DNA of 64,000 nt. Source: Schmidtea nova (taxonomy: Eukaryota). The notes under the pieces were generated by a model. It saw only the letters and a list, made by a program, of their open reading frames with translations. It ran no database searches and had not been told where the DNA came from. This document shows, in pieces, positions 1 through 64,000 of this stretch. Each line of letters begins with the position of its first letter. Positions within the stretch are counted from its first letter, which is position 1. The DNA lies in NCBI GenBank assembly GCA_044892505.1, contig CM097882.1:578150001-578214000 (forward strand). Reading direction: 5' to 3'. Position numbers and translations under genes: made by a program.

Positions 1-255
1 CCGAATGCCGATGATAAATCTCTTGAAATGTTGTGAAGATTGTTGTGCATTTAATGTGTTTATATCTACGTAATACCAATACATTTTCTCCATTCGCCAG
101 AAAATTGCTGCCATGTCGGTCTTGCACGACTTTACATCGGATAGAAATCGGACAAATAAATCCTCAATTATTTCATCCGACATTTCAAGGGGTTTCAGCT
201 CGAATTTCAAAATGGAATTCGTTCTTAGAAATGAAGTACCTGAATATCTGACCAT
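1..255 (-). CDS. Partial ORF running off the window start; N-terminal Box A-like region of an mRNA-decapping enzyme (Dcp2-like)
   Basis: Manual translation (not in ORF track): MVRYSG...PLEMSDEIIEDLFVRFLSDVKSCKTDMAAIFWRMEKMYWYYVDINTLNAQQSSQHFKRFIIGIR; resembles the Dcp2 Box A pattern LEDL..RF...(L/I)F..E.A.W(F/Y)Y.D. Candidate ATGs at 255 and 183; Nudix box not in window. Confidence 0.55.
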   Translation of the reverse strand, partial: MVRYSGTSFLRTNSILKFELKPLEMSDEIIEDLFVRFLSDVKSCKTDMAAIFWRMEKMYWYYVDINTLNAQQSSQHFKRFIIGIR

Positions 256-2028
256 TTGTGTGTTCTTTAGATGTTTCGGTGATTATAATTTGTTTCATGC
301 TTTTATATCAATTTCTTGCGCAATTGCGCAATAATTATTTCCGGAATTTTTAATATCTAAATTTATTTCCTTATTTTTTATATTTCTTTGGTTCACTGAT
401 AAAATTCCTCGAATTCTATTATTGTGTTGTTATTATATTGGGGCGCCTAGAGGACATCAGAAATGTTGTGATTATGCATGAAAGTGTCGAAGGTAAGAAA
501 TAAAATATAAAGGGAATAATTTTAAAGGTCCTGCAGTATAAACTTTCTCTTTTTGACTATTGGCGCTAGGAAAGGATGTCAGGAGGGCAATAAGTGCTTC
601 TAGATTTTCATATATTTAAAAAATAATAGAATAATTTGAATACTTAATGTTCTTAGATTAATTGTGAATTTGACAATCTAGACAATATTGTCAATTTTGG
701 TTTTATATGATTCGTCTAATATTGACGATGTGATGCCAATGCCGACATAGTAATACCTAACAGCGGTTATGGGTAAATTATGCTTGTAGAGGTCTATCGT
801 CTAAAATAATATATTTTTGTCTTGGAAACAATCTTTTTTAATGATGTCGGATATAACTCGAAAAAGAATGTTAATAAATGATCTTATTTGGTACACTTTG
901 ATACATATACACCTGGTGTCATGTATTAAAAGTGTCTATAATATAAATTAAAAATAACCAATAGCAAATGAAAACTTACGTAGGTGTTACATTTTGATAT
1001 TTCATAGACATTCTGTAAGAAAAAATAGATTTTACACACAAACACAACACATAATGAAAATTGCATGCAACCCTTTAAAGGTACATCTTGTTTCGCGATT
1101 AAAAAGAGTATTATAAATTTTTTTATTTTAAAAAATATGGTTTTTGGGTAAATATTTGGAATATTTCCTAGGGGAGTTGTCGAGTAAATGGATAAATAAC
1201 ATTGTAAGTTTTACTTTAATATAAGATTTCATATATTTCGAAAAATTATTTTGAAAAATGTTTCTGTTTTCAGTAGACAAAAAAATAATTCCGTCTAATT
1301 ATTTCCAAATTACAGACTATTAAACATATTTACTCTTCAATTTAGATTATTTTGAAGTCTCAGATAATGCATGACAATAAAAGTTGGCAATTCTTGAAAT
1401 AAAAAAATTAAGCTTAATTAAATTATTTCTTGGAATATCTAAAAAATATAACAAAAATAAAAAATTTTTATTTAATAATAATTATTCTTAGTAAAAAATG
1501 ATTTTTTAACTTACGTTAAATCGTAAATAATTCCCAAAAAATGCACACCTAATTGTATCATAGTTACTTTTAATGCCTGAGACCAGGTGGATCACTGAGA
1601 TTGTTCTTATAAAATTAAGAATTATTAATTTGAACAAAAGGCTGGCCAAGTTTTTAGTTTAATTATAGATCTGTCGAAAGTAATTTCCTACAGGATGTTA
1701 TAGAAATTATTGTAAATGTTGCGCATTCCGTTATGCTTACGTGGTTTGTTATTAAATTTGTATTTAAGAACTATTTAAAAGAATTTCTCATTGTAGTATT
1801 AGGTAGGTAAAATTTAATTTTCTACGAAATGGCTTGATTAGAACTAAATTTAATAAAGTAATTTGAAATAAAATATATTTTCATTATCTTTATCTTTACG
1901 AATTTATATTTTTTAGATATCTAGTAACAACGACATTTATAATTGATATTCCATGTACAAATAAATAAAAACTTATGACATTGTTTCTTGATATGATTGA
2001 GTACGATAAAATGTTTACGGCATAGAAT

Positions 2029-3063
2029 TGTTGAGGTCTTTAAACTAAATCTATTTTAATTGAAATTTTAAATGAAAGAAAAAATGAAATTATTATAGAA
2101 ACAGAGTTAGAAAAGGGTACAGTTAGATTCGAAATGCGAAATTTGCAAATTGAGGGAAATTAATAGAGGGTTAATTTATTGAAATTTAAGTTCGAAAACG
2201 GGACAGATATAGATTAGCTAATGACAAAGAACAAGGTGATTAGGAATCGGTACGAAAATGTTCAGAAAATGTCAAAAAGTATACAAATTCGTAAAAACTA
2301 AAAATGGTTAATTAATTATTTAATTGGCTATTGGAAAACCTGAGCTAATGGGAAACTTAAGCCAATGAAGAACCCGAGAGATGAAGAAAGCCCGAGATCG
2401 GCAAACAAGGAAAATAAACAAAGTGAATTTCAGAAAGGCCAAAGTCTTGACAGTATGAATAATGGAAGTAAACAAAATTGGTTTTTACGAAAAAATAAGA
2501 GAAGGAGGTAATCAATCTCTTTTATATCTTAAACGATATTCAAGAAAGCCGATTGTAAAAGCATTGTAAAAGGCAGAGGTGATTTGACCAAAAACTAATT
2601 AATCAAAATGAGTATTTAAGTATATAAGGAAACTCAAAATCGAAAACAATCGGCATTTGATTCAGTTAGGGAAAAGAAATAGAGCTTTGGTTGAAATAAA
2701 GAGAGTTAAAAGAATCAGAAAGGTTTAAGAAAACTGTTGCATTAAAGAAAATAGTTAGAAAAAATAGTAAAGAAATTGAAAAAAAATAAATTAAATAAAA
2801 ACCAAATTATTAGAAAAAAAGGAGTTTAATCAAAAGGAAACCACTGTACAAGATGATTATTATTGTAAAAGCGCATAAGGTCAAGATATCCCACATCGGA
2901 GCTCGGTCAAATAATTGAGACGTTTATTGTGTAATTATTGAAGTGCAAAAAGATTGTATTAATTTCAAACCAATATACGTTGGGAGTGTTATTAGTTATT
3001 GATTTAGAGCACGAAAGGTAAGAGATACCGACGATTATTATCTGATTTAATTAAATTCCAACA
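2029..3063 (+). mobile_element. Solo LTR (Ty3/gypsy-type)
   Basis: TGTTGAGG...TTCCAACA termini, 4-bp flanks GAAT/GTAT (3/4 match), AGAGCACG motif near the 3' end shared with other solo LTRs in the window. Confidence 0.65.
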
Positions 3064-3189
3064 GTATAAACTAATATTATTATTTTTACAATAAAGATTT
3101 TGAAAGACAAATGGTCATGTAAACCAAGCCAAGATTTCAAGGCTAAAATAAAAGCTCTAGATCAACATTTTCTCGTTTACAATTTGTTC

Positions 3190-3191
<2 letters not shown>

Positions 3192-3275
<84 letters not shown>
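3192..3275. repeat. (TA)n microsatellite, ~42 units
   Basis: Uninterrupted TA run. Confidence 0.98.
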
Positions 3276-3278
<3 letters not shown>

Positions 3279-4161
3279 CCCGTCGAAGTGGTTCCTAGTT
3301 TATTAATGGGCGACAATTAATAGAACCTCGGTCGGAATGTTGGTCACTAAACTTTAGAATAAGATCGACAAATTTAAATTCACCTTGTTTACGCCTTTAA
3401 AAGTCCAATAATTAAATTAAATAACGAATCTTAATTAAATAAAGATAAATTTTATGCATGAAAATACCGCATTGAAATTACCTGTAAGAAAACCCAAGAC
3501 ATCAATGAGATAGTCATTGTTGGAAAAAGAATTAGAACAACTAAAAGATGCAACTAAAAGAGCTTCTGTCCAATATTACCCCGCAAATAGAATTAAAAAC
3601 AAGAAAAACATACCGACTAAGAAAGCAAGACTCCATCGAAACTGTATGCAAAAGTAGGAGGCTTTAGATCGAGTACTAAATAAAGATACAGATGGATTTA
3701 AACACTGATTTAAACATCGGAACCCTGCAATAATTCATTTTAAGTTTTGTATTTTCTCGAAGTAAATTTTGTAAAGAATCAATTCTAATACCCTTTTAAC
3801 TTCTTGATTATCAACAGTAATATTATGGTTAACTATGAAAGTTGAGAAGTTAGTTCAAGCTGAACTAGAACAATGCACAAGAGTCTTTATCTACAGATGC
3901 AATTAATTACACAGAACATCAATATTTTTACATGCAATGCAGTGCTTGAACATAACGTAAGGTTTTACTAGAATTTCAAAAGCGCAGTTCTTTTTATCTC
4001 TTCAAAGGGTGGTTTTATGTAAATTGTACGTTTCTGGATTTTGGCGTTAGCCTTTTGTGTAATTTTATGATTAGCATCTGTATCTGCTTCTACTCCTGTG
4101 CCTTACTGTTTAAATGAATGTTAATATAACTCAATGATGTGCAAACTATGTGCCATGGCAT

Positions 4162-4791
4162 TAGCGCCGTGCTGTAACCTTTGGGGGCCCTGTGCAGAAA
4201 CTAAAAAGATTTTTTTTTAATTTTAATTAATTTTTTATTGATTTTATTTAAAAAATAATACAAAGCAATTATAAAGTAATTTTTCTAGCTCTTTTGCTGG
4301 CAAATTCATCAATTATGTCATTGTATTCAACTTTTCTGGCTGTTGCATTTTCAATTGACAGTATTGCTAATCCAGAAAGTCTTTCCTGCAACATTGTAGA
4401 CCGTAGATAATTTTCAATTAATTTTAGTTTTGAAAACGATCGTTCACAATGAGCAACGGTAATGGGTATTGTTAAAATTATTCGATATACGATACATACA
4501 ATTGAATATAATTCTTCCAAATTCCTTTCTAAAATGAATTGAAAATTCTGCATAATAGTATAATTATCTTCTAAAATATATTTTAAAATAGAAAGTTCAT
4601 TTTTAAATTCCACTTCTTCAATATCGCCTTCTAAGTGAATTTTGAATTTTCAAATTTGTTTTTTTTCCTTTCAATTCGTAGTAATTTATGGTATTGGAGA
4701 AGTTTTTCTAATGTATTTAATATTTGGTGGCCCTCAAAAATTGAGGGCCCAGTGCGATTGCACTTGTTGCACTTGCGATAGTACGGCGCTG
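4162..4791 (-). mobile_element. Internally deleted hAT transposon retaining the C-terminal dimerization-domain ORF (4269-4613)
   Basis: TIR (T/C)AGCGCCGT, 8-bp TSD CATGGCAT/CATGGCAC; ORF contains TIPITVAHCERSFSKLKLIENYLRSTMLQERLSGLAILSIE, typical of the hAT/ZMYM1-like dimerization domain. Confidence 0.85.
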
Positions 4792-5789
4792 CATGGCACA
4801 TTGGTGCGCCGTAAAAGAATTCAAAATGTGCCGCTTATGTGAAAATATTTTTTTAGTTATAGTAAACAAAATAAAAGTGACTGTTATTTCTTGAATTGTT
4901 TATAGAAAATTGAAATTTGTTTTAAATTATTAATTTTAAATACTATGATTTAAATACGATGCGCGGATTCAAGCCATTTGTAAAGACTTTCAAACTTTTT
5001 AGTGGGAAAATTCGTAGAACTCATTATTTGTTTGTATCATAAGTATATAAGTAGCATATGTAATTTCATTTAATTAAAATAATTCTATAATAAAAGAAAC
5101 ATTCTTTTTATTTGTGCATTGAATTTGTTTCTTTCTATTTTATGTCAGGTTGTAAAAGGTTTGCGTACTACTGATATAATATGCGTAGTTTGTATATTAT
5201 GTTCAGGAATGAAATTTGAATTTAAATTAAATTGCATTTACGTGCGTAATAAGATTGTGTACTTTGTTTAGTGTAGATTGTCATAAATTGAAAACATTCT
5301 CTCGTCGCAACTGTAAGAATGAATGTAGCGAACATACTGCCTAAAAGAGGCAACTTGCATTTACACTGTCCATTAAAATTTGATGACACCGTTTTTTAGA
5401 AAACAATTTCATTTTTACTTTGTTCATTTCGCAGCGCCAAGTTTGATTTTGACATTCGTTTTAATGTTTAACGTGTGAATTTTAATTAGAAGCCTTTTTT
5501 ATGATATGTATAGTTAATGTCATGTGCGGTATAAACAGTAAGCAGCTAGATTTTTGTTGCATAATATCTAAAAAGGGAGTTTATTGGTTTAGTAATTATT
5601 GATAAAGATTACCTGCAAACACACATACATGCCAACATTCACATACAACAATCAAGCATGATAAATAAGATATACTCTTCAAACTACGATTTTGAATTAT
5701 TATCACATAACAGGTTAATTTAATTAATTAATTTACTTATTCCTTACATAGAATATATAAAACATAGTCTCGTCTGTACAATTTCAGAA

Positions 5790-7220
5790 ATGTTTCATCA
5801 CACTGGGTATATTGTGAGAAAACCTTGAATCACACATAAAAGTTCAGCGGTTGTTAGCATGTAATGCAGGTGAAGGCTTTCTTTTATAAATATTTTTTAT
5901 CTAAGTGATTTCCTGATGAAATCCTTAACCAACTTCATCAGATTCATCACACATTTTTAGGTTAAGGTGAGTATTCATAAAATGTAGTGGAGAAGTAGCT
6001 TTTCAACTATGATCCGATGAAAACACCTTCTTTCACTTTGGCAGAACTCATTTTGGTGAATTTTATCTTCAGAATGTTTATTGGGCTACAATTTATGTCA
6101 AGATCTTTCACAAACTGTTTAATGAGGCCTAATTTTATGTGTAAAGGTAGCAATAAAATCTTGTTCGGTGAAACAAGTAAAGGATTGACACTATTCTTAA
6201 GTCCAACAGTAAAGTTATCCCGAGTAGGACATACTTTAACTTTTTAGTGACTTTATCTTGATCGTGGATTCTGAAGGCATAGAAAACAAAAGAACATGAC
6301 GGATCTTGCTTGTAGTTCAATTAGAATAGCAAGGACTTTGAGATCTGCACAGATGTTTATTATATTGTATGGCATTCAGAGTAGCTTTTAAAATTTTGTA
6401 GGTTTCCCGCATGATCACTGAGTATGAAACAAACACGGATCGTAACTGATTGCAAATATGTAACAATCATCTTTGACTTTGTATTTTGAGACATCAATAT
6501 AAAACGTCATTCAATAGAATTATGTTCCTGTTCAAAGAATTTAAATAAGCCCTCAATGTCCCAGTAATAACCGATAAATAATAACCAGTAATAAACCGAT
6601 AAAATGATATTCTAACACCTTTTTTGTAACAAGCATTTCTCTTTTAACTTTGATGCTAACAGTTTACTCACATCTATAGTCAGCTTCAGTTCTTGGATCA
6701 AATAACTTAATTTAGGTCGTGAAAACAATTGAAGTCTGCCATCGTTTAAACCCGATGCTGATGGAAGGAAGTCATTATCTTTCTATATAATGAATAGGTC
6801 AACATGTGTTTTCAGTGTCTGTTTCTAATTCTTCAAGCAATTCTTCATGCTCCTTGGATATTGGAATTTAATATGAGTGTGGTGTCGGTCGAGAATCAAA
6901 TTGAGTATTTGGATGTAATATAATTCCAGTTCTAATGGCGGTAAGATAAAGATTAAAGCAGCAAAAATAATATTCATTGAAATGATTTGTGATTCATTCT
7001 AAATCATAAGAATACGGAATAGCACGGAGTCGAGAAGAACAACTATGCAACAAAATAGAGGTCAAAATTTAGTATCAAAATAAGCAGCATACAGCTTTCG
7101 AATATGTTCACTAATTATACATTGCTTCTTTATCAGTTGACTCGCCACGTATACAGACAAAGTTGTTTCTTTCATTGTTACAGAAAGTTTCCATTTATGG
7201 CAATCTACAACAAACATGGT
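5790..7220 (-). pseudogene. Degraded Chapaev-type (CMC superfamily) transposase
   Basis: Frameshifted motifs in order: HHVCC, NH..YYFC, RPTPHS, MRETY, ICADLKVLAIL, CFLCL, LLPLHIKLGLIKQFVK, AKVKEGVFIG; many stops. Confidence 0.7.
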
Positions 7221-7439
7221 GTACTATTACATTACGCACTTAAATGCAATTTAATTTAAATTCTAAATATATTCCTTCGCATGATACACAAATAATAAAT
7301 ATTAACCAAGGGAGAGGGTGTGTCCAAAACTGAAATAGTTTTATAACAAAGATTTAAAAATTAAAACCAAACATTGAAGAGACACAAAGTACATTGATAA
7401 AAATTTCGTAAAATTTTATGCATATGCATTATATTGTTT

Positions 7440-7740
7440 TTAAAAAAGATTTCATCAAATTTTGTGAGAGTTTTATTAAATGTGAAGACAAAGTTTGGAT
7501 AGCCAACTCATTCTTGAAGTTGCCTATCGATCATGGATATCCAATACCAACGTGGACGGGCTTCAGTCATTCAATCACGGGTATATTCTGTGGAGAACAA
7601 TGAATGGTGTTTGTGGAATCTGTCCATTAACTGAAATAATTAAATAAGTAGATACAGTAAACGTGGAGATCCAGAGATGGACACATACTAAAAACCACCC
7701 ATTCGTTATAAAATCCTTCCATATTTTGCTGGCAGAAATA
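7440..7740 (+). pseudogene. Possible degraded DNA-transposon ORF fragment (Academ-like)
   Basis: IPTWTGF...GICPL...FVIKSFH resembles the PSWTGFN...LP...FH motif order; weak. Confidence 0.3.
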
Positions 7741-9124
7741 AAATTATTTTTGTTTTTGCTACCTATTTTTACTTGTTAACTTCCATCATGCCTTACACAC
7801 GATGCATTAAAATGATCATAGGAAGAGCTTTGTAGGCTATCCAGCCACAAGTTCCCGATAAGTCGGAATCACCAAACGAAGAGTCGGAACTGGGTCCAGA
7901 CCATCATTCGTTAATTTATATAGGATATGAAGTAATATAGTACCTAATGGCAAAGTAAAATAGAAAAGTTTAGACCAAAAGGATTTCCCAAATTCTCATT
8001 TTTAGGGGGTAATTTCCGCATAAGATTAATGTAAAATTATTTGTTGATTCGAGCACAATCATGATTCGGATTTGCGGCACGAATACACTGATATCACAAA
8101 ATTATTGTGTTGGAAGCGACTAAATTCAGGATAGGGAAAGTATAAGATTTCATTCTGAATAATGAACATTCCATTTTGAATGGACAAATTTATTGGTAAA
8201 TACGTCAGAGCTATATTAGAAAACCCAATAGGTATGTCCCTAATACAGCAAGTAAAACTGGAAAATATAAATTGTGAAGAAAGCTCTCGCTAGGATATTT
8301 TTACTTAGAAAATTAAGCGACAGTAAAGTGTAAGTCAATAGGGTGTATTAATCTAATTCGTATGTAACTATTCAGTTGTAGATGGATAGTCAAATTGCCA
8401 AGTCAAAGGATTCAGTTTGCTCAGACGAGGATGTTCTGCGAGGCATCATAAATTCAATTCCCATTTTGACAGTAACAGTTTTATCTCCAAATCCATATTT
8501 GTGAGAGGGTTGGCGGGAACGATTCTTTTGTCAAAGATAACATGAAATCAACCCCATGTCAAAATTTGCATGGCACGAATGACAAGATGAGCAAATCATT
8601 TGATTGAGCAGTCATAAGTGGTCAATACGCGTATACTACGACTTTCAGAGTCTGCTAACATATTTTGGAATTTTGGAATGTAATGTGTTTAGTTTTGGGA
8701 AATACTCTATGAAGGGTAAATTTCCCAGGAGAATTCCTTGCGATCGACATGTGCTCGTTGCCTCAAAGACGTAAACGAGAAACACTGGAGCAACGGAATG
8801 AATTTGAGTGTTGAGAATTCGGTGCTATATTTAAGAAAAATGTGTTTGTTCGTTTTGGCGTAATGTTGTGAATATTTCTTTATTTATTTTTGATAAGTGT
8901 GTATGGGTATCGCAGTTAATGAGGAATAAGTTGAAAAAAATAGGATGGGAGGGAAGTGAGCGGTCTATAACAAGCCATTTATCCCTAAACTGTATATTAG
9001 AAATTCTTTTATACAGTGACCCACCGAAAGAGATTCATACATTATTACGTCAAACTGTAAATATATGTTAGGTAAACACTATATGTAATTACGTCATACT
9101 TTACAAAACGTAATCACTATTATT

Positions 9125-9455
9125 ATGCAACATTTCAAAGTTTTCGTAAAACTTTATATATCACTAGTCAATACTACAAATCGTAAACTTATTCAAAAGA
9201 TAATTTATAAACAAAATGGCGGTTTAGTAGGTACATTAATTCCAATAGTATTATCAGCTATAAATGCAATTTCATTTTTAAATGAGGCTAAAGATTCAAT
9301 ACCCGATAAAAATAATTTAGACTTGAATATATTAACATCTTGTTGTAACAATGAAGGAAATATTAACTAAAAATAAGGTAACCAAAAATCAATTGAAAAA
9401 GATTTGGAGAAACTCAAAAAATCCCGATGGATTTGCTGGGGTAAACAAAACTTAA
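9125..9455 (+). pseudogene. Maverick/Polinton relic: small QxGG-type core protein ORF followed by the 5' end of the integrase
   Basis: ORF 9125-9370 has KLIQKIIYKQNGGLVGTLIPIVLSAI; overlapping ORF from ATG 9351 reads MKEILTKNKVTKNQLKKIWRNSKNPDGFAGVNKT*, like the Maverick integrase N-terminus LKKIYYDPKNPGSF.GV.KL. Confidence 0.6.
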
Positions 9456-9582
9456 AAAAGAGTAAATAATTCAAAGAAATTCAACATAAACGCGATATAT
9501 TTCGATTGTATAACAATATTTTCAGGTTTATATTTATATTTTAGGTTTTCTCTTTCTATTTTTAGTTATCCAAATAAAATAT

Positions 9583-9680
9583 TTTTAGATATTTAGGTAT
9601 TTAGGTTTTTAGGTCTTTAGGTATTTAGGTTTTTAGGTATATAGTTATATAGGTATATAAGTATATAGGTATTTATGTAT
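9583..9680. repeat. 8-bp TTTAGGT(A/T/C) minisatellite decaying into TATAGGTA units
   Basis: About six clear units plus degenerate copies. Confidence 0.85.
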
Positions 9681-10115
9681 CGAAATGAAGGTTGCTGTTT
9701 GTTCTTGAGGCTTGTTTTACTTGTTGTGATGTGTGTAATAACTGTTCAGCTTTGGTTTCTTTTTGATCAGTAATCTTGTTCATTATTTCTTGTAATACTT
9801 CGAAGGAAGGTTGGTTGGCTTCTTGAGGTTCTTTTGAAAAAACATTCCTCTCATCCTGAGTATCAATGTATATCTAGGATATCTCACTTTCGTTTTCCTG
9901 AGGCTCAGGGACATTTGAGTGTTCTGTGATGATTTTGAAGTTTTCTTCAATATCAGTATCGATTAGTATATGTTCTTGGGTTGTTTCGGAGATTTGTTCT
10001 TTAGGAATTTCTTTTTGATCATGAGTTAATTGTTCAATATTTGAATTTTTAGTTTCATCTATTGATTGTTCAATCGGATTTCGTTCTGCAAGGAGTGTTA
10101 CAGTCTTTTGAAATT

Positions 10116-10703
10116 TGTAGGATTTTGTAATTCCAATAATATTCCGACGAACGTAATATTGGAAAATGTGGGAGACCCGATGTGGGAGACCTGGGGCATC
10201 AACAAAATCATTTAATTATCGAAATTGAATGAGCAAGGATGCCCCAGGAAGAGCCGAAAACCCATTATCAGCGAAACTCAATTAGGCGCGGTCAAACAAA
10301 TCTAATTATTTTATTTTTCGACAGATCCAATTAGGCCGACAGGATGACAACAAAAGGTTGTGTATAAACTGAGAGCAAATTTCCGAAATCGCCAGAGTGG
10401 TCGAAGATAAATTTTAAGAATAAAGAGAATTTTGAAAACTAGTAGAAGCTATTTGGAGGAAACGTGAAGAGAAAACCAGAGGTAGAATTTAAATTTAATC
10501 TTCTTGTGTACCGGAGAGGGAGATATCCCATTGGGTGTTTTACCCTCACGCGGAAGAGTGCAGAACATTCGTAACCTTCTGTGATTAAAGGTTTTGTTGT
10601 TCATTTGAAAAATAAAAATTATTGTGTTGAGTTTAACTTGTTGTCGTGATTGAATAAGAACACAGGAGTCAGATATTACCGAACACACCTTAATAACCCT
10701 ATA
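10116..10703 (+). mobile_element. Probable solo LTR
   Basis: TGTAGG...CCCTATA ends; shares the AATAAA..TTGTGTTGAGTTT..GGAGTCAGA 3' signature with the LTR at 24377; TSD not recovered. Confidence 0.5.
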
Positions 10704-11472
10704 TATATATAATAATTATCACTTAGAGGGAAATAATTAATTAATTATATTAATATTTATTATATACATGGTTGTCCTAACCCGTGATTTCATTGAATAT
10801 TTTAATTAAATTATTGTCATGTTCAGAAACAATTAACAATAACAAAATCAATAAATAATAATAAAATCAATTATATAAAATTTATCAAGTGATATAAAGA
10901 TCAACGAATCATAGATTGTCTAATTTCATATAAAAGTCGATAGGGAGCATCACAGAAAATGAAACAACTAATGATAAAGTTTACATAAGTGTCAAAGTAA
11001 TCAAGTCACAAATTGTTATCAAATAATTGTTGATGTGTAGACTGAATTGTTGGCATCTTGCATTATTCCTGTATATTTATGCTAATTCTGTACCTAATAC
11101 CCCTTTTGTGTAATGTTTTAATTTTAGTATTTTTATTGTCCGCCCGTCTTCTAACACCAACATTACCCTATAGAGGGCAACAATATAGTTATTCAATCCT
11201 TAAATGCGAGGTTATTGGAAGTAGAGCCAAGGTAATTAAATTTTGTGCATAACCAATAACCCACGAGTCGTATAAGATTTTAATGATTGATAAATTGATA
11301 AAATGTGAAACAAGATGAAAAATTTTTTTGCAAAAAAATATATAATGCTACTTTAAAATTTCAATTTCAATCGAAGCTGTTTTATTTTTCTTCAAAGAAA
11401 AACAGCAATTATTTGGTCATTTTAAATTAAAATTTTAATACTAAAGAAAGTTAAGGAAACTTTCAAAACTAT

Positions 11473-13878
11473 TCAGGTCTTTTTTTTGAATACTCGAAAA
11501 AAATCTGGATTTGAAGATTTTGATTTGTTGACCATCGACAATTCTTCCATTATTCGAATCATTGAGGACGCAATTATGTTGTTTGACAAACAGTCGAGTT
11601 GGGTGGAGATTTTCGCCTGCATTTTTCGGATGATGTTCTCCACGGATTTGAATTTGCTTATTTCCATTCGCAAAGATTTCAAGGGCACTTTATTCTTTTG
11701 CATGTCAAGGTCAATATCTCGATATTTAGCGTTCGATGCGAGCAGATTTTTCAATCTCGTTTTCAATTCATCATCACTTATGTCAGTTTGAAAGTTGTTT
11801 TGATTTGAATATTTTGGAAATCTTTCCAGTATTTCCACTGGTTTTGTCGGTTTCTGTAGCAACTCACAGGAACTTTTCGTTCTTGTTATATGGTGGTGAT
11901 ATGGCGGTTTTTTGTTTGATGAAACAATTGATCTGGAAGATTTTCGCTTCGGTTTCGTTGCTAGAGCAACAATTGAACTGTACAAATCTGCGTTTGGGGA
12001 TTTTATCCCCGAGACATGTTGACAATTACCCGGCGGAGTCAAAAGAAAGTTCCTCTCGTCGTGTTGTGATAAAGATTGAAGATTTTCTAATGAGTTCGAG
12101 TTATTGGCAAATCGTTTTGGTTTGATAGGTTTCGGTTTTCTGACAACAGATTGAGGTCGTTTCATAGACTTGGAAAATGTTCGAAAACTGTTCGAATGAC
12201 CTTCGGAGTTTTTACAAGAATTCGTATTCCTATTGGATTGTAGAAGATAAGTGTCATTATAATTATCCAATGAGAAGTGTCTCGCGTGATTTGCTGGGAT
12301 AAATTTCAATGAACAATGATTTTCCTTATCAACAACCGTAAACACCATGGGATTTATGCCAGAATTATTTTGGTTGTTTGTATTAACATTTGAAAGAACA
12401 TCTGTTAGACTTGATCTATTAAGTTGCAAGAGCTCTCGCACAATTGGTGAATAGGCTGGGTCTCTTCCGTGCAATATCGGAGCATTTAACAAGACGTTTG
12501 GAATTTTATCGTACCGATTGATGAATGTTATACACAAAAAATCTGTATACAAAATGTAGTCCTGCATTCGGATCCGAAAATCTGAAACCGTGATCGGCTT
12601 AATAATAGTCAGACACCATTCCGAGAAGACTAAAGCTAAACTTTCGTCAGATTTAACGAAAAAGTCTTCAATTATTCGAGTGTCTAAAATAATTTTCGAC
12701 ATTAATCGACTCAGTTTCATGTAGTGACCGCATCTATCATTGTATTGGCATCTTTGGTACCATAGAAATAGAGATCCTATGCAAACTTGATAATCGTAGT
12801 TTATTCTTGTTGACAATTCAGTAGGATCAAGTTGAAATAAGTCTTCTCGACTTGCTTTTATAATTGTAGGAATTTTGTCCATAATAACACTGACATGTTC
12901 TGACTGGAGTTCTTCGATTGTCTTCGGCGATAGAATCTTTTCCGGGCTGGTAGGTGGATTACTTGTGTAAAATACTTTCAAATAAGTGACTCCTCGAAAA
13001 TATCCAATCATTTGAATTTGCTCAAGAATATTTATCAGTTGTATTGCGCTTTCTTCAATGAAATACTTCGTACCTAACCCCGTTCGACAAACTCGGCGAA
13101 AAATACTGACATAGTCCCATTTGCTGTTGTCATCCAATTCAAGGTCATATACAAATATGTCAAACATCGTCAAACCGATTGATGGATCGGTTAAGATTTT
13201 CATTATTTTTGTAACATTTAAACAAGGCTTATGGCGCAATAATTCCACCATATAATCTAATATATCTTTATATAAGTTGATGGTTTCTTTAAAAGGCATT
13301 CGACAAATTATAGAGAGTTGCTTCTGAGGGGTAAATCCGCACTCTAAAAGCATGTGAATGCCGTCAAAAAAGTTTCTGCGAATGGCTAATAAAATCGGAA
13401 AAGTATTCGCTAACTCATTTGATACTCGGCGTGCTCCTTTTTTAAACACCTTTTGTACGAAACACGGTTCGGCGGGATGGATTATTTTATTGCCAGCTTC
13501 ATTTTTCAAATCTAGCAACATTTCTACTGCATACAATTCTTTCATATAAACCGCTAAAGCCAACGGAGTGAGATACAAAACGGTTTGTTGATGATATGCC
13601 GGCGTTTCCAAAGAATAATCACCAGGCATAAGATCCATTGGCCTATCAGGTACTTGGTAATACCTTGAAAATAGTTCAGCGTGGGACTTTCCGCATTTAA
13701 TCAATCGTTTCAAGTTAACCTTATTAGTAAGCATCGCTAAAATCCATCTAGTGGCGGGACTTTCATACCCAAAAAATTCAGGTACTTTTAAAGAATGACT
13801 TTGGTCTTGACGAAGACTTAATATTGGTGGGATCGGAAGATTCAAGGCATATCTCAATTCCTCTGATAAAAATTTCAT
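11473..13878 (-). CDS. 801-aa single-ORF protein with divergent ankyrin-like repeats (N-half), helical middle region, Ser/Lys/Asn-rich low-complexity segment and coiled C-terminus
   Basis: 2.4-kb uninterrupted ORF in stop-rich AT background; LTPLALAV..ELYAVEMLLD and TFPILLAIRRNFFDGIHMLLECG resemble ankyrin TPLHxA..G....V..LL..G. Confidence 0.85.
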   Translation of the reverse strand: MKFLSEELRYALNLPIPPILSLRQDQSHSLKVPEFFGYESPATRWILAMLTNKVNLKRLIKCGKSHAELFSRYYQVPDRPMDLMPGDYSLETPAYHQQTVLYLTPLALAVYMKELYAVEMLLDLKNEAGNKIIHPAEPCFVQKVFKKGARRVSNELANTFPILLAIRRNFFDGIHMLLECGFTPQKQLSIICRMPFKETINLYKDILDYMVELLRHKPCLNVTKIMKILTDPSIGLTMFDIFVYDLELDDNSKWDYVSIFRRVCRTGLGTKYFIEESAIQLINILEQIQMIGYFRGVTYLKVFYTSNPPTSPEKILSPKTIEELQSEHVSVIMDKIPTIIKASREDLFQLDPTELSTRINYDYQVCIGSLFLWYQRCQYNDRCGHYMKLSRLMSKIILDTRIIEDFFVKSDESLALVFSEWCLTIIKPITVSDFRIRMQDYILYTDFLCITFINRYDKIPNVLLNAPILHGRDPAYSPIVRELLQLNRSSLTDVLSNVNTNNQNNSGINPMVFTVVDKENHCSLKFIPANHARHFSLDNYNDTYLLQSNRNTNSCKNSEGHSNSFRTFSKSMKRPQSVVRKPKPIKPKRFANNSNSLENLQSLSQHDERNFLLTPPGNCQHVSGIKSPNADLYSSIVALATKPKRKSSRSIVSSNKKPPYHHHITRTKSSCELLQKPTKPVEILERFPKYSNQNNFQTDISDDELKTRLKNLLASNAKYRDIDLDMQKNKVPLKSLRMEISKFKSVENIIRKMQAKISTQLDCLSNNIIASSMIRIMEELSMVNKSKSSNPDFFRVFKKKT

Positions 13879-14139
13879 CGTATTAATTAACTAATTGATT
13901 TACATTTAACATCATATTTGATTAACAAATTTTATCTACATTTTTAGAAAATCAAAAAGACATTTTTTCAATATTTTTAATTTTAATTATATGATAAAAG
14001 AATGAAAAAAATTGAAAAAGGGATAAAAACTATGCAGTTGAAGATACGCCATATAACGTTCATGAAAATCCCTATATTATAATATAAAAATATAATATAC
14101 CCAACATTATCTGTTTATTTATTTATTTATTTGTGATTC

Positions 14140-15222
14140 TGTTGAGGTTCCCAGAATCTCAACTTGGTATCTTATATAAATAAATAAGATAACACTGGTT
14201 CAAAGAATTTATTCAAATACAACAAATGCAAATTACCTAAAAAATATTACAGATTCACAATGTTGTTCCTATAATGTGTAAATATATATGTATGAGTGTG
14301 TATGTGTGAATGCCTTCTGAGCTCGATATCTTGTATGCTCGAAATTATTATTTCAATAGTCGATAACAACTATGAAATTCTTCTTACGCAAAGATTTTAT
14401 GGGTGATTTGACTGAAAAAATCAGTCAGTTTATATACTAAATTTTAAGGCACTTAATCGGTCAATAATGATTGTTATTTTGCCTCTTGAGTTCATTGAAA
14501 TTGTTTTTGAAAATAGAGTTGTTTTCAAAACAGAATTGTTTTCAAAATTATTTTTTAACCTTGAGATATTATTTCATTTTTCTGACCTTTGTAGGTCATA
14601 AATATAATTTATTTAAACAAACAGTAATATATTTATTTTTGATTTATTTAAACAATATGTATTATTTATTTAGTTAATTATTATTATTATAATTTACTGA
14701 ATTAAAATATTAAAATATAAATGAAAATATAATCCATTTTCCAAATAGTTAAAAAAATTATTTTTTACAAAAATATTTTCAAAACAAAATATTTTTTCAA
14801 AATTATATAAAATTTTGTTCATCGCCATAAAAAATGTCAATAAATGTTTGCAATATCACAAATGATAAATTGTCAAATTATAAATTGTCATGCTGATAAA
14901 TTGTCATTACAAAAATTAATTGTAAACAATATTTTAGTAACAGAAACAAAATAAAATTATCCCATAAAAATAAAAATTGTCAGATAGTCACAGCTTAATC
15001 ATATAATTTTCATCATCATAAAACAAAAGTCAAATGAGATCAACAGTAAAATATCATCATATAAAATCACTAAAATCATAATGTCTTTGAAGTTGATATT
15101 CTCCATTGATTATTGAATTGCCATTGCCATCTGATCCACGTGTATATTTATCCTGTACCTTCCATTTTCTACTGTATAATATTTTAATTTAAAAACCCTT
15201 ATTCTATGCCCATCTTCTAACA
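14140..15222 (-). mobile_element. Solo LTR (same family as 39648-40500)
   Basis: TGTT/AACA termini, perfect 4-bp TSD ATTC, long alignable blocks with 39648-40500, AATAAA near the minus-strand 3' end. Confidence 0.85.
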
Positions 15223-15953
15223 ATTCCGAAACGCTCAAAGTTTACTACGATTACTTTTTTTATTCAATGTTTTCAACATTTTTTCTTTTTGGGAATTTTT
15301 TGAAGAGAGTTTATGACCATATTGATCTTGGATATACAGGAACTAATTATAACTTCCATACATTCGATTAAATTATATTTGTGTGACAAGCTTATGCTTT
15401 TCTTGGTTAAGGAGATCATAGTGATCATCTTTATTTCTTAATTAATGTGAAAACATTTTTCAACAAACAAAAACAAATAAATCGAAAAGTAAGTAGCTAA
15501 TTATTATATTCCATATCTTTATCATATTAACTATATATATTGATATTGATATCATATTAATGATATCATATTTAATATATTTAATATATATTGATATCAT
15601 ATTTAACTATATCATCATATTAACTATATATGCTTCCATTGAAGATGATCCTTACAACGTCCATCACAGTGGCAGATCATACAAGCCAGAAAATTGGTTG
15701 TCAAAGTGTCAATACAAAAACAAATATAAATGTTAAAATTTGTATAATTTGTCGAGTTCACAATGATTGATGGGATTGAGTTATTATATAAACTAACTCA
15801 TCGCAATAACATTTGTAAGTTAGTCGAAAAAGGAAAATTTAAACTAAATCATTTCAGTAAAATTTTCAATTGATCGAAGAAATAAAAAGAATTAGAAAAA
15901 GTAACTCGATTTAAAACTTGTTGGGAAAATATTAATTCAAAATCCGATTAGAT

Positions 15954-16375
15954 CAGTGTTGTCCAACTGTGTGCCGTGGCAGGTGCCCAGGTGTGCCGTG
16001 AAATTTTTTAAAAAAAGTCAAAAAAAAAACTGTTTTTTCAAACAACTTAATAAAAGGAAATTGAATTGTGGATATTTTAACAGTTATTTCAAATTTAAAT
16101 GATAATCAGTCAATTAAGTGCGAAATTTATTTGTTTACAATCATATTTATATTTCTTACTAGAAATATTGACTATCTAAAATACGTAAGCAGCTTAATTA
16201 TGTTTATTTAGAATCTTAAATCTTAAATAATAATATAAGCTTTTCATTTCTTATTAAAAGATTAGTAAAAGTGCAATAAAAAATTGCAAATAAAGCAAAA
16301 AAAAATTTAGGTGTGCCGCAAAAATTTTTAATTCAGCCAAGTGTGCCGTGGCTCAAAAAAGTTTGGACAACACTG
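15954..16375. mobile_element. hAT (Buster/Charlie-like) MITE, 422 bp
   Basis: TIR CAGTGTTGTCCAA, perfect 8-bp TSD GATTAGAT with central TA, subterminal GTGTGCCG motifs. Confidence 0.92.
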
Positions 16376-16535
16376 GATTAGATTGATATTAGAAGCCAAA
16401 TTAAATATTGAAGAATCAAAACTTGTTCAAAATTAGGCGAAAAGGTAAATATTCTTATTGCACTAATTTAAAATTTAAGCATACAAAATTTGAAATAAAA
16501 AAAGTTTTATTTTTTGAAAATTAAACAGTAAACTA

Positions 16536-17965
16536 TGAGCAATTCTAATGTGCCAGCGCCACAGTGAGAGATAATAATGACTACAACAGTTGTCAGAAAT
16601 TACTACTTAACCAATATAGTGGAGATCATGTTGAATTTACCGATTTTATGGGCGAATATTATATGTATGCGGTGGTTTACGGTTGGAGCTAATATATTAT
16701 CACTATATCTTCAAAGAGTCCCTAGGGAAACATGGTAACAATAGGATAAAAGAGGCATTCGAAACGACTTGGCAAAGTTGAAGGATGCACTTGCGTCGAA
16801 ATTGATCGTGGAAGACATAAAGCGAATTTTAAGACAAGAGTTCTATATTAGAATGCAGAAATCGGATGAATCAGTTTGTGAGTTCGCTTATTATTTAACT
16901 ACACTTATAGATAAAGCGTTTGAAATCAAGACAGATCAACCTTTTACAGTAAAACAAATCAATGAATTGTTGCAGGATAAATTTTTCATGTGGATTAATA
17001 AAGACATTCTTAAAGCCTTATGCTATATAGACTTTCGTGCTTGTTAAAAAGGTCATGCAGATCGAATTAAATTTGAAAGGCATCAGAGAAAAGTTCCAAT
17101 CATTAGCAGTGATTCCAGAAAAGAGGGATAGATCAGTAACGCCTGTAAAAATTAATTTATTTCAAAGAACCAACAGCTCATTCCCAAAATTCCCAAATAA
17201 ATTTGAACCTAATAGATCAACAGTAGATGCTCAAATTGCCAAACAAGAAAGATAATTCAATGCGATATTTGTCAAAAAGTGGGACACTATGCCAATCAAT
17301 GCTGGTACAAAAATTATGGACCAAAAGGTTCTAAGAAATGCATCCCGATTCGCTAAAGGTAGTAATAAAAGAAATCGTCGAAAGCCAACACTACAATGAA
17401 AATCCGCAATGTTACAACTGTGGAAAAGAGGACATTTGTCTAGAAATTGTCTGTTGAAATCTAGATAACAATCAATGTTTCCGTCGCCACAAAGAGATAA
17501 AATAAATTTTAAAGGTCAAGTGCAATGTCATTTGTGCAAGGGATATGGGCACATAGCAAATTCATGTGCGAAAACGTTCAAAGATTTCAAAGTCCAATAC
17601 TAAAGAAGTCCACTCAATTTCAAGATGATTACCCAAATACGAGTAATATGATTTATACGCAGGAAAATGATTATAACAAAATGGAAAGTAAACTGAGAGA
17701 AATGAGCAGAAAATTAAATCGGCTGATGTCAAACTTTGAATCAGACGACGAGATAGAAAATCATATGGTTTCAGAATTACCAGAAGAACCTCCAGAGATA
17801 GTAAAAAATAAACTATCAAAAAAGGATGACTTAGAAATTGAGAAGGCAATGATTCTAATTCTAAGAGCGGAGAAATTGATCATAACCAAAGAAATAAACT
17901 ATTCGAAGTTGATGGAAGAGATTGAAATGTTGAGTAAAATGTCTTTGAGCATGAGAATTTATTAG
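16536..17965 (+). pseudogene. Degraded LTR-retrotransposon gag with three CCHC zinc knuckles
   Basis: RMQKSDESVCEFAYYL gag-like motif; knuckles CDICQKVGHYANQC (~17260), CYNCGK.GHLSRNC (~17410, frameshifted), CHLCKGYGHIANSC (~17525); several stops/frameshifts; no pol downstream. Confidence 0.75.
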
Positions 17966-18090
17966 AATTTTATTAACTGTGTGCCGAATCTTATGCAATA
18001 AATCCACTAAAATGAGATGAAATTTAAGAGTTGATAAATATTTTCGGGAAAACCTTTAGAAAAAGAAAATGTTTAGATTTAATGTTAGTA

Positions 18091-18266
18091 CAGGTAAAAT
18101 CTCGTTGTAACGAAGCTCACGGGACTGAGTAAATTGTTTCGTTATACTGAAAATTTGTTATATCGAGTACTATAAAATATTGTGGAAGTTCGTCGGGGAC
18201 AAATTATAGATTTGTTATACTGGAAATTTCGTTACTTCGGTATTCGTTACATCGAGATTTGACCTG
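18091..18266. mobile_element. pogo/Tigger-type MITE, 176 bp
   Basis: TIR CAGGT(A/C)AAATCTCG(T/A)TGTAACGAA, TA on both flanks. Confidence 0.9.
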
Positions 18267-18379
18267 TATTAGAGAAAAATAAATTAATAAAATTGTTTTT
18301 GCAGCAAATGCTTATTTTGTTACTTATTTATTAATTTATTAAATACTTAAAGCTGCTACCAGGGAATCACCATTTTATA

Positions 18380-18900
18380 CTATAAGAGAAAAAGCCTATG
18401 AATATGAAAATAATTTTTACTGAGAAGCACACCATCGAGTGAAAGAATTGAAAAGAAAATTGCAGTTTAAACCCAGTGAAAGGAATTAAAATTTAGAGAA
18501 GATTTTTAGATGACGATTGGTTGTGGATTTATTCCGGGTTTAACTTATATAGTTCAAATAGCCAGTATAGTTACAGCTTGTGAAGCTTCTAAAAATGATG
18601 TTGGAGATATATTATAGAATCTAACAGATGTTTTACTGATAAACGACGGTGATGATGTCAACGAACAATAAAAGTTAATTGAGAATTCTGAATTTGAGGT
18701 AGAAAGGCTATAATTATGTTGTAGAAGAAGATATAGAGGAAAACTAAAAGTAATATTGCGAGAAGTGGGTAAAAAGTTCAGAGGAATGAGAGTAAATCTC
18801 AAACGATTGGATATTTGGAAATAAAAACTTATGGAGAAACTCAGTACACTCAAGAGCACTGGCAAGAAAAAACTTCAGAAATTAAGAAAACGAGCAGCTG
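18380..18900 (+). pseudogene. Heavily degraded pogo-like transposase fragment
   Basis: IREKAYE...HHRVKELKRK and GKLKVILREVGKKF-like pieces across frames; many stops. Confidence 0.35.
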
Positions 18901-19591
18901 AAGTATAGGGGAATGATGCAATTATTATATTAAAGTATAAAAGTAAAAAACTCGATGATGATGAATATTTGCTTGATTGTGGATTGATATAACGAGGGTT
19001 TGATTATGTCGGACGTCCGAGTAAATATATTTATATTTAATTTCTAATTTACTGCGTTACAAACCGACAGAAAGATAAACCTATATTATTATAATATAGT
19101 ATAATAAAATTTACTAAATTTTATAATTTCATTTAGTAAATTCAAGAAAATTGTACTAAATGTTAAGCTAAATGTTACATCAATGTAATTTATACTATAT
19201 TGACCTTAATTAGTGACTAACCGCCCTAAACTAGTGACAACAAGTGCATAGCGTGCATCCCAAATATCATTTATTCCCTAATCTAAATATTTATTCTAAC
19301 TGATTACTCAACGAAAATCACATGATTAATTAATTTAATATAAAATTATTTCATAATTGTTCATTCCAATAGATTATTGGTATGCGCACATCTACTGCCC
19401 CTTTCAAATATCGAAAATTTATGTTAAATTGAAAACATTTTGATCTATAGTCTAAAAAATAAAAATAAGCAAAATCATAATTAAAATATTGAAAATGATA
19501 AAATTTAATTTAAATGATTCCCAAATATTTTAAAATAATTATTACTAATAGATCAGCTTGATTTCGTTCATTAATAAAACGAATAACATGT

Positions 19592-19772
19592 AGTTTGATT
19601 TCTTTCCAGATCTTCCAACATACATGGTACAAGGAGAACTGTTAAAGGAGGTAAAGCATAATTGTGTATGTGTAGGTATAAGTTATACGTGCACATACAC
19701 AATTATGCTTTACCTCCTTTAACGGTTATCCTTGTACCATGTATGTTGGAAAATCTGGAAAGAAATCAAACT
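19592..19772. repeat. Short palindrome/MITE-like hairpin: 81-bp arms, 19-nt loop
   Basis: AGTTTGATTTCTTTCCAGAT...GTGTATGTG matches the reverse complement of the right arm with 3 mismatches. Confidence 0.9.
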
Positions 19773-20543
19773 CTAGGTATACCGTATAACAAACTCTCAA
19801 ATGAAGAACTGATCAACGGAGCACATGATTTAATGCAGAGAAGGGGAACATTTTTATCCTCAGAGGCCACATTCAAATCAGTCCACAATGAAGGGAACCG
19901 CATTAGTTGATATGTGGACCTATAAATGCAATTTTTATGAAATTATTACAGTTTGTTGTGTAGTTTCTTTTTTAAATAAGCAACTATTTACATATATAAA
20001 TAGTTGTACCATGAAAATTGTACATACATCACAATATAAGTCATCATTTGAATAGAATCTCAATTAATACAAGATCTAACTTTACGGAGGCCGCAGGTTC
20101 CCCACCAACGACTTAGTAGCAATTTCAATTGTTAGGGACCCAATTAAAAACAAAGTTTCGACAAAAATATATTTCAATTAAACGAATTTGATAGATTGTA
20201 CAGTCAGCGAAACGATGCATAGTATTAGAATAGAAAGCCAAAAGTAAAAATATAATTTAAAACCGAATCAAATTCTTTATCAGCCATCTAACTATTGAAA
20301 CTAATCTTCCAAAAATAAGCCATTTTTCATTAACGAATCTCATCAAATCTTGATAGAAAATCATCTAAAATGAGCAGTGAGTAGCATCAGTTCCAATTTC
20401 AGCCTGTCAAAGAGCGGGCGGAGCCTAGAAATACATTTCAACTAGTTTACACCGAAGCTTCTTCAACGAAACAAAATATGAAATAAGAGAAGATCGCCGT
20501 AGATGTATATAAAAATAATGTCAATAATAAAATAATAAATTTA

Positions 20544-20767
20544 TCATGCTTTCTGGGGAATATTAAACTTAACAGGTTTCCACTGGTTGTTATTCGGTAG
20601 TTGAGACGTTTCTTTCATTTGGGACTGTGGCACATTTTTCGGAGTTGAAATGGTGATCGGATTGCTCATTTTAATGGGCTCTTGATACCCTTGATTGCTG
20701 TTGCGACGGATCACATGAGTTGGTTTTCTAGTTTGAATCGCAGAACTTTCAATTGTGTTTTGGTTGC
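20544..20767 (-). CDS. Synaptopodin/myozenin-like gene, putative terminal exon
   Basis: Polypyrimidine TTTCCTTTAG acceptor; phase 1 joins exon 26187-26688 in frame (NK-G-NQN...NQWKPVKFNIPQKA*). Confidence 0.6.
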
Positions 20768-21638
20768 CTAAAGGAAACATAAAAATATATACGTGTCAGT
20801 GTAGCAATCTATATGATTAGTATAATATAATTGTAAAAATTTGTGTTCAACGTAAAATTCCTCGCGTAAAACTTTATTGTCGTTTACATATATTAAAGTC
20901 ACGTTTATCCGGACAAATTTTTTGTTCGTTTAAAATATTTTTAAATTCACCCTTTAAGATGTTTGAAAAACAAAAAAGAAAAAGAGCACTCATTAAAATT
21001 GAAAAGAAATTACATGCAGGTAATCGACTATAAGATAAGGAGTTGACATACATTTAATTTTAAGAGTATGGTGTAAGATGATCAACAATATACGATCAAC
21101 AAAAGAATAGGAGACCTTTGGGATATTTTCTTAAAATAAATATTCTAAACCCGCTCTAGTTAACAAATTCACAACACAAAAAACAAAATATTCTGAACAA
21201 AATGATGCTTTGTATATATTTTTTAATAAATTTGTAATAAATATTTTTTTAATCTAATTTTTTAAAATTTAAAATTACGAATTTTATTTAATATATATTT
21301 TTTTAAAATTTTTTAACAAATTTTAATATATATTTTTTATAACTTTCGGTTTTTAACTTTTGATTTTTTGACTTTTGATTTTTATCGGTTTAAACGGAAA
21401 ATTAGTTAATTGGTGTAGTGCCTCAGACTTTTCAATTTAATAATGACATTAATTTAATAAATTATTAATTATTATTATTAATTATTAATTTAATTATTAA
21501 TTTAATAATTAAATTAAATAATATTTTTTTTAAATAAAACTTGTTTAAATAATCAGAAAAAGTCCCTTTTTGAATCTTAACAAAATCATTATAGCCATCA
21601 AGAAATCCAATGAAATGTATTCAAATTAAAATGTTGCT

Positions 21639-22145
21639 TTGAGCATTCCACCTAGTGAGAAAACAATTGTGACAAGTTCAGAATCACTGACGACATCAAG
21701 TACACAAACTTCGAGCTCAATAGGAAGCACTAGTTCTTCAAGTGAGACGCCATCAACGCACTTAACACGCACATCAATCAAGTCGTGTAACCAACCAGAA
21801 TTCTCTTCGATATCATTAGACAAAATGAGTGAAAAATTATCAAGTTTGAGTAGCGTTAAAAGTTCTTTTGTTGTATCGTCAACATCAACGAATAGAACAA
21901 GAAACAGTGAAAGCTCAACAACAAAACCTATCGAAAGTTTTACAAGCATTTCATCTTATGTCCAAACAATGCCGAATGTCGGTACAATCAATAAAGATCA
22001 ACAGATTATGCTGTCAAAGATTAATGATTATGAAAGCCAAGGAACTCATTCATCAACTATTCTATCCTCAATATATATTGTTTTCATGCGGTTTATATTA
22101 GACTTATTCTTTCTCAAAATTCTCGGTCTAACTCTGCCCGGATAA
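21639..22145 (+). CDS. Ser/Thr-rich (mucin-like) ORF with hydrophobic C-terminus, antisense within an intron; exon or pseudogene
   Basis: 168-aa open frame of very high S/T content ending ILSSIYIVFMRFILDLFFLKILGLTLPG; only a TTG start, with an in-frame TAA just upstream. Confidence 0.4.
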   Translation: MSIPPSEKTIVTSSESLTTSSTQTSSSIGSTSSSSETPSTHLTRTSIKSCNQPEFSSISLDKMSEKLSSLSSVKSSFVVSSTSTNRTRNSESSTTKPIESFTSISSYVQTMPNVGTINKDQQIMLSKINDYESQGTHSSTILSSIYIVFMRFILDLFFLKILGLTLPG

Positions 22146-23011
22146 ACGGAGTTAATCGGTATACGAAAATATGAATTCCAGCTTATAACATAAAACTAAA
22201 TACTAAATATATATATAAGAATTTTTGGCTTGTGCTTTTCATTTATTTCAAAGAAAAATACCGAATTAATGTAAAACATTCATTAATAAATTTTATTTAT
22301 TTATTAAACAACCAATTTATAGAAATATTAATGGAAAATACAAAAAATGTCAAAATTAAAATGTAAGCATACAAAGATTAATAGAGATATAATAAACATT
22401 TTTTATAAAGTATATTGGTAAAAAGATTAATTTTGTCACCTAATTTTGCCACCCTCATTAGTCAGATGGTCATCAAGCGATCAAAAACTAATTGAATGTT
22501 CGTCACCCTTATATTCTCTTGTCTTAAATAATTCAACTCTTGTTTATTATCAATTTCAGCTCCTTGATTTTTTTTCTTTTATAATTGCTTTTCCTGAGAT
22601 ACCTCCACTTTCTGTATTATTACCATAATTACCTTTACCTTCATAGATAACTCATAATTTGACGTTGAATCATTTAAGTCAGAATTCTTTCCAGAATTGT
22701 TTTTATTTTTAAAATATTTTTTATGCTTTCTTTGATATCAGTAATCACTTTTATCATTGGAACTTTACTGCTTAGATTAAAATCTCAGTATTTTTCCTCT
22801 TCTAAAATAATCAAATCAAAGTCTCTTAAGTAATGTCTGAATTGGAAGTTCTCTTCTCATTTATGCTATTTGTTGAAACCTTTTTAGTTTGACTCTTAAC
22901 GAGTTTTGTCTACTTATTTCATCTAGCATAAATGTTATCGTGACAACTGCCATGTATAAAGGGACTTTTTCACCGCCTAGAGTTCCAACGGTCAATTTTC
23001 TAGATTACATA

Positions 23012-24298
23012 CGTGGTGCGTTCAATAAGTACCCGACCAAAGGTAAAAAAATGTAATGACAAATTTTAGTTTTTTTGTGTAAATAAATAAATAAATATAG
23101 GTTTTGATTTCAGTTATTGTTTTATTTTATCAAACGCATTAAAATTTTTATTGTGACATTTTGAATTTTCGTCGGTGTAATGATTTCAGACGTTGAGTAT
23201 CGCAGCGTTATCAAGTTCTTTGTGTTGCAGAAGAAGACGTGCAGTGAAATCTACGATCTTTTGCAGTCAACTTACCTACATGACTCCCCATCTCTGACAA
23301 CTGTTAAATATTGGGTCAGAGAGTTTAAAGGTGGTCGCACCTCCGTTTTTGATCAAGAAAAATCAGGTCGGCCACAAGACATTTTTGACACAGTTGATGA
23401 AAAATTGGAGAAGATTGTCCAAGAAGAGCGTCGAATCACCATGAAAATGCTGTCAACGAAGCTCAACATCAGTGTTGGTACAGCCCACGCCAAATTGAAA
23501 TACATGGGTATCAGAAAACTGTGCTCCAGATTCGTACCCCGCTTCTTGACTGGTGAATTGATGCGAAACCGCTTGGAGTGCAGTCAGAACAACTTGAACC
23601 TGTGGGACCAGCATGGTGAGACTTTCCTGGCAAATTTAATAACGGAGGATGAAACCCCACTCAGTATGTATTTGCCGGAAACAAAGCGTGAGTCAGCAGA
23701 GTAGAAACTACCATCTTTGAAGATGCGAACGGGGACAAGTCATGGGCGAGCGATGATGTTTTCCATTTTCTGGGATCATAAAGGTGTTATTCTCATTGAT
23801 TTCGCGGATAAAGGCATCACCATCAACGCTGCCTATTACAGCCAACTCGTGGCAACCGCCAGAAAGAATAGACGGAAGCAGAAGAATACGCCACTATGGT
23901 TTCTCCACGACAATGCGCCAGCGCACACAGCGGGCATTTCTCGGGCCACAATTGAAGGTGCTAGACTAGTGCTTGTGGATCATCCGCCGTACAGCCCAGA
24001 TTTGGCACCAAGCGATTTTTACCTCTTTAGACACCTAAAGAAGCATTTGAGAGGCACCCAGTTTGGATCCAAAGACGATTTGAAGGTTGCCGTGGAGGAT
24101 TTCTTCAATGCATGTCCCCGAGATTTCTTCAAAAATGCGTTTTCTGAGTTTATTATTCGTTGGCGGAAGTGTGTGGAGCGAAATGGACATTATGTTGAAA
24201 AGTGATGCCTACATACGTTAAGCTTGTTGTGTCATAAAAATGGCCCATTTTGAAATTCGTTTTCTTCGTCAGGTTGGGTACTTATTGAACGCACCACG
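23012..24298 (+). mobile_element. Full-length mariner (DD34D) transposon with inactivated transposase
   Basis: 27-bp TIRs CGTGGTGCGTTCAATAAGTACCC(G/A)ACC, TA on both flanks; ORF 23180-24205 broken by TGG>TAG at 23702 plus a 12-nt deletion relative to the second copy; YSPDLAPSD motif. Confidence 0.97.
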
Positions 24299-24376
24299 TA
24301 GCTAAGATAATGATAGACAGTCATTTTAGTTCTTTATCATTAAAAAATATGTCTACTTTTAGATCTATCAGACTTT

Positions 24377-25229
24377 TGTTGATGCTCGTCTAAATGGTTC
24401 AACACGAAACAGATGTGAGCGAAGATTGGGGTCTAATCAATAAAAAGGCTGAATAATGTAAAATTTACGATTGATAAATACAAAAATTTAATTAAAAATA
24501 AAGAAAAAATAAAAATTGGAAAATGATATGTACGGACGGCAAGTGGAGATACGAGTACGAATATGATAAATAAGTATAGATGGAGAGTCCATAGAAAAAA
24601 AGATTTTCAATAAATACAAATTAATTAAAATTAATTAATGAATAATTTATTAGTTATGTAGAAAACCCGAGTCAATGGGAAACCCGAGTACGTGGGAAAC
24701 TCGAACTAATGGAAAACCCGAACAAAAGAAAAACCCGACATAAAATCAAATTATCGGAGTCACAGGCCGACATTATTGAGTTATAAGAGACAACAATCAT
24801 CTCAATTCTGTGAAAATCCAATTTTAAAAATGAATAATCATATTATATCCATATGCTAGAAATTAAATTCATATGTTGACGCAATAAAATTATTATAAAA
24901 GAAATAACAAAACGACAGTAGATCGCCTGTTTAGTCGAAGCAAAAAATATTCGGGAGTACGACACATTGAGTAAGTGAGAAAGATGTGATTATCAGAAAT
25001 CTAATATTAGCAAATCAAAAGCGTATCAGAAAGAGAAATCTACTCTTGGCAAGTTTTCACCTATTGCAGGAATAAGGAAGACTGTGAAATGTTTTAAAGA
25101 AATTTGAAATTGAATTGATTTAAAGTTTGTAAAATTCAATAAAATTTATTGTGTTGAGTTTTGGTGATTTGTAGTTGTAGGAGCACGAGGAGTCAGAAAA
25201 GTAACCAGCTCAAAATATATAACCCAACA
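24377..25229 (+). mobile_element. Solo LTR, 853 bp
   Basis: TGTTG...CCCAACA termini, perfect TSD CTTT, AATAAA and GAGCACGAGGAGTCAGA near the 3' end. Confidence 0.85.
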
Positions 25230-25689
25230 CTTTTTCAAATAGCATCTTTAATAAAAACACCGTTCTAGTATGAATAGTAAGATAACCCACCGACTCGTAC
25301 AGTTTTAAGTTAAAGAAAGTTCTATGTATGAGATTATTTTTATATATTTCTGTAGGAAATCATCGTATTTCGATGGGTATTTTCTAAAGCTTTACTAAAG
25401 CTTTACTATGTTATTAAAGAATGTAATTCTGAATTGTGTAAAACAAATTCGATACCAAATATATCTTCTTGGTTTACTTCAAATGTTTTACCATAATTTT
25501 CAACGTTTTCTTCATTTTCCAAACCTGAATTATCAGACCCAGTCGTAAGTAGTATATCAGAATCAAATATAATTTCATCTTGTTCTTTAATTCTGTTCAG
25601 ATTATAAAAAAACTGCAAATTGTACACCGGGGTACTCGAGTATCCACTGTGAGTTCACCTGGAACCACATCGGCGAAAGAAAGGCGAAT

Positions 25690-25830
25690 TCAATGTGAAG
25701 GACCCTACCAAATTTTAAAATTCTTATCACCAAGACAAGTTGAATTACAATTTCCAAACTCAATCAAATCAAGAATTGAATGGCTGAAGAAGATTCAAAG
25801 AAAATGAAGAGGAGGAGAGCGATGTTCAAT
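25690..25830 (+). pseudogene. 3' relic of a Ty3/gypsy element (GPY/F module, PPT, LTR start)
   Basis: EGPYQILKFLSP; purine tract AAGAGGAGGAGAGCGA followed by TGTT at 25821. Confidence 0.5.
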
Positions 25831-26186
25831 AATTAATGTTCGTGTTATATTTAACTTAGTCGAAATAATAAATTGATCAAATCTCAAAATAAATTAGTCT
25901 GATTGCATTTTTAAATGATTACAGTTACTTTGCTATGGTACTTATTGTATTTTAAATGCCTTGAAAAAAGATAAATTGCTTCACATGCTATCCCTAGCTA
26001 AGCCAATGATCATAATGGGTAAACTAAATTCTTTAAAGGCCCAATAGAAATAGAATGACAGTTATCGAATTTTAATAAATCAATTTTGGATTCATTTTTA
26101 AGGACTTCATTAATCTTGCAAAATGGCTATTGAGTTTGACACTTATCTAGAATTTACTGTAATTACAATTTAAATATAAAACTCAC

Positions 26187-26688
26187 CTTTATTAACAGTT
26201 GCTGAACTGCTTCGAATCACAGAAATGACTCTTGGTGCTGGTTTATTCTGAGGGGGAATAGAGGGTTGAACACTATCAACGTTCCAAGGTCTCTGGTTAG
26301 AAACCATTACTGGTTGTGATTGGACAGGTTCAGGATTTGACAACTCCCATTTCTTTGATTTATTCTTTTTCTGAGCAAATAATTGTGCTCCTCTACTATT
26401 ACTTGAATGTAATGCTGCAGCTATATCAAAACAAGTTTGGGGTGTAATTTCATTGTGTTTAGTCTTTGGAAACTTTTGAACTTTTTCCATGAACTCGTGG
26501 ATTGTTTTCGTTTCGTTTGGAGGAGGTGGTGGCGGAGGAGGAGGAGGTACAGATTGTGTTGTAGAATAACCAAGTCTATACATAGGTGACGGTGATTTTT
26601 CTCTCGGTTCCATTACTTGAGGCCAATGCGCTAGATCATACTTTTGAGGTTCAATGGACCGAGCATTTATTGGACTCTTAATTATAAA
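26187..26688 (-). CDS. Synaptopodin/myozenin-like gene, internal exon (poly-Pro tract and second SRGAQLF motif)
   Basis: TTTATAG acceptor, G|GTGAG donor; CFDIAAALHSSNSRGAQLFAQKKNKSKKW. Confidence 0.8.
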
Positions 26689-27334
26689 CTATAAAGTTAA
26701 ATGATTTTAGAAATGGGTAAATTTAACAGGCGTAAGGGGCCTTAGGAAAAATTTAATTAATTTTATTCCTTTCAAATATGAACCTGAGTTATATTTTAAT
26801 TATAAAATACAAAGCAATTTTGCATCAATATAACAATGCACCGTGACTGCCTTCTACAGAAAATATAAAGCCTTCATATCTTTATATTTTAAGAGACTCC
26901 GCAAGCAAAATAAAAGTATTGAGGCACAAAGCTTACCAATCAAAAGGGTGGGAAAACGTAAGCAAGCAAGCTAATATTCTACGTTCAGATTTGTCTTGTC
27001 ATCGTCAGGTAGGTACACTATTATCTTGTTAAAATTTCTACAGACTTACATACGCTACCAAAATGTGACATCTGTAATTTTTTGTTCAACTCATCAATCG
27101 TTTTGCAAAGATGAAACATTTTATATAACAATGGTTTTTTGCAATGGTTTTTGGACCAGTTTCAGTCACTTAATAAATAATCTTGAATTTATTAAGTTAG
27201 TGCGCAGTATTGTTGATTGATTACATATCGTATACAATTTGTAAAACCTCGAATGCTACATAATTGACTGTTGGAATCCAAGGATAATAATTTAAAAAAT
27301 CATACATTTATGAGTGTAAGAAAATAATTCTTAC

Positions 27335-27528
27335 ATCTTCTTTATCTTTCAACGTATACTTTTCAGCTCGTTTTCTCTGCCTTTCAAAAATACCGGCACC
27401 TTTTGAATCTTTGTTATCTGGAGCTGTTAAACTTGTTGCTACTCTTCTTGCCATTTGAACCTTTTCTTCAATTGTTGGATACAGATTTTGAGGATCACTG
27501 TAAAAGGCTGAATCGGCAAATTGTTTTT
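27335..27528 (-). CDS. Synaptopodin/myozenin-like gene, internal exon (first motif)
   Basis: 194-bp exon with AG/GT ends, in frame with both neighbours: YPTIEEKVQMARRVATSLTAPDNKDSKGAGIFERQRKRAEKYTL, resembling the synaptopodin-2 SIALLLTDAPNPNSKG..MF..R..RA.KYTL motif. Confidence 0.85.
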
Positions 27529-27575
27529 CTAATTAGATTAATTTAAGTTTGACTAAAAGACGTTTAAATGAATAC

Positions 27576-27868
27576 TTTTCGGTATGTAGTTGTAAGGTTC
27601 TTCAGAATCCGTAAAATCCTTGATGAGCTTACTAAGAACTATTGGCTGAACGTCAGGAGAAGATGGAATTACTAAATCTTTTGTAACTGGTTTTTCCTCG
27701 ATCTCCTTTTTAATTTCCACTTCAGGAGTGCACGATGGAACTTTTGGCAGTTCTGGTGACTTTTCATTTCGGGTTAGATCAAGATTCATTTTACTCCTTT
27801 TAGTGTCTAAATTATTTGCTTCAGCTTTCGGTACACTAGTCAAGATCTTAGTTGAAACGGATTCAAAT
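27576..27868 (-). CDS. Synaptopodin/myozenin-like gene, most 5' exon identified (upstream exons not located)
   Basis: TTTTCAG acceptor, A|GTATT donor, 47-bp intron to the next exon keeps frame; P/E/K-rich. Confidence 0.7.
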
Positions 27869-29230
27869 CTGAAAATAACTGCAATTAAGAAATGAATAAA
27901 ATTTTTAAATAAATAAAATAAAATTTTTATATATGATTTATACTTGACTCGCAAAATGTTCACATGTCACAACAAAAATAATATTTCAGAGAATAATCTA
28001 ATATTATTTTAAGAAAGTAAATTTTCGATAAGTGTCACAAGGGCTGAATCATTTGTTTTACAACTTTATATAAAAATATGGAGTAACCGTTGCTGAATTT
28101 AAATGAATTAATTTATGAGGGCTTTATTTATCCATATAAATAGATATTGACCGTGAAACATATCGATCATGACAATTTATTGTAAAATAAATAATTATTT
28201 ATTTTTCATAATTTTTTTCATAAAAATAATAAATAAACTTTGAATTATTTTATCTTAACTAAAAAACGGAAATCTGTTTGTCGAAAGCAGAAGAAACTCT
28301 CAAAAGATGAAAGTTTCACGCCCTCCTATCTAAATCTTTTACCCATCGCAATTATTTTCAGTTCACAACGCCATTTCCTTCATGAGCATATGTAACTACT
28401 ATATTTCATACACGTTATTGCACCGCTAGTCAATGAAGTTATCGTCATCATTGCTGGAAATGAGTTTCACGTGAATCATACAGTACAACCGATGTAAAAT
28501 AAAAATTCCAAATGTTGCGCACAGACAAGTATTGAAATAATTACATAATCAATGAATAATTTATGATGATTTGATTTGTTTCGAATGTTTCTTTTTATTT
28601 ACATAAATTAATTTCAGGGTTTTTAGTGAAAGAAAAGGGAATATACAAGGAAACCGATACTGGGCGAAGACAAACAGATAGATATAAATTAAAATTAAAA
28701 TAGTCTCAATTTAATAAATTATTTAATTGGCAAAAATGATAATGTTAAGTTCGTTTTATCTCTAGTGCCGTATTAACTATTTGGCATGTTAGGCATTAAA
28801 ATAAATAAATATTATATATCACGAGGTCGTACTAATTACTTTAAAAAGAATGATAAATATTCATGTGATAAAAGAAACTGGAAAAAGATAATAATTTTTA
28901 GACAATAATTAGGCTGATTGCCGCCCCCTCCCCCAATGGGCAAATTATATTCTTGCGGAATTTTCAATATGATTTCTTAATTTAGTGAAATAAATGTGCT
29001 TTATAACATCTTTGTAAAATCGCAACTTAATTTAATTCAGTTATTTGCATTAAATGGCAAATAAATTTTACCAATTTACCAAGTGACGGTTAAAGTCACA
29101 CATGGTGTTTCTTTGACAATTTTTCCCAGATTTATCTCTTTCAATATACAATTTCTATAAAAATAATTGCAATATAAACAAATATTTTTACGAGCACACA
29201 TTTGATGGCTGTTGAATTTTGTGTTAAAAT

Positions 29231-30301
29231 TGTTGAGGATACCTAAATTAGAAATAATATAATAAATAAACAAAATTACTTGGGGGAAAATCGTCATGGG
29301 GAATGACACGATTGATAGGAGCTTGGGAAAGAAAACGGGAATAAAAAGGAATGAGAAATGAGGAAGGGAAACAAAAGAAAAGAAATCAGACAAGAAAAAT
29401 GAAATAGAGGTCAGCACTAATTAATTAGTGCAAACACGAAGAAATTCTAAAGTTAAGAAAAACAAAAAACAACAACAAGAATTTTATCTCGACAACCGGT
29501 CACAGATAACGTGGGCAAAAATCAAACAAACCGGAGCGGCAAAAAGGAAACAGAGATTATCTTGACGGCTGTAAGAGATAACTCCGTTGCTGAGAAAAAA
29601 AATGAGAAATTATGTTGGAAAAAAAATGGAATAACCAGTGATAATATTAAGTGCCACAAAGTTAAGAGATATAAAAGGAGAATCACAGCAGAAGCGATCA
29701 GAAGTTTAAACAGAAGTGCCAGAGAAATTTGGAGAGAAGTTTTGACAGAATTAGAGAGAGAAGGTTAGAGAGCAGAACATAATAATCAGAAGTTTTGGGA
29801 GAAGATTTAAGAAAATACCGAGGAAATTATTGGAGAAATTGAAAGATTGTGTGTAGCCAGAGAAAATTGAAAGAGAAGATTTAAAAAATAATACGAAGAA
29901 AATACGACGAAATATTAAATCAGAAATAAAGGACGTGACAGAAAATTGAGTGAAACCCGTTATCATCGATTAATAATAGAATAAAACGCAACCAGTAAAT
30001 CCAAGTAAAATCCAGAAGACAACCAGCTGAATTACCAATTGTTGTACCCCTCAGTGGTGAGTGATCGTTCGAGCCAAGATTATACAAAGTGCTATTCTTC
30101 ACCATCGTGTCGTAATAAGCACCGTATAATCAGTTGATGGTCTGTTGATTTTGGTCAATTCGGTGTTAAAGAAAATATTTGTTATATTCAGTAAAATTTT
30201 CCCAGTGTTAATTGTTATTGGGGTCAATTAAAGGCACTCTTTGGAGTCAGATATTTTATTGGTAACTTTTACCATTTCACCAACAACCCCAGAACCCAAC
30301 A
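29231..30301 (+). mobile_element. Solo LTR (same family as the split copy 40973-48493)
   Basis: TGTTGAGGAT...CCCAACA termini, perfect TSD AAAT. Confidence 0.85.
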
Positions 30302-32419
30302 AAATATATTGTTAATAATAATCATCAGGAACCTCTTGTGAAGGGCGCTTAAAAAAATAATATTTTAGTCTATATTTAACATGTAAAAAATACATTAAAA
30401 AACATTTAGGTTATAATGTAATTCATAATGTATTTGATGAATTTGCAAGTTTAAAAGATAGACAAGTAAATATATTGAATAAAAGTTTTGTCTGTTTTTA
30501 TACAATGTTTTGTTCATTGTATGTTACGTTACCGAATAATATTCTTTCAATAAATATATAAACAAAATAAAACGTATTTCAGTTGAAAAAGAATTATTAA
30601 TTTTTTAATGTTTTTATCACAAACTTATCATTGTCAATTGAATTACGTTAAGTCCAAAAACTAATAAAATAATACTCCTAGAAAATGGCCGCCTAAAATG
30701 AGTTTCGCATCGGGTGCTACTAATGCTAGACTTACACCGAAATTAATATTAATAATAATAGAATATTTTTGCTAGAATTTTTATCAAATTTACCGTGTAA
30801 TCAGCAGATCAAGTGTACCGATGGTTGTGTCGATAAAATTGACAGCTTCAGCGTGGCTCATTCCAGCCGTAGATTTGCCATTTAATTTCAATATTTGATC
30901 GCCTGAGTGTAAATTTGCACTTTCTGCTGGACTGTGACGACGAATCTAAATTTATTATTAGCAAATAAAATACAGTTTACTTTTAAAATATCAACATAGT
31001 TATTAATAATTTGGATATTTAGATATTGATATTTAAAACTCATATCTAACCCTTCAGTGCATTATGTATAAAATTTTAAAACATATTATGCATTACATAT
31101 TTTCAATGATTTTTTATATGTTTTTATGTAGCATGTATCTACGCCCATAATTCCCGCGAGCACTGTGTTGATTATGTACTGTGATTGGAATATATATTTG
31201 AAAAAAAAACTTTTGAAAAAAATCGCGATAGAGAAGCCGTGAAATTTGAAACGCGAACTGGCGAGGGATTACTGTATATACCTGACGTACGTAGCTAGCT
31301 ATTTTACATAAATCATTTTTTACCAAAATATAAGGTGAATTGTAATTACAATTTTTTTAAAAATAAAAATTCATACACTAAAAAGTTAAAGATAAAAGAA
31401 ATAAAAAAAATATGACAGTGTCCAAATTATGTGGTGAATAGAAAAATATTTGATCAATTGTCTGAAAAAATGAAAATAAATGAAATTGAAAAAAGATCAA
31501 AGACAAAGAAAATTAAAAGTTTTAATGATGAAAGTTTAGATCAATTGTTTTGATGAATGAAAATAAATTACAAAATCATAGATTAAATAAGATATTGCAT
31601 TTTTCTTTGAATTTCATTGACTGCCTTTTTTGTAACGAACAACTGTTAAAATATCAGCTAAAATAAGAATTAAAATATCAGATTTTATAATGATCAAGTA
31701 AAAATTATTTTAAGAAAAACTAAATAAAATAAAATCTGACTCCAGTTGAGGAATTTTTGTAGTAAAATTTTTTAAAAAGATAAATTGCTCAATTAAGCCT
31801 GATGATAAGAAATAATAAATTTTGTCTTAATTCTTAAAGATTAATTTGCTGTTTAGCACTCTTCGTAGATAATTTTAAATTTCATTTAGTTTTTGACAAT
31901 AGATCAATGTTTTCTGTTTGGCACAAATTTTAAAAACTTTTCAAATAACGTCATTTGGAACTTCGAAAATAGTTTCTTTCTAATTAATAACTTATTACTT
32001 TTACGACAATCTATGCCCATATTAAAAAGAATCATTTAAGACAATGACTTGTCAATTAATTTTTTTGTAAGTTGAAATTTAATTAAAGTTTGAAGTGAAC
32101 GATTAAATGCTAAATCTGGCAACTTTGGATATGGTTCAAACAGAGGCGGGCAATTCTAATATGATTTAAATTAAAATCATAATTGAGTTTTTAATAAGTT
32201 TGTACAGACTTATAAAATGAATTTAGATCAAGAGTGTGTAACCTTTGGCCCGTCATACCATATTTTGCGTCCAGCGTTTTATATAACAAATATAAATCAT
32301 TCCATGTTGATTTTGTGTTTCACCATTTTTCTAATCTTAATGCAACTAAAATTAATTCAATAGTTATTTACGCAATTAAACTCTAACAAATTTTCTCTCT
32401 AGTTACGTAAATAACCATT

Positions 32420-32815
32420 GAATTAATTTTAATTAAATTAATATTAAAAAATGGTGAAACACAACATGATTTATATTACAATTTTTTACTTTAATGAAAT
32501 TAACTAAAACATCAAAACGGAGCCTGTTGACTGATACACAGCTTAAAAATACATTGCGATTGGCTTCGAGTAGCACACCACCGAATACAGCAGACATATT
32601 AAAAAAGCACCAATTCCAAAAATTGAGTTTGTTCAAAATTACCACATGACATTGCATGCAAAGATTATAATATTATATAATTTACATATACAATGTATTT
32701 TTCATTTTCATTATAAAACTAAACTTTTAAATGTTGTTGACATTTTATGCGGCCCGCCTACCTTTAAAAAATTTTCCATATGGACCAGATGCTGCAAAAA
32801 ATTTAAACATCCCTA
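32420..32815 (+). pseudogene. 3' end of a Buster-family hAT element (transposase C-terminus and terminus)
   Basis: LMKLTKTSKRSLLTDTQLKNTLRLASS; subterminal TGCGGCCCGC and CATCCCT end. Confidence 0.6.
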
Positions 32816-33990
32816 ATTTAGGTGAAAAATCAAATGTTGAATTATAGTATGGAAAATGAAAGGAACAAAATTTAAGCCTTTTCAAATAAAATTAATGAAA
32901 GTAATGAATGTATACATTAAGAAACCAATCAGTTTTTATAGTGAAATAAATAATGCATGATTTTGTAACAATGTTTTATTGAAAAGAACTCTAGTCTTAC
33001 AGTTACTACATTATTAACTTTCCTTGCTTTTAATGAAGAAAATTTATCAATAAATCAGCTTCGATTGAAATGGTGCTTAAATTTGTAAATTTTCCTTGGT
33101 CCATACCTAGTGTTTAGATACCAATTTTATGAAAAAATTAAAAAAACTATAGAAAAATATCTAATGAAAAGTCGAAAATCAAAAATTTTAAAAACATTTA
33201 TTAAACAAGTGATTGTTGTTTTTACGCCCCTTGAGATACTGCACCCTAGGAGCAGTATTACTCTGGCCATTGTACCGACACTGGCCTCAAATAGGAAGAA
33301 ATTTATAAAATCTAGGTTATTTAAGTAAACAGTTGTCAAATGCACCATTGATCGATTTACATTTACATTTTTACTTTATATTCTTTTTATGCAAGAATTT
33401 GCTATCAAGTCTAAATAAATAGTCTAAATAAATATTGTCTGGAAATAAGAAAAATTCAAAAAAAACATTTTGGACACCAATCAATTGAAAGTAGAGTTTT
33501 GGAGGAGCTTGAGAGCGAGGCTTGATATTTTTCGACCATTTTTTTCGGGGCTCTAAGCTCGATTTAAAGCTTGACGAGCTTTAAGCATTCGACCATTTTC
33601 TATCGCTCTACATGAAAATGAGAGTTACTTTTGCCGTTACAACTGAAGACGTATGTGTACATAATTTTACCATCAAATTTGTTAAAATATCACAATATTT
33701 CAATTTAATATGTATATTTTAAATTTCTTTTGTGTAGAATTTTGATTTTTATTAAAGATTTTTGTAAAACCAGTTGTTTGGCTGTATTTAACTAAATTAT
33801 TTTGCGTGCCGAATAATACTTTTATTAAAATAGTTATCTTTTGGTTTCACCTTTGATCGTTTTTTATTTAAATCAAAAATTTTCATAATTTGTATGACTA
33901 AAGTTAAAATTGTTTTATGGGATTTTTGGTTCACAATATTTCAGCGCAGCCTTTATCAAATGTCAATTTATTTAAAATAAGTTAATTGGA

Positions 33991-34180
33991 TTATTATTAT
34001 TATCAATAATTCTCATAATGACTATAGATCAAAATTTGTTTTATATACAATAACACAATATTTCGGCACAGCCTTTATCAAGTGTGTATTTGATAAAGGC
34101 TGTGCCGAAATATTGTGTTATTGTTTATAAAACAAATTTTGATCTATAGTCATTATGAGAATTATTGATAATAATAATAA
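33991..34180. repeat. Near-perfect hairpin: 91-bp arms, 8-nt loop
   Basis: One mismatch between arms; partial copies of the core at ~33930-33960 and ~34250-34275. Confidence 0.95.
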
Positions 34181-35279
34181 AAAATGATCAAAGGTGAAAA
34201 AAGATAATTATGATAATTGGATTAAGTTAATATAACGATTGAAATACCCACTTGATAAAGCCTGTGCCAAAATATACTTTATTAAAGATTTATGGGTTGC
34301 GAGTAAAGACAAACAAAATATCTGAATTTTATGATATTTGAATGTCAGTCAGAATTTATCCGACAATTCTTTGTCTTTAATAGACATTAAACTTCCAGCT
34401 AATGAAAGATCTGTGATGGATCTAGTTTGCAGAAACAGTTTCATTGGATGATAAAGTATTGGTAAATGTCAATTTATAAAACTGTCTCACTAAAATAAAT
34501 CTTGAACTTGTCAGAATTTTTGGTAATTGCGATGCCGAAATAATGAATGAACTCTTTTTTAAGCACGATATTGCTGCCTGTCCTTGACCATGTGTCGAAT
34601 TTGAGTGTCACAAAAAAGAGAATATTATGGCTCGAGAAAATACAGATGAATATTTAAGAGAAGAAACGGAAATAAATTATGAAAAACTTTATTAAAATAT
34701 ATCAACACCGACACCGGATTAGCGACAGTTCTCATGATTCTACTATTTTCGTCGTTGAAGAAACTGGCGATAAAATACAATGTTGTTTAGAAGCTCGAAT
34801 TAACTAACCTGTTCGATTTGATTGATATAAGAAATTAATTCTGAGAAAGCTTTTTCAGTAGCTAATAATTTCTGTACCAAGATTCGTTTAAAATTATCAG
34901 ACAAGCCATTGCACTCCCTCGTTTTTTTGAAATATTATTTTATTAATAAGAATGTTTAAATAAATTTCACAAGAATTATCTTTTGTAGTTTGGTTGTTTT
35001 AACGTTCTAAATGAAAAATGCGTGAAAACACTGAATATTGGATTGCAATATGTATTTAATTTGAATTTGAATGTATTATTAAGTATGTTAATGAATTATT
35101 GATGCTTCAAAAAGAGTTAATCAAAATTATTGTAATTTATCGTGCAATTTAAATACCTTTTTGTTAACTCAATTTTTTTCTTTAAATTGTATAGTGGCGA
35201 TGTACTTTAAACAAGAAAGCTCAAAAAAAATCAATAAGAAAATTTTAAATTATGCTGTTTTCTTTATTTTTTTTAAAAT

Positions 35280-35512
35280 AAATAGACATAAATATACATA
35301 AATAATATACATAAATAATATACATAAATAATATAAATAATAAATAATATAATATACATAATAAATAATATACATAAATAATATACATAAATAAATAAAT
35401 AATATACATAAATAATATATATAATAAATAATATACATAATAAATAATATACATAATAAATAATATACATAAATAATATACATAAATATACATAAAATAA
35501 ATATACATACAT
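35280..35512. repeat. AT-rich minisatellite (ATAAATAATATACAT-like units)
   Basis: Variable 11-15 bp units. Confidence 0.9.
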
Positions 35513-35707
35513 TTTTAAATCTTATTTCTACAAAATTTCTTAATTATAAAAAAAGCTCCAGTTCAGAAATTGAATCAAATTTATCTTAAACAAATTATTA
35601 ATCGAGTCTTTAAAAAAAGCTTTAGCGATCCAAATCAAAAAGTATATTTTATAAAAATTTATTTTATTAGAAGTGAGTCTAAATCGTATATTTACAAAAA
35701 GGAAAGA

Positions 35708-36511
35708 TTATTGAAACCAAATGTCATTGAGAATCTCGTTTAATTCAATTCTTTGATCCGGATCAACAACAATACATTTCTTGATAAATTCTTTTACGTG
35801 TTTTGAACATTTTGTAAATGATATTTTTCGAATGTAATCATCATTTTCTTTAAGGAAAGCCTTTTTCTGTTCGAGACAACTGTAAGTAAGGGCACCCAAC
35901 ATGAATACAATATTTTTCTGTATATCGTAATCTTCTTCATAATTGAATACTTCTGGACTGTAATACCCAGCAGTTCCAACGTGCCAATCACTTGTAGGAT
36001 TTTTTGTCTCAGCATCATAAAGTGCGTCTTCATAATCAAGAATCTTTACTTTAAATGTTGATTTATTCACCATGATATTTCTAGGTTTGATATCCGTGTG
36101 ATAAATGCCTTTTTCTGTTAACTTTTTAATGGCTATTATTATATTTTGAACGATTTTCTTAATAGTTTTTTCAGGTCGTTTTTTCCTCATTATGTATTTA
36201 TGTAATTCAATCCATTTACCTGTCAAATGTTCCATAACAATTGCAAATTCTTCTTCATCTTGAAAAAAAGTAAGAATTTCAGGACAAATTTCATTATCAT
36301 TAATTAATTGATTAAAATGCATTTCAAGTGGAATAGGAAATGGATAATCTGGATTTGTAATGAATAAGTCATCCTTAGATTTGTAATAGCTTTTTATAAC
36401 TACAGTTTTTTTTCTAGTGTTGTCGTGCGAATAGTTTTCTGCGACATATATTGTACTTTTCTTTGATGAAAGGAGAGTTTCGATGTATTTGTAATAATCA
36501 TTTATAATCAT
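35708..36511 (-). CDS. Intronless atypical PIM/PASK-like Ser/Thr kinase, paralog 1 (267 aa; HTD, DYE)
   Basis: VVIK, IPLE, FAIVME, HTDIKPRN, ILDYED, GTAGYYSPE, DPDQR subdomains; no GxGxxG. Confidence 0.92.
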   Translation of the reverse strand: MIINDYYKYIETLLSSKKSTIYVAENYSHDNTRKKTVVIKSYYKSKDDLFITNPDYPFPIPLEMHFNQLINDNEICPEILTFFQDEEEFAIVMEHLTGKWIELHKYIMRKKRPEKTIKKIVQNIIIAIKKLTEKGIYHTDIKPRNIMVNKSTFKVKILDYEDALYDAETKNPTSDWHVGTAGYYSPEVFNYEEDYDIQKNIVFMLGALTYSCLEQKKAFLKENDDYIRKISFTKCSKHVKEFIKKCIVVDPDQRIELNEILNDIWFQ

Positions 36512-37784
36512 CTTTAATATTTGCTTTAAAAGTTTCTTTATTTAATATAGAAGTACATTTTATCTATTTTTTATTTTAATTGCATACTATTGGTTAATAT
36601 AATTAATAAATAAATTATAATTAATAAATTACAAAAATAAATAAATTATTATTATTAAAATAAAAAAAAATATTTTTCATTAACTAATGAATTCATTTTT
36701 CATTGTAATTTACTTTGGGAAAATATTTTTGTTATATAACAATTTTTATGACAAAATAAAATTTTTAAAAATATTAAAAATTATTATTGTAATATACTCA
36801 CTTTAGATATCGTCAAGACTCCATTATTATCCGCGTAGAGTCTAAATCCCCAAGGAGGTCCTTTGGTCAATAAGAATCGTTTTTCGACACTGGGCATTTT
36901 TCGCTTATTCGGATGTTGAGGTGAGAAAAAAATTTACAGAAATTTCCGTAAATAAAAATCACAAATCAATTTTTTGAAAATTTTAACGTAAACTGAATAT
37001 ATATAATTGTCAGATTTTCGAAATTCGAAATGAACCAAAATTGACGTGATTTTCTTTTTTTATTTGTTTATATTGTTGATTCTGTATATTATATCGGAAG
37101 GACATAAATTCAGCATGTCGTTTGCACTGTTCTGTGTTTCCAATTAAAAAAATTTATAGAATCGATAATTCAGCACATCGCCATTGGATCTGATAGTGTG
37201 TTTCTGTGTGTATTTCCCAGAGAAGCGGAACTGATCCGTAGACGAAATACGGTCCATATGATCGACTGATGCCGAATATATAAAGTGCAACATATGCAAA
37301 CACACATTCACGCATACAGACACAAAGAGAGTTAGCAGCAGAATCTCAGAAAAACTAACATGGCAATTCTAATTCTATTTTTGATCCACAGATATAACGA
37401 ATTCAGATAATTTCTGCTTTTTCTTTGAGATGCAATTTTACTGATGGAAAATATTTCAAGGGAAAATTGTCGTTTAGTGACATAATGGAATTTGTTTTAG
37501 TTTTTTTGCGAAAATTACTGTTAAAATTCTTTTTTTTAATTTTTTAAAATTTTTTAATTAAATTTATTTAAATTTTTTGATTCTTTTCTTAAAATTATTT
37601 ATTGAATTTATTCTATTAATTTATTATCAAATTTTTTATCGGTAAAATTAAGTATTACTATGTTGATATTTTATTTTTAATTGTATAGAAACTAATTAAA
37701 ATTAATTTACTATTAAAATAATCAAAATTCGATTTAAATTGATGCCGACTTAGAATGGAATTCAGGAAAATATTTTAATTATTT

Positions 37785-38000
37785 TTAATTATTTTTAATT
37801 ATTATTAATAATAATTAATAATTAATAATTATAATAATAATTAATAATAATTAATAATTATTAATAATAATTAATAATAATAATAATAATAATTAATTAT
37901 TATTAATTATTATTAATTTTAATTATTATTATTTTAATATTTTAAATATTTTAAATTTTAAATATTTTAAATTTAAATTTTAAATTAAATATTTTAAAAT
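37785..38000. repeat. AAT/ATT simple-repeat tract with internal inversion
   Basis: (AAT)n-rich half followed by an (ATT)n/TTTTAAAT-rich half. Confidence 0.8.
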
Positions 38001-38476
38001 AAAAATGAAATTAATTGTCTGTTTTTTCCATTTTTTCATTTAATTTTTATTATTTAAGTATTTTAAGATCACTTTATAAAAAAAACAATGAATAACAAAA
38101 TATTTCGTTAGTGCTTAATTTTTGAAAATAAAAACCTTGAAAGTTCTACCGAAATAGTGTTATTTTTTATAAACATAGAATATATTTATATATAAGGTGT
38201 TTTCATTAAAAATGACCTCATGAATAATATCATTAATTAAGAGAAATAACACATTAAAATACAATAAAATAAAAACAAAATGGAAAATAATTTGGATGAA
38301 TTTTACGTTCATAAATGACTTTTAATGACAGAAAAGAGCAAAATTAAAATATTTTTAATTATTCAAAAAATATTTATAACATTGCTACAAAATTGGAGAC
38401 TCAAAAAATATTTTCCGCTAATGATTTAAAAATTAGGATATCGCTGCGATTTGGCTGAATTATTGGCAAATAGACA

Positions 38477-39118
38477 CAGGGCCGGTTTTAGCAAAAAGCG
38501 TACCTAGGCGACTGCCTAAGGGCACCAAAACAATGGGGGTGTTTGACAATTAATGCCATTTGTTCATCGGACTTCCGCCATAAGCCGTTCAGGCGTTAAA
38601 GAAACTAAAAATTCATAATTCGCTTATTTACCGGTCAAATTTCGCGTTTTTTTCTTTCGAAGAGGACTGCACTGAATGTGCATATCATCTGCTGTGACGG
38701 AACCGTAGTCATCCACTAAACGTTAGAAACCGTCGACCGATGATTTTTATAACTTTCTAATAGTTCAACTGTCTAGTACTTTCACTTATAACTTAGTATA
38801 GTCGACATAATAAATAATAAATATAATCAATAAATATTGGATTGCAATATGTATTTAATTTGAATTTGAATGTATTATTAAGTATATTATTGAATTATTG
38901 ATGCTTAAAAAAGAGTTAATGAAAATTATTGTAAAGAAATTCCTTTATCGTGCAATTTAAATACTTTTTTGTTAACTCAATATTTTTCTTTAAATCAAAT
39001 TTGTATATATTTGTCTATGCTATGTTTGGCTATGCATGCACATATGTTAGTATACGTATTGATAAGGCAAATGAACTTTTCTTTCTCTAGGGCACCAGGT
39101 ACCCTTGCACTGGCCCTG
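38477..39118. mobile_element. hAT-type non-autonomous element
   Basis: TIR CAGGGCC(G/A)G, degenerate 8-bp TSD AATAGACA/AATAGGTG; internal ~38830-39000 is also present at ~35030-35190. Confidence 0.7.
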
Positions 39119-39647
39119 AATAGGTGGCAAACAGTTTTAAAATACATTTTTGATGAGAAGCAAGTTTTAAATGCCAACTAATTATAAATTGGACATACGT
39201 GGTACTCCAAATGAATAGTGAGACTTGTTCAAGCACGGACTATAAAAAATATTAAAAAAATTAAAATAATGTTTTTAAAATAATTATTGTCAATTATATA
39301 ATATTTATTTGTTTTACTTTCAAAAGTAGATTTAATAATAAATGAAATAGGTAAAAATGCTCTAGGAAATATGAGAATGGTTAAATTTATTTTTATAATT
39401 AATTGACTTTTTTTTTATAACTTTCTTTTACTATTATATGTGCTGTTAATTATTTTACTATCCTAAAAAGATCGTTTTAAAATTGTCTGCAGGGTCGATC
39501 AAATCGGCCAGTCCGCTACTGGACTCATATAGAAATAAATAAATGAACGTATTTCATTATCATCCTTTTTCAATAATTAAAACATTTTAATAATAACATT
39601 CTTTCTAAATTTCGCAAAAAGAACTTGAATTTATTATATTATCCTAT

Positions 39648-40500
39648 TGTTGAGGTTCCCAGAATCTCAATTTGGTGATCTTATATAAATAAATAAGTCA
39701 ACACTAGTTCGAAAAAATTTTTATTTAATTAAAACAATAAATAACAATTACCAAAATTTAATAATATTACATAGAGCAATTTAATTGTTTTTTGTATTTG
39801 TGTGTATATGTTATATATGTAATGTGTAATGGTGAATGCAGTTCTGAGCTCGATACACTGTATGCTCGATTTTGGCTTACAAAGTCGAGAACAACTAAGA
39901 AGTCCTTTTTAAGCGAAGAATTTATGGGTGGTTTGACTGAAAAATCAGTCAGTTTATATACTAATTTTTAAGGCACTTAATCTGTCAATAATGATTGTTA
40001 TTTTTCTACTTGAATTAATTGAAATTGTCTTCAGAATTGTTTTCAAAACAGAATTGTTTTTTAACCTTGGAATTATTTCATTTTGCTGACCCTTGTAGGA
40101 CATAAATATCATTTATTCAAAAAAATAGTAATTTATTTATTTTAATTTATTTAAACAATCAGTATTAGTTATTTATTTTATTGAATTAAAATATAAATCA
40201 AAATATAAACCATTTCCAAAGTTTAAAAAGTTAATTTATATATAATATTTGTAAAATAAAATATTCTTTCAAAATTACATAAAATCTTATCATTAATTAT
40301 GTCCATCACGATAAAAAATGTCAATAAATGTTCAATAAATTATAAATTGTCATAAGTATATTGTCAAAAATTAATTGTCTTTCGATCCATTGTTTGATCT
40401 TGATTGCCGTCTACATATACATTTATTCTATAATTTTTTCCTCCTATTCTATAGTCATCAATAATTTCGAATGTGTCGATTATTCTTCCTCTGTCTAACA
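39648..40500 (-). mobile_element. Solo LTR, 853 bp
   Basis: TGTT/AACA termini, perfect TSD CTAT, homologous to 14140-15222. Confidence 0.87.
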
Positions 40501-40972
40501 CTATATATAAATCCAATACGGCTTTTCTTAAGAGACTACTCGAAATTTGGTGGAATATTGAGCACATATATACTTCGATAATTTAAATTAATTTATTATA
40601 TTTAAATTTTTTTAATATAAACATCACCTATTTTATGCATCATTTATAATTGGAATCTAGTTGACCATGATAGCGTTTATGAGTTAAACAGAGATTTCGA
40701 AAAAAAACTAAAATATTCGAGTAATTGGACTTGTTAACTTAATTTTCAACTTAATTTCAAATATTTTGTTTATTTTATTTCAAATTTTATTATTTAAAAT
40801 TTACATATATATATTTAGTTATATCTTGTTTATTTAATTAAAAACCTATTTAAAATAAAATTTTATTTAAATTTTCTCATTTTAAATTTATTTATATTTT
40901 TTATTTTTATTTAAAATTTATTTAAAATAAAATTAGAATGAATGATTGAGAGACGCCGACTGATAATTAAAT

Positions 40973-43900
40973 TGTTGGATGTTGGTAAAATTTAGAATTT
41001 ACCATTAATTTTCTTATAACAAACGTGTTTATTTGATCATCACAGCTGGTTTCAAGAATGACAATGGTACGACAAATTCAACAATATGACAGATAATTAT
41101 ATAGTTCTTATTACGACACTTGGTGAGGAATAGCAGTCGTGTACAATATCTCTGTCTAATGATCAATGGCTACTGGTATAGATTCGACAATGGATTAATG
41201 ACTAATTGCTTTCTTGCTTTGACTTGGAAGTTTGCTTAATAAACTTTAATTTTTTACAATCTTCTCAATATTACACTTTGATTCTTCTCAATTTCAATTT
41301 ATTTGCCAATTTTCTATTCGATTCTCTCTTTTTCTTTTCTCTCGTCCAATATTGTTTAATCCTTTTATTGTTGGTCAAATTTATGGTACTTGAGATAAAT
41401 GTTTTTTCTCCATTTTTGCCTCTCGCATACTCTCATGCAATATTTCTGACATCCGGCGAGATTTACCATGCCTCTTTTTTTATTCCGACTTTTTCTCTTG
41501 CAATCCTGATAGTAGGTAGTTAGTGGCTCCCCAACCCAACCCCCCCGCCCCCCCTAGAAAAAAAGTGGGTTGGGGAGCCACTATGTTTTTTCGTCGATCT
41601 TTTGTATAGGAAAATTTTTGTCGGTCTTTTGTACAGGTGGCTTAGAAAGCCACTATGTTTTTTCGTCGGTCTTTTGTATAGGATTTTCTATTCCGAGATT
41701 TTTCTCGGGCAAAAAGGGACTCTGAAATTTTGTACAGGGATTTTGAACAGGGATTTTTGGTCTGGTATTTTTGTACAGGGATTTTTGGTCTGGTTATTTT
41801 GAATAAAGAATTTTGGGTCAATCTTTTGTATAGAAAATTTTTGTCGATCTTTTGAATAGGATTTTCTACTCCGAGATTTTTCTCGGGCAAAAAGGGACGC
41901 TGGTATTTTTGTACATGGAATTTTGGTCTGGTATTTTTGTATAGGATTTTGGTCTGGTTATTTTGAACAGGGATTTTTGGTCAATCTTTTGTATAGAAAA
42001 TTTTGTCGGTCTTTTGTATAGGATTTTCTATTCCGAGATTTTTCTCGGCCAAAAAGGGACGCTGGTATTTTTGTACATGGAATTTTGGTCTGGTATTTTT
42101 GTATAGGATTTTGGTCTGGTTATTTTGAACAGGGATTTTTGGTCTGGTATTTTTGAATAGGATTTTGGTCTGGTTATTTGGAATAGGATTTTCTACTCCC
42201 AGATTTTTTCTAGGGCAAAAAGGGACTCTGGATATTTGTATAGGGACTTTTATACAGGGATTTTTGGTCTGGTATTTTTGTATAGGATTTTTAGTCAGGT
42301 ATTTTGTATAGGATTTTGGTCTGGATATTTTGAATAGAATTTTCTACTCCCAGATTTTTTTAGGGTAAAAAAGGGAATCTGGTAATTTTGAACTAAAAAT
42401 TAAATGGTAAATAAAAAACACGTGTAAATTTTTTAAAATAGTAAAATACATTGAAATTATTTTGAATAGGATTTTCAATTCCCAGATTTTTCTTCAGGCA
42501 AAAATAGACTCTGGTAATTTTGAACTAAATTTTTTATGGTAAATAAAAACACGTGTAAAATTTTTAAACTAGTAAAATAGATTGAAATTATTTTGAATTG
42601 TATTTTCAATTCCCACAATTTCTAGGGCAAAAAGGGACTCTGGTAATTTTGAATAGAAATTTTAAATAAAGATTTAAGAAAAGGCTATTAAACACGTGAT
42701 TAAATTTAATATGCAATAAAACATGGAGAATTTTACAAAAACAAAAGAATGACATAATTTTTAAAACTTAATGAAAAAGGGTAAAATTAAGGCAAAGTCA
42801 GAGTTGAAATGACATAATATTTAAAATTAAATAAAAAGGGTTAAATTAAGGCAAAGTCAGAGTTGAATGATGCAATATTTAAAATTTAATGAAAAAAAGG
42901 GTAAAATTTTTTGAGCAATCTCGGAGTTGGTAAATTAAAAGTAAAATTTTTTAAAGTAAATTTTTTCAAAGTAAAATTTTTTTACAATAAAATTTTTTAT
43001 ACAATTTTTATAAAATCTTAAACTAAATTCAATAAACTTTTTTATACTGAAATTTTTAAGAGATTTTATGATAAATAAAAACACATCTAAATTTAGAAAA
43101 ATGATAAATAGATTTAAATGGTTAAATTAAATAGGCAATAAAACATGGAGAATTTTTACAAAGACAAAAGAATGACAAAATATTTAAAATTTTATAAAAA
43201 AGGGTAAAATTAAGGCAAAGTCAGAATTGAAATGACATAATATTTAAAATTTAATAAAAAAGTGTAAAATTAAGGCAAACTGAGAGTTGAAATGATATAA
43301 TATGAAAAATTTTATAAAATAAGTACGAAATGTTTTGGCAAACTCAGAGTTGGTAAATTTTTAAATATAAAATTAAAATTCTTTCACAAAATGAAATTTT
43401 CAAACTAATAAAAGTCTTAACAAATAAAAATTTTTACCAAATAAAAATTAATCAACAAATAAAGTTTTTTACCAAATAAAAATTAAACAATACAAATCAA
43501 ATTTCAAATACTAATTTTTTTTCAAGAAAGGTTTTGTTGTAATATATTCTTCTTAATTCAGTCAAAAGAAAAGTGTTTGGTCTGGGAATTTCCAAAAATT
43601 AAAAAGTTGTCAGAATTCAATAATTTTTATACCAATCTACTGAGAATTGAAAGGCGAACAATAAAGGTCAAAAAATTAAAATTATGAAAAAATCAAAATT
43701 TTATTCAGGAAATGTCAGTCTCAGTAAAAAAGGGTAAAGTACATAAAAAACGTGGAAATATTTAAAAAATTTTTAAACTAAATAATTAATTCTAAAAAAA
43801 TTTATGATAATTAAATAAAAAAAGTAAATAATTTCTATATGAATTTCCAAACTCAGTAAATAATTCACTCAATATTTTTGTAATGAATTTATTAAATAAA

Positions 43901-46900
43901 ATGGTACAATAAATAAAAAGCATGGAAATAATAAGTAAATTAAAGTTTGAATTTTAAAATAATTTGTTCTGGATTTATGAAAAATGGTAAAGTAAATAAA
44001 TTAAAGATAGAATTTTTAAAATAAATTAAGAATTTAAAGATAAATAGAATTATAAGCAAATAGTATTTTTTTAAATAAGTAAATTAAGAAAGACGTGAGT
44101 TTTAATATCATAATTTTAAAATGAATCGGCTTTAAATGAACTTTTTAATCTAATATTTGAAAAATGTGAGAATAATTAAATATTTTTGAAATTCTTTAAA
44201 GTAAATTTTTTAACAATAAAGTCAATGTAGAAAATTTTAACTATAAAATCAATGTATATTTTTAAAATCATCAACCAACAAGTAAAATTTTTTTTAATTA
44301 ATAAATACAAAGTAAATATTTTATACAAGTAAAATTTTTAACTAATAAATACAAATCTAAATGTTTTTCAATATGATCTTTTATAAGGAAATAATCAAAT
44401 AACAAAAAATAAATGTAGTAAATAAAACACATGTAAATATTAAATTTATTTAGAATAAAAGTAGTTATTAAACAAGAGTTGTTACAATTTTGTATACTAA
44501 GTTAAAAAATATTGATTAATGACATAAATATTTAAAAATAAACGTAATAATTGAAAATATGGGAACAAGTAAAATAATAATATTAATAATAATAATAATA
44601 ACAATAATAAGTAACACTTATCAATCAATCTAAGTACCAACAATAAACCGATCAACTAACTAATAATCTCATTACACACACACACACAAATCAATAACCG
44701 AATAGTTATAGATCAGATACCAACTGACTCTATCCACAAATTAAAAACCAACTAGTTATTTACCAGTTACCAACTGACTCTATATTAACCAACTAGGAAA
44801 ATTGTTCCATATGTCAATCAATTATCTCTTCTTATTAACTAGATATCAATTAATCCAATCCCCTTAGTTAACAAACAGACCAATTCCTTACTTACTTACT
44901 ACTTCTACACGTTAACCAACTAGTTCTATACACCAACCAATTGGTTCTATTCATTAATCATATACCAACCAACCAACTACCCACTCTATACATACTAACC
45001 AGCAACTAATCTCTTACTTACCAACTAGTTCTCTACATTAACCAACTAACTCTTCTCACCAACCAACTAACTCTTCTCATTAACCAACTACTTCTATTCA
45101 CAAATCCCCAACCAACTACACTAATCAACTAACTAACTATACATACTAACCAACAACTAATCTCTTACTTACCAACTAACTCTTCTCATTAACCAACTAC
45201 TTCTATTCACAAATATTATTATTTTACTTGTTCCCATATTTTCAATTATTACGTTTATTTTTAAAAATTTATGTCATTAATCAATATTTTTTAACTTAGT
45301 ATACAAAATTGTAACAACTCTTGTTTAATAACTACTTTTATTCTAAATAAATTTAATATTTACATGTGTTTTATTTACTACATTTATTTGTTGTTATTTG
45401 ATTATTTCCTTAAAAAAGATCATATTGAAAAACATTTAGATTTGTATTTATTAGTTAAAAATTTTACTTGTGAAAAATATTTACTTTGTATTTATTAATT
45501 AAAAAAAACTTTACTTGTTGGTTGATGATTTTAAAAAAATACATTGATTTTATAGTTAAAATTTTCTACATTGACTTTATTGTTAAAAGATTTACTTTAA
45601 AGAATTTCAAAAATATTTAATTATTCTCACATTTTTCAAATATTAGATTAAAAAGTTCATTTAAAGCCGATTCATTTTAAAATTATGATATTAAAATTCA
45701 CGTCTTTCTTAATTTACTTATTTAAAAAAAATACTATTTGCTTATAATTCTATTTATCTTTAAATTCTTAATTTATTTTAAAAATTCTATCTTTAATTTA
45801 TTTACTTTACCATTTTTCATAAATCCAGAACAAATTATTTTAAAATTCAAACTTTAATTTACTTATTATTTCCATGCTTTTTATTTAATGTACCATTTTA
45901 TTTAATAAATTCATTACAAAAATATTGAGTGAATTATTTACTGAGTTTGGAAATTCATATAGAAATTATTTACTTTTTTTATTTAATTATCATAAATTTT
46001 TTTAGAATTAATTATTTAGTTTAAAAATTTTTTAAATATTTCCACGTTTTTTATGTACTTTACCCTTTTTTACTGAGACTGGCATTTCCTGTATAAAATT
46101 TTGATTTTTTCATAATTTTAATTTTTTGACCTTTATTGTTCGCCTTTCAATTCTCAGTAGATTGGTATAAAAATTATTGAATTCTGACAACTTTTTAATT
46201 TTTGGAAATTCTCAGACCAAACACTTTTCTTTTGACTGAATTAAGAAGAATATATTACAACAAAACCTTTCTTGAAAAAAAATTAGTATTCTAAATTTGA
46301 TTTGTATTGTTTAATTTTTATTTGGTAAAAAACTTTATTTGTTGATTAATTTTTATTTGGTAAAAATTTTTATTTGTTAAGACTTTTATTAGTTTGAAAA
46401 TTTCATTTTGTGAAAGAATTTTAATTTTATATTTAAAAATTTACCAACTCTGAGTTTGCCATAAAATTTCGTACTTATTTTATAAAATTTTTCATATTAT
46501 GTCATTTCAACTCTCAGTTTGCCTTAATTTTACACTTTTTTATTAAATTTTAAATATTATGTCATTCTTTTGTCTTTGTAAAATTCTCCATGTTTTATTT
46601 CATATTTAATTTAACCATTTAAATCTATTTATCATTTTTCTAAATTTATACGTGTTTTTTATTTATCATAAAAATTTAAGTATAAAAAAGTTTATTGAAT
46701 TTAGTTTAAGATTTTATAAAAATTGTATAAAAAATTTTATTCTCAAACATTTTACTTTGAAAAATTTACTTTAAAAATTTTACTTTTAAAATTTTACTTT
46801 TAAATTACCAACTCCGAGATTTCCCAAAAAATTTCGTACTTATTTTTAAATTTTTCATATTATGTCATTTCAATTCTGACTTTGCCTTAATTTTACCCTT

Positions 46901-48493
46901 TTTATTAAATTTTAAATATTGCATCATTCAACTCTGACTTTGCTTTAATTTTACCCTTTTTTATAAAATTTTAAATATTATGTCATTTTTTTGTTTTTGT
47001 AAAAATTCTCCATGTTTTATTGCCTATTTAATTTAACCATTTAAATCTATTTATCATTTTTCTAAATTTAGATGTGTTTTTATTTATCATAAAATCTCTT
47101 AAAAATTTCAGTATAAAAAAGTTTATTGAATTTAGTTTAAGATTTTATAAAAATTGTATAAAAAATTTTATTGTAAAAAAATTTTACTTTGAAAAAATTT
47201 TACTTTTAATTTACCAACTCCGAGATTGCCCAAATAATTTTACCCTTTTTTCATTAAATTTTAAATATTGCATCATTCAACTCTGACTTTGCCTTAATTT
47301 AACCCTTTTTATTTAATTTTAAATATTATGTCATTTCAACTCTGACTTTGCCTTAATTTTACCCTTTTTCATTAAGTTTTAAAAATTATGTCATTCTTTT
47401 GTTTTTGTAAAATTCTCCATGTTTTATTGCATATTTAATTTAATCACGTGTTTAATAGCCTTTTCTTAAATCTTTATTTAAAATTTCTATTCAAAATTAC
47501 CAGAGTCCCTTTTTGCCCTAGAAATTGTGGGAATTGAAAATACAATTCAAAATAATTTCAATCTATTTTACTAGTTTAAAAATTTTACACGTGTTTTTAT
47601 TTACCATAAAAAATTTAGTTCAAAATTACCAGAGTCTATTTTTGCCTGAAGAAAAATCTGGGAATTGAAAATCCTATTCAAAATAATTTCAATGTATTTT
47701 ACTATTTTAAAAAATTTACACGTGTTTTTTATTTACCATTTAATTTTTAGTTCAAAATTACCAGATTCCCTTTTTTACCCTAAAAAAATCTGGGAGTAGA
47801 AAATTCTATTCAAAAAATCCAGACCAAAATCCTATACAAAATACCTGACTAAAAATCCTATACAAAAATACTAGACCAAAAATCCCTATATAAAAGTCCC
47901 TATACAAATATCCAGAGTCCCTTTTTGCCCTAGAAAAAATCTGGGAGTAGAAAATCCTATTCAAAATAACCAGACCAAAATCCTATTCAAAAATACCAGA
48001 CCAAAAATCCCTGTTCAAAATAACCAGACCAAAATCCTATACAAAAATACCAGACCAAAATTCCATGTACAAAAATACCAGCGTCCCTTTTTGGCCGAGA
48101 AAAATCTCGGAATAGAAAATCCTATACAAAAGACCGACAAAAATATTCCTATACAAAAGACCGACGAAAAAACATAGTGGCTCCACAACCCACTTTTTTC
48201 TAGGGGGGGAGGGGGGGTTGGGTTGGGGAGCCACTAACTACCTACTCCTGATATCTCTTATTTTTGTTAATCAATTTTGGAATTCTTTTACCCTTTTTTT
48301 ACTTCTTAATTAAGAATGACTTTTTCTGGCTAATTGTTCGATTTCTTTTGTTTTGCTACCATCTTCTCATTTATCAATTTTTGCTCTTCGTTTCTCTTTC
48401 TCCGAATTTTAAAACATCACATCATTTACCCTGTACATCTTCCCCAAATAATCTTTTTTGTGATAATATTTAATTTATTATTTATCCTCAACA
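40973..48493 (-). mobile_element. Solo LTR split into 40973-41510 and 48247-48493 by the palindromic element
   Basis: TGTTGG and CCTCAACA termini, TSD AAAT on both outer flanks, both halves similar to 29231-30301 (GCTATTC.TCACCA..GTGTCGTAATAAG block; TGTTGAGGATA start). Confidence 0.82.
41511..48246. mobile_element. 6.7-kb non-coding foldback/palindromic element with ~3-kb modular TIRs; candidate non-autonomous Maverick/Polinton derivative
   Basis: Arms ~41511-44584 and ~45213-48246 are reverse complements; termini AGTAGGTAGTTAGTGG...CCACTAACTACCTACT; TSD CCTGAT (6 bp) or TCCTGATA (8 bp); no credible ORF. Confidence 0.9.
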
Positions 48494-48529
48494 AAATCAA
48501 AATCTGGAAAAATAAAATTAGAAAAATTT

Positions 48530-48765
48530 AAAAAAGTAACCTCACAAGTTGATTAAAAAATATTTTGAGGAAATTCTGAGTAATAAATCAAAACTGAGTG
48601 CAAGAAAGAGCATTTTACAGTCAAGAAATTAACCTTCATTGACACTAAAAGTATTGGCATAAAGAGTGTTACTGATAATTTGTGCTAAATAAAAAAAATG
48701 TTTTTGTGTTGGGTGATTTAGGAGCACGAGGAATCAGAAATTAATACAGACTTGAATAATATGAA
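48530..48765 (+). mobile_element. 3' portion of another LTR
   Basis: AATAAA..TTGTGTTGGGTG..GGAGCACGAGGAATCAGAAATTAATAC signature. Confidence 0.5.
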
Positions 48766-49186
48766 TAATATGATTAAAGATGGCTTTTATTTATATTTTA
48801 AAAGGCACTGCCAAATATTTCCACCTTTGATCGTGGAAATACATTTGTTTTTATTGTGTTCAGACAGATCAACAAAACAGAAATAAATAAAACAAAGTTT
48901 ACTTGTGAAACACCTAATAATAAAAGAATTGAAAATATTTATTTTATTTTAAGAATAAAAATATTTAAAAATATTTTCGTGGATAAAAAAAGATTTTCAT
49001 ATTAACACAAAACAGAAAAATATTAAATATATTAGAAAAAATAAAAAGACGTTATATATTAAATAAAGAAAATATCCTGGGAAAATCTCGTATGTACGAA
49101 ATGTAGAAAGTCAGAACAAGAAAGTTCATTAATATATAAATGAATATAAAATAATATACAAAATAATATACAACAACAATTACAAT

Positions 49187-50017
49187 TTAGCAACATGTAC
49201 GCATTTTCAACATTTTTTGAAACCAAATGTCATTGAGCATTTCATTCAATTCAATTCTTTGATCCGGATCAACAACAATACATTTCATGATAAATTCTTG
49301 TACGTTTTGTGAACAATTTGTAAATGAAATTTTTGGAATGTAATCATCATTTACATTTATAAAAGGCGTTTTCCGTTCGAGACAACTGTAAGTAAGGGCA
49401 CCTAACATGAATACAATACTTTTCCTTACATCATACACTTCTTTATGGTTGAATACCTCTGGGCTGAAATACCCGATTGTTCCAACATAATCTTTGCTTT
49501 TAGGATTTTTATTATTTGCATCATAAAGTGCGTCTTCGTAATCAAGAATCTTTACTTTAAATGTTGATTTATTCACCATGATATTTTTAGGTTTGATATC
49601 CCTGTGATAAATGCCTTTTTCTGTTAACTTTTTAATGGCTATTATTACATTTTTCATGATTTTCTTAATAGATTTTTCAGGTCGCTTTTTTTCCATAGTA
49701 TATTCATATAATTCAATCCATTTACCTGTCAAATGTTCCATAACAATTGCAAATTCTTCTTCATTTTGAAAATAAGTAAGAATTTCTGGACAAATTTCAC
49801 CATCATTTATTAATTGATTAAAATGCATTTCAAGTGGAATAGGAAATGGATAATCTGGATTTGTAATGAATAAGCCAATGTTATATTTGTAGTAGCTTTT
49901 AATGACTACAGTTTTGTTTTTCTTGTTACTATTCGAATAGTTTTTAGCCACATAAATTGTACTTTTCTTTGATAAAAAGAGAGTTCTGATAGATTTGTAA
50001 TTATCACTTATAATCAT
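49187..50017 (-). CDS. Intronless atypical PIM/PASK-like Ser/Thr kinase, paralog 2 (276 aa; HRD, DYE, C-terminal RTCC)
   Basis: Same subdomains as paralog 1, about 75-80% identical by eye; HRDIKPKN. Confidence 0.93.
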   Translation of the reverse strand: MIISDNYKSIRTLFLSKKSTIYVAKNYSNSNKKNKTVVIKSYYKYNIGLFITNPDYPFPIPLEMHFNQLINDGEICPEILTYFQNEEEFAIVMEHLTGKWIELYEYTMEKKRPEKSIKKIMKNVIIAIKKLTEKGIYHRDIKPKNIMVNKSTFKVKILDYEDALYDANNKNPKSKDYVGTIGYFSPEVFNHKEVYDVRKSIVFMLGALTYSCLERKTPFINVNDDYIPKISFTNCSQNVQEFIMKCIVVDPDQRIELNEMLNDIWFQKMLKMRTCC

Positions 50018-50602
50018 ATTAATATTTTGTTTTAATAATTTCTTTTATCTATTTAATATAGTAATATATTTTATTTTTTTAATATTTTTATTGTGTTTGA
50101 TTGGTTAAATTATTTTGATAATAAATTATAATTATGAAATTATGATTAAATTAGATAAATTTATAATACAATTATTACTGTACCAAAGCACAACTAATAA
50201 ATTTCTAAATAATACCTTTAATAATAAATCAAAAGGTTTTCTTATTATAAAAGTGGGAAAATTGGAAAAATTGGGAAAACTGGATATAAATAAGATTTAA
50301 TAATATAATGAAATACACACTTAATGAATGCTGTACCAAAATAGCTTCTTAAAATATTTGATCTATAGTCATACAATTATGAAAATTATTCGTATAAACT
50401 TAATATATAGGCTATAAATTCTCAATCTGTAGATAACCTGAAAAGTTTTAAAAAGTCACCTAAATATAAAAAAAATGTTTTTTGAAAATAAACAAATCCT
50501 TTTTACTAGTAAATTATTAACAATGTTTTGTGGTAGTTGTGCTGCTATCTTTTAAATATATCACAATTTTATTTTAGATAGTGAAAATATTATTTCAATA
50601 TT

Positions 50603-51530
50603 GGGGCAGTTGAAAAAATAGAAAATTTTTAAGCGTTTATTTAAAAAATAGAAAAGAAAATATTTTAATATAAAAAATAGAAAAGAAAATATTTTAATAT
50701 AAAAAATAGAAAAGAAATTATTTTAATATAAAAAATAGAAAATAAATTATTTTAATATAAAAAATAGAAAATAAATTATTTTAATATAAAAAATAGAAAA
50801 TTAAATATTTTAATATAAAAAATAGAAAATAAATTATTTTAATATAAAAAATAGAAAATAAAATATTTTAATATAAAAAATAGGAAATAAAATATCTGAA
50901 TATAAAAAATAGAAAAGAAATTTATTCAATTGAAAATATAGAAAATATATAAAATCATTTGAAATATACAAAAGAAAATATATTAATGCAATTATGGGAA
51001 ATATATTTTAGCGCTATAATATCATGTGTATTGCTGGTTGTTGTCATGGGGTGGAAGTTTAGTTTTTGTAAAAAATCAAGACAGTATAAATAAACAGTAT
51101 TGTGTTCTATAAAATATATATAATTATTGTCTTTTCAATAATTTCAATAAATTATATTGGTTTTTAATTGTTAAAATTCGTTGTATTATATTTTTAATAT
51201 ACCAAAAGATATAAGTGATGATCCATTGTTTCAATTGTTTAATTTTATTTTCTATTTTTTTATTTAAATATTTTATTTTCTATTTTTTTATTTAAATATT
51301 TTATTTTCTATTTTTTATATTAAAATAATTTATTTTCTATTTTTTATATTAAAATATTTAATTTTCTATTTTTTATATTAAAATAATTTATTTTCTATTT
51401 TTTATATTAAAATAATTTATTTTCTATTTTTTATATTAAAATAATTTCTTTTCTATTTTTTATATTAAAATAATTTCTTTTCTATTTTTTAATTAAACGC
51501 CTAAAAATTTTCTATTTTTTACATTTCCCC
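50603..51530. mobile_element. Mutator/foldback-type non-autonomous element, 928 bp, TIRs built from ~29-bp tandem units
   Basis: GGGG...CCCC termini, perfect 9-bp TSD TTCAATATT, arrays of ATTTTAATATAAAAAATAGAAAA(G/T)AAA inverted on the two sides. Confidence 0.88.
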
Positions 51531-52581
51531 TTCAATATTTACTAGCAATACTGTAATAAAATTATCATAAGATTGAGTTTATTTAGATTTTCAGCCTTAA
51601 ACAAAAAATAAACAATATGTTTAGTCAAATGGAACATAAAATAAAGTCACTCGTAAATTAACAATAAAATTGTGTATTTTCATAAATTTGCTTAGACATT
51701 AGAATTTTATTAATTATATATAATTAATATAAAACTTTATAGTAATTATCATGTATGCTGGGTTTATAGGTGGTTTTTAAATAATTAATAATAAATAAAT
51801 AAAAAAATAAATAAATAATTAAACAAACAATCATAAATAAGTATACTAGGGATGCCTCACCCATAACCATACAAAAAAACAAATCGTCTCACTCACACGC
51901 CCCTAACTATTCCCTATCTAGTTAGGTTGGAACTGCGCGCGGTGGTTGAAAAATGATGGGCAGGTGAGCTCCATCGCTGGAACTACTCCCCATTTATTTT
52001 CACGGGTTCCGCTGCCGCTAGAAGGTCTTACGCGTTATTCTCTCAATGTCTACGCTCAACTTCCAAAAAAAATAGCGAAATGCCTTTTCAATAGAGATTT
52101 GATTTAGCTACAAACTCCTTACGCTATATTAAAGCCAAAATAATGCGCTGCACCTTATAATTATATTTATTTATAAAAACTCTCGAAAATCTCCTTTATT
52201 AAGTATAACTGTTTAAAACTCAAAATCACCGCTATGTCGTTGCATCGCTATGTGAAAAAAATCTATTGATCAAGTTTTTCTTGCTAAGATTTCAATTCTG
52301 AAATTAAATCGCTACATAAGATGTAACATTCCTGTAAAACTCCAAATTTATCGCTGAAAAATGCGCAAACCTCAAAACCTATCGTTCAACACTCAAAAAT
52401 CCTATTACTATATGAAACCCTTAAAAACTATCGCAATTACCAAAACTATTCTCTATGTGTAACGATTCATTATGTGCAACCGAAAAAATATCCGAAAAAA
52501 TCCCAGATACATAAATTATAAAAAGGTACAACCGCCGTGTGAAGCTACGAGGCTCCAAGACGTCGACTATGGCTCCCTCGC

Positions 52582-52712
52582 NNNNNNNNNNNNNNNNNNN
52601 NNNNNNNNNNNNNNNNNNNNNNNNNNNNNNNNNNNNNNNNNNNNNNNNNNNNNNNNNNNNNNNNNNNNNNNNNNNNNNNNNNNNNNNNNNNNNNNNNNNN
52701 NNNNNNNNNNNN
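52582..52712. other. Assembly gap
   Basis: Run of N. Confidence 0.99.
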
Positions 52713-54611
52713 ACAATAATACTCATCATCAAATATATATTTTCGGAAAAATTAGCCTCAAAACTTTATTATGACCACTACATAGCAATTTACCCAACAC
52801 ATCTCACACAAAAATACTCAAATAACACAAAAATACCCGTTCGAAATCGATCCACACGACTGGCGAAATCAAAACCAAAATTTTGCTCTCAGTAAATTAA
52901 TGCCAAGTAAGTTTAGATTGTGATTTTTTAGAATCTATTTATACTAATTTTACTGACGCTTACATATTTTGTTATTTACATAATTTATTAATGATTTAAA
53001 CTTACTTATTAGTTTTAATAAGTGAGCATTTATTTATCTTTCATAAATTTAACTTTATCATTTGATTTATTTATTTCGAAAATATTTGTTTTTAATTCTA
53101 TTAAATTAGGTATGTATCTATTGTTTTATTGTGCATTTATTGATTAAACCAATTTAATTTTAAATCTATTTTCATTCCTATCTCTGTTAATGTTTGCGAT
53201 ATTTCAATGGGGATTTATTCTATAATTTTTAATAAATTATTTTCTTTATTCTGATACCGATTTTATTCTTTGATCATACTTTTCATAATCACTTTACAAG
53301 CACTGATTTTCCCCATTCAATTCTCGTGCGGTCCTTCGTGTGTAAATCCGACCTGCACTCAAATTGTGTGCTCTCCCTTGAGATGCCTCTTTTTTATCGC
53401 TTCAACCCTATCTCGATCGACTTATAAGATGCGGTTCGTATGACTACTATTGTACTTAACTGTTTTTATTTTTCTTTGCGTTATTTTACTGCTTAACGTC
53501 TTGTCGTGCGTTTCTCTTTGTTTCTCATTGTATGTATTTAATTTTTAATAAAATTTATTTTCGATTTCACCAGCTCAACATGTATATCATAATAAAAATT
53601 TATTTAAATTTGATAAATAAATAATTAAAATATATTTTATTTCAAATTTATTTATTAACCTTTACAAAATTTATACAAAATAACTAAACTAATTTGTTTA
53701 AATAAATTGATTCACTATTCAAAAATTTAAGCTAAAATTTAAATAAATTAATTACAAAAAGTAAATTCAATTTATTATCTAAAATGATTACTAAATTTAT
53801 TTATTTTAATTATTTGTTTTCACTGAAATACGAAAATTATTATCTAAAATTTAATTAAAAGTTATAAGAAAAAAACTAAAGAAGAAATAGCTAAATTACC
53901 TAAATTTATTACTAATTTCAATCTGTTTTAATTAATTGTTTTCCTTGAAAAGTGATAATTTAAAAGTTTTATTACTAATATTAATTAAAATTCTAAAATA
54001 ATTACTAATTAGATTTACTAAATAAGTTTGCTTTCAAAAATAATGTAAATATATTAATAAAATGGTTATTAAAATATAATATTTATTGAAATAATTAATC
54101 TTATAATTAACCAATTTTATAGCCAATGTAACATAAAAATGCGATTTAATAAAAATAATCTTAAATAAATTAAAGTTCATTAACAATTTAATTCATGACT
54201 CAGAATAGTTATTGAAACTCTATTCCATAGTCAACAGTTTTTATTTAAAATGTATTCAACTCTTAAAATACATTGTAGCCATTAAAGTTTAGTGAAAAAG
54301 TATATCAATATTAAAAACTAAATTAATCAAAAATTCATTAAATATTTAATTCAACACTGAAAATAGTCATTGAAAATAAAATAAACCAATATTTTATTAA
54401 TTCAATAAAGTTTTAATGATAAAATTAAACCAACAATCAAAATATTTATTCAAATTATATTTCACAATAATAAAATTTAGTAGACCGGTAAATTTTACTT
54501 ACAAATATATTCTACACTCAAGACTTTTTAACAAAACGTAATCAAATAGTAAAGTTTAATTAAAAATATATTTTTCACACTTAATATTCTTTAATAACTG
54601 ATAAAAATAAG

Positions 54612-55432
54612 TCAATATCTAATAATTTTATACATATTTCCATCATTATAATCACATGTAAAATCTGAGATATTCTTAACAAAATTATTGGTAGCCAATG
54701 AATCAGCTGAATTGGCTTCCCCGAAAATCTTTTTACAAAGAAGATTGTAATTCTTCTTTAAACTGCTCACCCATCCACCAAAAGCTTTAAAATCATCGAT
54801 TTTCCTTTCACTCTCGTATTTCTTGCCAGCATGTTTAATCATATCATCACTCACCGGCACAGCATATTCATTACATTCCTTTATGAAATCAAGCTCGAAA
54901 TTATTAACTTGTTGAAACTTACAAGGTTTATTTCTTTTCTTGTCTATATTTGTTGTTGTTTTGTTGATTTGATCAAACATATCTCTATTCTGTTTCATTC
55001 GGTAGAGCGATGCTAGAGAGATGCAGTGTTTTTCTGAAATGACATCCAATGACAGTTTCAGATCCATTTCTTCATAAATTTTGACCTTTTCATCTAAGCT
55101 GAAGCTTCTCTTTTTATTTTTCATTTCAGGATATATTGAGAATCTAAAATAAATACAATTGATTACAGGTAATAAATTAAAACATTGAAAATTCTCATAT
55201 ATAAAATTACAAATATATCATCAAAATGTCAATAAAAATTATGAATTAATATTTAGAACTTCATAAAAATACATATAAAATATTTAGAATATTTTTATGC
55301 ATATGCTAATTTTTTTATGCATGTTGGCTAAATTATTCATATAGAATTACAATTATTTTATTTTAATTAAAATTTAATTTATCTTATAATAAATTCTCTT
55401 ATATAAAATTCTCTTATATAGAGTTTTTACTG
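54612..55432 (-). mobile_element. 5' part of a Tigger/pogo element with truncated transposase (CENP-B-type HTH domains only)
   Basis: TA-flanked CAGTAAAAACTC TIR at 55432; ORF 54612-55124 has FSLDEKVKI and FKAFGGWVSSLKK; no DDE domain. Confidence 0.8.
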
Positions 55433-55547
55433 TAGTTAAAAATAATATATTCTGAACTCAAAATATTCCCTATTCAGTAGATTCATTCAAAAATGTATCC
55501 AATCTTCATATGAAAAAGTATTACAAATTACCATAATTTATTCATAT

Positions 55548-56764
55548 GTATGTAGGCATCATTTTTCAACATAATGTCCATTTCGCTCCACACACTTCCG
55601 CCAACGAATAATAAATTCAGAAAACTCATTTTTGAAGAAATCTCGGGGACATGCATTGAAGAAATCCTCCACGGCAACCTTCAAATCGTCTTTGGATCCA
55701 AACTGGGTGCCTCTCAAATGCTTCTTTAGGTGTCTAAAGAGGTAAAAATCGCTTGGTGCCAAATCTGGGCTGTACGGCGGATGATCCACAAGCACTAGTC
55801 TAGCACCTTCAATTGTGGCCCGAGAAACGCCCGCTGTGTGCACTGGCGCATTGTCGTGGAGAAACCATAGTGACGTATTCTTCTGCTTCCGTCTATTCTT
55901 TCTGGCGGCTGCCACGAGTTGGCTGTAATAGGCAGCGTTGATGGTGATGCCTTTATCCGCGAAATCAATGAGAATAACACCTTTATGATCCCAGAAAATG
56001 GAAAGCATCATCGCTCGCCCATGACTTGTCCCCGTTCGCATCTTCAAAGATGGCTTTTCTCCAGACAGTTTCCACTCTGCTGACTCACGCTTTGTTTCCG
56101 GCAAATACATACTGAGTGGGGTTTCATCCTCCATTATTAAATTTGCCAGGAAAGTCTCACCATGCTGGTCCCACAGGTTCAAGTTGTTTTGACTGCACTC
56201 CAAGTGGTTTCGCATCATTTCACCAGTCAAGAAGCGGGGTACGAATCTGGAGCACAGTTTTCTGATACCCATGTATTTCAATTTGGCGTGGGCTGTACAA
56301 ACACTGATGTTGAGCTTCGTTGACAGCATTTTCATGATGATTCGACGCTCTTCTTGGACAATCTTCTCCAATTTTTCATCAACTGTGTCAAAAATGTCTT
56401 GTGGCCGACCTGACTTTTCTTGATCAAAAACGGAGGTGCGACCACCTTTAAACTCTTTGACCCAATATTTAACAGTTGTCAGAGATGGGTAGTCATGTAG
56501 GTAAGTTGACTGCAAAAGATCGTAGATTTCACTGCACATCTTCTTCTGCAACACAAAGAACTTGATAACGCTTCGATACTCAACGTCTGAAATCATTACA
56601 CCGACGAAAATTCAAAATGTCACAATAAAAATTTTAATGCGTTTGATAAAATAAAACAATAACTGAAATCAAAACCTATATTTATTTATTTATTTACACA
56701 AAAAAACTAAAATTTGTCATTACATTTTTTTACCTTTGGTCGGGTACTTATTGAACGCACCACG
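55548..56764 (-). mobile_element. mariner copy with intact 345-aa DD34D transposase ORF (55559-56596) but no 3' TIR
   Basis: 5' TIR plus TA at 56765; homology to copy 1 ends 11 nt after the stop; exactly 34 residues between LHD and APSD. Confidence 0.95.
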
Positions 56765-56769
56765 TATGA

Positions 56770-58250
56770 ATCAAACCATTTTATAGAAATTTAAAATTTA
56801 TGTATACTTTATTAAAATCAAAACTCGATAAAATTACTTCATTTATATGAAAAATACAAAAATTAATAACAAAACACATATGCTTTACAAAATTCGACAA
56901 ACCAATTTTTCAATCAAGTGTAATGAAAATTGAAATTAATTTTTCACGCAATCTTTTACAATAAAAACTCAATAAAATAATTTGAAATAGTTGAAACTTA
57001 AAACCTTATTCACAAAACACATGTGCAACACAAAACATGACAACTGTTAAATTTCTAATCAAGTCATTTTATAGAAATTTAAAATTTACACTTAAAATAT
57101 TACAATAAAAATTCAATAAAGTTACTGTATATTTGTGAAAAATACAAATTTTAATACAAAAAATTTTTAAGACAAATTTCTAATCAAATCATTTTATATT
57201 AATTTTTATTTTATGTATACTTTATCACATTGGAAACGCAAAAAATTATTTTAAAAAGGTGAAAAATAAAAGTTTTAATACAGACCAGTATGCAACACGA
57301 AGTACAACTTTAGAATTTCTAATCAAACCAATTTAATGAAAATTAAATTATACACTTACAATATTACAATAAAAATTCAATAAAGTTACTGTATATATGT
57401 GAAATATACATATTTTAATACAAAACACGCATGCATCACAATATTCGACCAATTTTTAATTTCTTATCAAATCATTTTATAATAATTAAAATTTTATATA
57501 TACATTGTAGTGCCTCCGTTATTTATATATTAGTACAATATTTTTATATGTAGAAATTTAATTAAATATTATATCATTATATTTATATATTAAAATCAAA
57601 TATTAATTTATACTTAAAATAAACTGAAATTGTTTAAATCACCAAAAAAACACTTTTCTCGTGAATTCAAAAAAATACAAGCAAGAAGAAATAATTAATC
57701 AACAATTTAAAAAGCGACATAATCAATCAACAATTTCAAAAGCTAAATAATCAATCAACAATTTCAAAAGCGAATTAATCAATCAACAATTTCAAAAGCG
57801 AAATAATCAATCAACAATTCCAAAAGCGAAATAATCAATCAACAATTTCAAAAGCGAAATAATCAATCAACAATTACATTGGAATTTAAATAAAATGTTT
57901 TACTATTTTATAGTCTTATCTTATTTTAGCTGCTAAATACATTATTACAATACAAACTCAACAAATTTTAAAATTAAACACGTGTGGAACACGATATACG
58001 GCAACTTTTAAATTTTATATCAAACCATTTTATTGGAATTTAAATTTGTCACACACTTTATTACAATAAAAAAACTCAATAAAATAATTTGAAATAGTTG
58101 AAATTTACAAATTTAATTACAAAACACGTGTGCAACACGAAAGACAACAACTTTCAAATTTCTAATCGAGTCATTTTGTCGGAAATTATTTTTTATCTCT
58201 ACAATATTAAAATGAAAACTCAATAAAGTTAATTTATATAGACGACATTT
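56770..58250. repeat. Degenerate AT-rich satellite-like array (~130-190 bp units)
   Basis: Recurrent AATTTCTAATCAA..CATTTTATAGAAATTTAAAATT..ACAATAAAA..CAATAAA..ACAAAACAC blocks. Confidence 0.7.
57693..57877. repeat. 28-bp minisatellite AATCAATCAACAATTTCAAAAGCGAAAT, ~6.5 copies
   Basis: Head-to-tail units with no spacers. Confidence 0.95.
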
Positions 58251-58272
58251 AGAAATTTAAGTACAAAGCATT

Positions 58273-61200
58273 TGTTTATTAATAACACACCAACACACTT
58301 TATTTCCAATAAAGCAATTTTGTAATAAATTAAATTTTATCTTATACTTTATATTAGGATTTTCATCCTTTAAAACATTAGAATCAGTTTTACAACAATT
58401 TGAATCCATAACTTTTATTTCAGAAAAATATAGTTATCAAAATAATGTTTTCTTAATAATTTGTTATTTAAACAAATTTCCAAAAAAATATTTTTCTAAT
58501 TAAAAATATTTTTATATTTTAAAAATCAATCTTAAAATTAATTTTTAAAATTTTTCATTAAAAATTTCTTAAATCTTCCAACTTCCTCATATTCCCCTTC
58601 ATAAGAAATTTTTAAGTTTTTCCATATTTCTTTTGATCATTTTACCATTTTCATTTCTTAAGATGTATCGTCTGTCATGCACTTTCTCGATCACTTTGTA
58701 TGGACTTTCATATCTGTCCTGGCTTTTGTTGCGTGTTTCTAATTTTACTAACACTTCTTCTCATACATTGAATTTTCTCCTTTTTTGTTCTTCTAGTTCT
58801 TCCTTTACCGGTATTTCTTTGGACCTGTACCATTTTTCCCTGGCAATCCTTTTCCCAAAAACTATCTCTGCTGGGCTTTTCCCTGTCGTTTTTTGATTGG
58901 TTGCATTTAATGTGAATTCGACTTCTGGTAATATCTCTGCCCAATCCGTCTTCCTTCTATCCTGTAGAGTAGCATTTATCAGCTCCCGTATTGTCCTGAA
59001 TTGTCTTTCTATCTGACCGTTTGTTTGATGATGGTATGGACTCGAAAAACATAATTTAATATCTAGCATCTTTGTTAATTCTCTCATCATTCCTGATTCA
59101 AACGCCTTCCCAACTTTTATCTCCTTTGGGCATCCAAATCTTAAAATCCACTTTTCTAAAATCGTTATCTTTATTGTTTCTTCGTCTTGTTTTGTTATCG
59201 CTGTCAAGACTTGATACTTACTATACTAGTCTATTATACCCAATATATACTTCTTACGTCCCTTTGTTTCTTTCAATGGTCCACATATATCCACGAATAT
59301 AATTTCGAACATTTCATTTGATTCTTGTTTCTTTACTGGTTCTTTCGTTGTTATTGTTTTAGCCTTGGTTTATTGACAAATCTCATAACTTCGAACAATT
59401 TCCTGAATCTGACTCCACAGGTGTTTTCCAACATATCTATCTTTCATATAATCGGCTATCTTCTCGACTCCCACATGACAAAATAGTCTATGTATTTCCT
59501 TTATTGTTTCTTGTAACTCATTTTCAGGTATCATCGTTTTCTTTCGTACTTCTTCTTCTACAATTCCATGTTGGTTGTTGCTTCTCCCTTCTTCTCTGAT
59601 CGAATCTAGTAATCTGGTTTTTATCTTTTCTTTTTCAGCTTCTTCGTGGACCATTTGACACTGAACACACGTGTCACATTTAGTTCTCGACACCATGTCT
59701 GCATTTTGGTGTTTAATACACTTTCTGTATTCTACACTTATATCTAAACTGCTCAAATAATTGATCCATGTTTGGAATTGTGAAGTAATCGACTTCTTGG
59801 TTGTCATATAAACTTGATTGCCTTGTGGTCTATCCTGAGCGTGAATCTTCTTCCGTAGAGATAGTGCTTAAAATGAATGCAAAAATAATATACCGCCAAT
59901 AGTTCCTTTCTTGTAATACAATATCCTTTCTCATGGCTTTTCATCGAGTGTGATCTATAAGCAATTACTCTTTCCTTTCCATCTTTATCTCTTTGTGAAA
60001 GTACTGCTCCGATGGTATCAAAACTAGCGTCAGTATCTAAAATGAGATCCTTTTTCAGATCCGGAAAACATAAGATTGGCGCCATCGTGAGTGCTAATTT
60101 CAATCCCTCAAATACGTTATTCGTTCCTTCAGTCCAATCTAATTCTTTGTTACTCGGTCCGCTACATAATTGTTCTAACATCCTTGCCTTCTTTGCATAC
60201 TCACTGATGAATCTTCTATAATAATTGCAAATACCTAAAAAGCTTCGGAGTTTCTTCACGCAATTTGGTTTCCTAAAGTTTTGTATGGCCTGAATCTTAG
60301 ATGGATCTGTCTATACTCCTTCCTTGCTGATTATGTGTCCTAAGAATCTGATTTCTTTCTTTATTATTTGAAACTTTTCTGGATTAATCCTTAGTCCTGC
60401 TTCCTCAATCGCCTTTAATACTTCTCCGAGAATTGTATAGTGTTTCTCTTTACTGCTTGAATAAATCAAGATGTCGAACAAATACATCATTGCTCCCTTT
60501 ATTTTGCCTAATACTTTTGTCATCATTTCTTGGAACGTACCTGGTGCTGCTGCAATTCCAAACGGCATTCTGTTAAAACAGTATTGTCCGTTCTTTGTTG
60601 AGAAGGCTGTTTTCTCTTGTGATTTTGTTTCTAATTCCATTTGGTAATATGCATTACCTAGATCGATTGAGCTGAAAAAGACGGATCTTCCTAACAAATC
60701 GAACATCTCGTCTATGTTTGGCATTGGAAATGCCTGCCTCTCTGTTACCGCGTTCAGCTGTCTGAAATCCAAGCATAGTCTAATATCCTTTTTCTCTTTT
60801 TTCCATACACATATTAGCAGCATGTTCCATGAAGAGTTACAATTTCGTATAGTCACATTTTCGTACAAATTTTGTATTGCTTCTTCAATCTTTGATTCCA
60901 AATTTAATGGTTGCGATATGGTTTTATGTTTATCGGCTCACCTCTTGTAACTATCTTATGTTTTACCAAATATGTGCGACCCACATACCATTTATCTGCC
61001 ATAAACACGTTTCCACTGTTTGTTACAATTTCCTTTAATTTGCTATCTTCATTGATCTTTAACTGTTCCAACGCTCGTATCAATCGTTCTTCATCCTTTA
61101 TTTGTCTGCCAAATTTTGCTTCAATGTTACAAATATAGTTCTTGTCTTTTTCACTAGCCTCGATATCTTTAACTTTTAACAGTCTAAATCCAAATGTTTC

Positions 61201-61405
61201 TTGTAATTCGACTCCTCCAATCACATCTGGTGTCACTTTCTCCGCCACAATGAATATAACTTCCTTCGAAATATTTCCAATGGTTACTTACACCTTTGTT
61301 TTTCCTATTGTTTTTATCGAACTCTCGTTTGCGCATCGTAACGTATCGTCACTTCTCGTCAATTGTTGTCCTCGTAACTTGTTAAAACAGTTGATATTAC
61401 ATAAC
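58273..61405 (-). mobile_element. 5'-truncated, frameshifted Ty3/gypsy retrotransposon: partial protease, RT, RNase H, integrase, PPT and putative 3' LTR (58273-58589)
   Basis: RLCLDFRQLN, MPFGIAAAP, YLFD (mutated YLDD), TDASFDTIGAVL, IHRLFCHVG..C, NGQIER, ESPY; purine tract GAAGGGGAATA before TG; domain order PR-RT-RH-IN. Confidence 0.92.
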
Positions 61406-61868
61406 TATCGGGTTTATTAAGTATACTTGATTGCGCAATGATTACATAATCACATATGTTGCGTAAAAACTTAAGTCATTACCTAATACACACACATAAA
61501 ATCTTGGTATAATTTATTCAATTTATTATCTTATTAAAATTAAAACTCCTGAATAATTTTCTGGTCTAATCCTAAATAATTTTCTTTGGATCGTTTCTTC
61601 AATTTTTATTATCAATATCTGTTTCACTTAATTTCAGTCTAATAAATTACGATTTTTAAATTATGATCAATTTGTGACTTAATCAAATTTTGTTTTGCTT
61701 ATTTATTTCTTTTAATTTTTTTTTCGACGACATCCTTGAAACACTATCACAAAACAACTGTCAATCATTTACTTTTTTGGTAACACTCAGGATTTCTAAG
61801 ACTTGCAAGTATAAAGTCTCGCAAAAGTAAATTTTGTATTTTGTTTCTGGTTAATCCAACTGCTACAA

Positions 61869-61936
61869 TCGACTTCTGGTAATATCTCTGCCCGATCCGT
61901 CTTCCTTCTATCCTGTAGAGTAGCATTTATCAGCTC
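61869..61936 (-). repeat. 68-bp isolated copy of integrase sequence 58918-58985
   Basis: 67/68 identical, same orientation, unrelated flanks. Confidence 0.92.
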
Positions 61937-62610
61937 AAAAGACTTGCAATTAAGCATCTATACGATTCAATGCCAAGCCGAATATGTGATGTTTTAGAAC
62001 ATCAAGGCAAAAGGATCAAATATTAAAATAATAACTCATTCAAAATACATAATTATATCGTACGCAAAATTGTGTAATTTTAAAATCAAAATTTCTTTGT
62101 AATTCGAACTCATTTTGTTCTGTTCATAAATGTCGTATATTTATTTATTCGAATAAAGTTATTTAAATGTAAACTTTGTTAAATAGAAATATTTTTAAAT
62201 TTTATTTCCTCTAAGAACATTCTTTTACCCGTACGCAAAGTTATGACACAAAGTGCAGTTTACGCATGTTAATTAACAAAAGCTTTTCTTTATTCATTGT
62301 TTTATTAACCGATTATCTATTAAAGTGATCTCATTTTCGAATTTTTACTTTGAACCTGCTTTATAGATGTCATAGACAGCATTTTCTTCCAATTTTATTT
62401 ATTTCCATTCGAACATTTTAAAAGTAAAGAAAATGTTTTGAATTAATTCAATTTTCAAACTGGAATTTGAAAGTTTTATAAAACTTTAAAGAATTGCAAC
62501 AATTAACTATGAGAAGTCAATGTATACACTTTGATAACGCATTTGTAGTCTCTGGAGGCAAGAGAAAAGAGTCATTCTGTTATGAAATATGAGGATAATA
62601 ACTTTGTTTC

Positions 62611-62760
62611 TGTTGGGTTTTTGTTTTGAGTCAGTATTAATTTCTGACTCCTCGTGCTCTTATTTAAAAATAATCAAATCATGCAACAAAATAACGTTTT
62701 TTAATCTAACATTTGTAAATAACACTCTTGTTTACACTTTCGCTGCGATAAGGTAAATAT
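62611..62760 (-). mobile_element. 3' end of a solo LTR (extent to the right not resolved)
   Basis: Minus strand reads AGAGCACGAGGAGTCAGAAATTAATAC...AAAACCCAACA, matching the ends at 25229 and ~48740. Confidence 0.65.
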
Positions 62761-64000
62761 CCAAACAGGAAATGTCATTTCTTGTATGCAGATTTCATTC
62801 AATTCGCTAATACTACCACACTGTCGATTTCTTATTTTAATTCTAAAAGTTTTGAATATCTCGACCAACAGACGAGGTTACTAGTTTGCCAACTCCTTTT
62901 ATAGCATTTTTCTAATTGGATTATTCTCCAAATTAAATTAAATTTTTGACAGGCGCTCTCATGATTATATTATTCTGTGGTTTCTTATTTTCAGATACTT
63001 CATCTAAATAAATTAATTTATCAAAATTTTGGATTATCCCTTCAACTTGGTTTCTCAACTATTTTATTTGGAGTACTAGAAAGAACTTATTAACAATCCC
63101 TGTTTCTCACACTGCTCTGGTTTTCATTAGCTTGGGTTTTTCATTAGATAATTAATTTTTCAATTAATTTGTTTTATTCTTAATATTTCTTTATATGGAT
63201 CCCCTTTGATTTTATATTATTATAGTTAGTTTAGTCTCATCACAATTATTTTTAATTTTTCAAATTTTAATTAATTTTGCACTTTAATTATTTTTTTTCA
63301 TTTTGATGTTTTTATTCATTTGCACTTAGTTTTTGTGCTATTTATTTTATTTTGCGCTGATTCAGACAAACCTCAGGATTTTAAATACATTGGTTGTGGA
63401 GGTATAGGTCACAATACTGGCGAGTTTGTCAAAACATTATTATCAATTACTAATAAACTCATTTATTCAGATGCTTCAATAATTTTTCATTTTTGTTGGA
63501 TCTAGGAACAAGCTTGAGGACATTCTTATACGAAAATCAGTCTAAATTCTGTCGACCTTAAAAACAGGCAAAAAACAAAATTAATGTTTAACAAAACCAT
63601 TTATTTTCAATTTCCAAAAAAGTAGGAATTAATATAAATTTTTTCACATTTTAGATGTTTTTATGCAGAGAGTTCGTTAAAAAAGAATAAAAGTTATTAA
63701 TTTCGATTGGTCTTTTTGATGCTTCAAGCAGTAGATCAAGTGACCAAGGATAAAGAGTGCAGCTAAATGAGACGTATTTAATTAGATCAGTGCATTAGCT
63801 ATAGTTGAGTTCGATACTAGGGTCACCGGAATATTTTGATATTATTATATCGAATAAAAATATTAAAAAAATTATTTGGTACCCATGCAGTCGCAGATTG
63901 TACAATATGGATACAATACGGATAAACATAAGAGTTATGGTAAGCTTGGGAAATAGGTTTCACTCCAGGTTACATATGCCAAAAATACAAAAATTCAAAG

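Follow-up and report, generated by a model that had tools for sequence, protein, structure and literature searches.

The window, a 64,000-nucleotide stretch of the Schmidtea nova genome (contig CM097882.1), carries at 41511..48246 a discrete, genuine 6.7-kb insertion without genes (6,736 bp in full), as our analysis confirmed. Copies of CCTGAT flank it as a target-site duplication (TSD) on the forward strand (41505..41510 and 48247..48252), and its termini read AGTAGGTAGT at 41511 and ACTACCTACT at 48246. The two arms of about 3 kb described in a sequence-only reading are indeed reverse complements, the left of 3,074 bp (41511..44584, forward strand) and the right of 3,035 bp (45212..48246, reverse strand). 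Over their two main blocks, aligned across 2,565 columns, they differ by 30 substitutions, a divergence of 1.2%; there are also module-sized indels (~380 bp extra on the left, 361 bp extra on the right). This copy is 77% paired around a 627-bp loop, a state that we place after a deletion described below. The longest ATG-initiated ORF has 49 amino acids, and tblastn found no match between the element and the ORFs of autonomous relatives (“helpers” here); genes for pPolB, integrase, ATPase, protease, and capsid are absent, and the lack of coding capacity claimed earlier stands for this copy.

The arms are composite. Their terminal 27-mer (41511..41537, forward) is common to autonomous Mavericks of one family, which we call A. 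Genome-wide it matches exactly at 380 sites in forward and 374 in reverse orientation, against 0 for the control, and the terminal pairs number ~377. The outer arm (41511..43570, forward; mirrored at ~46227–48246) contains modular repeats of 26, 59–60, 132, and 151–162 bp and is homologous, at ~80–92% in pieces, to the 1.8-kb terminal inverted repeat (TIR) of family-A helpers. The inner arm (43571..44584, forward) belongs to a core that is unmatched in these helpers but 91–99% identical to the arms of related palindromic copies, which we refer to as satellites. Autonomous copies cover 56–59% of the element, and because resemblance to the helper TIR is confined to the outer ~2 kb of the arms, its description as an almost all-TIR derivative had to be given up.

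The host sequence is a repeat that begins with TG (left part, 40973..41510, forward) and ends with CA (right part, 48253..48493, forward), with AAAT at 40969–40972 and 48494–48497; we term it solo-LTR-like only from its TG...CA ends, 4-bp TSD, and repetition. Insertion into such a repeat, also noted earlier, is borne out by a paralogous empty site 37 kb away that is 94–97% identical and shares the flanks. The repeat is uninterrupted in each of 11 further copies that we inspected, and six of them, this paralogue included, have a single CCTGAT at the site. Separately, 46–70% of words from the left flank occur in four public runs of one study, an observation without bearing on the junctions.

At this locus alone, the ends can also be parsed as an 8-bp TSD with GTAGG...CCTAC termini, and the empty site does not discriminate between the two lengths. 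Collecting the flanks of other copies settled the length as 6 bp, because 20 of 23 paired A-ended elements have an exact 6-bp TSD, whereas the 8-bp parse fits only 3 of 23 and was rejected, and because the terminal AGTAG is invariant in 23/23 distinct flanks while position −1 varies. Mismatched flank pairs, used as a chance control, agreed in 2 of 506 cases. In satellites capped with the ends of a second Maverick family, B, a 6-bp TSD is exact in four of the five copies with both ends located and has two mismatches in the fifth.

Autonomous relatives and full-length palindromes

The identical 27-mer, with a homologous TIR of ~2 kb, occurs on four elements (E19.36, E42.2, E43.2, and E51.3). The search for copies whose TIRs enclose Maverick genes succeeded: 4 of 23 fetched terminal pairs contain the core set of pPolB, ATPase, integrase, and protease, and neither 8–9-bp TSDs as the rule nor a long ORF of any other transposase (hAT, MULE, or P) was seen among the 23. 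The attribution to Mavericks therefore rests on the 6-bp TSD, AG...CT termini, and a 27-bp end found also on gene-bearing elements. Helper domains were recognized in Pfam for pPolB (PF03175, E 9e-32), the rve integrase (PF00665, E 6e-9), and the Pox_A32 ATPase (PF04665, E 9e-7); the protease is adenain-like, with a weak match to adenovirus proteinase (E 0.012). A search with the helper ATPase gave at least 150 matches at 97–100% identity, and 149 of the 150 listed contain no stop. ORFs of 408, 345, and 340 amino acids occupy the positions expected of capsid genes; they had no Pfam match and nothing informative in PHROGs, and a single-sequence model reached a pLDDT of 29. These putative capsid proteins are ~98% identical between families A and B. 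In E43.2, the TIR extends to 2.8 kb, over the 3′ end of its pPolB. A search of 20 single-gene loci and 5 loci from other families turned up no autonomous parent that contains the inner arm. Six helper copies have no comparable hairpin at the matching place, and the idea that fold-back started at a hairpin pre-existing in helpers is thus unsupported.

The inner arm belongs instead to much larger palindromes. Three parents (E55.2, E63.6, and E99.5), on C1 at 55.25, 63.62, and 99.51 Mb, measure 16,416–16,821 bp, are 95–100% paired around a central loop of 18–20 nt, and fold almost fully (z −19); for the parents in general, the centre spans 16–20 nt. Each arm is ~8.3 kb, and the inner arm and “spacer” of the window element both lie within such an arm. 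Parents are present at many loci, each with its own TSD, and the genome holds 16 exact copies of the 30-mer at their centre and 61 near matches to it. Among the 150 listed matches to a small gene that they carry, there are 39 convergent pairs (78 matches), and in 31 of these the offset is 810–825 bp. These 31 pairs with an equal centre offset indicate that the ~16.5-kb palindrome transposes whole. Because other offsets recur (717–721 bp three times, 1,099 bp two times) and the centre of E79.3, 5 nt long with 98% pairing, is a new one, new centres arise and spread.

In 14 of 15 elements (3 ties), no foreign arm was closer to an arm than its own partner; a second comparison gave this result in 8 of 10 (1 tie). 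Divergence between lineages is 2.9% for A-capped satellites and 9% for A- against B-capped ones, and many copies are very young, with arms, and in some cases whole copies, 0–2 substitutions per kb apart. Fold-back recurs elsewhere: in another family, a 13.3-kb palindrome is flanked by a 6-bp TSD and each of its arms has an open pPolB frame of 1,230 amino acids, and the lengthened TIR of E43.2 is a further case.

Against these parents, the window element appears as a copy that has lost its centre. The loop of roughly 630 bp that had been called a spacer exists (44585..45211, forward, 627 bp), but it is not unrelated or unique DNA: it continues the left arm, matches the full-length parents E55.2, E107.0, and E79.3 in both of their arms at 97–98% identity, and has lost its mirror copy. 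The deletion junction (45212..45214, forward) shows a 3-bp microhomology, AAT, and relative to the parent this copy lacks ~8,650 bp, among them a dead protease, both copies of the small gene, and the hairpin centre. At up to two mismatches the junction has one match in the genome and is therefore unique, so that we rejected the idea that it defines a mobile subfamily of short elements. The gene-less anatomy thus cannot be extended to the family; the parent is not gene-less, and the window copy derives from a 16.4–16.8-kb palindrome through a central deletion private to it. Its arms differ from each other at 10/729 and 15/1,071 positions and from young foreign arms at 5 and 10–13, distances that are compatible with independent drift and lend no support to arm regeneration there.

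The small gene

The parent family retains a small, probably spliced Maverick gene under purifying selection. Its dN/dS is 0.08–0.24 against six helper copies and, for E55.2, 0.22–0.28 against four B-capped satellites; relative to the nearest helper family, it is open with a dN/dS of ~0.1 at a dS of ~1, whereas the neighboring protease is dead. Across ~40 satellite copies, pN/pS is 0.38 (p = 0.012), to be read with small within-satellite counts, some pairs at dN/dS 0.4–1.6, and a Nei–Gojobori count that ignores transition bias. Stops in the adjoining protease remnant are shared between copies, and the nearest relatives of both remnant and small gene are in family C. The satellite core is also found capped with family-B ends, and because a relic of the A TIR is retained there, the B-capped satellites, with their hairpin off-centre, are more likely derived than ancestral.

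We had considered a single-stranded DNA-binding OB-fold for the small protein, which sequence and structure searches with single exons as queries did not support. The larger exon had no Pfam match and the family-C homologue none in PHROGs; a single exon had no homologue in a protein collection or metagenome contigs, Atlas matches below 0.8, and PDB sequence matches at E ≥0.23. The exon model (pLDDT 63) had no Foldseek match at E ≤0.001; its best structural match, a ribosomal protein (Z 5.6, rmsd 2.6, 72 aligned), is in the common range.

Discussion

We consider it probable that the window element is one copy, without centre or genes, of a ~16.5-kb palindrome that has Maverick ends and is likely copied and inserted by helper proteins. 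As the best reading of these sequences, the family would be an integrating snap-back defective genome, that is, a satellite, of Mavericks. Such a genome could originate in protein-primed, strand-displacement replication, when a nascent strand folds back and copies its own end; the product would be either a hairpin or a duplex that is palindromic and has two origins. Every round of replication would then rebuild one arm from its partner, and new insertions would therefore have identical arms; post-insertion conversion or assembly averaging could also be the source of identical arms in perfect palindromes. Helper integrase would insert the duplex. Spacer-less palindromes are described as unstable in PMC7999016, and this instability in the chromosome would lead to asymmetric loss of the centre in individual copies. 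In the window copy, the centre may have been lost through microhomology joining, after which the arms would have drifted independently. We infer the polymerase origin and helper dependence from the common ends, the recurrent new centres, and the identical arms. The family would further behave as a satellite in keeping one small helper-derived gene under selection and in changing helper by swapping ends.

Other origins deserve consideration. Long palindromes are a known difficulty for assemblers, and the window junction occurs only once, as might be expected if fold-back reads, mis-joined arms, or a collapsed centre had produced an artefact. But the flanks are unique and non-palindromic, a TSD lies on both sides, a paralogous site is empty, the arms differ by 1.2% plus module-sized indels, and an identical centre recurs at 16 or more loci, so we regard this as very unlikely; an artefact is conceivable at one place only, the exact centre in perfect 16-kb parents. 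Still more remote is a foldback element of the FB, Galileo, MULE, or hAT kind, with an 8-bp TSD and a chance likeness to Mavericks. Modular tandem repeats in the arms and the parse available at the window locus alone would suit it, yet the 6-bp TSD prevails by 20/23 to 3/23, the terminal AG is invariant, and partners with the same ends carry pPolB, ATPase, and integrase. An ordinary large non-autonomous Maverick, MITE-like or foldback-like, is also unlikely, although less so than these two. It would have become palindromic once, through host repair or template switching, with gene conversion after insertion keeping its arms alike, no replicating hairpin stage, the small gene a young passenger, and a helper cutting and pasting or copying the element. 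The common ends and TSD fit it equally, the many very young copies (0–2 substitutions per kb) agree with it, and recombination at spacer-less palindromes, which PMC7999016 describes as recombinogenic, could homogenize arms. Against it, new symmetric centres recur at several loci, a second family shows an equal whole-element fold-back, and the small gene is open and constrained beside a dead protease.

The satellite can be placed among known systems. Non-autonomous Polintons and their MITE-like derivatives have helper ends, no replication or integration genes, and high copy numbers, as does the satellite; it differs in being classed as not shorter than its helper, in a structure built by fold-back rather than internal deletion alone, and in keeping one selected gene and occurring with ends from two families of helper. 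Hairpin monomers and palindromic dimers are derivatives of protein-primed linear plasmids, yeast pGKL1 among them. The satellite would likewise come from a protein-primed replicon, but it is integrated, whereas the pGKL1 forms stay in the cytoplasm and do not integrate. Foldback transposons (FB, Galileo, and MULE) have very long modular inverted arms and a variable centre, again like the satellite, with TSDs of 7–11 bp; the satellite has 6 bp and ends that belong to pPolB/integrase elements.

Mavericks/Polintons, reportedly described by Kapitonov and Jurka in 2006, share with the satellite a 6-bp TSD, AG...CT ends, a short repeated terminal motif, and long TIRs. Unlike them, it lacks the core genes and is a single palindrome throughout. 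According to PMC8097293 and PMC6431247, intact vertebrate Mavericks measure 16.9 ± 1.7 kb, close to the 16.4–16.8 kb of the parent, and have TIRs of 46–1,447 bp (mean 402), compared with arms of 3 kb in the window copy and 8.3 kb in the parent; the terminal motif of the satellite, AGTAGGTAGT, is not an exact (AGT)2 or (AG)3. Protein-primed, extrachromosomal, strand-displacing replication of Mavericks is proposed in PMC8097293 by analogy with adenoviruses and linear plasmids, with virions unobserved. Snap-back or copy-back defective viral genomes are a class of virus-replication products in PMC13506859. There, one end copied back full length gives a symmetric, helper-dependent palindrome, a dependence inferred in our case, and the parents likewise consist of a terminal segment and its reverse complement with a minimal loop. 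The satellite departs from that description as DNA, integrated with TSDs and amplified into a genomic family. We found no published account of whole-element palindromic Maverick derivatives within a coverage that excludes Repbase reports and most subscription papers.

A bolder reading, which we advance tentatively and think rather less probable than not, is that an animal Maverick has in the parent a genuine virus-like satellite parasite: a hairpin or palindromic genome of a size to fit the helper particle, replicated by the protein-primed polymerase of the helper and integrated by the helper integrase, which would keep a spliced gene to its own advantage and switch helpers by exchanging terminal origins. 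Its core, nearest to family C, would have acquired ends from A and then from B. A-capped satellites measure 16.4–16.8 kb against 17.5–18.1 kb for their helpers, and B-capped ones 13.6–13.7 against 14.4–15.0 kb; this hint of a packaging size is weakened by the ~98% identity of the putative A and B capsids.

The window copy is itself a single decayed member of its family. As a by-product, the protein-primed replication model predicts a multi-copy family of palindromes that span the whole element, have tiny centres and identical arms, and share the ends of the helper; the model points to hairpin monomers, palindromic duplexes, and arm-shared variants among new insertions. The chromosome would repeatedly gain 16-kb spacer-less palindromes, which are expected fragile sites, and the series of deletions would display their decay. 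If the bolder reading is true, intermediates of Maverick replication would be preserved in the genome as datable fossils, together with a record of defective-interfering dynamics.

Results

The window element (41511–48246; 6,736 bp) starts with AGTAGGTAGT, ends with ACTACCTACT, and is flanked on both sides by CCTGAT. Its left arm (41511–44584) and right arm (45212–48246) enclose a loop of 627 bp, in agreement with the sequence-only reading of two inverted ~3-kb arms around a ~630-bp spacer. Across 2,565 compared columns of the two main arm blocks there are 30 substitutions, and each arm carries one additional repeat module of ~360–380 bp. The host repeat that the element breaks is 779 bp long, of the form TG...CA, with AAAT at both flanks; 11 of 11 other copies examined are uninterrupted, and an uninterrupted paralogue 37 kb off (94–97% identity, flanks in common) has a single CCTGAT. 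Thus, the proposed discrete insertion with target duplication, inside a repeat with AAAT flanks of its own, is confirmed.

The window also holds two transposase copies (23003–24216 (+) and 55548–56772 (−); 97% identical, opposite orientation), which we take from their motifs to be mariner-like, two intronless protein-kinase ORFs (35708–36647 (−) and 49187–50161 (−); DNA 85% identical, Pkinase E 6e-30 for the latter), and a foldback of ~950 bp (50597–51544) with 29-bp tandem repeats forming inverted arms. At 58761–61287 (−) and 11473–13890 (−) lie fragmented LTR-retrotransposon pol pieces and an 805-aa open frame, for which a Pfam search gave no significant match.

In the genome (AT-rich, 1.25 Gb, 283 contigs), exact matches to the terminal 27-mer number 380 in forward and 374 in reverse orientation, against 0 for a control. 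From the first 100 matches listed, 23 facing pairs were fetched, all on contig C1; four further pairs and one tandem cluster lie outside this sample. An exact 6-bp TSD is present in 20 of 23 elements (window included, one 68-bp pair excluded) and the 8-bp parse fits 3, so that, of the two lengths originally considered, 6 bp stands and 8 bp does not; as a control, 2 of 506 mismatched flank pairs match, and the AGTAG terminus is identical at all 23 distinct flanks. At C1:56.76–56.92 Mb and on contig C50, at least 10 terminal matches, several with one common flank, alternate in orientation at spacings of ~6 kb and 16–20 kb; this cluster is a tandem amplification of an element together with its flank.

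Some copies with the same ends are autonomous: 4 of the 23 fetched elements (17.5–18.1 kb) enclose pPolB (PF03175), a Pox_A32 ATPase, an rve integrase, and a protease of weak adenain likeness, and 2 more hold parts of this set. ORFs of 408, 345, and 340 aa are candidates for capsid genes by position, with no match in Pfam and no informative one in PHROGs. A search with the ATPase of these helpers (family A) found at least 150 copies at 97–100% identity, 149 of the 150 listed being without a stop, and 1,526 of 7,997 candidates are relatives of pPolB, the top one at 65%. A TBP-like ORF (Pfam TBP, E 3e-15) in the helpers lies head to head with the ATPase (element E42.2, L038:2331–2813 (−)); two other autonomous families, B and C, have homologues, and helper E43.2 carries an inverted copy of the pPolB 3′ end in its place.

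The window element is covered to at least 96% by 14 of the 23 fetched elements and to 56–59% by autonomous copies, which match the outer ~2 kb of each arm only; an "almost all-TIR" anatomy is therefore not tenable. Nor is the 627-bp spacer distinct from the arms, as it matches both arms of longer elements at 97–98% identity. The longest simple forms (E55.2, E63.6, and E99.5; 16,416–16,821 bp) all have a TSD of their own and are 95–100% self-complementary, with a center of 18–20 nt that is itself almost fully paired. Relative to such a parent, the window copy follows the left arm as far as position 4415 and picks up at 13062, through a junction with 3-bp microhomology that occurs once in the genome, which indicates a private, asymmetric central deletion of ~8.6 kb. 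Several other derivatives have breakpoints within ~10–30 bp of the central hairpin. The window copy is thus very probably a center-deleted, non-autonomous Maverick palindrome; its assignment as a non-autonomous Maverick derivative is upheld by the helper ends, the TSDs, and the autonomous elements that share them.

The parents are mobile as complete palindromes. Their central 30-mer occurs in the genome 16 times exactly and another 45 times with one mismatch. A search with a small gene near this center found at least 150 matches, and 78 of the 150 listed form 39 tail-to-tail pairs, 31 of them at an offset of 810–825 bp, with 717–721 and 1,099 bp also recurring. E79.3 has another center, of 5 nt (98% pairing). 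The two arms of an element match each other at least as well as they match any arm of another element in 14 of 15 cases (three ties) in one comparison and in 8 of 10 (one tie) in a second. The window copy is an exception in both: its arms differ at 10/729 and 15/1,071 positions and are farther from each other than from young copies, which fits independent drift after center loss but does not directly support arm regeneration in this copy.

A lack of coding capacity holds for the window copy, where the longest ORF starting with ATG is 49 aa, but not for its parent family, which retains the small gene. The protease half in the parents has identical stops in nearly all copies examined. In contrast, the larger exon of the small gene has a stop in 4 of 150 listed matches (at least 150 in the genome), and dN/dS is 0.08–0.24 against six helper copies (the nearest, family C, at dS 0.96), 0.22–0.28 between E55.2 and four satellites with family-B ends, and 0.22–0.54 in other satellite pairs, with one pair at 1.6. 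Among ~40 satellite copies, pN/pS is 0.38 (binomial p = 0.012, from small counts and with transition bias ignored). Sequence and structure searches with single exons assigned no function to the product. Its frame breaks at one residue common to satellite and helpers, so the gene probably has introns. The helper integrase (L038:4120–5209, with counterparts in families B and C) likewise lies in two frames, with the same break point in every family examined; because both genes are split at a constant place, introns are probable in these Mavericks. Intact vertebrate elements are described as intronless (PMC8097293).

Five of ten loci picked by hairpin variant (L142–L143, L152–L153, L144–L145, L148–L149, and L138–L139; 9.6–13.7 kb) have the same core with family-B ends on both sides. 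Four of the five have an exact 6-bp TSD, and an A-TIR relic, demonstrated in one, lies inside the arm alongside C-TIR pieces. None of 25 loci examined held an autonomous element with the inner arm, the satellite core that family-A helpers lack.

Fold-back is seen in other elements too. One is a 13.3-kb palindrome from a different Maverick family (L135–L137; G000:C1:77,953,231–77,966,534; arms 99.7%, TSD AACGTA): each arm holds an open pPolB frame of 1,230 aa, the palindrome sits inside a family-B element, and family-B ends form its center. In helper E43.2 the TIR extends over the end of pPolB. Separately, four of the 23 fetched elements hold a 1,008-aa RVT_1 ORF between Maverick ends (L043:3551–6577, also L051, L067, and L032), open in two, with C2H2, Myb-like, CCHC, and KPDL motifs. 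The motif set is R2-like, and the ORF may belong to a retroelement transported as DNA cargo. A single subterminal variant segment is common to the four elements; it occurs 221 times in the genome and on an autonomous copy too.

Discussion

The satellite family has helper ends, 6-bp TSDs, and whole-element symmetry, many of its insertions share one center, and the window copy has a private deletion. To account for these features we infer replicative snap-back, which as a whole we consider likely. The family would have been born by snap-back during protein-primed strand-displacement synthesis, one arm would be remade from the other in each round, and helper integrase would insert the palindrome. 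The center would then be lost through the instability of palindromes that lack a spacer; instability rises when the spacer is short or missing (PMC7999016).

The main rival, a plain large non-autonomous element whose arms were homogenized after insertion, seems to us unlikely, if still worth weighing. An assembly artifact is improbable in view of the TSD on both sides, the empty paralogous site, the differences between the arms, and a center that occurs at 16 or more loci; the exact center of the perfect 16-kb parents is the one place where it might apply. Foldback elements have TSDs of 7–11 bp and, with non-autonomous Polintons and pGKL1 hairpin plasmids, form the other classes for comparison; given the 6-bp TSD and helper ends, a foldback element of another superfamily is the most improbable reading of all.

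Intact vertebrate Mavericks (16.9 ± 1.7 kb, 6-bp TSDs, AGT/AG end motifs; PMC8097293) resemble the parents (16,416–16,821 bp) in size and TSD, whereas their TIRs span 46–1,447 bp, against window arms of ~3 kb. Polintons are said to measure 15–25 kb and to encode pPolB, integrase, protease, and ATPase (PMC6431247), and a C. elegans Polinton has a TIR of 744 bp, with no mention of palindromic derivatives (PMC11414722). Literature searches, with most subscription journals and Repbase reports outside their coverage, returned no description of whole-element palindromic Mavericks.

The satellite family is a non-autonomous Maverick derivative that would function as a snap-back defective genome able to integrate (snap-back genomes are defined in PMC13506859). 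Of interest here is less the window copy, itself decayed, than the family to which it belongs, with the gene that this family has kept and the helper ends that it has exchanged.
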